IMG/VR virus record: IMGVR_UViG_3300045391_006247
From: a virus
Length of the DNA: 64,000 bases
Strand: one strand, 5' to 3'
In this document: positions 1-64,000 of the stretch, one piece after another
Position numbering within the stretch: the first letter of the stretch is position 1
Layout of the letters: every line of letters starts with the position of its first letter
The notes under the pieces: model-generated
What the model was told of the DNA's origin: nothing
The model's input: only the letters and a program-made list of their open reading frames with translations
Databases searched by the model: none
Program-made: the position numbers and the translations under genes

Positions 1-1024
1 CCAAGCTTTAGGGATAACAGGGAGTGAAGAGCAGATTCAGCGAAAACTAGCCGATCGCCAACGGCAAGAAGCGATCGCGACACTAGCTAGGCTTGCCCAA
101 AAACAACAGTTTGATCGCATTTCTCTGGACTTGCAGCTGCAACAGGAGGAGGCGCAGAAACGAAGTGCGGTGATCGAGGCGCAACGGAATCAATTAGCCG
201 CGCAACGTCAGGTGATTGAAGCGAAACAAGCTGTTGCTGAAGCTGCCGCCGCCCAACAGAACGCTCAGGCACAATTGCAAGAAGCACAACTCACTCAAGA
301 CCCCGCAGAACGGGCTAGGGCAGTGGCTGAGGCACAAAGGGCAGTTAATGAAGCCGATCGGCAGGCACAAGGAGCACAGCAAAACCTGCAATTCTCCCAA
401 CAGGATGTGGGGCTTGCTCAAGAGCAGGTTACCCAGGCTCAAGAAGCATCAAAAGCTCAGGGTGAAATTGCTGCAAATTCTCGCGCAGCACTTGAAGCAC
501 AACAACAATCCGAGGCAGCGGTTGCCAAACAGACGGCTGATTCCGCCATTTTTGCCGCTAACTTGGGCGAAGCTGAAGCGCGATCGAAGGGCATTAACAG
601 TTACCTGGGTGGAGGAAGTACAACCCCAATCCCTCGACGAACGGGGGGAGATATTCAGTCGGGGCAGCTTTACCACGTTCACAAAGATGAGATGTTTGTC
701 CCTGCGACGAATGGGTATATGTTGCGTCGTGCTGATGCGATGAGGGTGGCACAACAGGCACTTAGCACAGGGGCGGGAGTTTCACTTGGGGGAGTGCGAT
801 CGGTTGGCAGTGCGGCAGGGAATAACAGTGTTTTGCTGCTGTCTTCCCTAGCCCGACTGGAGAAGGCTGTTAAATCAGGAAATTCAGGGATAAATATTCA
901 GCAGTTGTCGCAGTCGATCACCAATCAAGTACCGAGAGATGCGAATGCGATGGCACAACAAGCTGAAAGTGTTTATTTGAGGATGATTTCTGACTTGAGA
1001 AATAGTATTAAGGGATTGAATTGA
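1..1024 (+). CDS. Tail tape measure protein, C-terminal part (5'-truncated)
   Basis: Frame of ORF 131..1024 is open back to the window edge (QALGITGSEEQIQRKL...); Gln/Ala-rich coiled coil followed by TGGDIQSGQLYHVHKDEMFVP, resembling the tape-measure C-terminal GG...GxE.FVP motif. Confidence 0.75.
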   Translation, partial: QALGITGSEEQIQRKLADRQRQEAIATLARLAQKQQFDRISLDLQLQQEEAQKRSAVIEAQRNQLAAQRQVIEAKQAVAEAAAAQQNAQAQLQEAQLTQDPAERARAVAEAQRAVNEADRQAQGAQQNLQFSQQDVGLAQEQVTQAQEASKAQGEIAANSRAALEAQQQSEAAVAKQTADSAIFAANLGEAEARSKGINSYLGGGSTTPIPRRTGGDIQSGQLYHVHKDEMFVPATNGYMLRRADAMRVAQQALSTGAGVSLGGVRSVGSAAGNNSVLLLSSLARLEKAVKSGNSGINIQQLSQSITNQVPRDANAMAQQAESVYLRMISDLRNSIKGLN

Positions 1025-1219
1025 GAGGCGATCGTTTATGAATATTAAGCTGTTCGGGCAAAAACTTATGGCTATAGACCGCAATGGGGTTTTCTTTATA
1101 CGATGGCGCATTACCTCTATATACAACCATCACGTTTCTTCGTCAAATTGGTACAAAGTGAAAGATTTGCCTTTCAATTTGCGAATCATTTGGCGTGAAG
1201 TTACAAGAATCGATCGCCC

Positions 1220-1552
1220 ATGACCACACACAACATCATCATTAAGGTTTTCCCCGACGATAATCAATGGTGCGCCGTGATTGAGAATCCCCCATCTTTT
1301 AGTGAGCCTGAGTTTGGACGGACTGCGGCAGAAGCAGTAGGGAAACTCTCCGATCGGCTTTGCTTGTTAGGGGAAGAACAAATAGAAGAGGATAGCGATC
1401 GTGTTGAAATCTCTAATGTCCCTCATGGGTTTGGGAAAGCTGGCACAATTAGCACGTTCACCGTAACTGCGATCAAGCCAATTGAATCGCCAATACAGGA
1501 AATCATTAAACGCATTGAGAACATCGAGCGGACACTAGGAATATTGCCATGA
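1220..1552 (+). CDS. Hypothetical protein, HicB-like N-terminal fold possible
   Basis: 110-aa ORF; IKVFPDDNQWCAVIE...FGRTAAEAVGKL resembles the HicB pattern. Confidence 0.4.
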   Translation: MTTHNIIIKVFPDDNQWCAVIENPPSFSEPEFGRTAAEAVGKLSDRLCLLGEEQIEEDSDRVEISNVPHGFGKAGTISTFTVTAIKPIESPIQEIIKRIENIERTLGILP

Positions 1553-2085
1553 CTTTTGCTGTAGACGGTTTTGCCAGTATCCGATTCCCCGTTACTCAAG
1601 AAATATACGATCGCTTCTCCTCAGCAAACCCTGATCTCTTTGAGCTATTCTCCACATCTCCATTCAACGCACATATGGTCATGTGGTGCTCTCCTGAAGA
1701 ATACAAGCCGATCGACCAGGAATTGGGCTCAACAGAACTTGTGGCAGGCTACAGTACGATGCTGTTGACTCCTGTGGCTAAACTGTACGGCTTTGAGGTT
1801 TCGACGATCGAGAGTCGTCCCGCGGTCTATGACACTCTTGTGACTCTTAGAAGGAACGCTACAGCTGTTCGGGGTGCGTATAGCGCAATCGTTGTTTACG
1901 ATGGGCACCACGTTCATGATGGGGGTGTTGTTGAGACGATTCACGGTTATCCCTACAGCGTCAGAAACGTGAGACTGACCTCGATCGCACCTCAGGGTGG
2001 GTCTTTGGTTATTGGGGGGAAGAGATACGCTTCTAACGGTTTTACGGTGCGGTTTATTGAGGTGAAGCCACGAGATGTCTACTAG
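1549..2085 (+). CDS. Hypothetical protein, probably distal tail-associated
   Basis: 178-aa ORF, ATGA-coupled, downstream of tape measure. Confidence 0.6.
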   Translation: MTFAVDGFASIRFPVTQEIYDRFSSANPDLFELFSTSPFNAHMVMWCSPEEYKPIDQELGSTELVAGYSTMLLTPVAKLYGFEVSTIESRPAVYDTLVTLRRNATAVRGAYSAIVVYDGHHVHDGGVVETIHGYPYSVRNVRLTSIAPQGGSLVIGGKRYASNGFTVRFIEVKPRDVY

Positions 2086-3190
2086 CCTTCCAGAAGGCGT
2101 CTATCCCGGTTGTAGCGCTATTAGTGGCATCGCTCAACCGGGCGGGGGGATGTGGGTTAATGTTCCCGGTATTGGGTCGAGTGTAAGGGCGATCGCATCT
2201 AACAGGATTGATTCACAAACGAACTTGACTGTAACGGTCGATCGCGCTGGGGCGGTGCGGGTTTTTGGAGTGGGGGAAAGACCGCCAACGCTTGAGAGGA
2301 CGACTGAGTTTAGGCGATCGCGCCGTCGCACCAGTACCGAAAGACTCGTCAGGGCGGCGTATATCCTAATCGAGGACAGAATCACGATCGAACCGTTCAC
2401 TCGGCGCAGATATTATCGTTTGGTGTTGCCTCAAATTGCGCCTATTGATATCCCGTTTGTCGCTAGTCGGATTGAGATCGATCCGCCCGTGTCAACAGTT
2501 ACAGGGGGATTGATTAATTTCTATGTGCCTACTGTGATTCCTCTCATCAGCATTAATAGAGGAAGTCCTAGCACGATTCATATTGATTTCCTGCACACAG
2601 CACTAGACGAACCACCGATCGATCAACTCGTCAATCAGCAGCCACTTCCCCTCTACTACAAGCACTGGCAATATATCGCTGAGCTAGTGGAGGTGGAGCA
2701 GTCAGGGAGTTGGCGATCGTTTGCTTTTGAGGGAGTGACTGAGTATCCCTTTAACTTCACCTATGATTCAGAAGAGGAACAATGGAGTAAGGCGAGCGCT
2801 CTTTATGGGTTGCAGCTATCCCTAGACACCGAGCTAAATACTTTTTTCTTGGTCAATCAATCTGAACTTTTCCCCGATACCTCAACCTACACGAGCAGAA
2901 ATTATTACGGGATGCTTTATCTCAACACTAGCTTCCCTGATCCAACTCAAGAGACAACAATGCGAATTAGGGGATACAAATTTATTGATCGGGCAGCAAT
3001 TCTCTTGACTGATGACAACACTTATGAAACCACAGCAAATATTTTGCTGTCTGGACAGGAAGTACTTCAGGTCTTTGAACCACTATCAGACTGGGGACTT
3101 GCAATTGAGTATGAAAATGTTTTAGGAACACTTACCCCGCTAAATAGTTTCATCGACCCATCGATCGCAGTATTGATTCTTGACGAGTAG
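2075..3190 (+). CDS. Hypothetical tail-associated protein
   Basis: 371-aa ORF overlapping the previous gene. Confidence 0.6.
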   Translation: MSTSLPEGVYPGCSAISGIAQPGGGMWVNVPGIGSSVRAIASNRIDSQTNLTVTVDRAGAVRVFGVGERPPTLERTTEFRRSRRRTSTERLVRAAYILIEDRITIEPFTRRRYYRLVLPQIAPIDIPFVASRIEIDPPVSTVTGGLINFYVPTVIPLISINRGSPSTIHIDFLHTALDEPPIDQLVNQQPLPLYYKHWQYIAELVEVEQSGSWRSFAFEGVTEYPFNFTYDSEEEQWSKASALYGLQLSLDTELNTFFLVNQSELFPDTSTYTSRNYYGMLYLNTSFPDPTQETTMRIRGYKFIDRAAILLTDDNTYETTANILLSGQEVLQVFEPLSDWGLAIEYENVLGTLTPLNSFIDPSIAVLILDE

Positions 3191-3270
3191 GCGATCGCGC
3201 ATCAAGATTTGGCTCATTGGCTCTAACCCACTGTTTCACGGCAGTGGGTTTTTCTTTGGGGCGATCGGGT

Positions 3271-3544
3271 GTGTGCAAACTGTGTCAACCCTCACCAATA
3301 GGTTGCCACGGCTGAAAGTCTTGATATATCTACCTTGTTCCAACTGTATACAACTGTTCCAACCTCAAAAAAAGATTTAGTAAATATAAGAAAACGGCGA
3401 TCGCACACACCCCTAAAAACTTTGCTGTGAATTTCCCCTCTAAGGAAAACAGCTTGAACAGTTGCCACGGTTGGAACGGTTGAGACGGGGTAAGGGTTTG
3501 AAGCGTTCCAACCCCTAGCGATGAGTTGGAACGGGGGTTGGAAC
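3271..3544 (+). repeat. Dispersed ~300-bp ori-like repeat, copy A (non-coding)
   Basis: Colinear with the reverse complement of 58741-59030; contains GGTTGCCACGGCTGAAA, AACTGTTCCAACCTCAAA, TTAGTAAATATAAG and GGTTGGAAC iterons. Confidence 0.9.
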
Positions 3545-3671
3545 GGGGAATGGTGCCGTGGTGCGATCGGCTTTGCTTGACTGTGTAGAGTTGTTGATGC
3601 AGCGGCAATTACGGTGAGATTAGGTAAGAAAATAGTCGTAGTACATAAAGCAAGAAATCACTTAATGTCAC

Positions 3672-3718
3672 AAACCAAAATGCCCTCAACTTAGTCTAAG
3701 TTGAGGGCATTTTGGTTT
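3672..3718. terminator. 47-bp palindrome (23-bp arms, 1-nt centre), likely bidirectional terminator
   Basis: AAACCAAAATGCCCTCAACTTAG-T-CTAAGTTGAGGGCATTTTGGTTT, at the stop of 3717..3926. Confidence 0.6.
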
Positions 3719-3926
3719 AAGGTTCAGCCGCTCTCTTGCAGCTTTCCGAGTTGGGTTGATTTTGCTTTTTGTCAATCTCGCAAAGCGCTTTGTCTATTTT
3801 GCGAGTACCCTCCTCCGTTTTTTGAACTTCGGGCGATTTTGTGATGGATTGATATTGAATGTAAATTACAGCTGCAATTCCGGCAGTGGCGATCGCAAGC
3901 AAGGCAATTAAAAGAGGTTTAGGCAT
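3717..3926 (-). CDS. Small N-terminally anchored/secreted two-Cys protein; paralog of 34715..34921
   Basis: Hydrophobic N-terminus; EGTRKI...C...C shared with paralog. Confidence 0.8.
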   Translation of the reverse strand: MPKPLLIALLAIATAGIAAVIYIQYQSITKSPEVQKTEEGTRKIDKALCEIDKKQNQPNSESCKRAAEP

Positions 3927-3979
3927 GGGGTGATCAGATTAACTAGGTCTTACCCAAGGTAGCCGATCACCCCATTGTT

Positions 3980-4219
3980 TTATTGCTCTAGCGCTTCAAA
4001 GTAACGATACGCAACCAGCTTGTGCTCAACTCTCCAACGGTTCAACGTACCCATTACATCAGAAAAGCGATCAGTTTCCGTGAACAATTCAACCGTCAAT
4101 TCGTGCCCAGTTGTAACATGAACCAAAGTGTAAAGCCACAAATGATTTCCTTCAGCGCCAATCGTTTCATCAGCAGGGGATGCGGGGCGATCGAGTAAGG
4201 TTGTGCGTGAACGTGCCAT
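3980..4219 (-). CDS. Hypothetical protein
   Basis: 79-aa ORF divergent from the XRE gene, plausible composition. Confidence 0.6.
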   Translation of the reverse strand: MARSRTTLLDRPASPADETIGAEGNHLWLYTLVHVTTGHELTVELFTETDRFSDVMGTLNRWRVEHKLVAYRYFEALEQ

Positions 4220-4375
4220 AATAGTTGGGTTCCTGTTTTGGGACTGAAAGGCGGTTTCTTCTTTGCCGGAGTGAACCGCCTCTCTTATTTCCTAAAGATA
4301 ACACGATACTAGTATCACGTCAACAGCTAGTCATTATCATAGTATTGTATTATCATAGGATGGTACGATAAAAGG

Positions 4376-4600
4376 ATGAAAGTGATTAGCAAACTACAGT
4401 CGTTAATGGAAAGGCAAGAAGGACTTGATCAAAAGACTCTTGCAGCAAGAACTGGACTTAGCCCTACAACCGTAGGGAAGCTTTACCGTGGTCATTTTGA
4501 TCGCATCGACAATCACACAGTCACCACGCTGTGCAAGTATTTCAAGCTTAAATCTATAAGCGAACTCATAGAGATTCAATGGGAGAGTTCTGATGTCTAA
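4376..4600 (+). CDS. XRE/Cro-C1-type HTH regulator; paralog of 34118..34333
   Basis: KLQSLM...LAARTGLSPTTVGKLY...RID...LCKYF pattern. Confidence 0.85.
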   Translation: MKVISKLQSLMERQEGLDQKTLAARTGLSPTTVGKLYRGHFDRIDNHTVTTLCKYFKLKSISELIEIQWESSDV

Positions 4601-5351
4601 TTTGCAGCTTTTTGACCACGAATTTAACGGACGCAAAATCCGGCAGCGTTCAGAAGATGGTTACGTCAACTTAACCGACATGAGCAAAGCGGGAAGCAAA
4701 ACAGTTGCTTCATTTTTGCGACTCAAGGAAACAAAAGCCTACATTGCAGTTGTAGCCGCCGATGTGCAGATTCACACATCGGCAATTGTGCAAATTTCTA
4801 AAGGTGGAGACGATCAAACCAATCAGGGTACGTGGGCACATCATTTAGTGGCGATCGCGTTTGCTCGGCGTATATCTCCAGAATTTGCAGTTTGGGCTGA
4901 CAAGCAATTAACAAGAATCATCGACAACGACCCCACGCTGACGACAGAGTTGTTAGATCGGATGCCAGACAAAGCCGCAGCTGTGTTGATATCCGATCGC
5001 ATTGAGACAATGGAAGATCTGAGTGCTGTTGAGCTTGTTCAGCAAACAGCATCACAAAAAATTGCCGCATTGCTTGAAAAGGCTGGGTTGCCATACGGTG
5101 AATCTGTGCCAACCCCAAAACTTTCGGAGGAAAAATACGATCGAGCACTTAGTTCTAAACATGCCCATGAATCATGGCAGGTGATTGACGGGGTAACTTG
5201 GTTTTGTCCTCCTGGCACTGATACTTGGCAGGTTGATTGCGACACGAAAAATTATCAAGATTATTGCCTTTGGCGGGAGTGGTATCCAAAAAACAATTTG
5301 CCGTTAGCTCAATCAATTGAAGCTTTGCGTTTAATTAAATCGGTCAATTGA
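4593..5351 (+). CDS. KilA-N domain protein (antirepressor-like)
   Basis: FNGRKIRQRSEDGYVNLTDM...GTWAH..VAIAFARRISPEFAVW is a typical KilA-N signature. Confidence 0.85.
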   Translation: MSNLQLFDHEFNGRKIRQRSEDGYVNLTDMSKAGSKTVASFLRLKETKAYIAVVAADVQIHTSAIVQISKGGDDQTNQGTWAHHLVAIAFARRISPEFAVWADKQLTRIIDNDPTLTTELLDRMPDKAAAVLISDRIETMEDLSAVELVQQTASQKIAALLEKAGLPYGESVPTPKLSEEKYDRALSSKHAHESWQVIDGVTWFCPPGTDTWQVDCDTKNYQDYCLWREWYPKNNLPLAQSIEALRLIKSVN

Positions 5352-5403
5352 TGATGGTTTACCGCCTGAATTACAATAAATTCGTCCCCATTTCACCCGC
5401 CTC

Positions 5404-5649
5404 ATGCAAACGACAATCACCCAATCATTCGATCGCAATCCCCTGTTTCCTTCCAAAGAGAAATCAGCAGATCCTACCTCCCTCGTTTTGATCGAAGCAG
5501 GTGCCCCTTACAGGGTGTTGATGGTAAAAAAAGAGTCAGAAGTTAGAGGTAACGGCAATCCCGATCGCACTCTTCTTCTAGTTCAAGCGCAAGTTACCCC
5601 AGAACCGGGCGATGTTGCGTTTGCTTGGCTCCCAAAGGATAGAATATAG
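5404..5649 (+). CDS. Hypothetical protein
   Basis: 81-aa ATG ORF. Confidence 0.55.
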   Translation: MQTTITQSFDRNPLFPSKEKSADPTSLVLIEAGAPYRVLMVKKESEVRGNGNPDRTLLLVQAQVTPEPGDVAFAWLPKDRI

Positions 5650-5839
5650 GGATTCTAGCTGATTCTTTCCTCTGAACTTCCGAACGGATGCACGATCGCC
5701 CCTAAACAAGGCGATCGTTTTTTATGGCAAAGGGTAGCAGCCTGTTTGCTACCCTTTGCGATCGTTTTTGTTCGGTCACCCTCAAAGCGTTGCCAGACAA
5801 GGAGTTCAGCCTCCAATACTTGAAAGTCCGGTCACCTGT

Positions 5840-6031
5840 TCACTGCTTAGGTGCGCGATAAATCCTACGCCAGCCCGATCGCTCCAAGACATCTTGCCTC
5901 CCCATCGTGACCTTGTTTTCACCGTAATACCTCAGAGTGATACTGCCGAGCAAAGACCTCAAAACGATCGCTGTACTTTGATCGCGATCGTTTTGGACTT
6001 TATCTCCTTCTTGCCACCGGCTATCGTTCAA
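5840..6031 (-). CDS. Hypothetical protein
   Basis: 63-aa ORF starting right after the stop of the 1111-aa tail gene on the same strand. Confidence 0.4.
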   Translation of the reverse strand: MNDSRWQEGDKVQNDRDQSTAIVLRSLLGSITLRYYGENKVTMGRQDVLERSGWRRIYRAPKQ

Positions 6032-6033
6032 AC

Positions 6034-9000
6034 CTACGCCTTTGAAACCTCTAGGTTATCCACCCTGTATTTTGTTGCCCCAGCAGACACGGGTGAAGTC
6101 TTAATTGCGAACTGAAAATCTGTCGATGTCCCCGTTGCACCGATCGAAGTACTGTCAGCAGCGTTCGTGTCAACTTTAATTGAGGCATCAACTCCAGGAT
6201 TACACGAAAGGACGATTGAATACCATGTGCCAACAGATAGAGCAACGGTAGAATCGATCGTGTAACCTCCCCCGACATCATCAAAAATCGCAAGCCGCAA
6301 ACAGTTCACCGAGTTCCGATAGCTCAATGTCCACTCTTCATTGCCGAACATAATTAATGACGTTGCCGATCCGCTTGAAGGTTCGGCGTCAATATAAAAG
6401 TCAAACTTGATCCGCCAAGCCACAACTCCAAGGGATAGTCCCGTGTCTGTACTGGAGATAGAAGAAGTGTTGCTTATAATTGCGATCGCATTCCCTGATG
6501 TACCCGAAAGCAGAGAGCAGCCAGACCCCGACAAAACAAAACCGTTGATTGAGTCAACTTGGTTGGTCGCACTGCCCTCCATATCCCAAAACGCGATCGG
6601 TTCTAGAACGACAGGGGGTTCATACCATCCTTTAACCTCAGAATACAGAATACCTCCACGAGCCAATGCTCTAATAATCCATACCCTACCGGCAGTTGTC
6701 ACCAAGTTGGGGGCTGTTTCGTTGGGGAATCGCCACAGACTGCCAAACGTGACCGCATACCCCCCTGCGCTCGACTGTTTAAGAAGCAACTCATAATCCG
6801 CCCCATTGACAATCCCGATCGGGTTATCGATCAGGGTGTCGGCTTCAATATTGGTCTTGAATAAATTTGTTGTTGCAAGGTTTAGTGTAATAGTTGAGGC
6901 AGGTGCGATCGTTGTTATAGTTCCTGCCACAGGCTTTTGGAAGGTGTTTTGATGCTCTAAGATGGCGATCGTTTCTACCGCGCCACTGCTCTGCTGTCTT
7001 ATCTTCAAAGAGTCGCCTGAAGCAAACAGAGCGGTCTTCCCTGCGTCTGTGGTTGGAGGTTCAGTGATGCGGGTGAGAGCTAATCCACTGGAAGATTCCG
7101 CGCTCCCTGTCGCTCCGGCAACACCCGCACTCGTTACTCGTTTGTTGGTCGCGATCGTTGTTCCAGATGCCGCATTGCCCGCATAGTCTAGATTCTTTAG
7201 AGTGACTGCCGTTGTGGATGCGATCGAAACTACCTGGTAGGTTCCCCCTGTTTCGATGTAAACATTTACCCCAATTGCCATCCAGTTAGTATTTCCAACC
7301 GCAACAGAGATATTAGCCAATGCCGCAGATTGAACAAATGAAGCCGTTGTGCTTGTGTATGCTCCGGGTCCTGCTGGACCTGCCGGAGCCGCGATGCTTC
7401 CTCTTAGCTGCCATGTGTCGGTGGATATTTTTTCGTAAAGGTTGAGGACAGTCCCATCGGTAGCAATGCACTTGTCATTCTCTGTCCCATCTCCAGACGT
7501 TGGGGGCGTATCCCTCAGCAAAATATCTGAAGACTGCGCGATCGCATCTTGCAAGGCAATAAACTCAGGGATGCAGCCCAAAGATTCAGAGTGAGAAATC
7601 TTCGTGACGCGATCGTTTGAGTCGGGGAAGTAGTAAGCGATCGCAACTTGATAATCCCCTGTTGGCAGTGTCGAGGATGACGGCGAAACATCTTGAACCG
7701 TGGCATTAATCGTGTCGTACCCGAACAGGCAAAAATCAGAACTCGGGGAGGTAGGCAACGCTCCAACGATCGAACCACCAGAGAGGGTAATGATATCGAT
7801 CGTTCCTGTCGGGGCAACAGGGTCTAGCTGATAGATATTTCCTGTTGCCAACTCGACGATATAAACATAGATAAAGGGAACGTTGAAGTCTGCCGTAGTT
7901 CCCGCAATTCGATCGGGGTAATCTGACCTAACTGCCGTGGGATAATCGATCGCGAGTCTAATGCCATCGGTGCTACTCGCGATCGTCAGTGCGCTGCTCA
8001 GGGGGGATGCTGTGAATGTGCCTCCCACAGTTGAAACGATCGCTCTCACGGCTTCAGTTGTCAGGATAGTGCCAGAAGGCAAGCGATAGGCGATCGCCCC
8101 CGCCAGTGCGGCAGATACGGTGATTTTGAGGTTCGCCTGATCGGTAGGCAGTCCAATCAACTCGGTCTCACCCACGGATGGCGATCGGTATCCCCCGACA
8201 AGGCACTTGCCCGGTAATCGCTTCACCCCACCTGAGACAGGGACAATCCGCATCAAGTCACCATCAGGGAGCACAACATCCCCAACGATCGCCCATGACG
8301 AGTCGAGCTTGCCTAGCAACCCCTCCGGATATAACACAGTGGTGATTTGTGCGCCCTGTTGAATCACTGATTGAAGCTCAGCGGTCCTAAATCTAAATGT
8401 CAGTTCATACGCTGCTGCATACCCTTTCAGAAGGTCTTGAGGCAGTTCGACGGGTGAATCTGCGGCTTGCCATGTTATCGAGTCTCCTACGGTCGGAATC
8501 GAGGTGTTGAGCGTCCCCGTCGATCGCCTTACATACCCCAATAGCTTGAAGTAAGCACGACCTGAAAAAGCATCCGTGACGTTGCGACCGTTGGCTTTCA
8601 GTTGAAGAGTCAAGGATGTGCCTTGTGGTTCTGCCGCGCCACTGACCTCTTCTAGTCCGTTGGAAAACCACAGTTGAACAGGATATGAGTCTGACCCTGA
8701 ACCACCGTAAGCCGGAGGGGAATAGAGCACATCCTCGGGCAGGATGTTGATCAAAGGGCGATCGCATCCTCCCGCATCTGTCGTGGCAGCAAGATAGGTC
8801 GAGATGTTCACTAGACTCTCACTCACCCAATAGCCTGACGAAGCCCCATAAAGCCCTGACTCCGCGATCGGGTCGTATTTGACGTACTCGCTCGTGGATG
8901 CGATCAGTCGCGTCATGCCATACAGTAATCCAGATGTCGGCAAAGCGGCAGGATTGGCAACAGCAGGAACGATCGCGGTTTGAGAGTCCAAGGTCAAGTC

Positions 9001-9369
9001 TACCGAATAGGGGAAGGTGAGATAATCCCCCTGCCCTGGGTAATTGATGCCGCCAACGGTCAAGAGGTCGCGAGTTCTGATGCTGAACAACCGCTTCATG
9101 TTTGTGGGCGTGTTCGTCGTTGCCGCGCTGATGATGTACTCATAGATATCCTCAGCGCTCGCCCTTGCCGCAGCAGTAAAAGCGATCGTCACTTTTCCCC
9201 CACTGCCCCAAGTCGTTTGAACGGGGGAAGATAAAAGATTTCGCCCTACCCGGTTAATTGCCTGCACCGAGAACCAGAGCGAGCCTGCGGTCAAACTTCC
9301 ACCCGTTCCTGCGGTGAAAGTTACTCCGGGTGTCTGTTGCCGAGTCGAAGCATAAGAACTAATAGACAT
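6034..9369 (-). CDS. Large tail fibre / receptor-binding protein with C-terminal LamG/concanavalin-like domain
   Basis: 1111 aa, Ser/Thr/Gly rich, GPAGPAG hinge, terminal PIAFWDMEG...GTWYSIVL...YRVDNL LamG-like pattern. Confidence 0.7.
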   Translation of the reverse strand: MSISSYASTRQQTPGVTFTAGTGGSLTAGSLWFSVQAINRVGRNLLSSPVQTTWGSGGKVTIAFTAAARASAEDIYEYIISAATTNTPTNMKRLFSIRTRDLLTVGGINYPGQGDYLTFPYSVDLTLDSQTAIVPAVANPAALPTSGLLYGMTRLIASTSEYVKYDPIAESGLYGASSGYWVSESLVNISTYLAATTDAGGCDRPLINILPEDVLYSPPAYGGSGSDSYPVQLWFSNGLEEVSGAAEPQGTSLTLQLKANGRNVTDAFSGRAYFKLLGYVRRSTGTLNTSIPTVGDSITWQAADSPVELPQDLLKGYAAAYELTFRFRTAELQSVIQQGAQITTVLYPEGLLGKLDSSWAIVGDVVLPDGDLMRIVPVSGGVKRLPGKCLVGGYRSPSVGETELIGLPTDQANLKITVSAALAGAIAYRLPSGTILTTEAVRAIVSTVGGTFTASPLSSALTIASSTDGIRLAIDYPTAVRSDYPDRIAGTTADFNVPFIYVYIVELATGNIYQLDPVAPTGTIDIITLSGGSIVGALPTSPSSDFCLFGYDTINATVQDVSPSSSTLPTGDYQVAIAYYFPDSNDRVTKISHSESLGCIPEFIALQDAIAQSSDILLRDTPPTSGDGTENDKCIATDGTVLNLYEKISTDTWQLRGSIAAPAGPAGPGAYTSTTASFVQSAALANISVAVGNTNWMAIGVNVYIETGGTYQVVSIASTTAVTLKNLDYAGNAASGTTIATNKRVTSAGVAGATGSAESSSGLALTRITEPPTTDAGKTALFASGDSLKIRQQSSGAVETIAILEHQNTFQKPVAGTITTIAPASTITLNLATTNLFKTNIEADTLIDNPIGIVNGADYELLLKQSSAGGYAVTFGSLWRFPNETAPNLVTTAGRVWIIRALARGGILYSEVKGWYEPPVVLEPIAFWDMEGSATNQVDSINGFVLSGSGCSLLSGTSGNAIAIISNTSSISSTDTGLSLGVVAWRIKFDFYIDAEPSSGSATSLIMFGNEEWTLSYRNSVNCLRLAIFDDVGGGYTIDSTVALSVGTWYSIVLSCNPGVDASIKVDTNAADSTSIGATGTSTDFQFAIKTSPVSAGATKYRVDNLEVSKA

Positions 9370-9389
9370 TGTGTTGTGCTAACTAATTG

Positions 9390-9626
9390 TTACTGATCTA
9401 ATCCCAGCCAATCGCGATCGCTTTGTTCTACTGATTCGACTTCAATAGAAACGAAAGAATTAATTCGAGTTAAAAGAAATCCAACAAATGCTTGATCTGT
9501 CAAACCTGCCGGACGCAAAGAGGCAACAAGTTCCTTGAACGATTCATCCCCTTCAACGCTGAACGTATCCGCTGCTGCCGCTATAGACCCAATCCGATCG
9601 CTCATTCTGTAAAACGCTATTTTCAT
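9390..9626 (-). CDS. Small protein coupled to the kinase gene (candidate immunity/partner)
   Basis: 78 aa, ATGA overlap with 9623..11077. Confidence 0.7.
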   Translation of the reverse strand: MKIAFYRMSDRIGSIAAAADTFSVEGDESFKELVASLRPAGLTDQAFVGFLLTRINSFVSIEVESVEQSDRDWLGLDQ

Positions 9627-11077
9627 TTGAATCTTGCCTGCAATAAACTACGTTGTTCAGCCGTTAGTCCACCAAAAAAGTCTTGAAGTGAAGTGTCTTT
9701 TTTGGGTGGTTCCGGCTCATGCATAATGTCCCCTAATCTCACCCTGTTCTGAGATTTGCTGAGTTGTTCAATGCGATCGATTCTGGCTTCCAACCCCGAA
9801 GAATCTATGCCGGAAGCTTTTGCTGCACTCAATATCTCAGCTTTTGAGTTCAGGATTGACTGAACATCCTCATTGTTAAGCTCAAGATCTCTAACTTTTT
9901 GGTTTGAAGCCTTCCGAGGATTGGAGGTGTCGTAACCAAACTTGTCTCGAACCAACGTGTTGACAGCTATATCAAGCTTGTCTTTTGGTGTGCCCAAGTT
10001 TTTCTGAGTTACTTCATGAAAAGCGAAGCCATGATCAAACAAAACAGGACTGCCACTTCCATCGACACTAATGTTTGCAGCATGTCGATCTGTATTACCA
10101 ATGATGTAGTCAAAAGCTATTACCTTCAAAGCATCCCGATCGCCGATCTTTTTAATTGCTTTAAGGTTTCCAATATTAGAAACCTCGTCTTTTTCCAAAA
10201 ACGGCATCACAACTGCTGTCTTTTTCTTGACAGTCACCTTTTCGATCGGAACGGTGATGCCATCCAACCCCATTCGTTTAGCGATCTCATAAGCAAGAGT
10301 CTCAATCTTTGCTTCTTTTAAGGGTGTCTGCTTCACGAAATAATCTTTGCCGTCAATACTCGTTTTGGAAATTAAACCCAAATCACCGGCGCCCGATTGA
10401 ACTTTTAATTTTTCAAAAGTTGTTTTGTCAAATTGATCTTGAGACGGGAACTTAACGGCTCTCGACTTTGAAACTGTTTTGACTTGACTCTTTTCGGGTG
10501 TAGGCTTAACTTTTGGACTGCTTGGCTCAGCTTTGTGTGATTCAACAATAGCTTTCACAACCTCGGATTGCTGCGGTGTTGGCTTGTATCGACAGTTCAA
10601 GCTCCCACCCTGGCATTTTTTGCCGCACAGCATATTACCGGGTTTGCAGGTTGGTGTTTTCCTAGTTTTAGTTGTGGTAGATGCAAACTCGATCGCCTCC
10701 ACCCAGTCTCTGTCGTCGGCTTCATTAAACTCTGACATGTTGGGATTCACGGATTGAACAGGCATCAGCTTGTAATCCCAAGCTTCGGGGGACATCGTGA
10801 ATTGATAAAACTGAGATTTGGCAAGACTCAGCTTTTGCTCTGCTTTCCCTTTGATCGTGCTAGTAACAGTGTCGATCGTCAAGTCGAAGACACGTTGAAT
10901 CACACCCCCCACTTCTTCATCAAGAAGCGATCGCACTCTCTCTAAAACCTGCGGACTGCTAACGGTCGTCTCGGAAAACACAACAAGTGTTAACTTTCCC
11001 TCTTTAATTGATTGAAACAATCGCCCCAACTCAGCAAAAGCTTCAATTCTACTCGCCATCATATTTCTAACCCCCAA
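9623..11077 (-). CDS. Cargo-family paralog 3: shared N-terminal module plus PI3/4-kinase/HipA-like kinase domain
   Basis: YFVK, E.LAYEIAKRMGL, FDYIIGNTDRHAAN and LFDHG kinase motifs; N-terminus near-identical to 24796..26442; likely start is ATG at 11062 or 11059. Confidence 0.85.
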   Translation of the reverse strand: MGVRNMMASRIEAFAELGRLFQSIKEGKLTLVVFSETTVSSPQVLERVRSLLDEEVGGVIQRVFDLTIDTVTSTIKGKAEQKLSLAKSQFYQFTMSPEAWDYKLMPVQSVNPNMSEFNEADDRDWVEAIEFASTTTKTRKTPTCKPGNMLCGKKCQGGSLNCRYKPTPQQSEVVKAIVESHKAEPSSPKVKPTPEKSQVKTVSKSRAVKFPSQDQFDKTTFEKLKVQSGAGDLGLISKTSIDGKDYFVKQTPLKEAKIETLAYEIAKRMGLDGITVPIEKVTVKKKTAVVMPFLEKDEVSNIGNLKAIKKIGDRDALKVIAFDYIIGNTDRHAANISVDGSGSPVLFDHGFAFHEVTQKNLGTPKDKLDIAVNTLVRDKFGYDTSNPRKASNQKVRDLELNNEDVQSILNSKAEILSAAKASGIDSSGLEARIDRIEQLSKSQNRVRLGDIMHEPEPPKKDTSLQDFFGGLTAEQRSLLQARFK

Positions 11078-11282
11078 AACTATCGGTACGTCCCAACTGT
11101 TCAGACGCGATCGAGAAACCGATCACCCCTATCTGAGTCCTATTCCTTTTCAACACCTGATATCCGTCCGGATACAAAGGGGTGGGGGCTTTCGTCGTTA
11201 CTTGCAGGCGATTGTTCAGAATGTCTTCTTGCAGTTGCGCGATCGCGGTTTGAATCCGTGCGGACTTGGGGACGTATTCCAT
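11067..11282 (-). CDS. Hypothetical protein
   Basis: 71-aa ATG ORF overlapping the kinase gene start. Confidence 0.5.
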   Translation of the reverse strand: MEYVPKSARIQTAIAQLQEDILNNRLQVTTKAPTPLYPDGYQVLKRNRTQIGVIGFSIASEQLGRTDSFGG

Positions 11283-11478
11283 CGTTTGTATTGTCGGAAA
11301 TGCCTCAATTTTACTTCCGTTTCTACGGAATGCCTGATTTAGGGGCGATCGGACTGGATATCTAAATAGATTTAGGGGTTGATTATGACGATCGTCGGTT
11401 GGGTTGCGTTCGGTTTTATTGTGGGGATGGTTGCAACGATCTTTGTTTTGGCGATGGCTTCGGCTGCGGATTAATGGG

Positions 11479-11825
11479 GTGTTCCAACCTGTTTATAAAT
11501 GCGTTCCAACCCATCGATCGAGGTTGACACGCCTGAAACCCTTGATTTATATAGGGCGTGTCAACCGTGTCAACCGTTCAAGCTGTTTTCCCTAGAGGGG
11601 AAATTTCTGCGCTGTTTTTCAGGGTGGGGAGAGACCACTGTAGTCTTATATTTACTAAGTCTTCTCTTTGAGGTTGGAACAGTTATATACAGTAAAGCCG
11701 GTGCATTGATTTATAAGGCTTTCAGCCGTGGCAACCTCAAAAGCAGGGTTGGAACAGGTGACTTCACCCCAAAAAAGCGATCGCGCAAAGTCTTGATTTA
11801 CTGCGGTTTTCACCCCGTTCCAACC
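11479..11825 (-). repeat. Dispersed ori-like repeat, copy B (non-coding)
   Basis: 30-bp exact match of 11571-11600 to 58823-58852; same core and iterons as other copies. Confidence 0.9.
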
Positions 11826-11927
11826 TGGATGGGCGATCGGATAAGATTGATTTTCCTTTTTCCTATTGACAGTCTTCTAAAAGTTGGGGTAAAGCTGGGG
11901 TAACACTAAAACAAAGGACATCAAGCA

Positions 11928-12437
11928 ATGAATATTCCAACTAAAGAAGCCCTAGAATCTGTTTTGAGCCAGCTTGAAGCCCAAAAAATAGATAAAGTTG
12001 CGAACGATCTTGATGCGTTAATAGGGTCGATCGTTCTCAGGAGATACGAAGACCCTAAGTTCTCTCATGATGGTGGTTGTCATACTGTTTACACGATCGA
12101 ATTCAGCAATATGAATGCGCCATTAGAGTGCGAAACCGACTTGGTTGAATGGGTGTATCAAGAAACTTACGACCCCAATGGTTTCATGGCTCATTACACT
12201 TTTTATGGTGTTCCTGTTTGGGCGTTCTGGAATGAGATCAGATATTTTGGGGGCGAACCTCAACCTGACGCTCAAACTTCTTATGAATGCACGCCGAAAG
12301 AGTGGAATCGCGATAAAGCAAAAGAGCTTGGCATGGTGGAAGTCAAAATATCTATCAACATGAGCGACTTTAGCTGGTATGAAAAGAGATTGAGAGAAAT
12401 GCTGGGAAAGTCTGCCGAGCTTGCGGCAAACCCCTAG
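11928..12437 (+). CDS. Hypothetical protein (moron-like, opposite strand to tail genes)
   Basis: 169-aa ATG ORF with upstream AAGGA. Confidence 0.7.
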   Translation: MNIPTKEALESVLSQLEAQKIDKVANDLDALIGSIVLRRYEDPKFSHDGGCHTVYTIEFSNMNAPLECETDLVEWVYQETYDPNGFMAHYTFYGVPVWAFWNEIRYFGGEPQPDAQTSYECTPKEWNRDKAKELGMVEVKISINMSDFSWYEKRLREMLGKSAELAANP

Positions 12438-12741
12438 CCAAACAAAACCGATCGGGTTATTGCAAAGCTCATGTAGAGCAATCACCCGATCGCAAGTCTC
12501 GCAAGCCACACAAATATCGTTAAGCGATCGCTCAAATCAAAAGCCGATATGGGAATTCCCGTATCGGCTTTTGATTGAAATGGTGGACATGAAAAACCGC
12601 CCGGTGAGGGGCGGCAGGAAGGAAGGAACATGAACCGTGAAAACTTTACGCCGATTGCTCATCTAGGGCTACCCTCCATCGATTTCTGCGATTTCAAATC
12701 GCAAAATTCCAAACGCTTGCTCTGACTAGCTTTGATACGCC

Positions 12742-15159
12742 TCACTCATCAAAGCTCAACGTCACAGGGGGATTCAGATACAGCCCCAAAGACATACTCA
12801 CACCCCCCGAAGTGACCAACGATCGCCCTCCCACGACACACTGAATCGCCATTTCCTCTTCTAAAGATAAGACGACAAACAGTTTGCCAAGCAAGTGAAC
12901 GCGATCGCCCTCTTCAATCTCTGCCGCTGCTTGATGGCGTACAACAACCTGCCAAGTTTCCGTGCCCTTTGTGTTCTCGATGGATAATGCCACCTGTGCG
13001 CACGATCGCGCTTCCTCAAAATCAAACACTCCAGGGATTTGAATTGAGCCGTTCTCGGGGTCATCAGGGGTGTATCCGTTATTAGGCGAATTCAGTAGTG
13101 CCCTCAGTGAGGTTTGTGGCGCGGGTGGTTTTGGATCAGGGGGATTAGGGTTAGGGCGAACAATCTCCATTCGCGTGTGGGTCGATGGACGCCCTAGAAA
13201 CTCAGTTCTTCGCCCAATGTTCAAGGAATCCTTGAGGTCTTGCCCCTGACTGCCCGTTGTTTTGCTGTGGACGGTGTATTGCTCAAACTCCTTTTGCCAG
13301 GATTGCTCACTAACACCGCGATCGGGATAATTCACGACCACCCGTTTCACCTCATCAAACGCCCTGCCTGACGTTAAAACGGGTTTATTGGGGTCGGGTG
13401 AATCTGAGAACTCAGTCTCCGCAACCGATCGCTTTGTCAGAATCGCGTACTTTGGCTCAACCCAGTTGGGGTCGTCCTTTTGCCGTTTGATATCGGGATA
13501 CAGCCCCAAATAAGAGGCGAGAACATATCGGGTAGTGTCACTCGATCGAAGCCACTGCCACTGGTATGCCGCCCGCAGGTTATTCCCGTCATACACAACC
13601 CTGCCGTTACGGGTGATTACAGGGGCATATTGGGCTTTTATGGTCTCGATCGCATCTTGTTCTTGCTTTGCTCTTCCTAAATGCCTGCCGGTGATACTGA
13701 CCGATCGGAGATACCCCTCTGATTGGTCGTAGTTGTAAGACTCGTCTACTTCCTCAACTAATCCCCAAAATGCTTGAGGGTTAACTCCTGCACCTGTGTA
13801 GCGATACCAGTTCACTGTCACATCAGCAGTGGCAGAAATTCCTGAAACCTCAAAGTCATAAACCTGAGAACCTTTGAAGGTGAAGCCGTATTTAAATTTT
13901 TTCGCCTTGATGATCGTGCCATTTCTATAAAGGGTGCGCGTTCGTTCCTTTGTGATTCCCCCAGAATCAAAGTTATGCGATAAATTCCCGAGGCTCAACT
14001 TATTGCTTGCCAAACTGTTGAATTCTGGAGGTGCGTCTTCGGGAAACTCGTCGGCATCGTCAATCCAGATGGAAGTATTGCGGACTCGATCGCTCTCATT
14101 AGCGTCAGTGTCCAGCGTCAACCGAGTGTTTTTGTACTCGTTGGATAATTGATTGTTCTGACTCTGAGCTTCGTAATCCGCCCCTTTGCCGCTGAGGGTA
14201 ATCGCGATCGGACTCAATAAATCAGCCTTGGAAATCCAGTGAACGCGAGTTTTACCCCATTCACGAGTCTGGACATTGTTTTGTCCACTGTAAAAGACGA
14301 ATGATTTTTTACCGATCGCCCTTGATTCAAGCTCTGAGCCTAGCTGAGTTGTAACTGAAGCAGGGGTGCTGTAGCTCTGATTTAGTTTAATTGCCGCACC
14401 AGAGTAAGGCACCCCTGCAAGTTGAGCCAAACTCGAAACAGTCCCCCCATCGCGATCGATCGCATCTTTAACCTTGATTGATTCTGATAATTCCTCAACA
14501 AATCGCCCGGTCAGCGATACTTCCACCTGAATCCAGCCACCCGGATAAATCACCTCGGGTAATCGTTGAATCGCGATCGAGTCTACGCTGTAGCCAACCC
14601 CAAACGCCCCGATGCGCGATCGGTTTTTTAGCTGCTCTCTTACGTCCGGTTCGTTGGATGCGAGTGTGGTGAAAGTGAAAGAACCGGACGGTTGGCTTCC
14701 GAAACTACGCGATCGCTTGAAACTTCCGGTAATATTCCACTCTCCCCACCAATTTGGAGGACGTGTCAGCACTTCGGCGTCAGGAATTAAAACAGGGGGG
14801 TAGCTTGCAATTTGATAGTGAACAATTGCCGGAGTCGCGATCGGTGGAATAGGGAAGAAGGTTATTTCCCCTGTTGCCGTGTCCCAGCTGAATGAGTTCT
14901 GCTCAGGGGTGTTAGCTGTTGCAGGCTCGTAAGTTACTCCGCCAATCGTTATAGAGTCGATCGCTCCTACATCTTCTGGAGCCTCGATCGTGCCTGTGCT
15001 TGAAGTCGTTGTGATTATGGTGGCAGATAGGATTGTCGAAGTGCGATCGCCGTACATCAGTGATGCTCCGCCCTGTGCGATCGTTTCTACGACAGGTGCG
15101 CCGTTACCTGGGGATGCGATCGGGCTTAGGGGAAGTTCAGGGCTGTTGAGGGTGAGCAT
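12742..15159 (-). CDS. Large tail/baseplate hub-like protein
   Basis: Long ORF in the tail cluster; start moved to ATG 15159 (MLTLNSPE) to avoid overlap with the propeller gene. Confidence 0.65.
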   Translation of the reverse strand: MLTLNSPELPLSPIASPGNGAPVVETIAQGGASLMYGDRTSTILSATIITTTSSTGTIEAPEDVGAIDSITIGGVTYEPATANTPEQNSFSWDTATGEITFFPIPPIATPAIVHYQIASYPPVLIPDAEVLTRPPNWWGEWNITGSFKRSRSFGSQPSGSFTFTTLASNEPDVREQLKNRSRIGAFGVGYSVDSIAIQRLPEVIYPGGWIQVEVSLTGRFVEELSESIKVKDAIDRDGGTVSSLAQLAGVPYSGAAIKLNQSYSTPASVTTQLGSELESRAIGKKSFVFYSGQNNVQTREWGKTRVHWISKADLLSPIAITLSGKGADYEAQSQNNQLSNEYKNTRLTLDTDANESDRVRNTSIWIDDADEFPEDAPPEFNSLASNKLSLGNLSHNFDSGGITKERTRTLYRNGTIIKAKKFKYGFTFKGSQVYDFEVSGISATADVTVNWYRYTGAGVNPQAFWGLVEEVDESYNYDQSEGYLRSVSITGRHLGRAKQEQDAIETIKAQYAPVITRNGRVVYDGNNLRAAYQWQWLRSSDTTRYVLASYLGLYPDIKRQKDDPNWVEPKYAILTKRSVAETEFSDSPDPNKPVLTSGRAFDEVKRVVVNYPDRGVSEQSWQKEFEQYTVHSKTTGSQGQDLKDSLNIGRRTEFLGRPSTHTRMEIVRPNPNPPDPKPPAPQTSLRALLNSPNNGYTPDDPENGSIQIPGVFDFEEARSCAQVALSIENTKGTETWQVVVRHQAAAEIEEGDRVHLLGKLFVVLSLEEEMAIQCVVGGRSLVTSGGVSMSLGLYLNPPVTLSFDE

Positions 15160-15172
15160 GAGGGCGATCGGA

Positions 15173-16330
15173 CTAGTATTTATTGAGATAGCTAGATAGG
15201 GTAATGTTTGGCTTGTAAGTATTGGAAAACTGCCCGTAAATTCTCGCTGTAGTTGACTCACGAGGAATACAGAACACTCTGCCATCCAACATCAAAACTC
15301 CACCCTGGAAAGCAGCAGAGCCAGCAAATGCTCCCGATGGGGTGGTGACAGTGTCCGCGATCGGGTCATAAATCCGCGCAGTAGTTGAGTTTAAGGGAAC
15401 GCAAAAGACTCGTCCATCTGGCATCAAAACACCAGTAACAAAAGCGTTGCTACCCGGATAAGTCCCGACTGGTGTGACTAAAGTGTCAGTGACAGGGTCA
15501 TAAATCCGCGCCGTTGTAGAAGTCTGAGGAACACAAAACACTCTGCCATCGGGTAAAAGCACGCCACCCTGAAAAGAGTTCCCGCCTGGGTAGGTCCCTG
15601 TTGGTGTAGTTAAGGTGTTTGCGATCGGATCATAAATCCGCGCAGTGGTAGATGTTTGGGGAACACAAAACACTCGTCCATCTAGTAGTAATTGTCCACC
15701 CGCAAAAGAAGTTACTCCTGGATAAGTCCCTGCTGGGGTTGTGAGGGTATCGGTAACAGGGTCGTAAATCCGCGCAGTGGTTGAGTTGAATGGAACACAA
15801 AACACTCTGCCATCGGGCAAGAGTACGCCACCTTGGAAAGCGTTGACGGTTGGGTAAGTTCCACTCGGTGTGATTAGTGTATCCGCGATCGGGTCATAAA
15901 TCCGCGCAGTCATCGAGTTGGACGGCACGCAAAACACTCGCCCATCTTGTAGCAATACACCACCAATAAAAGCGTTTAACCCTGGATAAGTTCCTGAAGG
16001 AGTAGTGACGGTATCGGTAGCAGGGTTGTAAATTCTTGCAGATGTAGAACTTGCCGGAACACAAAATATTCTTCCATCCGGCAGTACCACCCCTCCTCTA
16101 AAAGCTGTTGACCCTGGATAGGTTCCGCCCGGTGTGATTAAGTTATTTGAGGTTAAAACAGTGGCGCTTTTTGTGCGGTTGAGATGCCTCAGAAATCTTT
16201 TTGATGCAGAGGGCTGTACTACCCGATCGCGTGTCATCCCAGATGTATCAGTGCGCTGAATCTGAGAAAATGCCTGAACTTTGGGCGATCGCAAGCTAGT
16301 GACAGCGCTCCAAGAAACAAGTCCTGGCAT
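15173..16330 (-). CDS. Seven-repeat Kelch-like beta-propeller protein
   Basis: Seven ~44-aa repeats TLTTPxGTYPGxxxFxGGVLLPDGRVFCVPxxSTTARIYDP. Confidence 0.85.
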   Translation of the reverse strand: MPGLVSWSAVTSLRSPKVQAFSQIQRTDTSGMTRDRVVQPSASKRFLRHLNRTKSATVLTSNNLITPGGTYPGSTAFRGGVVLPDGRIFCVPASSTSARIYNPATDTVTTPSGTYPGLNAFIGGVLLQDGRVFCVPSNSMTARIYDPIADTLITPSGTYPTVNAFQGGVLLPDGRVFCVPFNSTTARIYDPVTDTLTTPAGTYPGVTSFAGGQLLLDGRVFCVPQTSTTARIYDPIANTLTTPTGTYPGGNSFQGGVLLPDGRVFCVPQTSTTARIYDPVTDTLVTPVGTYPGSNAFVTGVLMPDGRVFCVPLNSTTARIYDPIADTVTTPSGAFAGSAAFQGGVLMLDGRVFCIPRESTTARIYGQFSNTYKPNITLSSYLNKY

Positions 16331-16777
16331 CTAGAAGTCCTCAACGATCGCGGTGACTGTTACGGTAGCGGCAGCGGTAACAGCTACTTTTGCGGCAATT
16401 CTTAGCTTCTTAGTCGCAGGCAAAGGGATAAAGCGGTTGCCATAAATATCCAAAACACTCCAAGGCAAGTTGTTGGCATTCAGTCCGTTGACGGAGTTAA
16501 CAGTGCCGTCAAAACCCGAGTTGGCGGGAACGTCAATGTGTCCGATTAGAGCGTCACCGCTGCCGACCGAAGTACCCGAAGAGGATGAATCAGACAGGTA
16601 TAAAAGAACGTCTCGTGCGGTTCCATCTGAGCTGGCGATCGCAATAGCCACCACTCTAGAATCATCCGTCCCCGCAGAAACTAAATCTTTCAGGTTGGTA
16701 GAGTCGGCGTTGACTAGAGTTGTGACGCTGCTAGCTCGATATCCGATCGGTAAATATAAAGTGTTTTGTTTAGCCAT
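16331..16777 (-). CDS. Tail-associated structural protein
   Basis: 148 aa, beta-rich, tightly coupled to neighbours. Confidence 0.65.
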   Translation of the reverse strand: MAKQNTLYLPIGYRASSVTTLVNADSTNLKDLVSAGTDDSRVVAIAIASSDGTARDVLLYLSDSSSSGTSVGSGDALIGHIDVPANSGFDGTVNSVNGLNANNLPWSVLDIYGNRFIPLPATKKLRIAAKVAVTAAATVTVTAIVEDF

Positions 16778-17085
16778 TACACAACCTCAACGTGAATCTT
16801 TTCTGCAGGAATACCAAACTGTTGAAATTCAAATGCCAACGCCGCACTCATGTCTGACGGTGCCCAGTTGACTGCAACTTGATACTCTGTCTGCCAACAT
16901 CCATTGAGGCTTTGTCTGCTGACACGCGAAACGCCTTGCAACTCTTCCATTGATGCGGCGATCGCATCAGCACTTTGCAAATCAAGGGCGATCGAAGCTA
17001 AAACCCTGTGAGGTTCAGAGCCGCTACTTGAATAAATCTCAATCCAGACAGCAAACGTTGGGGAATAAGACTGCGAAAGGGGCAT
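16777..17085 (-). CDS. Hypothetical protein
   Basis: 102 aa, 1-nt overlaps with both neighbours. Confidence 0.65.
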   Translation of the reverse strand: MPLSQSYSPTFAVWIEIYSSSGSEPHRVLASIALDLQSADAIAASMEELQGVSRVSRQSLNGCWQTEYQVAVNWAPSDMSAALAFEFQQFGIPAEKIHVEVV

Positions 17086-18041
17086 TAAATCACCTGCAAA
17101 AGTAGAAGATTAAGCTTTGCGTTAACGGCGGCATCAACAGAGCCAGCAGTTTGACTTGATGGCGACCAGTGATACCTGGTGCCGTCGAAGAAATAACGTA
17201 AGTAACTGTTAGCGTTAGCAGTTGCAAGAATGTTGATTGCGGTTGTGGTAATACCGCCGACAATACTTGGCGTTGGTAGGGTTATCGATCGCCCTCCCGT
17301 GCCGTCTTGAACTATTCGCAGCCAGCCCGAATCACCAGCTACCGCATTGCTAACTGAAAGAGTTCGATTGCCGCTAATCGTAACGACTGCGTTCAGCCCT
17401 AAATTCAAGTTGAATGTGATTGTGGCTCCGTCTGTCAGCGTTTGAATGCCGCCAATTCCAATACTCGATCGCGCTGTCGATGGGGAAGTAAGCCCTGATA
17501 AATTACTTGCGCCGTCTAGAAGTGTGCGAGTAGTGTTCGTCGAATCTTTGTATTGGATGGAATTGACGTTTCGCCATAGACGCCCGATCGCGGCTCCGGT
17601 TGAAGTGCCAAGAGTGAGATCGGCGGCAACTGTTCCACCCGTAATTGCAACAGCGGAAGCGTTCTGAGTAGACATGCTTCCAAGCACAGTACTTTTGCTG
17701 TTGAAAAAGTACGTTGTTCCGTCAAAGTAATATTCAAATAGGGTGGCTGTTGCTGTTGTTGTCAGAGTTCCTTCCGTGTCTCCTTGAACGTTAGCAGGAA
17801 CAGTAAGGGTAAGGGTTTTAGTATTTGCGCCATCTTGCAATACAAGCAGCCGCCCAGAGTCCCCTGTTGTGCCATTGGTTATAGAAAGATTTCGACTAGC
17901 GGCAATAGTGACGACTGCATTTAACCTGGCAGCTAAGTTAAAAGTAATTGTTGCCCCATCAGTCAGGGTTTGGATGCCGCCAATCCCGATGCTCGATCGC
18001 GCTCCCGCTTGACTTGTTGGAGTAAAAGTTCCGTATTTCAT
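17085..18041 (-). CDS. Tail fibre-like protein with an internally duplicated domain
   Basis: ARSSIGIGGIQTLTDGATITFNL occurs twice, each followed by LNAVVTI...GDSGxL. Confidence 0.75.
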   Translation of the reverse strand: MKYGTFTPTSQAGARSSIGIGGIQTLTDGATITFNLAARLNAVVTIAASRNLSITNGTTGDSGRLLVLQDGANTKTLTLTVPANVQGDTEGTLTTTATATLFEYYFDGTTYFFNSKSTVLGSMSTQNASAVAITGGTVAADLTLGTSTGAAIGRLWRNVNSIQYKDSTNTTRTLLDGASNLSGLTSPSTARSSIGIGGIQTLTDGATITFNLNLGLNAVVTISGNRTLSVSNAVAGDSGWLRIVQDGTGGRSITLPTPSIVGGITTTAINILATANANSYLRYFFDGTRYHWSPSSQTAGSVDAAVNAKLNLLLLQVI

Positions 18042-19423
18042 TAGCCTGTTACCACTACCGTCCAGGTTCCTGTCATTGTTGCCGCAAAGCTTGTCAAGTC
18101 AACGGTTAGGGTCGTTGTTGAGGTAAAAGTAATGTCATCAACACCCCCTATTGCTTTGTTGTTGTTGTCTGCGATTGCCCATGTGCAAATTTGAGCGCCA
18201 AGATTATGGTTAACAGTCAAAATGCCACTACTTAAAGAAGCACTAGTGAAAGTTGTTCGGTAAACTCCCGCCGCACTTAAATTTGTCCGTGCTGCCGCCG
18301 CAGTTGTCGCGCCTGTCCCACCGTTGGCAACAGCGATCGCTGTTCCGTTCCACACTCCAGTGGCGATCGTGCCTAATGTCGTGATGCTCGATTGACCAAC
18401 ATAAGTGGCAGCAATATCAACACCAGCACCAGAAACAAAGATTCTGTTAGTAGTTCCCGTAACAGCAAATATATTCCCCGTCAGGCTTAAGCCGTTACCA
18501 TTGGTGTAAGTCGCGCCTGCACCAAACTGGGTAAAGGTGAGTGCCGTTGAACCAAGGGTGATGGGTAGTGGGGTGGATAGAACCCAGCTAGTCGTGGCGT
18601 TCGTCGAGCCTTCTTCAATAAAGGTAAACGAGCCTGTTGTAAGTTTTGTGGCTGTGTCTGCGTCCGTTGTGCGAGCCAACGCAGCGCCCGCCGAAGTGAA
18701 AACGTAATACCCGTTTTCAGCTGCTGCCGTTTGGTTTTTAAGAAGAATTCGGTTGCCCGCAGCAAGTGTTACCCCGTCGATCGCGCTTGGGGCGGATGAG
18801 ACACTGACGTTGGCAGTAGAAGCAACACGACAAGAAGCTTTAACATCTAAGCCTTGGGAAAAGGCGTCAACATAAGCTTTTGTTGCAGCATCTTGAGCGT
18901 TAGTAGGGTCTGCTAATCCCGTTATTTTTTGAGAGTTGAACGCGACCGATGCGGTTGGTGCGGCAAGCTGGTCAAGTCTATTTGTTCTAACCTGTGTGTC
19001 AAAGTTGGAAATCTTGGAGGCTAATAGGGACGGGACATCCGCAGCCGCGATCGCCCTAAAAACAGGAGTACCACTAGAACCATCAGGGCTAGCAAAAAAT
19101 ACATTTGCAGATTGACTGTTGAATGCTGCGGTTAGCGTTCCGGTGGTTGTAACGGGTGAACCTGAAACGCCAAATATGTTAGGTAGTGCCAACGCAACGC
19201 TGGTGACTGTCCCCCCGCCACCACTAAGGGCTTGGGTGGCAAGTTGTCCGGTTGAGTCAACTGTGATTGCTTGGGTAGACCCAGGCAGCGCATTAAACAG
19301 CGTTAAGTCAAAGCTGGTTGCAGGGGCTGATGCTGGAGGTTTTAGCCCAACATAGTTAGATCCGTCTGTCGTTCTAAATCGCAATCCAGATTTGATTGCC
19401 TCGATTATCCCGAATCTAGCCAT
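18041..19423 (-). CDS. Tail fibre protein
   Basis: 460 aa, Thr/Ala/Gly rich, LADPTNAQDAATKAYVD fibre motif. Confidence 0.75.
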   Translation of the reverse strand: MARFGIIEAIKSGLRFRTTDGSNYVGLKPPASAPATSFDLTLFNALPGSTQAITVDSTGQLATQALSGGGGTVTSVALALPNIFGVSGSPVTTTGTLTAAFNSQSANVFFASPDGSSGTPVFRAIAAADVPSLLASKISNFDTQVRTNRLDQLAAPTASVAFNSQKITGLADPTNAQDAATKAYVDAFSQGLDVKASCRVASTANVSVSSAPSAIDGVTLAAGNRILLKNQTAAAENGYYVFTSAGAALARTTDADTATKLTTGSFTFIEEGSTNATTSWVLSTPLPITLGSTALTFTQFGAGATYTNGNGLSLTGNIFAVTGTTNRIFVSGAGVDIAATYVGQSSITTLGTIATGVWNGTAIAVANGGTGATTAAAARTNLSAAGVYRTTFTSASLSSGILTVNHNLGAQICTWAIADNNNKAIGGVDDITFTSTTTLTVDLTSFAATMTGTWTVVVTG

Positions 19424-19757
19424 TGATGACGATCCTCCAAGTACCTTGTAATGGGCTAAAACTGCTCAAATTAAAAGAAGCGATCGAAGTTGTCAGGTTG
19501 TCTTCATCGTCTGGATAAACGCGATCGCCCGAAGCATTTGTGATGCGAGCGCTCGCAGGGTAAACCTCTAAGTTGTGGTTGACCACCAAAATTCCAGCGA
19601 TCGACAAACTCGCGTCAGTGAAAGTCTGCTCGTAACGCAAACCTCCATTAACTCCATCCTGTCCGTCTTGACCATCGGCTCCGGGTGGTCCCTGAATCCC
19701 TTGAACACCCTCGATCGCAATTCTTCTTACTGCCTGCGGGTTAATTTGAATTGACAT
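19416..19757 (-). CDS. Short collagen-like tail-associated protein
   Basis: GVQGIQGPPGADGQDGQDG Gly-X-Y run. Confidence 0.65.
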   Translation of the reverse strand: MSIQINPQAVRRIAIEGVQGIQGPPGADGQDGQDGVNGGLRYEQTFTDASLSIAGILVVNHNLEVYPASARITNASGDRVYPDDEDNLTTSIASFNLSSFSPLQGTWRIVING

Positions 19758-20088
19758 TGATCGTCACTCCCGGCTCAACAGTGATATTCCCTTGGGAGAT
19801 CGTCCGTATCTGTCCGACCCCACCCGATCGAATCCACAAATCCCACTTGTAAGTTCCAGGGGCAAGTATTGCTGTCTGTTCATTCGTCAGGGAGAGCTTG
19901 ATGATTGCGGGGTTTGAGGTTTGAAGGATTCCCGTGGTGAAAGCGATCGCGATTTCTTCTGTGTATTCCCGTTTGAATGCTGCCTTTACCTCAAAACCGG
20001 TTAAATCAACGTCCAGATATAGGTGAACGTTATAATCCGAGTATTGTTGTATCGCGGCATCACCGTTTAGGTGAACAGTGTCAGGCAT
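19741..20088 (-). CDS. BppU N-terminal-like baseplate/fibre adaptor
   Basis: DLTGFEVKAAFK...IKLSLTNEQTAIL.PGTYKWDL pattern. Confidence 0.6.
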   Translation of the reverse strand: MPDTVHLNGDAAIQQYSDYNVHLYLDVDLTGFEVKAAFKREYTEEIAIAFTTGILQTSNPAIIKLSLTNEQTAILAPGTYKWDLWIRSGGVGQIRTISQGNITVEPGVTINVNSN

Positions 20089-20607
20089 ATGGGAATTACC
20101 GCAAAAGGGAAAGAAGTCGGAATATTGGCGGCACTCGATCGGTTAGAAGCTTTTGCAAACTCACCCTCTGGTGTTCTGGAAGATTTCGCACTGTACGCCA
20201 AAGATCAACACACAAAGGCGATGCAGAATCGGTTTGACCCCATCACTGGAAAACCTTGGGCACCCCTGAAACCCTCGACGATCGCTCAACGAAAGGTCAC
20301 GAAACGCCCTAATCAAACAATCCTCAGCACCCTGTACACCGAAGTTAGGGGTAATTCGATGGAGATTGGGTACAACAGTCCGATCGCGGCTTTTCAGCAC
20401 TTTGGGGTCAGTGTTCCGGCTCGCACGATCGTTCCTAAGAACAAAAAAGCGCTGTATTGGGTGGGTGCGGCTCATCCGGTCGGTCGTGTTAATCAACCTG
20501 CGTTTACTGTCCCTGCCCGACCGAGGATTGGCTACTCTCAAGCAGACCTGCAACATCTCGACAAACTGATCGCGCAAAAGATTCAGGCAATTTGGGATGG
20601 TCAATAG
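20071..20607 (+). CDS. Mu gpG/S-like virion morphogenesis (tail completion) protein, inverted relative to neighbours
   Basis: RFDPITGKPWAPLKPSTI...IGYNSPIAAFQHFG...VPARPRIGYS matches the family pattern. Confidence 0.8.
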   Translation: MNSVRHMGITAKGKEVGILAALDRLEAFANSPSGVLEDFALYAKDQHTKAMQNRFDPITGKPWAPLKPSTIAQRKVTKRPNQTILSTLYTEVRGNSMEIGYNSPIAAFQHFGVSVPARTIVPKNKKALYWVGAAHPVGRVNQPAFTVPARPRIGYSQADLQHLDKLIAQKIQAIWDGQ

Positions 20608-21026
20608 CAAGAAATATTCCATCTTCGCCCCTCCTCAAACCGCACGAGTGGAAGTACGATCGCTTCCACCTCTCCACCTGTAATCAGGTTTGCTAGATCG
20701 GCTTGGCTGAGTTCTGATAAAGATTTCAGCCATTCGATCGACTCTTGCGCCTGCTCTGAGATGCGATCGTCCACCCCTAATAGATGGTTAAGGGCGATTC
20801 TCGCCGAATGAATCTTGAGAATGCCGAGGAACCGATCGCTAAACTTACTCGGAGCTACCCCAACAGTTAGCAAATAACCATCGACGATCGCTGACCCATG
20901 CTGGCACGCTGCCGACAGGGACACATCATTGATAGTCTCTGCCGCCGGATCGTTGTAGTTTGTCCCCTGCACCAATAGGTCAGGGTCGTACAACGATCGC
21001 ATGTCAGTGGGGGTGACGTAGGGCAT
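20601..21026 (-). CDS. Mu gp36-like (DUF1320) head-tail adaptor
   Basis: MPYVTPTDM...GSAIVDGYL...AIEWLK-type pattern; position after capsid. Confidence 0.75.
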   Translation of the reverse strand: MPYVTPTDMRSLYDPDLLVQGTNYNDPAAETINDVSLSAACQHGSAIVDGYLLTVGVAPSKFSDRFLGILKIHSARIALNHLLGVDDRISEQAQESIEWLKSLSELSQADLANLITGGEVEAIVLPLVRFEEGRRWNISCY

Positions 21027-21283
21027 TACTTGCCTTTTTTGTGCGCGGGTGGTTCAGATACTACGGTCGCATCCGTGATCGCTTCTTCGGGCGCAGGGAA
21101 GCCTGCGGGATTCGTCACAGCAGGGGCGTTGTACAGGGGTAGCACTGGATCGCCAGACACCACACCCGCCAAAGATGCAGCTTCGGACTCGGTTAACTCG
21201 ACTTCATCACCTGGGTTATAGGACTTGCCATCGTGAACAAGGGGAGATTCAACTTTGTAGGATTTCTTTTGAACTTCAGCCAT
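21026..21283 (-). CDS. Small head-associated protein (Mu gp35-like position)
   Basis: YKVESPLVHDGKSYNPGDEVEL motif; follows capsid gene. Confidence 0.65.
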   Translation of the reverse strand: MAEVQKKSYKVESPLVHDGKSYNPGDEVELTESEAASLAGVVSGDPVLPLYNAPAVTNPAGFPAPEEAITDATVVSEPPAHKKGK

Positions 21284-21312
21284 GATGCCTCCATTAAATT
21301 AATAGCGATCGG

Positions 21313-22305
21313 TTAGTCAACAGCGGTCTGAATCAGATATCCAGAGTTAATCAGTCCACCTGACACCCCGGTCAAAACGGGTTGACGGTGCAGTTTAGCG
21401 CCAAAGATCCACGCATCAGCGTTGTCATCGTGATATTTCGGCTTAGCCATTGGATGACCCTGCATCACATAGGTGTATCCAGTCGCAGGGGCATAGCGAT
21501 TGATCTGCTGCGTCGTCTGATAGGTCAAGCGATTAGAACCCAAAGCCGCGGGGTTGACGTAAGACATGATGATGTCTTTACCCCAAACATCGGTGGGCGT
21601 GCCCGTGATGTCATCCGCGATCGCCATCCCCACCACAACCTTTTGAAATCCATAAATCTGAGCCAACATCTCAGGGGTGATGGATTCAGAAGAAGTGTAT
21701 TTCAGCTTGTCGCGAATCTCTGGATTCTCCTGAAGTCCAGGAAGAACAGCGGCAGGAATCTCCATCACGTTGGGGTAAACCCCGATCGCAGCTCTAACCG
21801 CTTCTTTGCCTGCACGAATAACGGCAGAAGGGGTAGATGCTGCGTTGTTGAATCGGGAAGTGCCCGACAATGCGATCTTGTTGTTTGAGGCGTAGTTTGA
21901 GGCGTTCCGCAGAAGTGCGGCTTGCTCTACTTCAAGGTTGAGTGTTAGTCCACTCATGCAAGCATCCATCGCGTATTGCGACCAGTTAATACCAATCTGC
22001 CCGGCTTCTGAAATCTGCTCATCAGGGAGGGCGTGTTCCAAAGCATCCAGAATCAAGTTAAACGCAGTGTTGCTTGTATAGCCTGTCTGAATCCGTTTCG
22101 TCGCAGCACCGGGCGATCGCCGTGAGTTATACGTCTGAAAACATGCGCGATCGAACTCAATAATTCTGCCGCCGTAGGTGACAACCTCAGCAAAGGGAAG
22201 TAGGTTCATCCCCACTAGCTCAAGCTGTTTGAAGCCTTGAGCCATCGTTGTCAGAATGGGATCAATTACTCGCGTTTCTTTTAGTGATCTTCCAGTTCCA
22301 ACCAT
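21313..22305 (-). CDS. Major capsid protein
   Basis: 330 aa, RVIDPILTTMAQGF N-terminus, position after protease and decoration genes. Confidence 0.85.
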   Translation of the reverse strand: MVGTGRSLKETRVIDPILTTMAQGFKQLELVGMNLLPFAEVVTYGGRIIEFDRACFQTYNSRRSPGAATKRIQTGYTSNTAFNLILDALEHALPDEQISEAGQIGINWSQYAMDACMSGLTLNLEVEQAALLRNASNYASNNKIALSGTSRFNNAASTPSAVIRAGKEAVRAAIGVYPNVMEIPAAVLPGLQENPEIRDKLKYTSSESITPEMLAQIYGFQKVVVGMAIADDITGTPTDVWGKDIIMSYVNPAALGSNRLTYQTTQQINRYAPATGYTYVMQGHPMAKPKYHDDNADAWIFGAKLHRQPVLTGVSGGLINSGYLIQTAVD

Positions 22306-22320
22306 CTTGTTTTATCTCTC

Positions 22321-22662
22321 CTAGTTGGACAATAAAAGAACTTCAAAGTTTTGGTCAGCCGCCGTTGCAGCCTCCAATGCGCGAGCAACAGTAACGCCAG
22401 CCGACTTTGTGACGAGCCGCCCTGACGCATCCGTTTCAAGAGCAGCGCCAAGGGCAACAGCCGCGCCCGAAGTCGCGATCGACGTTCCTTGCACATCCAC
22501 CGTGACGTATTCGCCAGCCGCAGTTGCACCGTAATCAGCAATACCCAAGATCGCGACCGCAGCACCCGCCTGAGCACCCGCATAGGTCACAGCCCGCTTT
22601 TTAGCGATCGCACCTGTTGACTTGATAGTCAAAGTTAGAACCGTAATTTTCTGGGTTCCCAT
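22321..22662 (-). CDS. Capsid cement/decoration protein (DUF2190-like)
   Basis: 113 aa, Ala/Gly rich, GAAVALGAALETDASGRLV...ARALEAA. Confidence 0.8.
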   Translation of the reverse strand: MGTQKITVLTLTIKSTGAIAKKRAVTYAGAQAGAAVAILGIADYGATAAGEYVTVDVQGTSIATSGAAVALGAALETDASGRLVTKSAGVTVARALEAATAADQNFEVLLLSN

Positions 22663-22665
22663 TGT

Positions 22666-24021
22666 TTAGTACACTCCTCTAGTAACAGCCGCGATCGCTT
22701 CGCTGAAATCGCAATTTTGCGCCTTTTGGTATTCCTGAGCCTTGCGAAAAGTCTTGGCAGATTCCGGATCTACGGAATAACCGGGCGGCAAAGAAATTCC
22801 GGCAACCTCTGAAAAGTCAGTTGGCGCATCTTCGGGGTTGATCGGTAGGCGTCGATCAGTCCACAAAGGTTTTCTGTTTGCCAACTTTGCCTCATATTTA
22901 GCGCGAGGGGTAAGCTGCCCCTCTTCGCCGTAGTCTGCGGTCGTGGTGTTATCCAAGGACAAGATGAATCGAATTTCGTCATCCTTCTCAACCAAATCAA
23001 TCTTGTGATCTCTGACCAACGTTTCACAAAACGCAGAAACGCGATCGGTTTCACGTTGCAGCTGAACATCTTTGTTCTGCTGAAGCAGGAATTGCACGCT
23101 TGCTTTTAGTTGCTCGTTTTCAGCTTTCAGTTCGCTGTATTGAGCTGTTGACACTTCGTCTGTCACAGGGGTTGTATCCTCTTGCTCTTGATAATCGGGC
23201 ATAGACTTTTGCTCCAGTTGGTCAATTCGTTGGGCTAGCATGGCAACCATGTCAGGAGTTACGTCCGGTTGCCAAGGTTGAGACGCGATCGCATTCAATT
23301 GATCGAGGACGAATGAGGGGTAAAGCTTGTCGGCTTCTTCAACGCCTTTTTCCTCGATTAAGCGATCGCGACTACGGCTATAAAAATCGCGGAATAAAGA
23401 AGCCAGTTGCGGTGAATCACCCCCAAAGCTGGCAGCAGTAGCGCTAACTGATTGCAATGCGGCGTAAAGTTTCGCCCCTAGCTTTGCCTGCTCGATCGTT
23501 TCTTCGTCAGCATCGAGGGCAAAATCAACAGTCCCCTCTTGCTCTTCGGCGTAGCAGGGGAATTCTGCCAGCGGTTCAGTGAAGGCGAGGTTCATCCCCT
23601 TGACTGCGGGAGGGTCAACCCCTAATCCAGAAATGTGGCGCAGTGCCAACTTGCCAGGATAGGGATTGTGGGGGGAACCAGGGAGATAGAAACTAGACGA
23701 CAATCCGAGAATGTTGCCGTTCTTAACCCACTCCTGGAATTGGGGCGATATCTTCTTAAAGCCTGCCAACAACCGATCGCCCACCCGTTTCAGCTTGTCG
23801 GGATAGCCGTAAGCCAGTTGAGACTTGTGCAAATCTGCATCAGAATATCCCGCAGTCGAGTGGGCGGGGTAACTGACAATTAGGGGAGCTTTGAAGTGAT
23901 CGGGATTGTACGTACTTACAGCCTGATCTAGCTCGTCTGTCGCGTAATTACGGGATATTCCATTAGAAGAAGTCCTCGCTCCTCCAACGAAACACTCAAG
24001 CCATTTGAGGTCTTCTGGCAC
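22666..24021 (-). CDS. Mu gpI-like prohead protease/scaffold
   Basis: APLIVS..H, LAYG, SSSFY, LRHISGLGVDPPAVKGM motifs plus acidic coiled-coil scaffold tail. Confidence 0.85.
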   Translation of the reverse strand: MPEDLKWLECFVGGARTSSNGISRNYATDELDQAVSTYNPDHFKAPLIVSYPAHSTAGYSDADLHKSQLAYGYPDKLKRVGDRLLAGFKKISPQFQEWVKNGNILGLSSSFYLPGSPHNPYPGKLALRHISGLGVDPPAVKGMNLAFTEPLAEFPCYAEEQEGTVDFALDADEETIEQAKLGAKLYAALQSVSATAASFGGDSPQLASLFRDFYSRSRDRLIEEKGVEEADKLYPSFVLDQLNAIASQPWQPDVTPDMVAMLAQRIDQLEQKSMPDYQEQEDTTPVTDEVSTAQYSELKAENEQLKASVQFLLQQNKDVQLQRETDRVSAFCETLVRDHKIDLVEKDDEIRFILSLDNTTTADYGEEGQLTPRAKYEAKLANRKPLWTDRRLPINPEDAPTDFSEVAGISLPPGYSVDPESAKTFRKAQEYQKAQNCDFSEAIAAVTRGVY

Positions 24022-24124
24022 GATCGCTATTCCTGAGACTGCTTCAAGCCTATTTCAGGGATGGGCGATCGGCATTGGCGTTGTTGGAGTTTCAGTTAAT
24101 ATGTTGGAATAACCGCTAAATTGT

Positions 24125-24370
24125 TTGACAGATATGCAATCATCGCTCGCACTTCAGATTACAGAGTCAGACCCATACAAAAGACAGGGTGCGATCGTTG
24201 AGATGGCAAGAATAGCAACAAGAAAAAGCCGCAAAGATTTAGCGACTGAACTTTCCGTAACTCCGGAAACAGTTCGATTGTGGGAGAAGGGCGATCGCAC
24301 CATTAGTGGAGTGATGCTGGGCAGGATTGCGATCGCGCTTGGGCAGGATGTGTCGTTGTTTTTGAGTTAA
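24125..24370 (+). CDS. XRE-family HTH regulator (inverted insert in head module)
   Basis: SRKDLATELSVTPETVRLWEKGDRTI HTH. Confidence 0.8.
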   Translation: MTDMQSSLALQITESDPYKRQGAIVEMARIATRKSRKDLATELSVTPETVRLWEKGDRTISGVMLGRIAIALGQDVSLFLS

Positions 24371-24375
24371 GAATT

Positions 24376-24699
24376 ATGAGCGTATCTCGCTGGCTGTGCT
24401 TATTGACTAAAGAAGAGTTTGAGGTCGCCCAGACTAATCATGGGTATGGTGAGAGCTGGTTTCACGGGCTAATTCCCCTTCATCCCTGCTTTGAATTTGG
24501 CGACGGACGGGATGAGAACGAGTTAGGAGAACCGCTCAGTAGCGACTGCTACGACCTACAAGATGAACCCTTTGCCGCTAATACTGATAGGCTCAAGGCT
24601 TTGTACGAGCAGTGCTCTGACTTTGACGAAGCAAAATGGGATGCCATCGAACAAACAGCATCCCACTCCGATCGATATATTTATTTTTATTCGGAATAG
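24376..24699 (+). CDS. Hypothetical acidic protein
   Basis: 107-aa ORF 5 nt after the XRE gene. Confidence 0.7.
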   Translation: MSVSRWLCLLTKEEFEVAQTNHGYGESWFHGLIPLHPCFEFGDGRDENELGEPLSSDCYDLQDEPFAANTDRLKALYEQCSDFDEAKWDAIEQTASHSDRYIYFYSE

Positions 24700-24795
24700 G
24701 CGATCGCTCTATCAGTCAGATTGCTTGACATCACTCTTACTCGTGCGCATCAGGTTCAATAATTCGATCGCGAGCTCTTCGGCGTTAGCCTGCTT

Positions 24796-26442
24796 TTACA
24801 CCCCCAAGAACTCTTCGTTAGCTAAATCAGCAAAATCCAAAGCTTCAAACGAATACCACCATTCGTCTGAAATTTCCGAGAAGTTGAGTTCTTTTTTAAG
24901 CTTGTTGTAAGCGTTATTTATTCTCTCAAATTCCTGAGAAGAACCACCTACGTCTGGATGCGCCTGCAAAGACGCTTTACGGTAAGCAGTTTTAATTTGC
25001 GCTGGGGTAGCGTCCTTGGAAACGCCAAGAACATCGCGAGATGCCGAGGGATGCAAAGCACCTTGCAAATGTCTTTTGATTAGCTCACGTTGACGGTTTT
25101 CAGTTGCAGCAGGTACTTCGCGATCGGGGGGTGGGGCATACTCTGCTTTAAATCCCAAGACTGATTCAAGCTGCTCTTGAATCGTTTTTTGATCTCCTTT
25201 TGCAATTCGAGTCTGGATTTTTTTGGCTGTCGCTTCTTGTTTTGCTTGATCCGCGTCGAATTCTTCTTCTACCCTCTTCCGTAGTTCGTCTTGCGATAAT
25301 TTCAGCCGATCGGTAAGCCGTTTAGCCGTAGCTTGAGCAGACTCTTTTTCGGTTTCTTGCTGCTTGAGCTGCTTTTCTAATTTTGCTTTGACAGTTGGCT
25401 TTGTCTTGGGGTTCGCAATTTTAGCTTTCGTAGCCTCGATCGTGGCGTCGGTTATAAACGCATACCGCTGCCAATCGCCGTAGTCAATTCCATCCGCATT
25501 TTTCTTGACGTTGTCTTCGTGGAGTTCCTTTGCAACTTGATTCAAGTAGGCATTCTTGTCTCCCATTGCACGCCTCACCTCGTCTGGGGCGTCCTCCCAA
25601 TATTGGGACCCAGAAGGTTTGTATCGCCTCTCCAACTTTGAGCGCAATGTCAACCCTTCGGCACTGGTGTTATAGGCGAGCTGATCTTTAATCCAACCGT
25701 CGATATCAGCGTTACTCGGGTTGTCAGAAGCGTACTTTTGATCGATTTTTTCTTGCTCTGACTTTGGTGTGGACGATTTAGATTCTGAATCAGACGATTT
25801 TGATTCGGTTTTCGTCAACTTGCCAGCAATAGGAGAGATCGACCCACCTTTCGTCGTCGGAGTGTCAGAAGTTGCCTCACTAGGACTTGTAGTAGTTTTC
25901 TTGGCTTTAGTCTTAGCCTTAGTTGCAACAGTCTCAACAGCTTGCGATTGCTCATGGCTCGGAGCGTAGCGGCAATTTTTCTTTCCGTCCTGGCATTTCC
26001 CTCCGCACTGTGTGTTACCCGGCTTGCAGTTGAGTTTTTTGGATGCCCTAGCCGATTTAGACTTAACCGCTGTCGCTGCAAACTCGATCGCCCCCGCCCA
26101 GTCCTCGTCGTTGTTCTCGTCAAACTCTGCCATTTCAGGATTGACGGACTGAGCAGGGATGAGTTTGTAATCCCAAGCCGATGGCGACATTGAGAACTGG
26201 TAAAACTGAGATTTTGCAAGACTTAGTTTTTGCTCCGCTTTACCCCTAAATGTGTTTGTGTTAGAGTCGATCGTCAAGTCGAAGACACGTTGAATCACAC
26301 CCCCCACTTCTTCATCAAGAAGCGATCGCACCTCTCCTAAAATTTCAGGGTCAGTAACGGGGATTGATTCAGAAAAGTTTTGACTCTCTTGATAAAGTTT
26401 TCCTAGTTCTACAAAAGCTTTAGCGCGATCGGTTAACAGCAT
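24796..26442 (-). CDS. Cargo-family paralog 2: shared N-terminal module plus C-terminal DnaJ J-domain
   Basis: RDVLGVSKDATPAQIKTAYRKASLQAHPDVGGSSQEFERINNAYNKL with intact HPD. Confidence 0.85.
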   Translation of the reverse strand: MLLTDRAKAFVELGKLYQESQNFSESIPVTDPEILGEVRSLLDEEVGGVIQRVFDLTIDSNTNTFRGKAEQKLSLAKSQFYQFSMSPSAWDYKLIPAQSVNPEMAEFDENNDEDWAGAIEFAATAVKSKSARASKKLNCKPGNTQCGGKCQDGKKNCRYAPSHEQSQAVETVATKAKTKAKKTTTSPSEATSDTPTTKGGSISPIAGKLTKTESKSSDSESKSSTPKSEQEKIDQKYASDNPSNADIDGWIKDQLAYNTSAEGLTLRSKLERRYKPSGSQYWEDAPDEVRRAMGDKNAYLNQVAKELHEDNVKKNADGIDYGDWQRYAFITDATIEATKAKIANPKTKPTVKAKLEKQLKQQETEKESAQATAKRLTDRLKLSQDELRKRVEEEFDADQAKQEATAKKIQTRIAKGDQKTIQEQLESVLGFKAEYAPPPDREVPAATENRQRELIKRHLQGALHPSASRDVLGVSKDATPAQIKTAYRKASLQAHPDVGGSSQEFERINNAYNKLKKELNFSEISDEWWYSFEALDFADLANEEFLGV

Positions 26443-26500
26443 ACTTATTTCTTTTGTTTCGTATGGATTGCAATTGCGTTTTGAAAGAATTTAGACACCA

Positions 26501-26689
26501 TTACATCCCAAATAATCTTTGCTCAACCATATAAAAACCTTCGATCGCCTGTCTTGCTTCGTTGGCTTCCTGTTCGGGCAATCCGGACAAACCTCTAGCA
26601 ATATTTCTTACCTCATCCCTTGAGTTTTCTAAGTTCACGAGTGTTAGCTGTTGAGTTAACTCTTTGACTCTGTCTGCTGTGTTTGTCAT
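26501..26689 (-). CDS. Small protein coupled to the metalloprotease gene (candidate immunity/partner)
   Basis: 62 aa, ATGA overlap with 26686..28083. Confidence 0.7.
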   Translation of the reverse strand: MTNTADRVKELTQQLTLVNLENSRDEVRNIARGLSGLPEQEANEARQAIEGFYMVEQRLFGM

Positions 26690-28083
26690 TTCTTTTTACT
26701 TTGGGCTGCAAGTTCTAGTGTGTCTTCAATGAATTTATGCCCGATCGGATCAAAAGCCTTGTAGGATTCCCCGTCAAGCACCCACGCGGCAAAATGCTCG
26801 GCAAACCACTCATCGTTGTTGGTATTAGCGTAACTTGTCAGGGTTTTGGTATCGTCTGGGTATATAACCATGCGAGCCGAATCAGCCTTAAACAGTACTT
26901 GATGTCCCACTTCGTGTAGATATGTCGACAAAGTCGCAGTATCCGGATCAACAGCGATCGATGATATTGAATGCCTCGGCAATTCAAATTCATGGGCGGT
27001 AATTGCACTCTGAATGGTCGCGCCCAAGTCTCGAGCATCAGGCGAAAACCTTCCCGACTTGCCTTCTCGAATATTAACAAACACATGATTTGCGATTTGT
27101 ATTGTATGCCCATTTGCCCCATCAAGCGGAGTAACAGAAGGTGAGATCGCCTTAAAAAAATCAGGATGTTCTCTGTTGATTTTTTCTCTCACCCTTCCGC
27201 CCGCAATAACAACACCTTTCGACTCCTGCCAGTAACGATATCGATCGTCGTTAATGAAGTCGTAATTTTTGACTCCCTTTGCGATAGTCTTGGCTTGAGC
27301 AAGATAACCAGGAGCTTCCTCATCCCAAAACGCAGCCTGGACCTCGTGCTTGTTAACAAACGATCGGAACTTCTCAACCCTTTCCGCCGCTCCAGATGTG
27401 GGGATGCTGTCGAGAGCATTTTCGAGGGCAGCCTGAGTAACTCTTGATTTAATTCCGATCGTATGACCATCAAACATTTTTGCCCCAGACTTAGGGGTAA
27501 CACCCGCATCTTGTGCAGCTTTCGGAGTACTTGTTTTAGGTGCGATCGAGTTTGTTTCTGACGGTTTTAATGTGCCCGCCTTTATCGCTGCGGCTTTGGC
27601 TTTTCTGACAACTGACTGAGCCTTCTTCTTTTGCTCTGGACTCATGCCGTGATAGCAGTTGAGCGTCTCTTTTTGGCACTTTCCCCCGCATTGCATGTTG
27701 CCGGGTCGGCAGTTGAGCTTCTTGCCACTTCTAGCAACAAACTCAACAAGATCACCCCAGTCCTCGTCGGACTCCCCAAATCCAACAGGAGAACTTACAA
27801 CCTTGTACACAATGCGATCAGGGGTAATCGTGAAGCCATAAGTCCGAATTCTAGACAAAGAAACCCTTTGATCAGCCTTCCCTTTTAGGGTGTCGGTGTC
27901 AGGGTCAAGGGTTAACTCAAACACTCGCTCAAGGTCGCCAACTTCATCCTCTAACAGCGATCGCACATCCCCCGCCACATCTGAATCGAAAATAGCGATC
28001 GGTTCAGCAAAACTGCCAACCAAAGAAGCAAGCCAAACTTTTCCCAGTTCAGCAAAAGCTTTGGCGCGATCGGTTAACAACAC
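26686..28083 (-). CDS. Cargo-family paralog 1: shared N-terminal module plus zincin metallopeptidase (lethal-factor/MPTase-like)
   Basis: YLHEVGH (HExxH) followed by TSYANTNNDEWFAEHF third-ligand motif. Confidence 0.85.
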   Translation of the reverse strand: MLLTDRAKAFAELGKVWLASLVGSFAEPIAIFDSDVAGDVRSLLEDEVGDLERVFELTLDPDTDTLKGKADQRVSLSRIRTYGFTITPDRIVYKVVSSPVGFGESDEDWGDLVEFVARSGKKLNCRPGNMQCGGKCQKETLNCYHGMSPEQKKKAQSVVRKAKAAAIKAGTLKPSETNSIAPKTSTPKAAQDAGVTPKSGAKMFDGHTIGIKSRVTQAALENALDSIPTSGAAERVEKFRSFVNKHEVQAAFWDEEAPGYLAQAKTIAKGVKNYDFINDDRYRYWQESKGVVIAGGRVREKINREHPDFFKAISPSVTPLDGANGHTIQIANHVFVNIREGKSGRFSPDARDLGATIQSAITAHEFELPRHSISSIAVDPDTATLSTYLHEVGHQVLFKADSARMVIYPDDTKTLTSYANTNNDEWFAEHFAAWVLDGESYKAFDPIGHKFIEDTLELAAQSKKK

Positions 28084-29733
28084 TCATTTCCCTCCCTTTT
28101 TAGACGGCGCAGGACCAAAGCCTCGCTTATTGGGGTTATAGCCGGAATGCTCTCCGTTCGGACCCGATCGCACCCAGTCACCCCTCTCTGCGATTTTGCG
28201 CTCTTCCTCGGTCAACGCCCGCACTTTTACAAGCTTTGTTCCGCCGCGTTTCAGTTTAGCTCTAGCCTCCTCAACCGATCGCGCAATGATACCCGTCCTC
28301 CGATGTTCGAAAAAATAAAGTTTCCAGTCCGGCTCGCTCAGTGTAGTGACGTCTTGGGGCGTGTCCGTGGGAGCGGGTTCCGCAGCGGGAAGGGTGAACG
28401 CATCTCCGTAAACTTCTGAAATATATTCCTGAGTTACGGAAAGTCCGATCGTGTTTATCAACACAACATCAGTTTGAACGCGTTGATTCCGCAGCTCTTC
28501 CTCGGCTTGCAATTGCTCAATCTTGCGTCTTTCTGCAAAAGTCTCACGGCGGATCTTAGGGGGGTTGGCTTTGGGATAATTGCGATCGGCTATCCATTGC
28601 CACAGTTGATCTGCAAGCTGCTCATCCAGGGAATTGCAGTCTGAATCGACTACATTCTCGTTGCGGTTCTCTGCCTGTTGAGTTGCAGCTGCATAAGACC
28701 CTGTACCCTTTTCAGAGTACGAACCTTCACCCCAAATCGCTCTTGTAATCTCAAGCCCTGAGGTTTCATACAACCATTTTAAGATTTCGTGTCCTCCTGA
28801 CTTGGAAGGTTCCAGAAAATTGATAGTGAAGCCTTCGCTCGTGAGTGCGTTGCCGTTGGGGGAGAATGCCCTCAACACTCGATCGAATGCGTTCAATACT
28901 TCCGCTTGGTCGGAGTCTTTCGTGTCCAGAGTATTAGGGTAAGTGCCATGCACAGGGGGAGAACCCAGCCGATCGGCTGTCAGTACTCCGCTCCTAAGGC
29001 ACTCTCGCCTAATCTCGTAGAACTTGCGAATCTGCGCCCCGAGTCCGTAGCCTTGGGGAAGTCCTTTGATAGAGCCAAAGGTGAAGGTGAAGAACCTGTT
29101 TTTAGGGCATCGTTCCCCATTGATGGGCGATCGTTTGGTCAGGAGTCGCAGTTCATAACCATTGACTTTTGCGATTTCGCTGAGATCTAAATCTTCGTCG
29201 CTGCAAACGGGGATTGTTTTGTTTTCGGGTTCAAAGTTCCGAAATACGAAACGTCGTTGCGGAACGAATTCTAATTTAGGAACTACAACGGTTTGATTTT
29301 TGACCGACTCTTGTTCTTCTCCGTCAACGTCTTTCGTAACTACGTAAAAAGCTTGTTTTTCTTCAACTTCAGCCACCGCCATAACTGAAAAGCCGAATAT
29401 CAACCCGGAATACAAAAACGAATTGCAGACCTGCTCGTAGGGGATGAGGTTATGGTCAATGATTCGTCTGGCAGTGTCTGCTGCGTCCTGGTCTATCTTT
29501 CGCCGTGTTGCTGCGTCAATTAGAACCGATCGCCCTAACAACGCCCCAACTCGCTCGCTCAGCTTGCCCCTGACTTGCGGGTCGAGCAACATCTCTTCGT
29601 ATTTGGTAAAGTCGCCACCGAAGCGATCGTACAGGTACGAGTCTTCGGGGACCGGTGCGTCGTTAAAGATGGCTGCGATCGCTTCTGGATCTGTTTGGGC
29701 AAGGCGAAGTCTAGCGTTAGTGTCTAGGGGCAT
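28084..29733 (-). CDS. Portal protein (Mu gp29/DUF935-like) with C-terminal extension
   Basis: YEEMLLDPQVRGKL..R, DRLGSPPVHGTYP, GSYAAA, DCNSLDEQLADQL patterns; follows terminase. Confidence 0.85.
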   Translation of the reverse strand: MPLDTNARLRLAQTDPEAIAAIFNDAPVPEDSYLYDRFGGDFTKYEEMLLDPQVRGKLSERVGALLGRSVLIDAATRRKIDQDAADTARRIIDHNLIPYEQVCNSFLYSGLIFGFSVMAVAEVEEKQAFYVVTKDVDGEEQESVKNQTVVVPKLEFVPQRRFVFRNFEPENKTIPVCSDEDLDLSEIAKVNGYELRLLTKRSPINGERCPKNRFFTFTFGSIKGLPQGYGLGAQIRKFYEIRRECLRSGVLTADRLGSPPVHGTYPNTLDTKDSDQAEVLNAFDRVLRAFSPNGNALTSEGFTINFLEPSKSGGHEILKWLYETSGLEITRAIWGEGSYSEKGTGSYAAATQQAENRNENVVDSDCNSLDEQLADQLWQWIADRNYPKANPPKIRRETFAERRKIEQLQAEEELRNQRVQTDVVLINTIGLSVTQEYISEVYGDAFTLPAAEPAPTDTPQDVTTLSEPDWKLYFFEHRRTGIIARSVEEARAKLKRGGTKLVKVRALTEEERKIAERGDWVRSGPNGEHSGYNPNKRGFGPAPSKKGGK

Positions 29734-29772
29734 ATTTCATGTCAGCGATATCCTCAATAATATACGCTGCAA

Positions 29773-29826
29773 CAACAAACCCCTCGATTAATGCAAGTTT
29801 TTCGGGCTTGCGCGAGGGGTTTGTTG
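29773..29826. terminator. Stem-loop between terminase and portal
   Basis: CAACAAACCCCTCG...CGAGGGGTTTGTTG inverted repeat. Confidence 0.45.
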
Positions 29827-29893
29827 GGTGAGTAAAGTCAAGATTCGCTCTCTTAAGCATATTATAAACGCGATCGCGTAATTACGACAACAA

Positions 29894-31465
29894 CTACCAA
29901 GAGAGTCGGCTAGTCGGGTTGTTGACTGTTCCGGCAACGCTATATTTCTTCGGCTTCAGGGTGAGCGCAAATTCTAACCATGCAAACCCTGCTGCCCAAC
30001 AAGTAATAGTGTCGTCGTTCAGGTCGTCACTCTCGACGATCGCAGCTCGATTCAAGGCTGAGAAGTTTCGAGCCTCCTTGATACCAATCCAGTCGGATGG
30101 AAACACAACGTCTCCAGCCTCAACGTTTTGGGTAATGCGATCGGTGTTAACAATTTTGGACATTTGGGAGGTTCTTGTAATCTCAACGTGAAGTTGGGGC
30201 ATCTCCGCCGATATTTGCTCAGCAATGACCACCCCGCCGTTGTCTGCTTCTACTGCCAAGAAAACAGCGTTAAATCTTTTAATTAATTCCATTGACTTCG
30301 TTCTGCAATACAAAGGTTTTTTGTAGTTCTCTCTGTATTGAGCAACAAGCCTAAACGGAGCCTTTGTGATATCCCAAATCTGGCAGACCCAAAAGTTTTG
30401 CCCGCCGTAATTCGGGTCAATGCAGGAAAGGTAAGAATGTCCGGCTTCAGGGGTGGACATCCATTGCCCTGTTGCGCATTTGATAACCAGTTCTGGATCA
30501 AACAGGCTAGCGCCTTGCTTCGGCAACCCAAGATTGTGCTCTCTTTGGGCTTGAGCATCCGTCAGCTTCTTCTTTGTGCGCTGCTCCTCAACGTATTGAG
30601 GGTTTGAGCCATAAATGGGATGGGCTTTGTGGGAAATAATAACCTTGACCCATCCGCCCTTATCCTCCCAAGCGCAGAATCCAGGGATTGCAGGCAATGG
30701 GACTTTGGTTTGATTGAAAAATCCACCAGAACGAGCGACCGCCAGTAGTTCTTCTAAGTCGATCGCATCAGGATTATCTGCCAGCCCCCTCTCAAAAAAC
30801 CAACTATCAAGCCCTTCTTTTGGGATGGTGGAGACAATAAACGTCCGAGCGTCGGCTCCAACCATTTCTTGGGATGGGGTAGAAGCTGCATACATCTCGT
30901 CAATGATGGGGACAAAACCCGCCTCATCAAACATTAAATCCCAAACAGACTCTAGTCCGCGAGTTGCGTTTGTGGTGGATGGGCGAAAGTTCATCTCACC
31001 CCCGTCTTTGGGCTTACGAACACTGATCGAGTCAACTTCCCATTCAAAATCAGGAATTTGGGAGGGCATTCGCTCTATTCGTTTGGAAACCTTATGAGCA
31101 TCCTTTTCGGTAATGCTGAACACTGCGCCAGCATAGGCAGGGTTGAGCTTTGCTCTAAACAGCATCCAACAGATCAACAATTCAGTTAAACCCAACTGCC
31201 GATCTTTAACGAGCCACAGTCCTGGATAAACAGCAATTAGACGAGCGATCGCTTCTTGGTAGTCAAATAGTGGGTCAAAGCGGATTAAGCGCGTTCCTGA
31301 GCGAATAACACACTGGTTAGCAAAAGCCTTGAACTCTTCGATCGTGGGGATTGGGTTGACTGTTGGGGTGTTTTTTGGTAATCCAGCCGTTTGCGCGATC
31401 GCGTTTAACGACTGCCTCTTGAGTTCTCGATCGACAAAGCTAATTGCCTGATTTCTCTTCGCCAT
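29894..31465 (-). CDS. Terminase large subunit
   Basis: KDRQLGLT Walker A-like, LMFDEAG Walker B, CIDPN and terminal DD nuclease residues. Confidence 0.9.
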   Translation of the reverse strand: MAKRNQAISFVDRELKRQSLNAIAQTAGLPKNTPTVNPIPTIEEFKAFANQCVIRSGTRLIRFDPLFDYQEAIARLIAVYPGLWLVKDRQLGLTELLICWMLFRAKLNPAYAGAVFSITEKDAHKVSKRIERMPSQIPDFEWEVDSISVRKPKDGGEMNFRPSTTNATRGLESVWDLMFDEAGFVPIIDEMYAASTPSQEMVGADARTFIVSTIPKEGLDSWFFERGLADNPDAIDLEELLAVARSGGFFNQTKVPLPAIPGFCAWEDKGGWVKVIISHKAHPIYGSNPQYVEEQRTKKKLTDAQAQREHNLGLPKQGASLFDPELVIKCATGQWMSTPEAGHSYLSCIDPNYGGQNFWVCQIWDITKAPFRLVAQYRENYKKPLYCRTKSMELIKRFNAVFLAVEADNGGVVIAEQISAEMPQLHVEITRTSQMSKIVNTDRITQNVEAGDVVFPSDWIGIKEARNFSALNRAAIVESDDLNDDTITCWAAGFAWLEFALTLKPKKYSVAGTVNNPTSRLSW

Positions 31466-31934
31466 TCAGCTGTTCCATTACGGCTTCTAGTCCAATCAAT
31501 TCAGCCATACCCTGCAATGCATTCTCGGTGAGGTCATCTGCCGCTTTAATCAGCTGGGAAATGTTATTAGGGGCGATCGCTTCTTCAGGGAGATCTCGCA
31601 ATCTATTTTGAACCTTGTTAAGAATCTCGTTGCCCAAGTTCAACTTAATGGCGTAAGACTCCATCCGCAGTTCACGGTATTTTTTTAAGTCCTCGTAAAA
31701 GGAGCCAATCTCGCCCAGCCGAATCTCACTTGCTTTTTGACGGTGAGCCTCGATCGCCTGCTGCTTCCGCCGATCGACCTCAGCCAAGAATGACTCATTC
31801 TGCATCCATCGGCTAACTGTCCTCCTTGAGACACCGATCGCCTCTGCTGTGTCAGGAACGGACAAACCCGTGGACAAAAAACCAGTTGCCCTTAGCTGTA
31901 TTTCACTTAAATCAAAGGTTCTAGATGCTGGCAC
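31440..31934 (-). CDS. Terminase small subunit
   Basis: N-terminal HTH (TAEAIGVSRRTVSRW) directly upstream of and overlapping the large subunit. Confidence 0.75.
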   Translation of the reverse strand: MPASRTFDLSEIQLRATGFLSTGLSVPDTAEAIGVSRRTVSRWMQNESFLAEVDRRKQQAIEAHRQKASEIRLGEIGSFYEDLKKYRELRMESYAIKLNLGNEILNKVQNRLRDLPEEAIAPNNISQLIKAADDLTENALQGMAELIGLEAVMEQLNGEEKSGN

Positions 31935-32062
31935 GTCGGGACAGGGTGGATATTCTTGGGGACACGACTGTATCTAGTTTAATCGCCCTCGCCCCATTCC
32001 GTTGAAACGCGATCGCACCTTCTTTCGCATTTGCGGAACCAGTAAAGAAAACCAGGCTTCAG

Positions 32063-32420
32063 GGGTTGGAACAGGTTGCCACACCTTGATTTGCAAGGGT
32101 TTCAGCGATCGCATACTCTTGTCCGTGGCAACCTGTTCCAACCCATCAGGGGAGGTTGCCACGGCTGAAAAGCTTATAAATCAACAACTCCACCTTACTG
32201 TATATAACTGTTCCAACCTCAAAGGGAAGACTTAGTAAATATAAGACTACAGTGGTCACACTCATCCCGTTAAATCTCCCCTAAAACTGCTCAGGAAATT
32301 TCCCTCTAGGGAAAACCGAGGGAACGGTTGACACGGTTGGAACACCCTATATCCCGCAAGGCTTTCAGCCGTTCCAACCTACTCGAAGGGGTTGGAACAC
32401 ACCTCAAAACAGGTTGACAC
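32063..32420 (+). repeat. Dispersed ori-like repeat, copy C (non-coding)
   Basis: 32132-32170 is a 39-bp exact reverse complement of 58971-59009. Confidence 0.9.
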
Positions 32421-32486
32421 ACCCCAGAATCACCCCCAAAAGGCGCGATCTCCCTTCCAAGTTTCGCAATTACGGAATGAAGTAAG

Positions 32487-33371
32487 GTGCGATCGCTAAA
32501 ATGGGGACATCTTCGCTTCATTCCCCTAATGCCAAAACTCATCGCAAAGCAATCGACTTGGCTTAAATCGAAAATTCTTGGAGCCACAGATCTCGCAGTA
32601 AGTGAAAAAGTGTTTGTCCCTGCCGGGAAGGAGTACTTCGTCAATTCATGGAGTCCCGATCGCAACCAACACGATCGTTTCGTCTTAGCATCTTCTGTGC
32701 CCGCAGCAGACGGCAAAACAAAGCTCACCACCGTTTATGGGTATGCGCCTCATTTCAAGGTTGAAGGGGAAGATACGCCCCAATTAATTAAGCTGCCTGT
32801 CAAGTACATGTCCCAGTTAGACAATGACACATCAATCTTTGGAGCAGGATGGCGGCAGTGTTGCACTACCAGTCATTGCATGATGGCTGATTACCTACTG
32901 GCAGGGGAAATCTCCGTCCGATCGAAACTAAGGGGTTTCACTGAGCCAGAATCGCTGTATATGCGATCGGTTGGCAAGTATGGGGATACAACCGATGTGC
33001 ATGCCCAGGTGAGGGCGTTAAGTGACTTTGGAATTGAATGTTATTTCAGTCAAACATTGTCGGCAAAAGATTTGTTGAGGGCGTTAGAGCTGGGAATTGC
33101 TGTGCCGATTGGGGTAAGGTACAAGTCAGGAGGTCACTGGGTTGTTGTTGTGGGGCATGATCCAGTTAAAAGATGCTGGTACATTCACGACCCATATGGG
33201 GCACGACATGCAGCTTCTGACAGCTATGACATTGGCGTTGGTGGAGCTTTCGACATTTATAGTTACGACGTAATGCAAAGCGTGTTTTTTGATATGGGCA
33301 GTGAAGCAGGATGGGGAACGATCGCAACTTCGGTCAAGGGAGAACCAACAGGGGTGATGGCAGGGATGTAA
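32487..33371 (+). CDS. C39-like cysteine peptidase, probable endolysin
   Basis: QCCTTS (Cys), GHWVVVVG (His), HDPYG (Asp); N-terminal SH3-like cell-wall-binding-type segment. Confidence 0.75.
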   Translation: MRSLKWGHLRFIPLMPKLIAKQSTWLKSKILGATDLAVSEKVFVPAGKEYFVNSWSPDRNQHDRFVLASSVPAADGKTKLTTVYGYAPHFKVEGEDTPQLIKLPVKYMSQLDNDTSIFGAGWRQCCTTSHCMMADYLLAGEISVRSKLRGFTEPESLYMRSVGKYGDTTDVHAQVRALSDFGIECYFSQTLSAKDLLRALELGIAVPIGVRYKSGGHWVVVVGHDPVKRCWYIHDPYGARHAASDSYDIGVGGAFDIYSYDVMQSVFFDMGSEAGWGTIATSVKGEPTGVMAGM

Positions 33372-33414
33372 AACAAAAGCCCCGATCGCAACTAAACGAT
33401 CGGGGCTTTTGTTT
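33371..33414. terminator. Bidirectional intrinsic terminator
   Basis: AAACAAAAGCCCCGATCG-loop-CGATCGGGGCTTTTGTTT between convergent genes. Confidence 0.8.
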
Positions 33415-33429
33415 GGGTGAAATATTCGG

Positions 33430-34125
33430 TTAGCAGTCTTGAAGCTCTGTGTACCGATTGTAGACGCGTTCTTCTAATGGAACGTACTTAGTTAACTGCT
33501 CAAACATTTCATTGTTTATCTTGACAAACCGAACTCTTTTTGGAAGAGAAACGCATAATTCGGATGCGATCGCAACTCCTTCTTGCGACTGAAGGTGACT
33601 CATATACCGCTCTAGCTGTACCAATGCAGCCCTGTCAAACTTTACCCTCTTAACTTCTACCGGAATAATTTTGCCGTTTTCTTTCAAAATGAAATCCGGG
33701 CGATGTCCGCAACTGTCTGTGACTTGAGGCGTCAAACTTCCTTCTAGTCCCAACACGTCTTGATATCTTTGGATGTGAGGATACAGCTGATTTTCGTTGT
33801 AAAACTCCCTCTGAAATTGAAGTTGAATCAGCGTCCGAACACCGTGAAAAATCATTGAAGCTTCCTGCCCTCTATACAGGGACATTGCCTGATCGTATAG
33901 GTAGTGAGAATCTCTAAATCCTCCCGGATAGGTTCCCATCGCGATTCTCGCTGCCGCCTCTAGAATCGCCAAGCTTGCATCTTTGCGACTCAAGCAATCC
34001 GAGCTAGACTCCCAGTGAAAGCCTGTTAAATGCATCAAATCACGAGCACTCCAAAACTCATTACCGCGATCGTCAATTTTCCGGATAGCGTTAAAAGGGG
34101 AGTGAGACTGAGTTAAATTAGACAT
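33430..34125 (-). CDS. Bro/DinD-like N-terminal domain plus PD-(D/E)XK nuclease (NucS-like)
   Basis: SPFNAIRKIDDRGNEFWSARDLM N-terminus; RPDFIL...IPVEVKR...QLERYM; start placed at ATG 34125. Confidence 0.75.
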   Translation of the reverse strand: MSNLTQSHSPFNAIRKIDDRGNEFWSARDLMHLTGFHWESSSDCLSRKDASLAILEAAARIAMGTYPGGFRDSHYLYDQAMSLYRGQEASMIFHGVRTLIQLQFQREFYNENQLYPHIQRYQDVLGLEGSLTPQVTDSCGHRPDFILKENGKIIPVEVKRVKFDRAALVQLERYMSHLQSQEGVAIASELCVSLPKRVRFVKINNEMFEQLTKYVPLEERVYNRYTELQDC

Positions 34126-34333
34126 CTGAAGCTCCTTCAATTTCATAAAGCTCATCTAAGCTGCTGAGTTCAAAAAACTCCAGCAGCTTTTTTGCTGTGT
34201 TGCAATCAATACGGCTAACAGTGGGATGCCGATACAACATCCCAACAATGCTTGGGTTTAAGCCAGTGGCTTTAACAACCTGCGTCTGGTTCAAACCCCG
34301 ATCGTTCATCAATTTTCTCAATTTGCAAATCAT
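34118..34333 (-). CDS. XRE/Cro-C1-type HTH regulator; paralog of 4376..4600
   Basis: KLRKLM...TGLNPSIVGMLY...RID pattern. Confidence 0.85.
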   Translation of the reverse strand: MICKLRKLMNDRGLNQTQVVKATGLNPSIVGMLYRHPTVSRIDCNTAKKLLEFFELSSLDELYEIEGASDV

Positions 34334-34444
34334 CTCTTTTCCTCCGAAACCTTTCTCTATTTTAACCCGTTATCGCGATAATGCGCGATGCAAACAAAAA
34401 AGATTCCGTTAAATCGCGATCGCCCCTCACCACTATTGCCAATT

Positions 34445-34486
34445 GCGTAATTGCGCAATATCATTAAACCTATAGCGCAATTACAC
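34445..34486. promoter_or_regulatory. Paired operator
   Basis: GCGTAATTGCGC at 34445 and GCGCAATTACAC at 34475 between divergent genes. Confidence 0.7.
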
Positions 34487-34503
34487 AAAAGCGAGGGCAA
34501 AGG

Positions 34504-34665
34504 ATGTTAACGATTCAGAACGGCGACTACACAATCAATGTCGCGTTGATTTCAGAAATTGACTGGACGATCGAGGGTGAGGCGACGGTCACAATGGTGA
34601 CGGGCATCCAGTACACCCTAGAAGGCGAGGATTTGGCAGCTTTAAAGACGAAGATCACTGAGTAA
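34504..34665 (+). CDS. Small hypothetical protein (not in ORF track)
   Basis: 53-aa ORF MLTIQNGDYTINVALISEIDW... after AAGG. Confidence 0.6.
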   Translation: MLTIQNGDYTINVALISEIDWTIEGEATVTMVTGIQYTLEGEDLAALKTKITE

Positions 34666-34714
34666 GTAAAGCGCGATCGCATATTCTAAGAGGGCACCCT
34701 ACCCCGATCGCGCC

Positions 34715-34921
34715 ATGCCTAAAACACTCCTGATCGCCATCCTTGCCCTAGCAGCAGCCGGAATCGCGATCGTCTTACTCACACAGCATCAAAACATCAC
34801 AAAACCCCCTGAAGCCCAAAAAATGGACGAGGGGACGCGCAAAATCTACGTCGAGCTTTGCAATCTTGACAAAATTAAAAAGATTCCCGACTCAGACAAC
34901 TGTAAAAAAGCAAATCCTTAA
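34715..34921 (+). CDS. Small N-terminally anchored two-Cys protein; paralog of 3717..3926
   Basis: MPKTLLIAILALAAAGIA...EGTRKI...C...C. Confidence 0.8.
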   Translation: MPKTLLIAILALAAAGIAIVLLTQHQNITKPPEAQKMDEGTRKIYVELCNLDKIKKIPDSDNCKKANP

Positions 34922-34941
34922 CACAAAAGGAAAAAATAAAA

Positions 34942-35187
34942 ATGCTTAAAGATACAACGTGCTGCGGATGCGGCATTTATACGGCAAAACTGACCGAGGG
35001 TGGGCGAGGTCGTGTATTCTGCGAAGATCGCTGTAGAGTTTTAGCCGTTGGCAAAGGTAACTACAATCCGTCCAGAGAAGAAGCTAAGAATTTAGGATTG
35101 CAAAAAGATGCTGCTGGGCAGTGGCGACTATTTAGCGGCGGGCAATGGTTAACTTATCACTGGGCTAAGGGTTATTGGGATGCTTAG
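34942..35187 (+). CDS. Small Cys-rich hypothetical protein
   Basis: CCGCG...FCEDRCR zinc-finger-like spacing. Confidence 0.6.
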   Translation: MLKDTTCCGCGIYTAKLTEGGRGRVFCEDRCRVLAVGKGNYNPSREEAKNLGLQKDAAGQWRLFSGGQWLTYHWAKGYWDA

Positions 35188-35219
35188 AAATGTGTAAGCA
35201 CTCCGACAAGACTTAATTA

Positions 35220-35417
35220 CTACATCTCCTCCCAAATCCCCTGCTCGATTGCCTGACGAACGATCGCTTCTCTCAACCACTCCGATCGGTTCGGCATTGC
35301 CCTAACAACTTCATCCAAACTCTCAGGGAGTCTCACGGTCAGCGATTGCGCTGCTAGAGGCTCTTTTCCTTTTGGGGCAAACTTGCCAGTATTATCACGG
35401 GAAACATCTTCTTCCAT
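35220..35417 (-). CDS. Ribbon-helix-helix (CopG-like) regulator
   Basis: LTVRLPESLDEVVRAMPNRSEWLREAI. Confidence 0.75.
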   Translation of the reverse strand: MEEDVSRDNTGKFAPKGKEPLAAQSLTVRLPESLDEVVRAMPNRSEWLREAIVRQAIEQGIWEEM

Positions 35418-35471
35418 ATCTCACAAATTCAGTAATTCTCTTCATCCTAGCCGCGAACACGCGGAGTTATC

Positions 35472-35774
35472 TTGAAAAAGTCAAAGGGCAGTGCATCCCG
35501 CGAAGAACAGCACCGCCCCACTCACCTGAAAGGTACTCAGATGTCTCAAGATATTACACCGACCGCTACATATTTCACAGTGATCCGCGCCACATCGATC
35601 GCTGCCATTCGCGAAATCTCAGGAGTAGACCTGATGATGTTCCCAATTAAAACCCCAGTATTCGACCTAAAAGAAACCGCGATCGAGTTTTGCAATCGCC
35701 TTAACGACCACCAGCAGCAAACAGGGCAAATTGTTTCACTGCTCGTTTCTGCGCCTCAACTAGCCACAGCTTAA
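35472..35774 (+). CDS. Hypothetical protein
   Basis: 100-aa ORF; true start may be the internal ATG (MSQDITP). Confidence 0.55.
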   Translation: MKKSKGSASREEQHRPTHLKGTQMSQDITPTATYFTVIRATSIAAIREISGVDLMMFPIKTPVFDLKETAIEFCNRLNDHQQQTGQIVSLLVSAPQLATA

Positions 35775-35850
35775 TTAAAAAGCGATCGCTCATCCCCGCT
35801 AAGAGAGTGCGATCGCCCATCCTCAACCTGCAACAATCAAGGACACTTCT

Positions 35851-36402
35851 ATGCTATCAACGATTACCCCAGACATTGACGATCTGCTGCTACAGATCGA
35901 AGTTCTGCTTGCTGAGAACGCCCGCCTAAAACGGGATGCTTACACCGATGGACTAACCGGAATTGCTAACCGCAGAGCATTCGACACCACACTAGAACAA
36001 GAATGGAGCCGATGCAGTCGCACCCAAAGCCCGATCGCACTCCTACTCATTGATATCGATTTTTTCAAAAAGTACAACGACACCCACGGGCATGACGGAG
36101 GCGATGAGCTGCTAAGAGGTTTAGCCACAGCATGGAAAGCGATCGCCCTGCGTACATACGACTTAGTTGCTCGCTATGGGGGAGAAGAGTTTGCCGTTAT
36201 CCTCCCCAACACTGATGCGATCGGCGCGTCACGAGTGGCTGAAGAGTTTGCTAAGGCTGCTCACACCCTGAAAGTTACTGTCTCGATCGGGGTCAAAGCG
36301 ATCGTCCCTTGCGACCACTGCCCTAAATCCCTGATTCGATCGGCTGACGCGGCGTTGTATCGCTCAAAGTCAGAAGGACGCGATCGGGTCACTGTAGGGT
36401 AA
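35851..36402 (+). CDS. Diguanylate cyclase (stand-alone GGDEF domain)
   Basis: TDGLTGIANRRAF, DIDFFKKYNDTHGHDGGD, RTYD I-site, RYGGEEF active site, ADAALYRSK..GR. Confidence 0.95.
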   Translation: MLSTITPDIDDLLLQIEVLLAENARLKRDAYTDGLTGIANRRAFDTTLEQEWSRCSRTQSPIALLLIDIDFFKKYNDTHGHDGGDELLRGLATAWKAIALRTYDLVARYGGEEFAVILPNTDAIGASRVAEEFAKAAHTLKVTVSIGVKAIVPCDHCPKSLIRSADAALYRSKSEGRDRVTVG

Positions 36403-36418
36403 GGTGCGATCGGATGGT

Positions 36419-36721
36419 TTACCGCTCCGTTTGGGGCGGTTTTTTGTTGCGGATGCGTTTTAAGCTGCTAGCCTCAAATATTTCCAAAAGTTCAGGATAT
36501 TTCTCTCTACATTCTCGCCACTGTTCTAGCAATGTGAACGCTGAGTCCAACAATAAGACTTGACGTTTAACCGCTTCTGTTTCTTCTCCCCCATGCATTA
36601 GCCAATGAGAGACGGTCGATCGCGTTACCCCTAAGAGTTGAGCTAATTGCTCCTGGGTTAAGCACCACTTTTCCTTAAATGTCTTGGCACTTCCCACGAT
36701 CGCATCTCTCCCTAGCAACAT
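36419..36721 (-). CDS. XRE-family HTH regulator
   Basis: LTQEQLAQLLGVTRSTVSHW. Confidence 0.8.
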   Translation of the reverse strand: MLLGRDAIVGSAKTFKEKWCLTQEQLAQLLGVTRSTVSHWLMHGGEETEAVKRQVLLLDSAFTLLEQWRECREKYPELLEIFEASSLKRIRNKKPPQTER

Positions 36722-36826
36722 TTTTAATTCTCCGATTCAGAGCAGAAAAATACAAATAAAAATAAGCGCTTTTTTAGAGTAATTTTGAAAAATAGTTTTC
36801 AGACAGTCTCATGATAATAAATGTAG

Positions 36827-37016
36827 TCTTAACTTGAGAATTAAGCTTTTACGGCGTTTATGGCTGCAATTTGTTTTGTCTTGAAACCGTCCAAACCCTA
36901 TTAATCTCATTTGAGACTCACCTTAAGACAAGATGAACGCTATTTTAATCTCATTTTGAGATAGCTGCAACCCTTGATTTACAAAGCTTTTAACCAACTT
37001 TGTCTCAAAGTGAGAC
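36827..37016. promoter_or_regulatory. Cluster of TCTYA-N2/3-TGAGA palindromes
   Basis: Sites at 36827, 36905, 36949 and 37003 between divergent genes. Confidence 0.5.
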
Positions 37017-37094
37017 TTGACAAGACGGGTTTTGAACAAATGTCTTGACAGTTGCTCTTATTTAGCGCAATACTACTTGTATTGAAAGCAAGAA

Positions 37095-37589
37095 ATGGAG
37101 CAAAAAGCGGTGAGGTTGCAGAGCGATTTTGAGTATTACTGTCAAGTGTTAGGGCGATCGCTCTCCGTCCGTACCTGGGATAGAACGATCGCGGATCTGG
37201 ATTTAACAAGCTGCTCTTTTGTGGAGCGTCGCAAACGGTTAAAAGCACTTGCTCAAATCCGAAAGCTAAATCCAACACTGAAAGTCACCTTAGAAACAGT
37301 TGAGCGATATCAAGCGATTGAAAAGATTGCCACACTGCCAGACGGCACTAAGGGTACGGACATGTATCAAGCGGTTCTCGGACTGAGGCATCTTTCAGAG
37401 GTTCAGTTTCGGCGTTGGGTTGAATCGTCGGGCATCAAGTATGGGCGCAACTCCCAATACTCTGGAACCGAACTAAAAGCGATCGTTCAGCAGCTCATCA
37501 TCCGCTTAGTTTCCAAGCCCGAGCTTGTTTGTTTCAGCAAAAAAATGTCAAGTCAACAAAAAGGAGCCTTATTTCTGTGGACAAACTAA
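37095..37589 (+). CDS. Hypothetical, possible DNA-binding protein
   Basis: 164-aa basic ORF. Confidence 0.65.
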   Translation: MEQKAVRLQSDFEYYCQVLGRSLSVRTWDRTIADLDLTSCSFVERRKRLKALAQIRKLNPTLKVTLETVERYQAIEKIATLPDGTKGTDMYQAVLGLRHLSEVQFRRWVESSGIKYGRNSQYSGTELKAIVQQLIIRLVSKPELVCFSKKMSSQQKGALFLWTN

Positions 37590-38086
37590 TTGCCGAGTTG
37601 AAAAAGAACCGAGTTAATACAACCCCTGTTGCGGTTGAAGCTTTGATGAAGGATTTAGGAATTACGCCTGCTGATTTAGATGATGAAACGATCGCTGGCA
37701 TTGTTCAAGAGCTATCCACGCAGCCCGCATTCACGACAAAAGAAGTTAAACAGGTTGCAGGCAAAGCAGACAAAACACCCTTAACCGATCACCCTAAAAG
37801 CACGATCGCTCAAGACTTCCAAAATCTAGCGACATCTGCCGATACCGCCGCCTCTCGACTGTTTCGCCGCGCTCAAGAGATTGCCGATCAAAAAACAGCG
37901 GAACTTGAAGAGCAATTAGCTCAACAAATGGCAGATAAAGCGATTGCGGCTCGTTTGTCTGCATATCAAACAGGTGTGGATTTTTTGGAGCGAAATCTAG
38001 GGAGCACAAAGTTTCTGCTTCCCGCTCAACAATATTTCCAGCTCGAATCGACGGACGCGATCGAGGTTCAAGCTACCCAGGTTTAG
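37529..38086 (+). CDS. Hypothetical coiled-coil protein
   Basis: 185-aa ORF with Ala/Glu/Gln-rich helix. Confidence 0.65.
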   Translation: MFQQKNVKSTKRSLISVDKLIAELKKNRVNTTPVAVEALMKDLGITPADLDDETIAGIVQELSTQPAFTTKEVKQVAGKADKTPLTDHPKSTIAQDFQNLATSADTAASRLFRRAQEIADQKTAELEEQLAQQMADKAIAARLSAYQTGVDFLERNLGSTKFLLPAQQYFQLESTDAIEVQATQV

Positions 38087-38124
38087 GGCAGGCACAGTCG
38101 GAACTTCACCGCATCCACGATCAG

Positions 38125-38271
38125 GTGGCGAAAGAAGCAAACTGGTTGGCAATTTTAACAGGTTCAGCAATCGGCATTGTTTTGATTTTACTTTCCGTAA
38201 ATGCGATCTCTGACAAGATGAAAAGTCCGTATCAACGGATGTTAGACAAGCAACTGGAGCAAATCAAATGA
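38125..38271 (+). CDS. Small membrane protein (not in ORF track)
   Basis: 48-aa GTG ORF with WLAILTGSAIGIVLILLSV hydrophobic helix; stop overlaps the next ATG. Confidence 0.5.
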   Translation: MAKEANWLAILTGSAIGIVLILLSVNAISDKMKSPYQRMLDKQLEQIK

Positions 38272-38435
38272 TCAGTCTAAGCAATGGATGGACGTTAAAA
38301 CCTGACAACAAGTGGACTCCCGACTGTAGTTTTGGTCAATGGATTCTCTACTACAAAAATAGTTACGCAGGAAGATTTGACACTCAAGGTGAAGCGTGGG
38401 AGTACGCAGAAAGTAAGTCCAATCAATCCAGCTAA
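38268..38435 (+). CDS. Small hypothetical protein (not in ORF track)
   Basis: 55-aa ORF MISLSNGWTLKPDNKW... after GGAG, ATGA-coupled. Confidence 0.6.
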   Translation: MISLSNGWTLKPDNKWTPDCSFGQWILYYKNSYAGRFDTQGEAWEYAESKSNQSS

Positions 38436-38504
38436 TGATTAAAGCTTTAGGTTTTCAATCTGCTGCGATCGCGATTAAACACACAAACAACTGGAGCAAA
38501 TTAA

Positions 38505-38702
38505 GTGAGTAAATACCAGGTCACATACGAAGACGAAAGTCTAGGTCCGCAAATTGTTTCTGATGATGACGGTAAAGGTTTGTCGATCGAGGATGCTTTT
38601 CATATTGCAGCGGGTGAATCGGCTGATGCGTTTTTTGCTAGTGGTGGCAATAGCTACGATTGCACCGATACAAGTTATGCGGTTCAACCCCGCAAAAAAT
38701 AA
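38505..38702 (+). CDS. Hypothetical protein
   Basis: 65-aa GTG ORF with GGAG leader repeated from 38247. Confidence 0.6.
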   Translation: MSKYQVTYEDESLGPQIVSDDDGKGLSIEDAFHIAAGESADAFFASGGNSYDCTDTSYAVQPRKK

Positions 38703-38804
38703 ACCAAGTGTTCCAAGTTTTTAATCTGCTGCGATCGCCCGGTCAAAGTTATCGCAGCAGACACCCCAGTTCCGCAATCAACAAAACAGAGGATTTTCTA
38801 TTTT

Positions 38805-38987
38805 ATGTCTAAAGCAAAAGGTGTTGGCTTAATGGGTTTGGCGGTTGGCGCTGTAGCAGTTGGGGCAAGTGGTGGACTTGCAGCCATCCCCGCAGTAGTT
38901 GGAATGGTCATGGTTGCAACATCCGATCGCAACGAGCGCGATCGCGATTCTTGGCATCAAACACCAGACGGCATGAAACAGCACTAG
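38805..38987 (+). CDS. Small membrane protein
   Basis: Gly/Ala-rich hydrophobic hairpin. Confidence 0.65.
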   Translation: MSKAKGVGLMGLAVGAVAVGASGGLAAIPAVVGMVMVATSDRNERDRDSWHQTPDGMKQH

Positions 38988-38997
38988 GAGTAGAAAA

Positions 38998-39201
38998 ATG
39001 TTTGGACGCAAAAAAGAGTACGTGGTTGATTACGTTGCAGATGCAGACATCGATGGTGATGACGTTGAAATTCAAGGGCGATCGAGTGTGTATGGTCGCA
39101 ACTTGTCGGGCGATCGAATTGCTGACGCGGTTGCCCGAAATATTGAAGAAGAAGAGTCGGGCTGCTCTGTTCAAAACGTCAAGATTACAAAGGTTCGGTA
39201 A
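38998..39201 (+). CDS. Hypothetical acidic protein
   Basis: 67-aa ORF after AGGAG. Confidence 0.65.
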   Translation: MFGRKKEYVVDYVADADIDGDDVEIQGRSSVYGRNLSGDRIADAVARNIEEEESGCSVQNVKITKVR

Positions 39202-39204
39202 GCC

Positions 39205-39837
39205 ATGGAAAACGTTCAAGACCTTTTGAATGGATGGGGGGAGGTAAAAGACTCCCCTTTTTCGGGAGCAGTACCAAGTTCAGTCGTTTACGAACCACAA
39301 GGCGCGATCGAGCATCAAGCAATCCCTGGGACTCGCATTCAGTACGTTCCCACCCCTCCACCCCAAAACCCAATCAAACCCCACTGGTTGAGACTAGCAA
39401 CGATCGCGCTTGTGGTTAGTGTGCCTTGCTTCTTTTGTTTTGCAGGCTATGTTTTGTGGCTCTTAACCGCACCTAATCGGATGGCTGGGCAATCCAACGA
39501 AATTGCAGGTGGAGTGGCGCTGACCGCCTTAAGCAAGCCAGGGAATATCACCATCAACTATGCCCCTCAGTGCAATCAGGGGTTGTTTGGTGGGCAAGCC
39601 TGCAACTTCCCTGAATCCCCCGCAGTGCCTGCATCGACACAGTCTGCCGCTATTCAGGGGAGAGAAGCATCGTTGCAGGTTGGGCGATCGGTTGACATCT
39701 GGTCAATGCCGCCAAGTGAATTGACGATCGCGCAGTTGAACGAGATTAAGGCTAAGACAACCGCAGAAACGGCAGCAAAACACCCCCAGTGGTGGCAACA
39801 AGTTCAAGTTGCCTACGCACAGAAGAGGGGGCAATAG
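39205..39837 (+). CDS. Single-pass membrane protein
   Basis: LATIALVVSVPCFFCFAGYVLWLL hydrophobic segment. Confidence 0.7.
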   Translation: MENVQDLLNGWGEVKDSPFSGAVPSSVVYEPQGAIEHQAIPGTRIQYVPTPPPQNPIKPHWLRLATIALVVSVPCFFCFAGYVLWLLTAPNRMAGQSNEIAGGVALTALSKPGNITINYAPQCNQGLFGGQACNFPESPAVPASTQSAAIQGREASLQVGRSVDIWSMPPSELTIAQLNEIKAKTTAETAAKHPQWWQQVQVAYAQKRGQ

Positions 39838-39943
39838 TGAGAATAGTGTTCTTTATCCTTAGGGCAATGATGGCGATGTATGCCGTTTCAACGATGAGCG
39901 ATCGTTATCCCCGCCAGCGTTCCCCTTCTGAGGAGCAAAGCAA

Positions 39944-40141
39944 ATGATTGATTTTTTATATGCCTTACTACGCCCCCGTCAGACAATTGATCGCGCCAAG
40001 TTCCTAAAGTATTTAATCACCGACCAAAAGCAGGCAATAACCGAAATGCAGCGATACACCAAGCTCAACGCCAAACTAGAAGGGCAGACTAAGCTTGACG
40101 AGTACGATCGCGCAGCCGACAAGTTCAATCAATTCTTTTAG
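39944..40141 (+). CDS. Hypothetical protein
   Basis: 65-aa ATG ORF. Confidence 0.6.
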   Translation: MIDFLYALLRPRQTIDRAKFLKYLITDQKQAITEMQRYTKLNAKLEGQTKLDEYDRAADKFNQFF

Positions 40142-40280
40142 GAGTCCCCCATGCCCTCATACACAGTTGTTGGACGTAACCCCCGCACCGGCAACCCGAT
40201 CTACGGCAGAAGAAACTGGCTCAGCCGCGCTCTCCATGAAGTGAAATCTTTGATAACCTATGCCCTACAGGACATCTGTA

Positions 40281-42023
40281 ATGACTTCCAGTTCTGCCTT
40301 TCGTAAAACACTCCAAGCCAGCACGATCGCCGCTACAGGGGTGGGATTCCTATTTACCCCGTTGGCATTCCCGATCGCTCTTGCCTCGCTCGCTGGGCTT
40401 GCTGTCACATCCACTTCACGGCAGCACAAATACGATCGAGCCGATCGGCACAGGGAGAACGAGATCTTGAAGACTGACCTATCGCGCAGATTGGTCAATA
40501 CGAAACACGCGCTAAAACTGGAAGAAATTAACGCCCGCAAAATTCTGATCATGAATCCTAAGACAGGAGTTCATCCGTCTGGTTGGGCAAAAGCATTTAG
40601 GGCTGAAGGGATTTTAGAGTATTGCGAAGCCGAATTAACTGCGGCGAATGCTTGGCTTCAACAGCAGTATAACTACGTCACAGCAGAAGCAGTGGAAGGT
40701 GGTGAAGAGTTCACCCCATCTCGACCAACTCGACTGCCTAAAATTTCTGCTGATATTTCAGACTTGCCACCCGATGGCGCTAAGTTGATTCAGTGCAAAG
40801 ATTTAAACGATGTAAACAAATATCCCGTCGTCATGCTGATTGCCCCTCCCGGTTCGGGTAAGTCAGCAACGATGGGGGCAATCATGCAGCAGTTGAGCGG
40901 ATGGAAGGCGATCGCATCTCCCAAGCCCCTCAACGACAAAATGCAGGGCATGTTTGACTTGGTTTATGGCTGCGACCCAGAAACAGGACGATGGCTCAAC
41001 TGGGGAAACCTAACAGATACCGACTGCGCCGATCATCGCGACCTCTCCTTCCAGTTACACAAAGCTAAGAAGCAGGGTAAGCAGATCGGTTCTATGCTGG
41101 ATTTCTTGTGGGGTTGTCGTCGTGAGTCGATGAATCGTATGCAGGGCACAACCGAAAACAAAGTGTTTTGGCGTTGCTTCTTTGATGAGGCTTCCTACAC
41201 TTACACGTCAGGCTACAACGACCCCCAAGATGCCAAGGGAGCAGCAGAGAAGGCGACCCAGACGTTTATTTCTGGCATCAACAAAGATGCTTTTCAGAAC
41301 TTCCGAGGGCAAAAGGTTCAATACTTCCTTGGGGCGCAGGTTGAAACAGTAGATTCGATCGGATTGAATGGATTTAACGGAGCCAAAAAAGAAGCATGGT
41401 TTTTATTCCCTGGCATGAAGGCGATCGCCGCTGCTGAAAAGCACGGTAAAAACCAACTAGCTCAATGGTTAAAACGCCGTGTTAAAGCTGGACTTGGGGT
41501 GGCACTCTTAATTAAAGAAGGTGTTTTCTTTGAAGTGCTGGATTTACCCCCGATCGCTGAGCTGTCAGCGTTGGTTGAAGGCGTAGATATGGTGCTTCAA
41601 ACCCCTGTAAATTTTGCACAAGTAGAGGCGAATGAGAAAGACAAGGAAGTCATCAGCCAAACCGAAAAAACGTTCAACACGATCGAGCAAAAAGCCGACA
41701 GTGCGGAGGGCGAAACCGAAGACGCGCCCAAAGCAAAAAACGCTGGCAGTAATGGATGGAGAAACGCCAGTAAAGAGCGCGATCGGTTTGGTTTTAGCGA
41801 GTTCTACAAGCTCTACATTAAATCTGACGAGTGGGAAGCAAAACGGCAACAGCGACTAAAAATAGACGGCAGGCAGTGTGCCGTGTGTAGCGCCAAAACA
41901 GGGCTTCAGGTTCATCATAAGGATTATTCCAGACTTGGAGATGAGCCAATGGAACACCTGATAACCCTTTGCAAAGTTCACCACGACTTGACCCACAACC
42001 TTAATAAAGGACTTCACCCCTAA
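40281..42023 (+). CDS. Membrane-anchored P-loop ATPase fused to C-terminal HNH nuclease
   Basis: N-terminal hydrophobic hairpin, APPGSGKS Walker A, CFFDEAS Walker B, CAVC...VHH...NLITLC-type HNH (HLITLCKVHH); start placed at ATG 40281. Confidence 0.8.
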   Translation: MTSSSAFRKTLQASTIAATGVGFLFTPLAFPIALASLAGLAVTSTSRQHKYDRADRHRENEILKTDLSRRLVNTKHALKLEEINARKILIMNPKTGVHPSGWAKAFRAEGILEYCEAELTAANAWLQQQYNYVTAEAVEGGEEFTPSRPTRLPKISADISDLPPDGAKLIQCKDLNDVNKYPVVMLIAPPGSGKSATMGAIMQQLSGWKAIASPKPLNDKMQGMFDLVYGCDPETGRWLNWGNLTDTDCADHRDLSFQLHKAKKQGKQIGSMLDFLWGCRRESMNRMQGTTENKVFWRCFFDEASYTYTSGYNDPQDAKGAAEKATQTFISGINKDAFQNFRGQKVQYFLGAQVETVDSIGLNGFNGAKKEAWFLFPGMKAIAAAEKHGKNQLAQWLKRRVKAGLGVALLIKEGVFFEVLDLPPIAELSALVEGVDMVLQTPVNFAQVEANEKDKEVISQTEKTFNTIEQKADSAEGETEDAPKAKNAGSNGWRNASKERDRFGFSEFYKLYIKSDEWEAKRQQRLKIDGRQCAVCSAKTGLQVHHKDYSRLGDEPMEHLITLCKVHHDLTHNLNKGLHP

Positions 42024-42076
42024 CACCCGATCGCCGCTTTCCCAAGGGCGGCTTTTTGTTGGGTTGTTGAGCGATC

Positions 42077-42119
42077 GCGTAATTACACAATTAATTTCTT
42101 GACAATTGCGTAACTGCGC
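42077..42119. promoter_or_regulatory. Paired operator
   Basis: GCGTAATTACAC at 42077 and GCGTAACTGCGC at 42108. Confidence 0.7.
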
Positions 42120-42292
42120 GATTACCATAAAAGACATGGGGCACAGGATGCCCGGTGGCGAAAGCCGAGATTTCAAGCCTTGAAAATCGAATACCTCCCA
42201 GGCGGAACAGAGCACCGCCGAGCGTCCCAAAGACTCAACAGGGACGGGGAGCAGAGGTTCAGTGTTTTACAAAAAAATTAGCAGGAGGTGTT

Positions 42293-42808
42293 GTGGACAA
42301 AATCTGGCTTCCAATTTTTGGATATGAAAGTCTTTACGAAGTAAGTAATCACGGAGAGGTAAGAAGCTTGAGGTCTAACAAGCTTCTTAAACCTTCTTTG
42401 GCAAAAGGCTATTTCAAGGTTGTGCTATCAGCCGAGAATATTCCAAAACCATTTACTGTACATCGGCTTGTAGCATTGGCTTTTATTCCTAACTTCGAAA
42501 ACCTCCCACAAGTTAATCATCGAGATGGAGTTAAGACAAACAATTCCGCATCAAATCTTGAATGGGTTACACCAAAGGCAAATATTTCTCACGCAATCGA
42601 ATCTAAATTGATTGATTTTTCTACGCGACGATTTTCTACTCAACATCGTCGCGTTGGTCAACGACGCAAAGGAAAGATATCTGACTGCCAAGTTCAAGAA
42701 ATTATTGAAAGGTTCAAAAATGGCGAATCCAAAAAATCGTTGGCTCGATTTTTTGGGGTTACACCTAAAGCGATCATCTACATTCTTAAGAGAGATCGCG
42801 TTATTTAA
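42293..42808 (+). CDS. NUMOD4-HNH homing endonuclease-like protein
   Basis: IWLPIFGYESLYEVSNHGEVRS (NUMOD4); VHRLVALAF...VNHRDGVKTNNSASNLEW (HNH); GTG start after GGAGG. Confidence 0.9.
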   Translation: MDKIWLPIFGYESLYEVSNHGEVRSLRSNKLLKPSLAKGYFKVVLSAENIPKPFTVHRLVALAFIPNFENLPQVNHRDGVKTNNSASNLEWVTPKANISHAIESKLIDFSTRRFSTQHRRVGQRRKGKISDCQVQEIIERFKNGESKKSLARFFGVTPKAIIYILKRDRVI

Positions 42809-42835
42809 ATTTATTCACCCCTTACGGAGAAAATC

Positions 42836-43072
42836 ATGCTGGCACTGCAAGAACGGACTGCTGCTGTGAAAGAGACGATCGCCCTTGCGATTGACGCTTA
42901 TCACGCAACTGTTAACGAGGCATCCAACGCCGAAGGCGGTAAGGTGAACTGGAATTTGCTTTATTCCGCGATCCCCACCCTTCGCAAGGAATTGTTGACA
43001 GTCCTACCCGAATCTGAAACCGATCGCATTTTGGATCGGTTGTACGAGGAGGAAGAAGCGGCAGGTTTGTAA
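42836..43072 (+). CDS. Hypothetical protein
   Basis: 78-aa ORF after GGAG. Confidence 0.65.
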   Translation: MLALQERTAAVKETIALAIDAYHATVNEASNAEGGKVNWNLLYSAIPTLRKELLTVLPESETDRILDRLYEEEEAAGL

Positions 43073-43150
43073 AGCGGTTGGGCGATCGGTTGGTCGCCTT
43101 TCCTGCAAGGGGTTGAATCAAAAAAAACTAAGTCAATTAAGGAGTTAAAC

Positions 43151-43300
43151 ATGAAAAAATACCAAGTGCGCTTAAAGTCAGATTTGTCAGTTGTGAAAGT
43201 TTACGAAGCAGAATCCCCTTTTGATGCTGCCGAACTGTTTGCTCAAGATATGGGGCTTTCGATCAGTTTTTCTGATGTTGACGTCAAGAAAATTAAATAG
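43151..43300 (+). CDS. Small hypothetical protein (not in ORF track)
   Basis: 49-aa ORF MKKYQVRLKSD... after AAGGAG. Confidence 0.6.
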   Translation: MKKYQVRLKSDLSVVKVYEAESPFDAAELFAQDMGLSISFSDVDVKKIK

Positions 43301-43422
43301 ACACTCAAGGGCGCTAACCCCGCCCGATCGCTTAATCTCGCCTGCGCAGCACCGATCGCAGCCAGTCCCAAGCCTGGAACCCAAGAGAGAGGGAGCACAA
43401 CACATTTTCAAAGGGAAAAATC

Positions 43423-43797
43423 ATGCAAGCCATTCTAAATTTCGCGATCGAGTTCATCGTTTTCGGTTCCGCCGCACTATTCGCCATCGCCTTCATTTCA
43501 GGCTACAGCCGCTGGCAACCCAAAACGGCAGCAATCCCCACCCTGTCAGCAGAAGACAAGCCGATCGCGCAGCAGTTATCGGAGGCGTGGAAGGATGCCA
43601 CAGAACCGATCGCGATTGAACTTGGGGTCGTGCCATTCACCCGCAAGGCTCCCGACCTGAAAAGGCTAAAGATTCGCGAATTAAAAGCGATCGCTCAACG
43701 GGTGAAGCTGGCAAAATACAGCAACAACCCGACCTCAGTTTTGGTGGAGCGGTTGTCTGAGTTGCCTGCTTGGACGTTGCGGGAAGCGATCGGGTAG
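43423..43797 (+). CDS. Membrane-anchored protein with C-terminal Rho-N/SAP-like motif
   Basis: N-terminal TM; DLKRLKIRELKAIAQRVKLAKYS motif. Confidence 0.65.
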   Translation: MQAILNFAIEFIVFGSAALFAIAFISGYSRWQPKTAAIPTLSAEDKPIAQQLSEAWKDATEPIAIELGVVPFTRKAPDLKRLKIRELKAIAQRVKLAKYSNNPTSVLVERLSELPAWTLREAIG

Positions 43798-43828
43798 GGT
43801 TTGAGCTAACAAAACAAAGGAGAGAACT

Positions 43829-44026
43829 ATGGATAGCACAGAACTGATCAGACAGGGTGTTCTTAATGTTGAGCTTGACAAGAAGATGATTCTAGATCCC
43901 AACGGCAACAACCCTGTTTGCAAGCCGGGGTTGGGAACGGGAGTTTGTGAAAGATGTGGCAAGCCTGTCAGTCTTGGCAAGGCGTGTTCTTCGGTTCCCT
44001 TAGATCAAAGATGGCGGATGGGTTGA
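43829..44026 (+). CDS. Small Cys-containing protein
   Basis: 65 aa, CERCG motif, GGAG leader. Confidence 0.55.
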   Translation: MDSTELIRQGVLNVELDKKMILDPNGNNPVCKPGLGTGVCERCGKPVSLGKACSSVPLDQRWRMG

Positions 44027-44060
44027 TCAGATCGCCTTACAAAATTAATGTTTGATTATT

Positions 44061-44102
44061 GCGTAATTACGCACTATTATTAAATTAATAACGTAATTAC
44101 GC
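44061..44102. promoter_or_regulatory. Paired operator (includes the perfect palindrome)
   Basis: GCGTAATTACGC at 44061 and ACGTAATTACGC at 44091. Confidence 0.75.
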
Positions 44103-44258
44103 AATTATGTCTCAATTAATCTTTTCGATACTCCTAAGCGCGATTGCCCTTTCCCTGCCGTTTGTGGCGTTAGGTGCGATCGGTTGTAGGGTTAGGGATT
44201 GTCCTCCGGGGCAGTTTGATGGTTCTTGTAGATGTGTTGATAAATAGGAGGAAGGACG

Positions 44259-44579
44259 ATGAATCAACCACCCGATCACGTTATGGCTCGATCGCGATCC
44301 ATCTGTCCCAGTGATGCGGATCGCCCTAATGGAGAGCAATACACACCAAGCAATGGAACAGAAGGCGAAATCTTTATGTCCCGATGGTGCGAAGCCTGCC
44401 ATCACGATCGAAACGAAGACTGCGAAATTCTCATGCAAGCGCTCTGCCACGAAGAACCAACAGAATGGCAATACTGGAACGGCAAGCCTGTCTGTACCAG
44501 TTTTGAAGCCAAGCGTGAACCTGCCGAGCGCAAACATGTTGATCCGATCGCCCCTGGTCAAATAGCTTTAGATCTCTAA
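44259..44579 (+). CDS. Small Cys-rich hypothetical protein
   Basis: YTPSNGTEGEIFMSRWCEAC...C...C. Confidence 0.7.
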   Translation: MNQPPDHVMARSRSICPSDADRPNGEQYTPSNGTEGEIFMSRWCEACHHDRNEDCEILMQALCHEEPTEWQYWNGKPVCTSFEAKREPAERKHVDPIAPGQIALDL

Positions 44580-44595
44580 TCAACATTCCATTCCC

Positions 44596-44847
44596 ATGAA
44601 CGACACAACACAAGAAAAACCACAACGTTATTCAATATCCCGACTCAGCTACGCAGATGCGATCGCCCTAATTGAAGCCTTAAGCGCGATCGGAATTGAG
44701 TCAAACATCACGGCAGGGGGAGTGGCAATCTACCCTTTGTCAAGCCAAGTTGAAGCAATGCAGGCATGTTGCATGAAGTTTGGCGAGCGAGCTTTTGAGG
44801 GCACAACGATTCTCGAAGACAACGTTTTGTATCCGTGGAGTAATTAA
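44596..44847 (+). CDS. Hypothetical protein
   Basis: 83-aa ORF in operon. Confidence 0.6.
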   Translation: MNDTTQEKPQRYSISRLSYADAIALIEALSAIGIESNITAGGVAIYPLSSQVEAMQACCMKFGERAFEGTTILEDNVLYPWSN

Positions 44848-44851
44848 CCCC

Positions 44852-45022
44852 ATGAACCCCCGATCGATATTCCTCCACGAGATTGAAGACACGATCGCCC
44901 ATCCCCAAGATGCCGAGCAACTCACAGCAGCGATCGCGGCTCATCGGGCTTATTTAGCTTGGGATAGAGAGCAGACCACGAAGAAATGGCGATCGTTTTG
45001 CAAGCAGTACAGAAAGGTTTAA
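44852..45022 (+). CDS. Hypothetical protein
   Basis: Start placed at ATG 44852 (MNPRSIF) within track ORF 44780..45022. Confidence 0.5.
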   Translation: MNPRSIFLHEIEDTIAHPQDAEQLTAAIAAHRAYLAWDREQTTKKWRSFCKQYRKV

Positions 45023-45135
45023 GCCATGCTCTACTTCTTCCACTATCGAATCATTAAAACAGGTGAAGAAGTCACCCAAATCTTCACCCGCAGTGAAGCA
45101 GAAAAGTTTTGGACAGCAAATAGGGAAAGAATTGA

Positions 45136-45420
45136 ATGGATAAAACAACACCAGCGATAAAGGAAATGCGCCCCATCCTAAGCGCGATCGGCATTAGTGC
45201 GACGATGATGGATTGGACAGCAACACAAGCGATCGAGGCTCTCTCCCTTGACTATCACACGGGCAATGCGGTCTATTTGCTATGGCATTGTGAGGGTGTG
45301 GATGATTTGAAGAGGGCACTGTGGCACCTCGATCGGATTGGGGGCGATCGATTTCATGTTTTTGCTAGGGGTCTAATTCGAGGAAAGATTGAGGAGGAGT
45401 TAGGGGTATGCCAAAAATGA
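45136..45420 (+). CDS. Hypothetical protein
   Basis: 94-aa ORF in operon. Confidence 0.6.
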   Translation: MDKTTPAIKEMRPILSAIGISATMMDWTATQAIEALSLDYHTGNAVYLLWHCEGVDDLKRALWHLDRIGGDRFHVFARGLIRGKIEEELGVCQK

Positions 45421-45605
45421 CCATCACTGAACTGGCAGAAAAAGCGATCGCGACTGGACTGATTATTCGGTACTGGCAAGACCAAGTAGACGGTGATCAT
45501 ATTATTAGATTTGAAGATGGGGAGAATTGGTCTTTCAGTAATGACAGGGAATTGGCGATCGCGCTTGAGACGGTGATCAAGGTTAAGTCGTTGGTTGAGT
45601 TTTAA
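45408..45605 (+). CDS. Hypothetical protein
   Basis: 65-aa ORF after GAGGAG. Confidence 0.6.
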   Translation: MPKMTITELAEKAIATGLIIRYWQDQVDGDHIIRFEDGENWSFSNDRELAIALETVIKVKSLVEF

Positions 45606-45607
45606 TT

Positions 45608-45841
45608 ATGGAAATAGACCCCCAATACTGCGCCGAAATTTTAGCCGAGGAAACGGGATATCCCTGCTACGTCGAAGCAGTATCCGATCGCGCAATTAGT
45701 TTCAGGCTCAACCTTCCAAACGATCGGGTCTTGCATCACACTATTGAAGTTAAATTGCTTGAATCTTTTGTTGGTGGGGTTGAAGGTTTTCTTAGGTCGG
45801 CAGCTTGGCGGATTTTAGAACAAGACCTTAAGCTTGGATAA
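45608..45841 (+). CDS. Hypothetical protein
   Basis: 77-aa ORF 2 nt after the previous stop. Confidence 0.6.
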   Translation: MEIDPQYCAEILAEETGYPCYVEAVSDRAISFRLNLPNDRVLHHTIEVKLLESFVGGVEGFLRSAAWRILEQDLKLG

Positions 45842-46017
45842 CCGATCGCGTATATCCGGATATACTTTGAAAATTGCTAGGTCAAATGCAGAGCCGTGCT
45901 GGGGTAGTACGGCTTTTTTGTTCGTGTTTGCGCGATCGGGTGTAGAATAATGGCGTAACAGCGGAAGTGTTCGAGGTTTCCGCCATTACTGACCACCAAT
46001 CTAGGATAAATAGACCA

Positions 46018-46761
46018 ATGGCTAGCACTATTAAAGCGCATATTACGGATGTTTCTGTTGGACATCTCAGCGTTAAAGGCTTAATGTCTGACGATGGCAA
46101 TTTCTATATTGCTATCCCTCAAATTGCCGAGCGATTTAACGTTCCTCAGAAAAACGCTTCAAGAGACTTCAAAGCCTTGATGGGTGAGGGTTTTACGTTC
46201 CTCAAGATGTCTGTTCATGGAACAAAAGTGACGGTTAACGCCATGCCTCTTGAGGTCTTTGAGTTATTGGTTGCAAAGCTCGATCGCTCAGGCAATCAAT
46301 CAGCACAAGATTTCAGGGATGATCTTGTGGGATTATCACTTCGCCAGTTGTTCTCTGACGCATTTGGGGTGAAGTTTGAAGAGGAAGATCGGCAGCAATG
46401 GTTGAAGTTAAGGCAAGAGGTAAAACAGGTCAGACGATCGCTCACTGACGCCGTCAAAAACTACATCCAGAGCCACTCTGAGTTATCAGAGAACGCAATC
46501 AAGTTCATGTACTCCAATGCTAGCGACAAGGTGAACAAGGCTGTGTTTGGACGCATAGCGCGTCAACTAGTGAAAGACTTCCAGTGCAACAAAGATGACC
46601 TCAGAGATCAGTTCACTGCTGCCGAATTGCGCCATATACAGCAGGTAGAAGATCTGGCAATGCGTTTGGTCGATCAGCATGACATCGAGCCTGTAGCGGC
46701 TGTAGATGAGGCTAAGCGACGGTTAGAGATTCCAGTGAGCGATCGGAGAGTTGTCGCTTGA
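46018..46761 (+). CDS. Antirepressor-like DNA-binding protein (P22 Ant/P63C-like)
   Basis: VKGLMSDDGNFYIAIPQIAERF N-terminus; RRSLTDAVKNY...YSNASDKVNKAVFG C-terminal pattern. Confidence 0.6.
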   Translation: MASTIKAHITDVSVGHLSVKGLMSDDGNFYIAIPQIAERFNVPQKNASRDFKALMGEGFTFLKMSVHGTKVTVNAMPLEVFELLVAKLDRSGNQSAQDFRDDLVGLSLRQLFSDAFGVKFEEEDRQQWLKLRQEVKQVRRSLTDAVKNYIQSHSELSENAIKFMYSNASDKVNKAVFGRIARQLVKDFQCNKDDLRDQFTAAELRHIQQVEDLAMRLVDQHDIEPVAAVDEAKRRLEIPVSDRRVVA

Positions 46762-46794
46762 ATTAGTCGAAGTTCAAACACAAAGAGGTTAAAA

Positions 46795-47073
46795 ATGGAA
46801 GCTAGTCTTTTAAGAAAAATGCTGTCAAGCCTTGAAATAAGTCTATCAGGCGCAGTTGACGACAAAGCCAATGGTCAGAAAACACTGCGCTTCAATTATT
46901 TCTATCTAGGGTGGGATCAGGATGACTTAGAGTACCCAACTGTAACTGATGCTGAAAGCCTTCCCCTAGTGACCAAGAAAATGCAAATTGATGAAGCGAT
47001 CGCCTATTTGCAAGGTCAAAAAGACTTGCTGATGATGCTGGTAGTTTTGTCTACAAAAGCCAGCAAGGGATAG
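46795..47073 (+). CDS. Hypothetical protein
   Basis: 92-aa ORF after GAGG. Confidence 0.6.
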   Translation: MEASLLRKMLSSLEISLSGAVDDKANGQKTLRFNYFYLGWDQDDLEYPTVTDAESLPLVTKKMQIDEAIAYLQGQKDLLMMLVVLSTKASKG

Positions 47074-47094
47074 ACAGTCGATCGACCCAAGCCA

Positions 47095-47128
47095 AAGCCC
47101 CGCACTACTTAAAACAGTGCGGGGCTTT
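47095..47128. terminator. Bidirectional terminator
   Basis: AAAGCCCCGCACT-loop-AGTGCGGGGCTTT between convergent operons. Confidence 0.75.
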
Positions 47129-47147
47129 GTGCGTAATTCAAGCTCAA

Positions 47148-47468
47148 TTAAATTTCAGGTTTGATTTTTCTTTTGATTAGCAAACGAGGCAACCACTTGA
47201 CAGTAATATTCATTGCAATGCCAAATCGTACCGGAGCCTCAATTTTAGACCGGGAGAACAGTCGTCCAGTCTTTTTAAGTAAATGCTTTTGACTATCCTC
47301 GATCGCATCCTTCAAATACTTATCACTTGGCATCATGGTTCCGTAGATAGTCCCAAGAATCGCGCCAACGACCAAATAAGCAAAAACACCAGTCAGCAAT
47401 AAATTCAACAGCATTAATTTCTCCAAACGGGTAAACGACACAACAGGGAAACACGATCGACCTACCAA
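47148..47468 (-). CDS. Membrane protein
   Basis: LLNLLLTGVFAYLVVGAILGTIYG TM segment. Confidence 0.6.
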   Translation of the reverse strand: MVGRSCFPVVSFTRLEKLMLLNLLLTGVFAYLVVGAILGTIYGTMMPSDKYLKDAIEDSQKHLLKKTGRLFSRSKIEAPVRFGIAMNITVKWLPRLLIKRKIKPEI

Positions 47469-48245
47469 TCAAGCTGAAACCATGCGCGATCGGGTTCTGA
47501 CGTACCGCACGGGACATCTTCCCACCTTGATCAGGTCACCGCGCGCCATAAGGCTACGTACCGCACGAAGTTCTTCTATCCTGTGGAAGTTTGCGACCTC
47601 ATAGCTATACACCTCATCTCTGAACTCAAATCGGCTCAGAACTCTTAACTCATCCTTGGTATAGGGCTTTGAGTAATCAAAACTGTCCTCGCGAACAGGG
47701 ATAGCCTGCTTTGGTGGCTGGGGTTTCTTAGTCGTGACACGAACTTTTTTAGGCTTTTCGACCTTGGGTGGTTGAGCGACGATTGCATTTCCCAAGGAAT
47801 AAACAACGGGAGTTCTGCCGGTGCCGTGTGCTTTGACTTCCCCTGAAGATTTTAGATAGCCCAACAACTTGTAGAGTGTGTCTCGCGAAAACTCAACCCT
47901 TTCCTGTAGCTCCTGAAACGTCAGGGGTTTGTCTACGATCAAATCCTTGATTAACTGCAAGCCTTTGAACCATGTTTTGTCACACTTAGGGGATACCCAG
48001 GTAAGAGGAAATTCGTAGCCGGGAGCGGCATAATAAGAAAAGTTGCTTGTGTCTAGACGCCCTCTTTCAATCCGCCCTTGCTTGACAAGGATTTGAACGT
48101 GGTCTTTGACCGTAGAAATTGAAACATCAATCCGATCGGAGATCTCCCTAATGCTGAGGGGTTTGTCCGTTTCGCAGCACAGCTTTTCTATTCTTTCCTT
48201 GGTGTCAGTTTTCATAGCTAGTGTAGGTGGATAGGTGAACAGCAA
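47469..48245 (-). CDS. Tandem winged-HTH DNA-binding protein
   Basis: PLSIREISDRIDVSISTVKDHVQILVKQG and PLTFQELQERVEFSRDTLYKLLGYLKSSG. Confidence 0.75.
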   Translation of the reverse strand: MLFTYPPTLAMKTDTKERIEKLCCETDKPLSIREISDRIDVSISTVKDHVQILVKQGRIERGRLDTSNFSYYAAPGYEFPLTWVSPKCDKTWFKGLQLIKDLIVDKPLTFQELQERVEFSRDTLYKLLGYLKSSGEVKAHGTGRTPVVYSLGNAIVAQPPKVEKPKKVRVTTKKPQPPKQAIPVREDSFDYSKPYTKDELRVLSRFEFRDEVYSYEVANFHRIEELRAVRSLMARGDLIKVGRCPVRYVRTRSRMVSA

Positions 48246-48248
48246 AAC

Positions 48249-48288
48249 AATCCCCCCTCGATCGCGGCTAATCGATCGAGGGGGGATT
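48249..48288. terminator. Stem-loop after SSB-like gene
   Basis: AATCCCCCCTCGATCG-loop-CGATCGAGGGGGGATT. Confidence 0.6.
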
Positions 48289-48292
48289 TCAT

Positions 48293-49267
48293 TTAGAAGG
48301 GGATGTCATCGTAGGATGGGTCTTTTGCTGCTGCGGGCGCAGCACCTGCGGCAACCATCTCTTTGACAGGGGTGGGAGCTTTGAACCGCAACGCACAATC
48401 AAGGTAAATCTTCTTGTCGTCCTTTGTTTCCTTGATTTGGATATTGCCGATCGCCAACTTGACAGGAACACCTGCGGCAAATGCAGCATCCAGCTTGGCT
48501 CGCTCAGTGTCAGAGCGCAGCTGCTTTTCAGCACCGCCACGGCTCCATGTTTCTTGTCCATCACTTAGTTTGATGATGTAGCGATCGCCTTTTTTGGTTG
48601 TCACGACACGATAACCATCAACATCAAACGAGCCTTCACCTAACGTTTCCATACCGATCGCTTCACCTCCACTACCACCTGAATTAACAGCAGGCTTCAG
48701 GTAGTTGGCAAGCGTGCCTGCATCAATGGCAGTGCCGATCGTTTGCTTGTCGGGATACTTGGACAGGTCAAAGCCAATATTGACGCGCCAAAAGTTAGTG
48801 CCATCCCCAAACTCAATCCAGCATTTTGTGTAACTAACCTCAACTTCAGCGCCATCAATCTTGGTTTTGGTCTTGGAGGGGTCGCCATCGGCAAACTCAA
48901 GGGAGCCAAACAGTGAACCTGCGGTGAAAAGCTTTTCCTTGATGACTCGCTTGCCGATCGTGCGCTCTGACTCCTCGATCGTCACAGGGTAGAGTGTCTT
49001 GCCTAGCTTGATGACTAGCTCTCCCTCATTCGATCGGAGGGATGCGGCAAAAATATCTTTTAGGAATCCACCCTCGGCTTGAGCCAGCAGCACATCAGAA
49101 GTGTCAAGCTCAATCTGGTTTTCCCCTGATGCTGCAACGTGGAAGTTGGTGATAATTTCCTGCTCAGCAGGGTCAAGCATGTCAAGTTCGACGTTTGTCC
49201 ACTGCCGATCGAAATACTCGCCACTCAGGGATGCAAACTCAGTTTTGTTGTTGGTAAAAAATGCCAT
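48293..49267 (-). CDS. Putative non-canonical ssDNA-binding/recombination protein
   Basis: 324 aa ending in DPSYDDIPF, an SSB-type acidic C-terminal tip. Confidence 0.55.
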   Translation of the reverse strand: MAFFTNNKTEFASLSGEYFDRQWTNVELDMLDPAEQEIITNFHVAASGENQIELDTSDVLLAQAEGGFLKDIFAASLRSNEGELVIKLGKTLYPVTIEESERTIGKRVIKEKLFTAGSLFGSLEFADGDPSKTKTKIDGAEVEVSYTKCWIEFGDGTNFWRVNIGFDLSKYPDKQTIGTAIDAGTLANYLKPAVNSGGSGGEAIGMETLGEGSFDVDGYRVVTTKKGDRYIIKLSDGQETWSRGGAEKQLRSDTERAKLDAAFAAGVPVKLAIGNIQIKETKDDKKIYLDCALRFKAPTPVKEMVAAGAAPAAAKDPSYDDIPF

Positions 49268-49345
49268 CGAAAAGTCCTCTCGGATAAATAAGAATTGGCT
49301 GAAACAAATTGCGGTCTAACCACCTACCACAAGGGACGTTTGCGT

Positions 49346-49696
49346 TTAAGCGTGATCAAGAAGCTCGGCTAGGTTGTTTTGTTGGATTAGCTCTAAAAAA
49401 AGCTTGTGAAACGGATTGTTTGGATAGTTGTCATCAGCTATTTCTTTGAGAAACAGTCTTACCCCTTCAAGCCAACCAACAACTTCTTTGACATCCTGGA
49501 CACTTCTAGGCTTAAACCACCCAAAACCGCGATCGGGGTCTTCCGTGTTTGCTGGTTTTCCAAACCGAAGCTCAACCACTCGCTTATATATCAGGCTTTC
49601 AGCCAAATCTGGTGGGGGGTTGTCTACAAACTGTGGGTCTATGTAAAAGTAAATCGAATACGCCATTGCAATTTCTCTCAATAAATCAAAAAACAT
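49346..49696 (-). CDS. Hypothetical protein
   Basis: 116-aa ORF, start may be MAYSIY. Confidence 0.6.
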   Translation of the reverse strand: MFFDLLREIAMAYSIYFYIDPQFVDNPPPDLAESLIYKRVVELRFGKPANTEDPDRGFGWFKPRSVQDVKEVVGWLEGVRLFLKEIADDNYPNNPFHKLFLELIQQNNLAELLDHA

Positions 49697-49949
49697 CGAC
49701 TACATCAGGCATCCAGATATTTCCGATCGCCCATCCTTGCTCGATTAGGTGACGGGTAGCGTTTGACTGCTGAAGGATTTCGGTCACTGCTTCATCGTTA
49801 GCTTGCCGATCGGTGACCATCACATCCACGATTTTCTTGCCGTGGTCGCGGTGATTGAGTTCACACTTGTAGCGATTCACCCGTACTTCCGGAGGGCAGT
49901 GCTGTGCTGCCCACGAACTAACGTAAATTCTCTCAAGTACTTCCGGCAT
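49686..49949 (-). CDS. Hypothetical protein
   Basis: 87-aa ORF after AAGGAG. Confidence 0.65.
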   Translation of the reverse strand: MPEVLERIYVSSWAAQHCPPEVRVNRYKCELNHRDHGKKIVDVMVTDRQANDEAVTEILQQSNATRHLIEQGWAIGNIWMPDVVDVF

Positions 49950-49982
49950 TTACTCTCCTTTAATCGCGTAATTACGGAAACT

Positions 49983-50159
49983 CTAGGCACACTTAGCTAG
50001 ATAAGCGATCGCATCTTGACGGCTCAGGCATTTCTTGCCCTTAGCCTTGTAGTTGCTGTGAGCCATCCAACGCCCACCTAACTGGTAGAAATAGCCGATC
50101 GCGCCTTCTTTGGACTCTTGAACTTGGCAATCTTCAGTTAGGAAGTAGGTGGGATTCAT
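49983..50159 (-). CDS. Small hypothetical protein (not in ORF track)
   Basis: 58-aa ORF MNPTYFLTEDCQ...; first gene after the operator at 50205. Confidence 0.6.
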   Translation of the reverse strand: MNPTYFLTEDCQVQESKEGAIGYFYQLGGRWMAHSNYKAKGKKCLSRQDAIAYLAKCA

Positions 50160-50242
50160 GGCTCGCTCTCTCTTTCGCTTCTACGGATATCTTAACTCAG
50201 GATTGCGTAACTACGCAATAGTTGAGGGCAAGAAATTGAAAG

Positions 50243-50481
50243 TTAATTACGAATTAATTACGACAAAATAAAAGAACTCTGAAACGTTGTTAAATCAAGC
50301 ACTTCAGAGTTCTGCCGATCCTTTGAGAGGAAACCTCTACAACTCAAACCAAAAACCGCTAGAATCAAGCATTATCGGGTTTGTAAGCTTTGCTAGTTAA
50401 GCGTCTTACTTGTCATATAGTAGAAAAATGTAGATTTTTTTCAGAAATAGTAGAAGCTTTTTAATTACGATTTAATTACGA
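50243..50481. other. Candidate attP region with tandem arm-type repeats
   Basis: TTAATTACGA exact at 50243, 50254, 50461 and 50472 (two pairs, 11-bp period) flanking an AT-rich gap directly upstream of the integrase. Confidence 0.55.
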
Positions 50482-51572
50482 TGCCTAGAACACTTGAATC
50501 AATCAACGATCGCATTTCTGGGTCAGGGGTGAGAGTTGAGAAAAAAGGCAATAAGCTTTACCTCGTCAGCGTTTTACCTCCCCGTAGTGGAGAAGGGAAA
50601 GCTAAACAGCAGAAGATTGCACTGAAGATAAGCGATCGCACCCCATTGGAACTGGAACAAGCAGAGGGGCGAGCATTGGAGCTATTGAGCCAGAAAATTA
50701 AAGGGGAATTTAGTTGGTCGAAGTGGCGGCAGGGTAATGGTGAAGCGATCGCACAGGTGGAGAACCTTGGGACGCTGATTGAGCGATACAAACTCGATCG
50801 AACAATATCGGGCATGACTCCCGATCAATGGGCGAGGGAGTGGGAGTTCTTAAAGCGGTTGCCGATGGAGTCTCGCCCAACTAAAGAAGCGTTCCTTGAT
50901 GTGGTAGCGCGATCGGTTCCGAACACGGCAACTCGCAAGGAATATGTGACTCGGTTTAACCGGCTGATCAAATGGGCAGAGCTGGATATAGACCTATCCC
51001 CCTATCAATCGAACTACAGTGCCAGTCGCGTCAAACCTCGCCAGCTGCCCACTGATGAAATGATCGAACAGACTCGTGACTGGATTATCAGTGTCGATCG
51101 GGGGAGGATTCAGCGGCAGGCTTTAACCTGGCAATGGGTGTATGGTGTGCTCGCTGCGTATGGGCTAAGACCGCATGAAGTGATGTTCTGTCGAATTAGC
51201 TCAACCCCTCCCTATGCCTGCCATGTGACTGAAGGAAAGACAGGGAAGCGCACCGTCTACCCTTTTCATCCCCATTGGGTTGAACAGTGGAAGTTATGGG
51301 AAATGAACAAACCTAATGTGAGGTGCGATCGCGCTCATAGGAAGGTGGGGCAGTCGGTCACTGATTCGTTGAGGAGATATGGGGTTAACCTTCCCTATAA
51401 CCTAAGACACGCTTACTCATTAAGAGCACATGTAAAATACAATACCCCGCCACGAGTTGTAGCGGGGTTGATGGGGCATACTGTTGCAGTTTGGCAGAAG
51501 ACTTATTCTCGTTGGCTTAGGGATGATGACCTGCTGTCGTCTTATATGCGATCGATTAGCGGAGAGAGTTAA
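50481..51572 (+). CDS. int: Tyrosine recombinase (phage integrase)
   Basis: YGLRPHE (Arg I), KTGKR (Lys), YNLRHAY (HxxR variant), LMGH and downstream Tyr (KTYSRW). Confidence 0.92.
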   Translation: MPRTLESINDRISGSGVRVEKKGNKLYLVSVLPPRSGEGKAKQQKIALKISDRTPLELEQAEGRALELLSQKIKGEFSWSKWRQGNGEAIAQVENLGTLIERYKLDRTISGMTPDQWAREWEFLKRLPMESRPTKEAFLDVVARSVPNTATRKEYVTRFNRLIKWAELDIDLSPYQSNYSASRVKPRQLPTDEMIEQTRDWIISVDRGRIQRQALTWQWVYGVLAAYGLRPHEVMFCRISSTPPYACHVTEGKTGKRTVYPFHPHWVEQWKLWEMNKPNVRCDRAHRKVGQSVTDSLRRYGVNLPYNLRHAYSLRAHVKYNTPPRVVAGLMGHTVAVWQKTYSRWLRDDDLLSSYMRSISGES

Positions 51573-51762
51573 TTGCTTGGCATCGTTCCAAATGAACTAA
51601 CCAGGTTACTCGTTTAGCTCCGGGTGATTCAGGTTTGATGTGTTTACCCACCTTTAGCCACCCTTCTTTTTTGCCCTTCCTGATCCAATGCCGTAATGCG
51701 CTGACATCCTTTTTAGCAAGAGCTTCGTAGGCTTCGTCGGTTCTGTACCATTCACGAGTCAT
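51556..51762 (-). CDS. Excisionase-like / MerR-type winged helix
   Basis: LRHWIRKGKKEGWLKVGKH...VTWLVHLERC, convergent with and overlapping int; start at ATG 51762. Confidence 0.6.
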   Translation of the reverse strand: MTREWYRTDEAYEALAKKDVSALRHWIRKGKKEGWLKVGKHIKPESPGAKRVTWLVHLERCQAINSLR

Positions 51763-51926
51763 GTGCGATCGCCCTCCCTTGCTTCTAAATTCCAACATCG
51801 GTTTAAATATTTGCGGCGCATTTCATTCTCTAAAACAATCTGTTTTTCAAGCTTTTCGGTCAGATCTCGGAATTCATTGGTGAGAGTAATGAATTCTCGG
51901 ATGGAGTTGAGCAGACGTTTAATCAT
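51759..51926 (-). CDS. 55-aa protein, paralog of 52639..52806 (not in ORF track)
   Basis: MIKRLLNSIREFITLTNEF...CWNLEAREGDRT, ATGA-coupled both sides. Confidence 0.7.
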   Translation of the reverse strand: MIKRLLNSIREFITLTNEFRDLTEKLEKQIVLENEMRRKYLNRCWNLEAREGDRT

Positions 51927-52219
51927 GCCCGATCGCCCTCTTTGTCTAGAAAAGACTCAACAAGATCTTCAATGATTTCACTCATTTCTCTGTCAGATTC
52001 AATAGCTTTTACCTTTAGTTTTCTGTGAACAGATTTAGTCAAATAGACGGTTAACCGTTGATATGACGGATTTTTGCTTTTTGCAAGAATTACTTCATTT
52101 TGGTCAATAGTTTTCTTAGGTCTCGATGGCTCTATGTCGTACTGCTTTACAAGATCATCCCAAAACTCTGGGTTTGACTGTATTTCTTCTTGAACATGAG
52201 GAGGAAGCGCTCTATTCAT
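51923..52219 (-). CDS. Ribbon-helix-helix (ParG/CopG-like) protein
   Basis: RLTVYLTKSVHRKLKVKAIESDREMSEIIEDLV. Confidence 0.75.
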   Translation of the reverse strand: MNRALPPHVQEEIQSNPEFWDDLVKQYDIEPSRPKKTIDQNEVILAKSKNPSYQRLTVYLTKSVHRKLKVKAIESDREMSEIIEDLVESFLDKEGDRA

Positions 52220-52460
52220 ATCCGAGCGCCTTCCATGATTCCCGCACAAACCCTACTCTGATTTCTTGTTCTTGCTTTATCCGATTTAGCGCTAACTCTA
52301 ATTCAACTGCGATCGCTCTCAGGTCTTCATTGCAAGCCTTTCCCGCTATATACTCCTGCCTGATCGAATCTAGAAGTTTTGGGTCACTTGCCCATTGAAG
52401 GGATGTGATCAATTCATGAAGAGCAATCGCTTGGTTACTGTTTAGTTTCAGGTGAATCAT
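52212..52460 (-). CDS. Hypothetical protein
   Basis: Start at ATG 52460 after GGAGGGCGA. Confidence 0.6.
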   Translation of the reverse strand: MIHLKLNSNQAIALHELITSLQWASDPKLLDSIRQEYIAGKACNEDLRAIAVELELALNRIKQEQEIRVGFVRESWKALGYE

Positions 52461-52642
52461 TCGCCCTCCTGTGGCTTCAAGAACAGAAACAACGCAAAAC
52501 ACAAAGACGAAACACTGAGAAGCGCGATCGATTGGGCTGAGGGGTTGACGATCGTGGCAGCGAGGCGATCGGATGCGCCAAAGAGAAACGCTGCTGTTAG
52601 GGTCCAGAATATTCCCTGTCTGACTGCGAGTAGTTCGTTCAT
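52457..52642 (-). CDS. Two-TM small membrane protein
   Basis: Two hydrophobic segments; start at ATG 52642. Confidence 0.6.
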   Translation of the reverse strand: MNELLAVRQGIFWTLTAAFLFGASDRLAATIVNPSAQSIALLSVSSLCFALFLFLKPQEGE

Positions 52643-52806
52643 GGGCGATCGCTCCTTACTTCTAAACTCCAACACTTCTCTAGCAACTCTCGATCGCGCA
52701 TGACTTCTAGGGCTTCAACTCGCTCAGCTAGAACCGCGATCGGCTCTGCAAATTCGTTGGTGTGATCAAGCCATTCTTGGATGAATTTGAGAATGCGTTT
52801 AATCAT
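52639..52806 (-). CDS. 55-aa protein, paralog of 51759..51926 (not in ORF track)
   Basis: MIKRILKFIQEWLDHTNEF...CWSLEVRSDRP. Confidence 0.7.
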   Translation of the reverse strand: MIKRILKFIQEWLDHTNEFAEPIAVLAERVEALEVMRDRELLEKCWSLEVRSDRP

Positions 52807-53062
52807 GTCCGATCGCCCTCACTCTATCTCTTTCAACCTCTACGCTGCTCCATCCTTTCGCGCACATTACACCTTGGATATACCCAATCCACCGATGAGA
52901 TTTATCTGACTCCCACAACTTTCTGTTATTGATAATCTCGTGGCACATCCATCGCAAATAAGGAATACTCGTAGGCTCGGCAGTCTTCATGTGAAAAGTT
53001 GTTGAGTCAGCCAAAAGCAACGATTCAAGCAGGCTATAGGCTATCTTCCACGCTGGTTTCAT
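52799..53062 (-). CDS. Hypothetical protein
   Basis: KSHRWIGYIQGVM motif; start at ATG 53062. Confidence 0.65.
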   Translation of the reverse strand: MKPAWKIAYSLLESLLLADSTTFHMKTAEPTSIPYLRWMCHEIINNRKLWESDKSHRWIGYIQGVMCAKGWSSVEVERDRVRAIGHD

Positions 53063-53253
53063 GTCCGATCGCCCTCCCATCTACGCATTTCATGAGGCAT
53101 CCCTACCTGATCAGCCATCAAAGTTTTAGACAAGTTGTGCAAGTTGCGGCAGTCGTCGTACAGCTTGATTAACACTTGGGTCTTTTGCTCTGATGTCAGT
53201 GTCTCGATCGTGTTTATAAACGAGGCGCGGGCAAATTGTTCTTCAAGTGTCAT
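53059..53253 (-). CDS. Small protein resembling phycobilisome degradation protein NblA
   Basis: MTLEEQFARASF...LTSEQ...LIKLY...N..K.LM resembles the NblA pattern (LSLEQQF...S.EQ...L..LY); by eye only. Confidence 0.5.
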   Translation of the reverse strand: MTLEEQFARASFINTIETLTSEQKTQVLIKLYDDCRNLHNLSKTLMADQVGMPHEMRRWEGDRT

Positions 53254-53588
53254 GGGCGATCGCCTCTCAGCTTTAGTGCTTGTTTTGCGTATTTCAATGC
53301 CTGTTTTGCCTGATAAAAAGAAATTTTTTCTTGGTGCGATCGCCCATCATCAATTTGTCGTGTGAACTCGTAGCTAAGTTTTGTATGGCGCAGTCTGCCG
53401 TCACCAATTGCAATACCATCGCAAGCAACTTTGATTAGATCGTCTGGGCGCAAAGTCTTGAGGTAGTTTGCCAGTGGGCAATTGCAATCTGTTCGAGCAG
53501 TGCCAGCAATCGATCGCCCATGCTGGCGGTTTAGGTAGTCCTCAAAATCAGCCAAGTCTTCTAGCTGTTGTTCTAGGGGTGTACTCAT
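53250..53588 (-). CDS. Hypothetical protein
   Basis: Start at ATG 53588; CNCPLANYL motif. Confidence 0.6.
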   Translation of the reverse strand: MSTPLEQQLEDLADFEDYLNRQHGRSIAGTARTDCNCPLANYLKTLRPDDLIKVACDGIAIGDGRLRHTKLSYEFTRQIDDGRSHQEKISFYQAKQALKYAKQALKLRGDRP

Positions 53589-53812
53589 CACCGATCGCCT
53601 CCATCCAAAACAGGCAGCACCAACTCTTGAATCGATCGCATCTCCCCTGATGGTGGAATCAACCACAAAGCTTTCAGGGAGTAAAGCTGCACCACGACAC
53701 TGCGGGATTCTGCAATTTGTCTAGCCTCATCGATCGCGTAGGGGAGAGTCTTTGCGGGCAAGTACGCGATCGGTTTTCCTGTGACGTCCGTAACTACGTA
53801 ATGTGTGGGCAT
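53588..53812 (-). CDS. Hypothetical protein
   Basis: 74 aa, TGATG coupling. Confidence 0.6.
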   Translation of the reverse strand: MPTHYVVTDVTGKPIAYLPAKTLPYAIDEARQIAESRSVVVQLYSLKALWLIPPSGEMRSIQELVLPVLDGGDR

Positions 53813-54195
53813 CAGAAACCCTCCAATAGGGTCAATTGAATTGTGGCGCGTTTAATTTCCAACATTTCCAGTTTTTGCATCTTCTCCAAAACCTTCAGGA
53901 CTGCGGCATGAGTTAACACTTTGTTTCGCCCTGTGTCAGGGTCAGGCATTGTCTGCCATCTAAAAATGAAGTTGTCGAGGTCAAATGCCTGACCGTTTTC
54001 TTTGTCGATTGACAAGGCTGCGTAAATGAAGGCTGAATCGTTGAAGATACCTGCGCCCCACAGGTCTAGAATTTGGTCTTGAAGTGCTCCCCAAGTGCCG
54101 ATCGTTTCTTCTTCTGTTTCTAGGGGGACTTCGGAGTTGGGCACGATCGATGGGACTAAGCTCATTTGTGTTCTCGGTCTAGCTGCTGTTGACAT
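53812..54195 (-). CDS. Hypothetical, possible winged-helix protein
   Basis: 127 aa, TGATG coupling. Confidence 0.6.
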   Translation of the reverse strand: MSTAARPRTQMSLVPSIVPNSEVPLETEEETIGTWGALQDQILDLWGAGIFNDSAFIYAALSIDKENGQAFDLDNFIFRWQTMPDPDTGRNKVLTHAAVLKVLEKMQKLEMLEIKRATIQLTLLEGF

Positions 54196-54199
54196 AGTT

Positions 54200-54442
54200 T
54201 TATCCTGGATACTCGACTAAACAATCAACGGGAACACGTTTAGTAATCCCTGCTTCGGCATTGCCGATCGTTGCTACTCTTCGCCCCTGCACTGAGCCGA
54301 TCGCTTTTACAACGTAGATGTGGGCACTCCACCCAAAATTGTTTTGCTCGCAATCGCGTTCTTCGTAGTTCATGGGGATTTGACTGAGCCAGATTTCCCA
54401 TTTTTGAAGATCTCCCGCGACTACTTTTGACCCTGGCTTCAT
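54200..54442 (-). CDS. Hypothetical protein
   Basis: 80 aa, ATGA coupling. Confidence 0.6.
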   Translation of the reverse strand: MKPGSKVVAGDLQKWEIWLSQIPMNYEERDCEQNNFGWSAHIYVVKAIGSVQGRRVATIGNAEAGITKRVPVDCLVEYPG

Positions 54443-55278
54443 CCGATCGCTCCTTCTAAAACTTGATTAAATTCAGCAGGAAACTCTCTAATCTTCAAAT
54501 CGCTCGGAAATTCATCAATGTTGCCGCCATGAGAATCTGAAATACTCCATCGATCGCCGTCCATCGTCACTGGACTTTTGCCAAGTTGTTTAACCAAACA
54601 CGGAGTTTCGTTTGCTTGACACTGATGAACGACTCCACGAATTGCAGATAAGCTAGTCTCTCTAGCTTTTGAGCCGGACTCACCACCGACAATCACCCAA
54701 TCAACAGGATTAGATAACAAATACAAGTTCACACGACCTAGCAAGGGTTCGCAAGAATAAAAAACTTTAGATCCCCGTGAACGAACATCTTGCATATAAG
54801 GCGATCGCTCGTTGTACCTTTGCTGATCTTCAATCGTGCAGCCAAACCAAACATGGGGATTTTGGCGTGCCCATTTGCTAAAAAAATCGCCAGAAATACT
54901 CTCGACCATTGAAATAATGTTTTGAGGGCGCTTGGTCAGCAGCAGCCAATCTAAATTCTTGCAGCTTTCAATAACCCGAAACGCATCTTGCCGCCATTCT
55001 ACTGAGACTTCATTATCAAAAATATCTGCCAGCGACGAACAAAACACGCGATAGCGAATTCCAAGTTTTTCAGCTTGGCGATTCCATTTAGCAGGGTGTT
55101 TCCAGTTTGCTTCACTAGTGCGCGATCGCTCTTGCCCTGCACCCCACTTTACGCGACCATAGCGATCGTCCATCATGGTTTTGGCGTAGCAATTTGCACA
55201 ACCAGGGGAGACTTGAGTACAACCAATCCACGGATTCCAAGTGTGGTCAGTCCATTGAATATCACTGTTTTCTGCCAT
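54439..55278 (-). CDS. DUF5131 / phage Gp37-Gp68 radical-SAM-like protein
   Basis: IQWTDHTWNPWIGCTQVSPGCANCYA (CxxxxxxCxxC), VFCSSLADIF, LLTKRP, WVIVGGESG. Confidence 0.92.
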   Translation of the reverse strand: MAENSDIQWTDHTWNPWIGCTQVSPGCANCYAKTMMDDRYGRVKWGAGQERSRTSEANWKHPAKWNRQAEKLGIRYRVFCSSLADIFDNEVSVEWRQDAFRVIESCKNLDWLLLTKRPQNIISMVESISGDFFSKWARQNPHVWFGCTIEDQQRYNERSPYMQDVRSRGSKVFYSCEPLLGRVNLYLLSNPVDWVIVGGESGSKARETSLSAIRGVVHQCQANETPCLVKQLGKSPVTMDGDRWSISDSHGGNIDEFPSDLKIREFPAEFNQVLEGAIG

Positions 55279-55637
55279 TATCCGATCGCCCTCCCAGCTA
55301 CATCTGTTGTATAAAACTGTTGCATTCCTACATCGCTAATCCCATCAGGCAGGCAGTTTTCTCGAGATGCAAAATACCAATCATCGCCGTCAGGGGTTTT
55401 GAGGGACGCCCAAAACCTTTCGGGCAAATCACGCTGGAGTTCAATTAATTCATCGAGCTTTTCTCCGCCGATCGCCTGAACCAAAAGCATCGAATTAAGC
55501 AAGATTGGCTCCATGAGGAACCCCATAATCAGCATCCCAATTGCCTGCGATCGGTCGTAGTACAGGGTGAGGGTGTATTGTGCGGGCTTGCCGTAACCGG
55601 GAAAAAAGCTTTTGCGCTGTCTTGATCTCTTACCCAT
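55278..55637 (-). CDS. Hypothetical protein
   Basis: Start placed at ATG 55637 (MGKRSRQ), just below the paired operator. Confidence 0.6.
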   Translation of the reverse strand: MGKRSRQRKSFFPGYGKPAQYTLTLYYDRSQAIGMLIMGFLMEPILLNSMLLVQAIGGEKLDELIELQRDLPERFWASLKTPDGDDWYFASRENCLPDGISDVGMQQFYTTDVAGRAIG

Positions 55638-55650
55638 TAAATCTTTGATT

Positions 55651-55693
55651 GCGTAATTACACAACAATACTATCTTAAATAACGTAACTACGC
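55651..55693. promoter_or_regulatory. Paired operator
   Basis: GCGTAATTACAC at 55651 and ACGTAACTACGC at 55682. Confidence 0.7.
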
Positions 55694-56038
55694 AATAGTA
55701 GAACGCCAAGACGCCACCAAAATCCGATCGCGCTCTATCAATTCTTCGCGCCATGCCAGCAGCAGGGATACTGCCTCTTCAAACTCAGCACCGAATCGAC
55801 AAATCTTAGACTCGATCTCCCCTGTTGGCTTGTACTGCCAAGGTAAGTCGTGGTATTCGCGCCAGACTGAGCCGTAGGGAAGCCAATAGGCGATCGGGTC
55901 TAAGACGCTATGAAAGTTCTGGGTGGGGTCGTAGGGGGTAAATATGCCCTTCTGCATGTCGATACAAGTGCAGATGATGTAGGGGCGATCGGATTTTGGG
56001 GTGGGGGTGTCGAGGGTTAAGGTGAGTTGTTGGGTCAT
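55688..56038 (-). CDS. Hypothetical protein
   Basis: 116 aa, ATGA coupling. Confidence 0.6.
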   Translation of the reverse strand: MTQQLTLTLDTPTPKSDRPYIICTCIDMQKGIFTPYDPTQNFHSVLDPIAYWLPYGSVWREYHDLPWQYKPTGEIESKICRFGAEFEEAVSLLLAWREELIERDRILVASWRSTIA

Positions 56039-56226
56039 CCGATCGCCTCGCTAGTTGAAAATCTAAACAGACAGTCACCACATTCTCTGCGCCGATAAAT
56101 TGTGTTATCGCTTTTCCGATCGCGTGTTTCGAGTATGGATATCCGTTGACCGCCGCACTTAGGGCAGGGCATAACTGCGCTTAAAGATTTGCGATCGTGC
56201 CTTGGTTTTGTTCGTTGCGTTGTCAT
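56035..56226 (-). CDS. NrdR-like N-terminal zinc ribbon protein
   Basis: MPCPKCG...LETR...IYRRRECGDCLFRFSTSE. Confidence 0.8.
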   Translation of the reverse strand: MTTQRTKPRHDRKSLSAVMPCPKCGGQRISILETRDRKSDNTIYRRRECGDCLFRFSTSEAIG

Positions 56227-56435
56227 CCAATCGCCTCCAATTGTGAATGCCACCAATAAGCCGATCGCCCTTCCCGATCTAGCCTGTAGTACGGTTCTGA
56301 CTCACTCCGCATCAATTTCAAGGGGCGATTGCCGTCAAACCCTGTGTTGCCTGCCACGCAAGCCATCACTACTTCGTATTGCAGGGCGGGATTGCCTTTG
56401 AGTTGAACGCAATCGCCCGGTTGGAATGGGGTCAT
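56223..56435 (-). CDS. Hypothetical protein
   Basis: Start at ATG 56435 (MTPFQPGD). Confidence 0.6.
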   Translation of the reverse strand: MTPFQPGDCVQLKGNPALQYEVVMACVAGNTGFDGNRPLKLMRSESEPYYRLDREGRSAYWWHSQLEAIG

Positions 56436-56944
56436 GCGATCGCCTCCCCGTTTTCCATGTCGCACAACAACGAATGCGCGATTAATCCCGCATCAGCCCT
56501 GTTGTGGTTGCGTTTAACCGATCGCGGAGCCTTGTATATCAGGCTATGGCGACACTCAGGATAGAGCGCGATTAATTGCGCGATCGATGCATCTTTTGAC
56601 TCTCCTGTTAACCCTGACGATCGTTTCCACTTGGCAGCAGGGACACACTCAACGGGAATGCCGAGGGTTTGCAGGACACTAACGCACATCTGCTGATGCT
56701 TGATTAGGGATAGGACGCGCCAAACAGAGCCCTTTTGAATATCTCCCCACCAAATCGTTTGGTCTTCTATGCGACCAATACAGGACAAGTGCAGGAAGGG
56801 AGAAACGATCGCGGATAATGATTTCTCTTCATTGAGTCCGGGTAGGTCTTGGATTGCGATCGCGCCATCAGGGGTGATAATCGCGATCGCGCCTTTGGAG
56901 TTTTCGGCTACGCCTGGGTCGATGCCGATGATGACTGGCTTCAT
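56432..56944 (-). CDS. RuvC-like Holliday junction resolvase
   Basis: IIGIDPG, IED, VPAAKWK, RADAGLIA acidic motifs. Confidence 0.8.
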   Translation of the reverse strand: MKPVIIGIDPGVAENSKGAIAIITPDGAIAIQDLPGLNEEKSLSAIVSPFLHLSCIGRIEDQTIWWGDIQKGSVWRVLSLIKHQQMCVSVLQTLGIPVECVPAAKWKRSSGLTGESKDASIAQLIALYPECRHSLIYKAPRSVKRNHNRADAGLIAHSLLCDMENGEAIA

Positions 56945-57222
56945 TTCACCGCCTCAATCAAACTTTGCGCCATCCGATCGCCCTTTGCTGTCTGCTCGTA
57001 GTATCCAGGTGTGGGATGAATCCAAATCAAGCCGTACTTTCGCAGGGATTGAACAGCTTTAATAACGCGATCGGGGGAAATCATCCCTTCTCGGATTGCC
57101 CCGAGGATCATTGACTCGTCGGAGTTGGGATTAGCGCCGATCGCGAGTAAGACTAGGGCTTCGTCTAGGGTGAGCTGTGGGGTGAGGATGCCTAAAGCTT
57201 CGAGAAATTTCTTGAATATCAT
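56941..57222 (-). CDS. Winged-helix-like hypothetical protein
   Basis: 93 aa, ATGA coupling. Confidence 0.6.
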   Translation of the reverse strand: MIFKKFLEALGILTPQLTLDEALVLLAIGANPNSDESMILGAIREGMISPDRVIKAVQSLRKYGLIWIHPTPGYYEQTAKGDRMAQSLIEAVK

Positions 57223-58223
57223 GATGCTACTCCTGCGATCGCTTTTGCTAAATTACACGGGACACCATTGCCAATTATTTTTGATGCAAGTTTTGAGTTG
57301 TTGGGCAGTTCGTACCAGTCGGGCAGGGTTTGCAATCTAGCCAAGCATCGAGCATTCAGCGCTACTATTCGCCCTTCGTCCCAAGCTCTGACAGGTTTTT
57401 TATTCTGACTTGCTTTAAGAGTGAAGCAAGGTTCTTGACGATCGCGGATCGTCACGGATGATCCGCGATCGTTCGCAGTGCCATCAACCAAAAATGCTCG
57501 CCTTGGTGCAATTGATGTGCTGACCGTAAACGAAGGACTACCACCTACCCGGTAGTTAAGCCCTCCTTTTTCAAGCGATCGAGCGTTTTGCCCATCAACT
57601 AAAATTGACGAATAAACTTCCGGCATTAAATCAAGTTGCCACTGGGCAAAACTTGATTCTGGCAATAAAGGAATTAAATCCTCGATCGACTCATACCATC
57701 CCTGCCATTTTGTTGACTCCGACAATGGCGCAGGGAAGCCACCTAAAACCGCTCGTAAAATCAATCGCTTGCGGTTCTGGGGAACGCCATAGTCAGCAGC
57801 GTCTAGGATGTCTACGTTGCACCAATAACCCAAACCCCAAAGGGTATCCACAATCTTTCGAAATGACCAGAAAACACGGTATCCGGCAACGTTCTCAAGG
57901 GTAAAAGATTTGGGCTTGAAGCACTCGATCGCCTCGCAACAGGAAAGGGAGATCGCTTTATCTAGTTCACCTTCACCACCTTTTGAGTTGGCGATAGAAG
58001 CATTCTGACAGGGTGGAGAAATGTGCAAGTGGTCTGGGCGTTCCGCGTTATGCCAATTGAATCCGATCGCAGAGTCCACGTAGACTTTGTGCTTGAGATT
58101 GGCAGATGCAACTTCGGCGATTGACGGTTCTATTTCAATCCCCCAAATGGGATTAAGTCCAGCAGACTGAAACCCAATATCTGCAAGTCCTCCACCAGTG
58201 CAAATTGAAGCAAAAGTTTTCAC
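57219..58223 (-). CDS. DNA cytosine-5 methyltransferase
   Basis: FASICTGGG (motif I variant), SPPCQ, LENV, DAADYGVPQNRKR, RLQTLPD, IGNGVP; GTG start 58223. Confidence 0.92.
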   Translation of the reverse strand: MKTFASICTGGGLADIGFQSAGLNPIWGIEIEPSIAEVASANLKHKVYVDSAIGFNWHNAERPDHLHISPPCQNASIANSKGGEGELDKAISLSCCEAIECFKPKSFTLENVAGYRVFWSFRKIVDTLWGLGYWCNVDILDAADYGVPQNRKRLILRAVLGGFPAPLSESTKWQGWYESIEDLIPLLPESSFAQWQLDLMPEVYSSILVDGQNARSLEKGGLNYRVGGSPSFTVSTSIAPRRAFLVDGTANDRGSSVTIRDRQEPCFTLKASQNKKPVRAWDEGRIVALNARCLARLQTLPDWYELPNNSKLASKIIGNGVPCNLAKAIAGVAS

Positions 58224-58567
58224 GCTGCCTTCCTCTCGCGTAGTCTTGTAAGTCCCAATCGCTGTTGTGGGGTAAGCGCTTCCCATACCTGCAACTTTTG
58301 GGCAGGGGTGAGATGGGTTAGTAAGTCCATATCTTCTACAGAAACGCTCTCTAGAATCGCGATCGCCACTGCGGTGAGGGTTTCTATCTCCGACTCGTTT
58401 AACGCGCTCTCAGAGCGATCGGGAGAGCAATCAGCGAGCATTGCAGGCGTGTTATTGGGCAATCCCATCAGAACTACCTCGCCATTCTTTTTTAATCGTC
58501 GGGTGACGGTGAAGGCTCCGTGCTGTTTATGAAAGGCGCGATCGCCCACGTTCGGAATCCAGGACAT
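58220..58567 (-). CDS. Hypothetical protein
   Basis: 115 aa, first gene after the paired operator at 58583. Confidence 0.65.
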   Translation of the reverse strand: MSWIPNVGDRAFHKQHGAFTVTRRLKKNGEVVLMGLPNNTPAMLADCSPDRSESALNESEIETLTAVAIAILESVSVEDMDLLTHLTPAQKLQVWEALTPQQRLGLTRLRERKAA

Positions 58568-58582
58568 AAATCATTCCTTGTT

Positions 58583-58624
58583 GCGTAACTACGTAATATT
58601 GTAGCAACAATCGCGTAAGTACGT
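58583..58624. promoter_or_regulatory. Paired operator
   Basis: GCGTAACTACGT at 58583 and GCGTAAGTACGT at 58613. Confidence 0.7.
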
Positions 58625-61341
58625 CAAAAAGGTTCAGCGGTTGCCAAAAATTCCTTGATTTCCTCTTCACTCATCTTCTTAAAGTCGATCGGCTCGTCTT
58701 TTTGGTGGTGTCCGTTGCTGTTTGAGGGGGCGATCGGAGTGTGTTCCAACCCCTGTTCCAACCCCTTTGAGTAGGTTGGAACGCTTGAAACCCTTGCTGT
58801 GCTTGAACCGTTCCAACCGTGGCAACCGTTCAAGCTGTTTTCCCTAGAGGGGTCAGAGTTCTCTTGTAATTGGGGGGTGGTTGGCTCACTCTCTTCTTCT
58901 TTATTTACTAAATCTTTCTTTGAGGTTGGAACAGTTATACACAGTTGGAACAAACTTGATTTTTCAAGGGTTTCAGCCGTGGCAACCTCCCCTGATGGGT
59001 TGGAACAGGCTGACACGGGGGTTGGAACGGCTTCATCTGGCTTCTCCCAGACTCGGGTTGGAACTCCGTCAATCCGTTTCTTCTTGCACACCCACCCCAT
59101 CGATCGGAGGGTGTCAGCAACCCGCATCTGTGCAGCTTTGTCGTGCTTGCTCTTTTCCAATTCAACGCAATTCTCAAGGATGCCTGACACGGTGACATGC
59201 TGAGCCATTACAAGATACTCACGGATGTAAGACGCCCAAGCATCCTCTGATTGATAGTCGTGGGCAATCTCGTCGGCAGCAAGCTCTTCCACTCCCCACA
59301 GATGCCAATGCACCCCACCTTTGTACAGTTGCATTGCTGCCGCCCAAATCCGATCGCGCTCCTCAATTAGGGTGGATGTGTCAATCTGCTTGATCGAGGG
59401 GTGGACGGGGATAATCCAAAATCGACGGTTCCCGGTCGAGTCGTTCAGGAATTCGTCCTGGTTGGTTGTGCCCACAATCACCGATCGCCGTGGCATATCC
59501 ACCACCGATCGCGCATAGGGAGGGCGAACCTTGTCGTTGGCAGAGGATAGGAATGATTTTGTTTGGCTGACATCTTTCCGTTTGAACACCGTCTCAAGCT
59601 CTGCCCACTCCATGAACCAAGTTTGATGGAGTTTTAACTTTTCGTCTTTGTCGCCAACGTTGCCCAAAGAATCGTCAAACCAATCTCCCCCTGCTAGGGC
59701 TTTAAAAAAGCTAGACTTCCTGACGCCCTGCTTACCCTGAAGAATTAGAGCGGAGTCATGCTTACAACCAGGCTGAAGAACTCGGGCACAGGCTGCAATC
59801 AGAAAACGAATCACAAAAATTGTGTAGATGGGGTCAGATTGCCCGAAGTAGCGATCGGCAATACACCGCAAAATTTCTAGAGAGCCTTCCTTCTCCCCAT
59901 GCTGCTCATAGACTTTGTTGAGATACTCGGCTACAGGGTGGTATGAATTTTGTTTAGCAATTTTGACCACCAATCCGCTGACGTCTTCGGCTCCAGAAGC
60001 AATAAACAAGCCGTAATCAATCATCAGGTCAGCGCGTGCCGAATCAACGTCTAGCTTCTCCCCATCTAGCTCAACGATACCCCTCAGTTCGTTGTAGCGA
60101 AGCCGATCGCCCATCAATCTCTTGATTCGCTTGTAGTCGGCAACCAACTTTTGATCGTTCTCATCTGGCTCCAAATCTTCCGCAATCTTTCCCTTAAATT
60201 CCGTAACTCCGGAAACCTTGGACGCAGAAACATCAGCCATAGCAGTTTCAATCCCTTTTTCAATGATTTTCCGAACGAACGCAGCACCCTTCTGACTCAA
60301 GACATCATCAATCCCCTTGCCCGATCGTTTATCCCACTTCGCGACCCCAACCTTGCACCCCTTCGCCCGCAGCAAATTCCCCGTCGATCGAATTGCAGCC
60401 CTGACTGCGTCACGAGTCGTTTCCTTTTCGTCCTGGTCGTAGCAAAAAACGATCGGGCGACCTTCCGAAGCCATCGCCTCAATTTCAGGGATTAATCGCG
60501 CAGGTAAGTTTTTAACGTCATCCTTCCGCCTGTAAGCCCCCCAAATGCCAGGAATGGCGATCGCGTTATACCCCAAAGAAACCAACGCACCCGCCTTCTT
60601 TCCCCCTTCAACGAGGATTAAAGGGATGCTTGGGGCGTTCTTTACCTTCACCCAACGATCGGGCTTTGTGGGGTCTTCTAAAAATATGGCTCCAGTGTCA
60701 ACCTGGTTGGGGTTGACGTATTTGACAAGCTTGTCTGGCTTTTGTGTGTCAGGGCGAGGTTGGTTTGGCTTCAACTGCCCCCAATCTTCTCTGCGGCTCC
60801 AGTTATTCAGGGGATCTAATCCAGTAAGCCACCACCCCCCATCGCCGTCGACTAGATTTTGATTTTGGTTCAGAATTCGCTTGAGTGGCTCTGTGGGATA
60901 TGACTTGACGTTTTGAATCTTCTCCGAAACTTCCTCGCAGATGATCTGCAACGCCAGTTCCCCATCAACCGATCGCACATTGGCGGCAACAATCTCGGGG
61001 TTGACTCCAGATGCAATCCACTCATCCCAATGGGGTTGGGTGATGTGACTAGGACGGGCGATCGGGTGTTTGTCAGTGTTAATAAAAACTGACTCGCTTA
61101 CCTTCTTAAACTTTGCTGCCGACAACCCTGACAGCTCAAATGCTTTTTCAATGTGCCGATCGGCGTCAAATCCTGGATACTTCAAGCCATTGCCAAGGTC
61201 AGCCAGCCGCCGCATTCTCCATTCGGGAATTCCGCACTTCTCCGCCTCAGACTTGACCAAAGCATCGGTGTAATACGGATTAGTCAGTGAATCTTTCCGT
61301 AAAAGCGCGATCGATGCTATAATTTGTTCAAAGTTTTGCAT
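58624..61341 (-). CDS. Primase-helicase: DUF3854-like Toprim domain plus VapE-type SF3 helicase
   Basis: ILVEGGKKAGAL, FCYDQD, KGIDD (Toprim); PGCKHD..LILQGKQGVRKSSF and TTN..EFL.DSTGNRRFW (VapE). Confidence 0.92.
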   Translation of the reverse strand: MQNFEQIIASIALLRKDSLTNPYYTDALVKSEAEKCGIPEWRMRRLADLGNGLKYPGFDADRHIEKAFELSGLSAAKFKKVSESVFINTDKHPIARPSHITQPHWDEWIASGVNPEIVAANVRSVDGELALQIICEEVSEKIQNVKSYPTEPLKRILNQNQNLVDGDGGWWLTGLDPLNNWSRREDWGQLKPNQPRPDTQKPDKLVKYVNPNQVDTGAIFLEDPTKPDRWVKVKNAPSIPLILVEGGKKAGALVSLGYNAIAIPGIWGAYRRKDDVKNLPARLIPEIEAMASEGRPIVFCYDQDEKETTRDAVRAAIRSTGNLLRAKGCKVGVAKWDKRSGKGIDDVLSQKGAAFVRKIIEKGIETAMADVSASKVSGVTEFKGKIAEDLEPDENDQKLVADYKRIKRLMGDRLRYNELRGIVELDGEKLDVDSARADLMIDYGLFIASGAEDVSGLVVKIAKQNSYHPVAEYLNKVYEQHGEKEGSLEILRCIADRYFGQSDPIYTIFVIRFLIAACARVLQPGCKHDSALILQGKQGVRKSSFFKALAGGDWFDDSLGNVGDKDEKLKLHQTWFMEWAELETVFKRKDVSQTKSFLSSANDKVRPPYARSVVDMPRRSVIVGTTNQDEFLNDSTGNRRFWIIPVHPSIKQIDTSTLIEERDRIWAAAMQLYKGGVHWHLWGVEELAADEIAHDYQSEDAWASYIREYLVMAQHVTVSGILENCVELEKSKHDKAAQMRVADTLRSMGWVCKKKRIDGVPTRVWEKPDEAVPTPVSACSNPSGEVATAETLEKSSLFQLCITVPTSKKDLVNKEEESEPTTPQLQENSDPSRENSLNGCHGWNGSSTARVSSVPTYSKGLEQGLEHTPIAPSNSNGHHQKDEPIDFKKMSEEEIKEFLATAEPF
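58741..59030 (-). repeat. Ori-like iteron region inside the 3' end of the primase-helicase gene (copy D)
   Basis: Many GTTCCAACC/GGTTGGAAC and GGTTGCCAC units in both orientations around an AT-rich core. Confidence 0.85.
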
Positions 61342-61389
61342 TGGTTCGCTGCCCGCAGTCGGTTCTTAGCCGCTGCGGGTATTTTGTTT

Positions 61390-63177
61390 TCAATATTTGG
61401 CGTAAGCAATCAACTGTTGAGATGCACGGGACGATGCAACATAGATGAGCCGCGATCGGGTCGCAACATCCCTGCACTGCATCATGTTCTGATGGTCAGA
61501 AAACACATAATCGTAGGTTCCGCCCTGGCTTTTGTGGACGGTTGAGGCAAAAGAGTATTGCAGTCGCTGCATCAACTTCCCTTTTGCAACCAAACTGAAC
61601 TGCTCTAATAGCTCAAAATACATGCGCCAGTGCTTTTTCTTTTCAGCTTTATCTTCGGACGTCAACGCCTTGCGCTTTTCTGTGGCAACCATTTCAGCGA
61701 CGATCGACATAGACTTTAAGTCGATCGTCATTACGTTAACCCCAAAACCCTCGTCAAGCTGAACTCCCACCCAGTTGACATGAATGACCTCGCTATTGAT
61801 GTGAATAAAATCGGGGATAACAGATTCCACTACCCCTTCGTCACAGGTCTTCATCAGGGTTTCGCTTTTTTCGCCGTAGTCAGTCATCACTTTACGAATG
61901 ATAGGCTCGTTCGCCATTACCCGATCGCCCTTCATAAAACGAACAACATCGGGCGAGACTCCGGTCAATGCAAATCTAATTTTTGAGTTCAACTCATCGA
62001 CTCTCTTGTTTGTCCACGCCAACGCTCGCGCACCCGTGGGATTCTGCTGAATATCGATCGTCTTGAACGTCTCAATCATTTCGCGTTCCCAGATTTCGCG
62101 CCCACCCAGTCTGATCAGATTGCCAGTGTCTGTCTCGAACTTGGCAATCTGGGGAAGGAACTGGGAACCCTCGTCAATCGCATCGGCAATGGCGTCAACA
62201 TAAAACGCGATCGCGCCGTCATATCGCACGACTTTTGTTAGCTCAATTCCGCAGGGCAGGCTAAACACAGGGGATAATTCCCCAACCATATTAGTTTCGT
62301 CCTCAACCGGGAAAAGTTGCCGGTGATCTCCCATTAATATTGTGGGAACGCTTGACGCAACGAACTTAAACAGTTCTTTGCCTGTCATCGACTGTTCGTC
62401 AGCAATCACCAAGCCAAACTCGTTCCAGTGCGGCTCTTGACTCCAAGTATTTACCTCAAGCTTTGTTTTGCCGTTGTGGTCAGCTTTTCCTGGAATTAGA
62501 TGAAGCAAGGAATGCATCGTCGAAACATGACAAGCAAGTCCGATCGATGCTGCAAAGTTCTCCAGGATGGCGCGAGCGCGATGCGTTGGAGCGGTCAAAG
62601 CTATTTTTAATCGTCTGCCGTTTCTTGCCTCATAAGTAGCCGCGATCGACTTGGCGATGCGTTGAGCTGTGTGGGATTTTCCAGATCCAGGGCGACCCGC
62701 TAACACGAAAGGCTCATTCACCCCGTCAGGGGAGAAGAACCATTCATGTGCTAAATCAAAAGCCTGAGCCTGTTGCTCATTAAGACCCGATCGCCATTCA
62801 GAAGTTAGCCAAGGCTTTTCATCAACAACTGGCACGATCGCAACCGCACCACGTTTAATGGGCTTCGCTATTACGCGATCGGTTGGAGTATATAGCGTAA
62901 TTTCGGAATCATCAGACACAACAAAACGTCGCACCTCTTCAACAGAAGGGAGGGTAAAGCCACTTAACTGTTTGCGGTACTTTTGCAGCATGACCGCAGC
63001 CGCAACTAACTGCCGATCGCTCAGCGGTCTATCCAACCCCGCTAAATCATGCCCTAAACGGCTATCAAAACCGTTAAAGCCAACCCCGTCATCCTCGATC
63101 GCGCCGTCGCACTTGCCCGCCAAATATCGGAGACACTCCCCGATCGCATCTCGAACCGAAACTTTTGACTGCGTCAT
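61390..63177 (-). CDS. Dda/RecD-like superfamily 1 helicase
   Basis: GRPGSGKS, TAPTHRA, IADEQSM, MGDHRQLFPV, STVHKSQGGT; start at ATG 63177. Confidence 0.9.
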   Translation of the reverse strand: MTQSKVSVRDAIGECLRYLAGKCDGAIEDDGVGFNGFDSRLGHDLAGLDRPLSDRQLVAAAVMLQKYRKQLSGFTLPSVEEVRRFVVSDDSEITLYTPTDRVIAKPIKRGAVAIVPVVDEKPWLTSEWRSGLNEQQAQAFDLAHEWFFSPDGVNEPFVLAGRPGSGKSHTAQRIAKSIAATYEARNGRRLKIALTAPTHRARAILENFAASIGLACHVSTMHSLLHLIPGKADHNGKTKLEVNTWSQEPHWNEFGLVIADEQSMTGKELFKFVASSVPTILMGDHRQLFPVEDETNMVGELSPVFSLPCGIELTKVVRYDGAIAFYVDAIADAIDEGSQFLPQIAKFETDTGNLIRLGGREIWEREMIETFKTIDIQQNPTGARALAWTNKRVDELNSKIRFALTGVSPDVVRFMKGDRVMANEPIIRKVMTDYGEKSETLMKTCDEGVVESVIPDFIHINSEVIHVNWVGVQLDEGFGVNVMTIDLKSMSIVAEMVATEKRKALTSEDKAEKKKHWRMYFELLEQFSLVAKGKLMQRLQYSFASTVHKSQGGTYDYVFSDHQNMMQCRDVATRSRLIYVASSRASQQLIAYAKY

Positions 63178-63190
63178 TGGGTTACCTATT

Positions 63191-63233
63191 GCGCAATTAC
63201 ACAAACAGTTTAGCTTTTATTACGTAACTACGC
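63191..63233. promoter_or_regulatory. Paired operator
   Basis: GCGCAATTACAC at 63191 and ACGTAACTACGC at 63222. Confidence 0.7.
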
Positions 63234-63295
63234 AATATAGACGCAAAAATTGAGCGGGTGGAGATTCCGCTCTTTAAAAGGAACAGTCATGCTGT

Positions 63296-63625
63296 TTAAC
63301 CTGCTGCTTTGTTTTTCTGCTTCATTTTTCTTGACGCGATCTCTTCATCAATATTAATGGCAGAGACAACATCTTCTACTTTTAGGGAGATGCCGACAGC
63401 GCTCAGTTGGTAGCACAAAATATATAGGGTCGCAACCCCAATATCTTGGCGCTTTTTCCCTCCCATCAAGTCGCGCAGTACGGAGCCAGAGACTTTCGCT
63501 TCACTAGCCAGAGTAAACAAACCCTTCCCTGTTTTCTTTAAGTAAGAGTCAATAGCGTTTTGTATGACTTGCAAATGAGGGGGAACACCCTCATGTTTTG
63601 TGGATTCGATCGTGCTAATCTTCAT
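63296..63625 (-). CDS. Cro-like HTH regulator
   Basis: LFTLASEAKVSGSVLRDLMGG; divergent from the repressor. Confidence 0.7.
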   Translation of the reverse strand: MKISTIESTKHEGVPPHLQVIQNAIDSYLKKTGKGLFTLASEAKVSGSVLRDLMGGKKRQDIGVATLYILCYQLSAVGISLKVEDVVSAINIDEEIASRKMKQKNKAAG

Positions 63626-63695
63626 GTGTTTAGGTAAAAACTCCTGTTGAAACGGAAAAATCTAGAGTTAATCGCGTAACTACGTAAATACTATC

Positions 63696-64000
63696 ATGCC
63701 TAAAGCAGTCCGACCAGAATTAATTAAATTTGGACGAGAGATTAAGAATATTATTGAACAGTCCGGTTACAGCATGTCCGCCTTTGCGGAGAAGTTCAGC
63801 ATCCCCAAGACGATCGTCTATGAAGCCGCGAAGGGGCAGACAATGCCCGGAGCTGAAACACTAGGGGCGATCGCACGGGGTTTATCTCAGATTTCAGGGA
63901 AAAAGATCACTGTTGACGAACTGCTGATCAAGACTGGACTGAAAGAAGAACAAGAAGATCAAGAAGAACTGCGGACAATACCGAATTCCAAGTTACTTTG
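63696..64000 (+). CDS. CI-like XRE repressor, 3'-truncated (not in ORF track)
   Basis: ATG 63696: MPKAVRPELIKFGREIK...SMSAFAEKFSIPKTIVYEAAKGQTMPGAETLGAIA; operator GCGTAACTACGT at 63674. Confidence 0.8.
   Translation, partial: MPKAVRPELIKFGREIKNIIEQSGYSMSAFAEKFSIPKTIVYEAAKGQTMPGAETLGAIARGLSQISGKKITVDELLIKTGLKEEQEDQEELRTIPNSKLL

Follow-up and report, generated by a model that had tools for sequence, protein, structure and literature searches.

A tailed, probably temperate phage of cyanobacteria encodes a stand-alone and apparently complete diguanylate cyclase of 183 amino acids (35851..36402 on the plus strand, stop codon included), which is among the simplest natural forms of this enzyme imaginable: a catalytic domain with a feedback site, preceded by a predicted zipper. 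The gene lies in a window of 64,000 nucleotides (the whole stretch of DNA that was analyzed), corresponding to bases 4961-68960 of a 69,840-bp IMG/VR virus record. We favor, with somewhat better than even confidence, the reading that this minimal cyclase, dimerized through its zipper and limited by feedback, is phage cargo that raises the c-di-GMP level of the host and acts via host receptors; we infer enzyme activity, a host phenotype and a benefit to the phage.

The assignment draws on the list of open reading frames (ORFs), matches to two domain profiles and an AlphaFold2 model. The Pfam GGDEF profile (PF00990) matches residues 30-179 over its entire length (positions 1-161 of 161) with an E-value of 6.2e-43 and 146.8 bits against a cut-off of 23.8, and the NCBIfam profile TIGR00254 matches with an E-value of 4.8e-47 and 159.8 bits against a cut-off of 37.4. 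An AAGGA Shine-Dalgarno-like motif is located 7 nt ahead of the ATG, and the reading frame measures 199 amino acids from stop to stop. Since this frame holds just 199 codons, there is no hidden N-terminal part of the cyclase upstream, and the protein contains neither a second domain nor a sensor. The active-site motif GGEEF occupies residues 110-114 (36178..36192, plus strand) in the sequence and in the clade alignment, and the RxxD feedback site (I site) is present as RTYD at residues 101-104 (36151..36162, plus strand), aligned with the RSSD of WspR (R242-D245). The order RTYD, LVARY, GGEEF leaves a gap of five residues between the two motifs, the canonical spacing of a feedback site. A first-pass annotation made from the letters had described a complete GGEEF enzyme with an RxxD inhibitory site and no sensor domain, and the full profile match, the motif spacing and the short frame all agree with that description.

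Conservation in the clade of related short proteins, assessed in an alignment of 11 sequences, points to the same conclusion. Invariant in this alignment are D68, D70, K73, N76, D85, G110, G111, E113, F114, K173 and R177, and E112 is nearly so (D in the relative P0003). As known from PleD and WspR, D68 and D70 are metal-binding positions, N76 and D85 specify guanine, and K173 and R177 bind phosphate; we take N76 and D85 to be the equivalents of PleD N335 and D344, and the invariant K73 is also near the active site. Every catalytic residue is thus present, and the cyclase appears from its sequence to be catalytically competent. In Hypr GGDEF enzymes, which produce cGAMP, the guanine-specifying Asp (the PleD D344 position) is replaced by Ser or Thr; D85 is retained here, so the cGAMP-making Hypr variant was ruled out. 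Both residues of the primary feedback site, R101 and D104, are invariant in the 11 sequences, as is R57, which aligns with WspR R198, presumably the arginine of the secondary I site; the invariance of all three suggests that product inhibition is under selection. One part of the domain departs from the solved cyclases: about 11 residues that form a beta-hairpin after helix 3 in WspR are absent, and in the AlphaFold2 model helix 3 (residues 123-138) runs nearly straight into the strand at residues 144-151. The deletion is common to most of the clade and would therefore be old and tolerated.

The AlphaFold2 model of the cyclase (pLDDT 93.6, pTM 0.85) consists of one long helix at residues 9-31 (35875..35943, plus strand), the remainder adopting the GGDEF fold. 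The helix, which includes the segment DDLLLQIEVLLAENARLKRD (residues 10-29) quoted in the first-pass annotation as a short coiled coil, the only extra part of the protein and its potential dimerizer, has a heptad pattern with I9, L12, I16, L19, N23, L26 and A30 at the a and d positions, of which L12, L26 and A30 are conserved in the clade. N23 places an asparagine at a core position of the zipper, as in GCN4. The suggestion that this helix dimerizes was borne out at the level of prediction: two copies modeled together scored an ipSAE of 0.50, while the best of three controls scored 0.00, a pass that may partly reflect memory of structures, since similar solved complexes exist, and that is no proof. 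In the calibration, 20 of 30 proteins whose solved structures are pairs of one chain attained this ipSAE, as did 1 of 23 whose solved structures are single chains. Three homodimer runs agreed in at least 96% of contacts, with a partner pLDDT of at least 86. The predicted interface comprises residues 7-31 together with residues 110-111, in a parallel, in-register zipper with self-contacts 12:12, 16:16, 19:19, 23:23 and 26:26, and the GG loops (residues 110-111) of the two copies face each other. The best structural matches are 3i5c, an engineered fusion of the GCN4 zipper to the WspR GGDEF domain (TM 0.83), and 6ttr, a coiled-coil-GGDEF fragment of Caulobacter DgcB (TM 0.89). The N-terminal helix is thus predicted to zip two copies of the cyclase into a parallel dimer.

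The virus record is nearly complete (CheckV completeness 99%); neither terminal repeats nor host flanks were seen at its ends, both of which lie in or beside phage-type genes. Between 12.7 and 31.5 kb the minus strand carries genes for terminase, portal, protease, head and tail-fiber-like proteins, among which homology searches identified the large terminase (29894-31465), a Mu-type portal (28084-29733), a head protease (22666-24021) and the major head protein (21313-22305), all on the minus strand. An endolysin-like C39 protein is encoded at 32487-33371 and a VapE/DUF3854 primase at 58624-61341, and the far end of the window also contains a RecD-like helicase, a C5 methylase and a DUF5131 protein. 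An XisA/XisC-like tyrosine recombinase encoded at 50481..51572 (plus strand) is a candidate integrase: in BLASTP it matches the XisAC_2nd protein of a related element, L014, with an E-value of 1e-31, and it receives a protein Atlas feature score of 0.99 and a TM of 0.72 to XisAC integrase clusters. The canonical integrase family PF00589 has no match in the record, this ORF has no Pfam or NCBIfam match, and no integration junction is visible in the record; the XisA-like recombinase hints that the virus is likely temperate. The HIP1 octamer GCGATCGC, which is characteristic of many cyanobacterial genomes, is present in 86 copies where 1.25 would be expected, and on this ground the host is taken to be a cyanobacterium, probably one of the filamentous, HIP1-rich kind, with the phage itself probably tailed and temperate. 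The genomic setting is therefore as annotated at first pass, which had placed the gene among phage genes and had reasoned from the role of c-di-GMP in cyanobacteria. A single sequencing run, from a soil metagenome that may be the sample of origin, is listed with DNA of the window, and no RNA run.

We then asked the databases for relatives of the cyclase. Among 5.8 billion clustered proteins the best matches are themselves short stand-alone GGDEF proteins (183-193 amino acids, 46-60% identical), followed by multi-domain cellular cyclases with up to 54% identity; the nearest relatives measure about 183-204 amino acids. The picture was the same when 1.84 billion representatives were scanned exhaustively with HMMER and the summed scores of multi-domain proteins were set aside. 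A phylogeny against cellular cyclases, proposed at first pass, gave an answer in two parts. When 96 sequences were analyzed at full length, a single branch set the 12 short proteins apart from the rest (SH-aLRT 97). In a domain-only tree, from which the columns of the helix and the deletion had been removed and to which two other short viral proteins had been added, a branch of the best tree still separates the 12, together with one added protein, from the rest, but with UFBoot 24 and SH-aLRT 90; this tree has an unresolved backbone and gives weak support for a monophyletic short clade. Counted over the tree, the distribution of short proteins requires 2 label changes, against 11.5 in shuffles. 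The short cyclases thus clearly cluster, and their sequences lend weak support to strict monophyly.

The genomic contexts of ten clade members, the window among them, were phage-like in eight cases, ambiguous in one and cellular in one. The phage-like contexts include Phormidium tenue FACHB-886 (terminase, integrase and sigma factor), a JGI contig (terminase, two recombinases, KilA-N, Rad52 and DUF3854 primase), contigs with tape-measure genes, Bro-N, NblA and an M15 lysin, contigs with KilA-N or T5orf172 together with Cro/CI-type regulators, and a 121-kb IMG/VR contig; the ambiguous gene has HNH and DUF4230 neighbors, and the remaining one (P0244) sits at a contig end beside cellular genes. 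When the window was compared with related elements by BLASTP at 1e-5, the cyclase alone was shared with two of them, and a few distant matches were found in a third; all but one of the related elements are HIP1-rich. Three genomes of possible host type contain 82 GGDEF matches in total (28 in Phormidium tenue FACHB-1050, 43 in Nodosilinea PCC 7104 and 11 in Leptolyngbya foveolarum), none of which is both short and complete, every complete one lying in an open frame of at least 278 amino acids. The best 80 matches in 185,579 species-representative genomes are at most 53% identical, the 46 of them whose frames were measured all lie in open frames of at least 247 amino acids, and no close chromosomal source of the cyclase is found among these 80. 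By comparison, seven of the best 80 GGDEF matches in IMG/VR are complete and no longer than 215 amino acids, four of the seven on HIP1-bearing contigs. The simplest reading of these sequence comparisons is that minimal cyclases of this kind form a small lineage that is exchanged between different phages of cyanobacteria and was not captured recently from a sequenced host. One close relative, 59% identical, resides in the prophage-like region of a culture-collection strain, Phormidium tenue FACHB-886.

Within the window, the cyclase gene sits in a 3-kb stretch of alternating orientations between the late and lysis block and a plus-strand block that starts at 37095. This stretch carries genes for three small, putative DNA-binding proteins: a Cro/C1-type HTH_26 regulator of 71 amino acids, 1.5 kb upstream of the cyclase (34118..34333, minus strand; Pfam HTH_26, E 1.9e-7), a protein of 65 amino acids with a weak ribbon-helix-helix match (35220..35417, minus strand; Pfam RHH_1, E 0.016, below the cut-off) and an Xre/CI-like HTH regulator of 100 amino acids (36419..36721, minus strand; Pfam Xre-like-HTH, HTH_3 and Phage_CI_repr, and PHROG repressor families). 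The ribbon-helix-helix gene is divergent from the pair formed by the cyclase and a small upstream ORF (35541..35774, plus strand; 77 amino acids from its ATG or 100 from a TTG at 35472), which belongs to no known family and is not conserved beside related cyclases, and the Xre/CI-like gene is convergent with the cyclase. A pattern scan of the window for sigma-70-like promoters returned none immediately ahead of either the cyclase or ORF 35541; the plus-strand sites in the scan are at 34436 and 37045 only. Downstream, a terminator-like hairpin with a T-run, which had also been noted at first pass, extends over 36421..36446 on the plus strand (pattern scan; RNA fold -18.6 kcal/mol). It begins 19 bases past the stop codon of the cyclase, has an 8-bp stem with 6 G-C pairs and a 4-nt loop (36421-36440) followed by TTTTTT, and overlaps the last codons at the 3' end of the convergent HTH gene; the hairpin fits the pattern of an intrinsic terminator, with a statistically unremarkable z of -1.4. 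The layout of the locus fits that of an insulated cargo unit which carries its own terminator next to a repressor-like gene, and it fits that of an early-operon gene as well.

This second fit underlies a possible though rather unlikely alternative, namely that the same active cyclase is an early lytic takeover gene, a burst of c-di-GMP after infection or induction serving to immobilize the filament and shift host physiology toward replication. In five loci (the window, L013, L017, L018 and L020) a Cro/CI-type HTH gene lies on the opposite strand at most about 2 kb upstream of the cyclase, and in lambdoid phages a place downstream of such a divergent regulator is that of the early lytic operon rather than of a gene expressed in lysogeny; this arrangement counts against a lysogeny-expressed cyclase. 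Moreover, lytic PB1-like phages raise c-di-GMP by means of YIP peptides (PMC8085984). On the other hand, the minus-strand gene at 35220-35417 lies between the cyclase and the putative early promoter (34436-34464), the terminator and the convergent repressor-like gene look more like those of an insulated cargo unit, and a feedback-limited enzyme would be better suited to setting a steady state than to producing a burst.

The crowding of the cyclase among three small regulators also raises the improbable case that c-di-GMP is read by the phage itself, for example through a neighboring small DNA-binding protein that ties lysis-lysogeny or superinfection immunity to the signal. However, the record contains no PilZ, MshEN, ComFB or EAL domain, no c-di-GMP riboswitch and no Rfam family at gathering score, and no neighbor is conserved with the cyclase: an all-against-all BLASTP of the ORFs flanking related cyclases recovered no conserved partner gene, the only relationships found being between two HTH_26 proteins and between two small ORFs in differing positions, which argues against a dedicated phage-encoded partner. 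With neither a receptor nor a degrader of c-di-GMP detected in the phage, any effect of the cyclase must go through host receptors. A role in counter-defense, or as a decoy against host cyclic-nucleotide immune signaling, has been proposed for phage GGDEF domains generally (PMC5512222) and is very improbable for this protein. PADLOC returned no match for the cyclase and no system with its neighbors, individual proteins among which matched weakly at best (Cas4-like for 33430-34155, and mad1/mad8 below significance), and N76 and D85 are canonical for c-di-GMP, unlike what would suit an immune-type messenger. Finally, the 11-residue deletion and the degenerate state of short phage GGDEF proteins of the YuA/CN1 type (AGDEF, no RxxD) might suggest a passenger, be it a captured fragment with no selected role or a non-catalytic c-di-GMP binder, but we give this scarcely any credence in view of the confident AlphaFold2 model, the presence of the deletion in most of the clade and the retention of all catalytic residues in relatives that are 46-60% identical and reside on different phage backbones.

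We therefore return to the cargo reading, in which the cyclase gene would be an accessory of a tailed, probably temperate phage whose hosts are filamentous, HIP1-rich cyanobacteria. In mechanistic terms, the leucine-zipper-like helix of about 23 residues would hold two GGDEF domains together permanently, and a permanent zipper dimer, we propose, needs no input signal; the enzyme would then make c-di-GMP until the product binds the RxxD site, giving a raised but bounded level. The first-pass annotation had called the cyclase constitutive, and this term holds in part: independence from input is plausible with a zipper and no sensor, but the output would be capped by the product, as the invariant R101, D104 and R57 suggest. 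Once expressed, the cyclase would raise host c-di-GMP and so act on host receptors. Pilus-dependent motility, the expression of minor pilins, flocculation and cellulose-dependent aggregation are under the control of c-di-GMP in cyanobacteria (PMC10124867, PMC12288463), and the expected consequences would be a decrease in type IV pilus-dependent motility and an increase in sessile or aggregated behavior. The GGDEF protein Dgc2 of Leptolyngbya boryana suppresses gliding and, surprisingly, biofilm formation (PMC10581220), so that it would be unsafe to equate more c-di-GMP with mat formation; reduced motility is the safest prediction for the effect of the cyclase. Such changes could also cut the adsorption of rival phages that depend on pili, and exclusion of such rivals by the cyclase is plausible by analogy with the Pseudomonas prophage proteins Tip, Aqs1 and PA0721.

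A bolder extension, which we think unlikely, is that a phage-adapted lineage of zipper cyclases is passed among cyanobacterial temperate phages as a diffusible "occupied" signal, a form of superinfection exclusion by second messenger in which a fixed, feedback-limited level of c-di-GMP would shut off pilus-dependent motility, DNA uptake and the adsorption of rivals, and might also be read by a phage switch. For the cargo reading itself, the relative in a culture-collection strain means that what a phage gains from setting the c-di-GMP level of its host is directly testable in mat- or crust-forming cyanobacteria. A small cyclase that lacks a sensor might also find use as a compact means of raising c-di-GMP in cyanobacteria.

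Among solved proteins, the closest relative of the cyclase is WspR (E 1e-38 to 1.5e-40, 45-46% identity, fold TM 0.83-0.91). As in WspR and the fusion of the GCN4 zipper to its GGDEF domain (PDB 3i5c, 3bre, 3i5b), one dimerizing helix directly precedes the GGDEF domain, and both motifs, RxxD and GGEEF, are retained along with the residue that aligns with R198. Natural WspR, unlike the phage protein, requires a phosphorylated receiver domain, and the GCN4 fusion is man-made; the phage protein would be its natural zipper counterpart, minus the roughly 11 residues after helix 3.

Phage-encoded GGDEF proteins are indeed rare, as the first-pass annotation had supposed, although not without precedent. 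Of 50,697 GenBank phage records, 145 match the cyclase at an E-value of at most 1e-5, all with less than 60% identity, and many of these are mislabeled bacterial contigs, fragments or gut metagenome fragments; none of the 145 is listed as a cyanophage. Seven PHROGs families match the cyclase. In the literature we found no experimental study of a phage-encoded cyclase and no link between cyanophages and c-di-GMP, which is partly a limit of the literature searched, but prior examples are on record in phages YuA and SP-15 and in polyvalent proteins (PMC10333796, PMC5512222).

The short GGDEF-only protein of Pseudomonas phage YuA is cited as a known phage example (PMC10333796). Members of the YuA group, such as the protein of 152 amino acids from Bordetella phage CN1, resemble the cyclase of the window in being small, stand-alone GGDEF-type proteins of a tailed phage; however, only residues 31-124 of the window's protein align with proteins of the CN1/YuA type (37-40% identity), and the CN1 protein has AGDEF in place of GGEEF, no RxxD arginine, no N-terminal zipper and a divergent C-terminal half. 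To judge by these motifs, the CN1 protein is probably not an ordinary cyclase. Identity of the window's protein with the YuA type was rejected, given the half-domain alignment and the different state of the motifs. Closer in kind is gp150 of Bacillus phage SP-15, a phage-encoded protein of 183 amino acids with a complete GGDEF domain, GGEEF and RxxD; another complete phage-encoded GGDEF protein is gp350 of phage G. Both differ from the window's cyclase in being only 34-37% identical to it, and SP-15 gp150 has a hydrophobic, membrane-anchor-like N-terminus and no zipper, its gene lying within a glycosyltransferase/teichoic-acid cluster of a 222-kb lytic jumbo phage of Bacillus.

In 2017 Iyer et al. 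described GGDEF domains as parts of phage polyvalent proteins (PMC5512222), and there, too, a phage deploys a c-di-GMP synthase domain against or within its host. Those modules, however, are parts of proteins thousands of residues long that are presumed to be injected, whereas the window encodes a free enzyme of 183 amino acids in a regulatory region. Identity with such a module was rejected, the ORF being stand-alone and its frame 199 amino acids from stop to stop.

Active cyclases are also carried by other mobile elements: Bordeleau et al. reportedly described DgcK and DgcL on the SXT/R391 integrating conjugative elements in 2010 (cited in PMC10333796), and Madsen et al. are said to have described plasmid-borne GGDEF genes in 2018. 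As with these, the window would represent a mobile element whose cyclase feeds the c-di-GMP pool of the host; unlike it, DgcK and DgcL belong to conjugative elements of Vibrio and other proteobacteria, bear sensors and are neither phage-encoded nor minimal.

Other phages reach what may be the same end by a different route. The Pseudomonas prophage proteins Tip, Aqs1 and PA0721 block pili and exclude rival phages (PMC11461919), and as for these proteins and the YIP peptides, the outcome proposed for the cyclase is that c-di-GMP rises or type IV pili are shut down, with motility lost and pilus-dependent phages kept out. Whereas those proteins and peptides bind host proteins (YfiN, PilB, PilC), the phage of the window would make the messenger itself. 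Cyclases of phages and mobile elements were thus already known; what is new here is the cyanobacterial host group, for which we found no earlier example, and what the gene adds is its membership in a phage-associated lineage of minimal zipper cyclases.

The cyanobacterial signature of this virus is carried by the octamer HIP1 (GCGATCGC), a hallmark of many cyanobacterial genomes, which we found in 86 copies (1.3 per kb) against 1.25 copies expected from shuffles of the window (1-64000), distributed across the entire virus. The related cyclase-bearing phage loci have HIP1 densities of 0.5-3.2 per kb. One of the related contigs, the phage-like L018 from Cyanobacteria bacterium P01_D01_bin.36, has, near its cyclase, an NblA phycobilisome-degradation gene (4132-4314) and an IS605 OrfB/Cas12f-like TnpB gene.

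Near the cyclase gene of the window, we identified two promoter-like sites that stand back to back on opposite strands within 36811-37074, one (36840-36811, minus strand) ahead of the HTH gene 36419-36721, which encodes an Xre/CI-like regulator, and the other (37045-37074, plus strand) ahead of the ORF starting at 37095, an arrangement that a repressor/early-operon switch would have. The minus-strand gene at 33430-34155 encodes a 241-aa protein whose C-terminal part resembles a Cas4-like PD-(D/E)XK nuclease and whose N-terminal part gives weak matches to the PADLOC candidates PDC-S13 and PDC-S05; because there is an overlap between this gene and the start of the gene for the HTH_26 regulator, the two may form one operon. 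The minus-strand replication block encodes, at 54439-58286, a protein of the DUF5131 family (phage Gp37/Gp68-type) as well as a C5 cytosine DNA methylase.

The sole candidate integrase of the record is a 363-aa protein (50481-51572, plus strand) for which Pfam and NCBIfam searches gave no match, and which BLAST to a relative and the protein Atlas identify as a XisA/XisC-like tyrosine recombinase. Two contigs are recorded as carrying the identical cyclase protein. The longer one has 78,528 bases compared to 69,840 for the virus record, and by virtue of its greater length this other assembly may run past the ends of the record, possibly into host DNA.

Among known phages, the annotation 'diguanylate-cyclase GGDEF domain protein' is given in YuA-like Pseudomonas and Bordetella phages, for example, to a 152-aa protein of Bordetella phage CN1 (2450-2908), whose gene lies immediately upstream of an antirestriction gene. 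The CN1 protein is degenerate, with AGDEF, no RxxD arginine and a divergent C-terminal half, and this YuA-like protein is probably not an ordinary cyclase.

Follow-up and report, generated by a model that had tools for sequence, protein, structure and literature searches.

A Shine-Dalgarno/HIP1 joint at the gene junctions of a small-gene accessory operon in a temperate cyanophage

The function of HIP1 (GCGATCGC), the highly iterated palindrome of cyanobacteria (PMC5861425; Elhai 2015, PMC4390886; Kamoku and Nielsen 2024 preprint), has been debated for about thirty years, and surveys of host genomes have found no gene-level positional preference. In the accessory operons of phages and mobile elements described here, and only there, the HIP1 core sits in one precise slot, between the ribosome site and the start codon. 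Does it serve translation there, gene exchange, both, or neither? The window analysed is a stretch of 64,000 nucleotides (IMG/VR record IMGVR_UViG_3300045391_006247) of a 70-kb temperate soil cyanophage, for which no close relative was found in the databases searched. HIP1 is hyper-abundant in the window, where GCGATCGC occurs 86 times against 1.25 expected from shuffles. The relevant features are:

51556..56944, minus strand: operon with 18 genes, most of them small (55-279 aa), from ORFs and independent gene calls
56432-56944, minus strand: Holliday-junction resolvase gene, first in the operon (phrog_1770, E 8e-18)
53250..53588, minus strand: 112-aa gene, the sole operon gene with a close copy elsewhere (G414:C61)
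52799-53062, minus strand: 87-aa gene, between two joints sharing an 18-bp direct repeat
52639..52806, minus strand: 55-aa gene, second copy of a paralog pair (sequence comparison of the two copies)
51759..51926, minus strand: 55-aa gene, paralog of 52639-52806 (same comparison)
50481-51572, plus strand: XisA/C-like integrase gene, convergent with the distal end of the operon (XisAC_2nd domain match)

Domains encoded in the operon include DUF5131, an NrdR zinc ribbon and RHH. The last gene, Xis-like and 68 aa long, converges on the integrase gene. The gene starts used here match independent calls made on a Logan contig carrying the same genes.

The sequence-only reading had described a minus-strand motif, (G)GAG(G)(G)-CGATCG-N1-4-ATG, at 11 junctions between 51.7 and 56.5 kb, and the motif is present at all of them as described. 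The two variants it listed, at 56223 (GGAGGCGATTGG) and 52457 (GGAGGGCGA), are real, and a third decayed joint was found at 52212-52234 (GGCGCTCGG). Joints are carried by 11 of the 18 operon starts, and decayed copies by three more:

56432..56448, minus strand: joint GGGAGGCGATCGCATGA; tail AIA, N1 spacing, full HIP1 octamer
56223..56238, minus strand: decayed joint GGAGGCGATTGGATGA; tail AIG
56035..56049, minus strand: joint GAGGCGATCGGATGA; tail AIG, N1 spacing
55276..55295, minus strand: joint GGGAGGGCGATCGGATAATG, 5' of the DUF5131 gene; tail AIG, N4 spacing, TAATG overlap
54439..54453, minus strand: joint GGAGCGATCGGATGA; tail AIG, N1 spacing
53586..53602, minus strand: joint GGAGGCGATCGGTGATG, 5' edge of the gene shared with G414; tail GDR, N3 spacing
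53250..53266, minus strand: joint GAGGCGATCGCCCATGA, 3' edge of the same gene; tail GDRP, N3 spacing, full HIP1
53059..53078, minus strand: joint GGGAGGGCGATCGGACATGA; tail GDRT, 18-bp direct repeat with the joint at 52799..52820
52799..52820, minus strand: joint GAGGGCGATCGGACATGATTAA; other frame in the upstream gene, tail RAIGHD
52639..52655, minus strand: joint GGAGCGATCGCCCATGA; tail SDRP, full HIP1
52457..52469, minus strand: decayed joint GGAGGGCGAATGA
52212..52234, minus strand: decayed joint GGAAGGCGCTCGGATATGAATAG; hexamer with one mismatch
51923..51940, minus strand: joint GAGGGCGATCGGGCATGA; tail GDRA
51759..51778, minus strand: joint GGGAGGGCGATCGCACATGA; tail GDRT, full HIP1

On the minus strand, CGATCG precedes ATG by 1 nt at the starts 56435, 56038 and 54442, by 3 nt at 53588, 53253, 53062, 52806, 52642, 51926 and 51762, and by 4 nt at 55278. 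The core is exact in all 11 joints, each of which has a purine-only run (GAG, GAGG or GGAGGG) directly 5' of it. The joint is not "fixed", as had been proposed, since three Shine-Dalgarno (SD) registers and three spacings occur. The full HIP1 octamer is found in four joints (51765, 52645, 53256, 56436); the other seven have CGATCGG, matching the octamer at 7/8 bases (GCGATCGG). For 38 junctions taken together the consensus reads GGAGG(G)CGATCGC(C)(C)ATGA, a joint of 15-20 nt with a perfect palindrome of 6-10 bp. At the 11 operon joints the SD falls within the final codons of the preceding gene, the purine run ends 7-11 nt 5' of ATG, and stop and start overlap as ATGA in eight cases, and as TGATG, TAATG or ATGATTAA in the others. 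Read from the sequence, this is the classical layout of translational coupling. The shared protein tails (GDR, GDRP, GDRT, GDRA and SDRP; AIA, AIG and AIGHD) were found as claimed. One joint sequence is read by different upstream genes either as terminal EGDRA or as RAIGHD, and the conserved unit is therefore DNA, not peptide.

Could such a pattern arise from the abundance of the hexamer alone? CGATCG occurs 447 times in the 69.8 kb of the phage (6.4/kb), a background predicting a joint at just 2.6% of starts. The enrichment before operon starts was borne out, 11/18 being observed against about 0.5 by chance (binomial 8e-14). Elsewhere in the same phage joints are at background level (2/78 starts; Fisher versus operon 2e-8). 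When only SD-bearing starts are compared, the joint is found at 11/15 in the operon and at 0/45 elsewhere in the phage (Fisher 4e-9). The excess does not result from relaxed constraint, because the hexamer is equally dense in coding (6.3/kb) and non-coding (7.0/kb) phage DNA. In 400 kb of a host-family genome (G437) the joint marks 3/368 starts, 5.4 being expected, 1/144 SD-bearing starts and 0/47 coupled junctions. The 6.3-Mb genome G001 has 52 composite matches, about 0.008/kb versus 2.3/kb in the operon. Both genomes agree with the lack of association of HIP1 with start codons reported across 20 genomes (Xu et al. 2018, PMC5861425); the phage joint has the same core, set between SD and start.

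Elements integrated in Coleofasciculaceae genomes also have the joint in their small-gene operons. Five joints adjoin an XisA/C-like integrase in G001:C909, five to six adjoin an integrase unrelated to it in G414:C61, and three are present in G430:C150. Two unrelated HIP1-rich viral contigs carry it at 10/99 starts (G458; 1.9 expected, p 2e-5) and at 4/90 starts (G457). Tandem arrays of Uma2 genes feature it as well. When loci L027 and L030 were compared by blastn, two joints, 28 and 31 nt long, were the only similarity. The joint is thus no general HIP1 or host habit, and is typical of phages and mobile elements.

An improbable explanation is that the hexamer is functionless, a host-wide CGATCG-generating process having fixed it beside G-rich SDs, from where it spread by local duplication. 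GG plus CGATCG makes up most of the extended HIP1 GGCGATCGCC, and SD and extended HIP1 overlap at GG; moreover, three operon joints are decaying, and tandem Uma2 paralogs have the joint simply through duplication. A passive origin fits poorly with the near absence of joints from the other SD-bearing starts, in phage and host alike, and with a hexamer no denser in non-coding than in coding DNA. No relation in fold or size links the genes 3' of the joints, most of which therefore cannot descend from a single duplicated unit, and unrelated elements carry the joint too.

A repeated element between small, unrelated genes that lack promoters and all point the same way recalls integron cassettes, and shuffling at the joints had been called integron-like. 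The joints might be recombination sites of the adjoining XisA/C-like integrase; joint-rich operons in L027 and L098 also adjoin an integrase gene. This explanation, already disfavoured, is the least credible of those weighed. The G414 element has the same joints next to an unrelated integrase, 20 other neighbourhoods of this XisA/C-like family are devoid of them, and the hexamer is present hundreds of times in the phage. The perfect palindrome of the joint differs from the imperfect attC repeat of 57-141 bp. A search for attC-like inverted repeats of that size, with R/L boxes, revealed at the junctions no inverted repeat longer than the palindrome. No IntI with adjacent attI and Pc was found next to the operon, the adjoining recombinase having an XisAC_2nd domain and lying at the distal, convergent end. 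Integron cassettes depend on a common promoter; here translational coupling, as predicted from the junctions, would act, and not a common promoter alone. Lacking an attC-like folded site, IntI, attI and Pc logic, the operon does not deserve the label.

A purely translational role was missed by the first reading and is a serious rival, even if we hold it unlikely. The hexamer would be kept since GAUC extends SD:anti-SD pairing, ensuring strong ribosome retention for re-initiation at the overlapping stop/starts of short phage genes, and mosaicism at gene boundaries would be ordinary phage mosaicism with no link to the hexamer. GGAGG-C-GAUC agrees with the complement of the 16S tail GAUCACCUCC at 9/10 bases. 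When pairing was calculated with RNAduplex against the tail GAUCACCUCCUUU, confirmed in the family genome G437, GAUC paired in 11/11 joints. Mean free energy was -14.4 kcal/mol for the joints, -10.4 after shuffling of the hexamer and -6.0 for the remaining 83 genes of the phage, the GAUC core adding about 4 kcal/mol. The excess stays phage-specific when SD-bearing starts alone are compared, as expected if hosts are largely SD-independent and phages need stronger sites. Other data do not fit. The perfect complement TGATCC is never found, and the C and G flanking the hexamer both mismatch rRNA; the phage-specific G at its 3' side is a mismatch where C would pair. The GGAG-GATC register varies (5 in register, 5 at +1, 2 at -1). 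Across 565 kb of phage and cyanobacterial loci poor in HIP1, a single GGAGGTGATC and a single GGAGG-N-GATC preceding ATG were found, and this speaks against an ancestral GAUC-extended SD. Translation alone also leaves unexplained the phase-class blocks and 18-bp repeats described below, and the 28-31-nt joints common to otherwise unrelated DNA.

At the RNA level, a shared ribosome-site signature, or mRNA pairing between joints, might switch the whole operon, possibly through one factor acting as T4 RegA or RegB does on early ribosome sites. The minimum-free-energy fold predicted for the downstream half (2 kb) has joints paired with further CGAUCG sites, 51935 for example with 51771, one gene being enclosed. 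Internal sites pair equally, as is true of any HIP1-rich RNA, and the unrelated joint-bearing elements have no candidate factor in common. A regulon tag of this sort is very improbable.

Signs of copying are found at the joints themselves. CGATCGG is featured by 7/11 operon joints, versus 21% of the CGATCG sites of the phage and about 1/26 joints in other elements. Joints fall in two phase classes, AIG/N1 in the upstream half of the operon and GDR/N3 in the downstream half (p 0.0025), and the 87-aa gene (52799-53062) is flanked by a perfect 18-bp direct repeat. The private CGATCGG signature and the two phase-class blocks suggest, as far as sequence can tell, that the operon joints were copied rather than convergent.

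Three gene-sized homology blocks end at joints, one given by the paralog pair within the window and two shared between elements (78% and 87% nt identity). Identity between the 55-aa paralogs is 95% at the 5' joint and 25-50% in mid-gene; it climbs to 75-80% at the 3' joint and drops to background just beyond. The 112-aa gene is 82% identical to its G414:C61 homolog in amino acids and 78% in nucleotides; DNA homology is limited to 53247-53603 of the window, and flanking genes are unrelated. Similarly, a 99-aa gene of the G414 element and its G433:C3 counterpart are 87% identical over exactly the gene, the similarity ending at a joint.

These data are best accommodated by regarding the joint as a portable seam with two purposes, translational coupling and the copying or swapping of single genes, a reading to which we give an even chance. 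In the seam a strong SD run (GGAGG) would be joined to the HIP1 core, (G)CGATCG(C/G), and to overlapping stop and start codons. Among filamentous cyanobacteria rich in CGATCG, its users would be temperate phages and integrated elements. By calculation, GAUC within the hexamer can pair with GAUC of the 16S rRNA 3' tail and make an unusually strong ribosome site. The 12-19 nt common to joints would be where genes duplicate, are deleted, or are exchanged within and between elements, the joint centre being a motif that reportedly promotes homologous recombination in cyanobacteria. In transformation that depends on recombination, the gain from HIP1 reached 7-fold without methylation and exceeded 100-fold with it, and the motif was called "reminiscent of a Chi site" (Kamoku and Nielsen 2024 preprint). 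A crossover between joints of one phase class would keep SD, spacing and overlap, and the arriving gene would consequently be expressed at once. Travelling with genes, joints would pile up where turnover is highest, that is in the accessory small-gene operon, and no build-up would be expected in phage structural operons or host operons. Of the original proposal, a joint for coupling and shuffling, the coupling position, the enrichment, the specificity for mobile DNA and the three homology blocks ending at joints stand, once "fixed" and "integron-like" are dropped.

Some observations speak against a recombining seam. One of the four inter-element boundaries is without CGATCG in both partners. 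The breakpoints seen all coincide with gene boundaries, where selection alone would put survivors. In L084 and L085, distant homologs of the shared gene (51-55% identity) have coupled junctions without the hexamer. The stretch common to joints, occurring in three spacings, is short for RecA-type exchange.

The closest functional parallel is provided by the PeSL (promoter-early stem-loop), a mobile regulatory cassette that T4-type phages carry in their hyperplastic regions (Arbiol et al. 2010, PMC2839356; Comeau et al. 2014, PMC4122927). PeSLs and joints are both short repeated expression signals, set within one phage region between ORFan genes that are small and non-essential. PeSL copies are held to recombine, inserting, deleting or swapping single genes with expression kept; recombination was demonstrated experimentally by mini-circles and by comparing closely related phages (PMC2839356; PMC4122927). 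The PeSL is transcriptional, a sigma-70 promoter plus a terminator stem-loop of tens of bases, whereas the joint is translational, SD plus stop/start in 15-20 nt; it is built on a host genome-wide palindrome, and exchange is deduced. A promoter and terminator of PeSL type were considered for the joint and rejected, as there is no room within overlapping coding sequence; the likeness is functional only.

In the modular theory of lambdoid phages, short conserved boundary or linker sequences were proposed to supply homology for module exchange. These are sporadic and phage-specific, and are not known to double as ribosome-binding sites or to contain a host-wide repeat.

A more tentative reading, rather doubtful at present, is that SD-embedded HIP1 cores give the cyanobacterial mobilome a cassette system that needs no integrase, phages and integrated elements of HIP1-rich hosts trading single ready-to-express genes by recombination at SD-HIP1-start seams. 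HIP1 would then be both a recombination hot spot and a ribosome-binding booster, shaping phage accessory gene pools. If the seam truly recombines, the Chi-like behaviour of HIP1 would be tied to a visible outcome, single-gene turnover in cyanophages, and the joint would be the translational counterpart of PeSL cassettes. Should translation alone be at work, phage genes would use HIP1 cores within a longer Shine-Dalgarno, which would also be new. The joint is a practical marker for accessory-gene slots in uncultured cyanophages.

Elsewhere in the phage, otherwise diverged paralogs share a 66-bp identical tract, both ends of which fall at CGATCG sites.

The joint operon holds 18 tightly packed genes of 55-279 aa, all on the minus strand (51.5-57 kb), and the starts match independent gene calls on a Logan contig. 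In 11 of these 18 genes the start is preceded by a purine run (GAG, GAGG, GGAGG or GGGAGGG) that leads directly into CGATCG, the core of HIP1; one, three or four bases and the ATG follow, and the stop of the upstream gene overlaps the start. Decayed joints, with one- or two-base changes, are found at 56223, 52457 and 52212; junctions 54195, 53812 and 55637 are plain. Since the joint lies inside the upstream gene, unrelated upstream proteins end in GDR(P/T/A) or AI(G/A), as the sequence-only reading had pointed out. The HIP1-Shine-Dalgarno (SD) linker reported there is real and strongly non-random, and its junctions are all correctly placed. Enrichment before starts, for which a test was proposed there, is borne out: background density predicts the hexamer in 2.6% of start slots, versus 11/18 observed (binomial p 8e-14). 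In the rest of the phage the slot is occupied at 2/78 starts; outside the operon none of about 45 SD-bearing starts has the hexamer, though many are stop/start overlaps. It is improbable that the joints are a passive by-product. Relaxed constraint was rejected as their cause, since CGATCG is equally dense in coding and non-coding DNA (6.3/kb vs 7.0/kb); non-coding DNA being no denser, weak constraint in spacers or C-terminal tails cannot explain an occupancy of 61%.

One further joint-like site is located outside the operon:
1025-1223, plus strand: TGA-GAGG-CGATCG-TTT-ATG directly after a 1629-aa gene, opening a 61-aa ORF

CGATCG is also enriched just after stop codons outside the operon; counted from the first base of the stop, the hexamer begins at +4 to +8. 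This arrangement is found in 10/96 genes vs about 3 expected, and TAG-GCGATCGC occurs three times.
1024, 3190, 15173, 21313, 24699, 42023, 45841 and others: post-stop CGATCG sites outside the operon

The virus record spans 69.8 kb, of which the window covers 64 kb. In the window are genes for portal, large terminase, major head protein, primase-helicase, Dda-like helicase, C5 cytosine methyltransferase, Holliday-junction resolvase and a XisA/C-like tyrosine recombinase. Judged by this set of structural, replication and recombinase genes, the phage is a temperate tailed cyanophage. The sole public sequencing run containing the stretch is a soil metagenome, probably the source sample, the contigs of which cover almost none of the region. 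CGATCG is evenly distributed along the 69.8-kb record (447 copies, 6.4/kb) and includes 70% of all GATC sites, while the full HIP1 octamer GCGATCGC is found in 91 copies. The hyper-abundant unit in the phage and the host family is the hexamer CGATCG rather than the octamer. Homologous HIP1 sites have been reported to raise integration up to 7-fold, and >100-fold if methylated, an effect "reminiscent of a Chi site" (Kamoku and Nielsen 2024 preprint). A methyltransferase gene is close to the operon:
57219-58286, minus strand: C5 cytosine methyltransferase (PF00145, E 2e-38), just upstream of the joint series and transcribed in the same direction

Should this enzyme methylate CGATCG, it would connect to the methylation-dependent HIP1 effects reported for transformation.

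The joint is local to the operon, and is not a general habit. In a host-family MAG (G001, Coleofasciculaceae) the composite pattern is present in 52 copies in 6.3 Mb, about 280-fold sparser than in the operon and close to a rough chance estimate; CGATCG density in locus L009 of this MAG is 6.8/kb. Over 400 kb of G437, a complete genome of the family, the hexamer precedes 3/368 called starts (5.4 expected), including 1/144 SD-bearing starts and 0/47 coupled junctions. When data are pooled, SD-CGATCG-start junctions are found at 25/285 phage starts vs 3/368 host starts. The low host counts agree with a survey of 20 genomes, in which no preferred position of HIP1 with respect to start codons was found (Xu et al. 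2018, PMC5861425). Clustered matches in family genomes are few, and are either small-gene operons of integrated elements or tandem Uma2 arrays:
G001:C909: five joints, on either side of a XisA/C-like integrase, in an integrated-element small-gene operon
G414:C61: five to six joints, next to an integrase of unrelated type and a Xis-like gene
G430:C150: three joints, in a small-gene operon of an integrated element
L089 (G439:C419) 598-3101 and L090 about 4256-4907 (G425:C62 6255-6906): tandem arrays of Uma2-family genes (putative restriction endonuclease) in host-family genomes

The same AGGAGG-CGATCG-CC-ATGAC joint precedes each Uma2 copy. The same excess is seen in two viral contigs that are rich in HIP1 and not related to this phage; joints are found at 10/99 starts in G458 (1.9 expected, p 2e-5) and at 4/90 starts in G457. 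The consensus over 38 junctions is GGAGG(G)-CGATCG-C-(C/A)(C/A)-ATGA, in which the SD and the extended HIP1 overlap by GG. Relatives of G458 (54-57% identity) have no joint before the homologous large gene, and share among themselves another junction with CGATCG in the spacer.
L128 4110, L129 5088 and L130 6751: AAAGG-CGATCG-CCCAA-ATG, conserved in three related viral contigs

The SD is weak here, and GAUC would thus supply most of the predicted pairing to rRNA. At the end of G414:C61 lies a repeat of about 140 bp (L083 19466-19606), probably a MITE or an IS end. At least 20 family genomes carry many copies of it (73-100% identity), and these often lie at the ends of contigs.

Signs of copying are recognizable within the operon. 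CGATCGG is found at 7/11 joints; of all phage sites only 21% have a G after the hexamer, and of the joints of other elements, where C dominates, about 1/26 (binomial estimate about 0.003). Phase classes of the joints are segregated in two blocks, one in the AIG frame with N1/N4 spacing (56.4-54.4 kb), the other with N3 spacing (53.6-51.7 kb), in which tails are of the GDR type at 6/7 joints and 52806 is read RAIGHD*. The chance of this segregation is 0.0025. The 87-aa gene 52799-53062 lies between two copies of the joint that form a perfect direct repeat of 18 bp. Elsewhere in the phage, two paralogous genes share an identical tract:
10871-10936 and 26266-26331: 66 bp, perfectly identical, between genes otherwise 75-80% identical

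The tract extends from 2 nt ahead of one CGATCG to 3 nt past another. It looks like a gene-conversion tract with HIP1-linked ends, and these ends fit recombination tracts terminating at the motif.

In three cases similarity comes in gene-sized blocks that end at joints. For the pair of 55-aa paralogs in the window, identity is 95% over the upstream joint and initial codons, 25-50% in mid-gene and 75-80% at the 3' end, and falls to background immediately beyond either joint. The joint DNA preceding them is the same, but the two unrelated genes upstream translate it in different frames, as EGDRA* and RAIGHD*, which indicates that the conserved entity is the nucleotide sequence, not the peptide tail. 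The 112-aa gene 53250-53588 has a copy in the G414 integrated element (82% aa, 78% nt); DNA similarity is limited to window positions 53247-53603, reaches the 5' joint and is unbroken through the 3' joint to ATGACAC, and all neighbours are unrelated. Homologs of this gene at greater distance (51-55% identity) are coupled to adjacent genes and lack the hexamer, which makes the joint a property of the operons rather than of the gene family. A 99-aa gene of the G414 operon has an 87% copy in G433:C3, coextensive with the gene; the 3' end of the block is at a joint, the 5' end at the ATG of a junction lacking CGATCG in both genomes. By blastn, loci L027 and L030 have only two joints in common (28 and 31 nt long); one joint follows XRE-type homologs only 47% identical as proteins.

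The sequence-only reading had proposed a common joint for coupling and shuffling. The coupling half is anatomically well founded. The shuffling half is putative; several independent indirect lines support it, according to which the joint would bound mobile gene units. That the joint serves both translational coupling and single-gene exchange is given about an even chance.

The hexamer may alternatively be kept for translation only, favouring ribosome retention at overlapping stops and starts. GGAGG-C-GAUC matches 9/10 bases of the complement of the host-family 16S rRNA 3' end, GGAUCACCUCCUU, and in RNAduplex predictions GAUC is paired with the rRNA tail in 11/11 joints. Mean free energy is -14.4 kcal/mol for joints, -10.4 with the hexamer shuffled and -6.0 for other phage genes. 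However, the perfect rRNA complement never occurs, both bases flanking the hexamer mismatch the rRNA, as does the G private to the operon, and the register is not constant (5 in register, 5 at +1, 2 at -1). GAUC-extended SDs are essentially absent in 565 kb of HIP1-poor loci, and signs of copying are left unexplained. Translation alone is accordingly considered rather unlikely, and stronger ribosome binding is likely a second benefit of the same string, not the whole story. Conversion of an extended SD to HIP1 was also rejected, as HIP1-poor loci offer no precursor to convert. In folded mRNA joints pair with each other, but internal sites pair equally, and the pairing is not joint-specific. 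Other readings, even taken together, are very unlikely.

Among known systems, the closest analogue of the joint is found in T4-type phages, where PeSL cassettes, repeated units of promoter and terminator set between ORFan genes, mediate single-gene shuffling, as demonstrated by mini-circles and closely related genome pairs (Arbiol et al. 2010, PMC2839356; Comeau et al. 2014, PMC4122927). The joint differs from PeSL in being a translational unit, in its far shorter length and in having a host-wide palindrome at its core; exchange here is inferred. The integron-like character earlier assigned to it does not hold: attC-like sites and IntI are missing, and the same joints lie beside different integrases. 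Joints are missing from twenty loci around genes of the phage's integrase family in other cyanobacteria; these loci are also HIP1-poor, and thus uninformative on mechanism. In the literature searched, no paper was found placing HIP1 at phage gene junctions or linking HIP1 to SD sites.

Searches for relatives in which indel breakpoints might be mapped yielded no close match in the GenBank phage collection (blastn; only an irrelevant 177-nt match), none above 43% aa identity in IMG/VR (DUF5131 protein, primase-helicase, capsid protein, resolvase), none above 53% among 5.8 billion proteins (DUF5131), and only HIP1-poor contigs at about 35% identity in JGI metagenomes (primase profile). Protein searches with three other operon genes gave no matches. 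In 57 family genomes searched with the operon DNA, the one shared gene is the only match, and no DNA relatives of the L027 operons were found in the family. The single match among species-representative genomes, L009, has a 60% identical primase, different operon content and one joint.

A second motif, GTAAYTACG, often as the 10-bp palindrome CGTAATTACG, is found in 19 copies vs 0.37 expected:
23943, 29877, 44062, 44092, 49967, 50207, 55652, 55684, 58585, 63224, 63676 and others: GTAAYTACG sites

Most copies are in AT-rich gaps just upstream of operon-leading genes, among them the one long gap that the joint operon has (55640-55690). The motif is likely a phage promoter or operator. Similar motifs precede homologous genes in L009.
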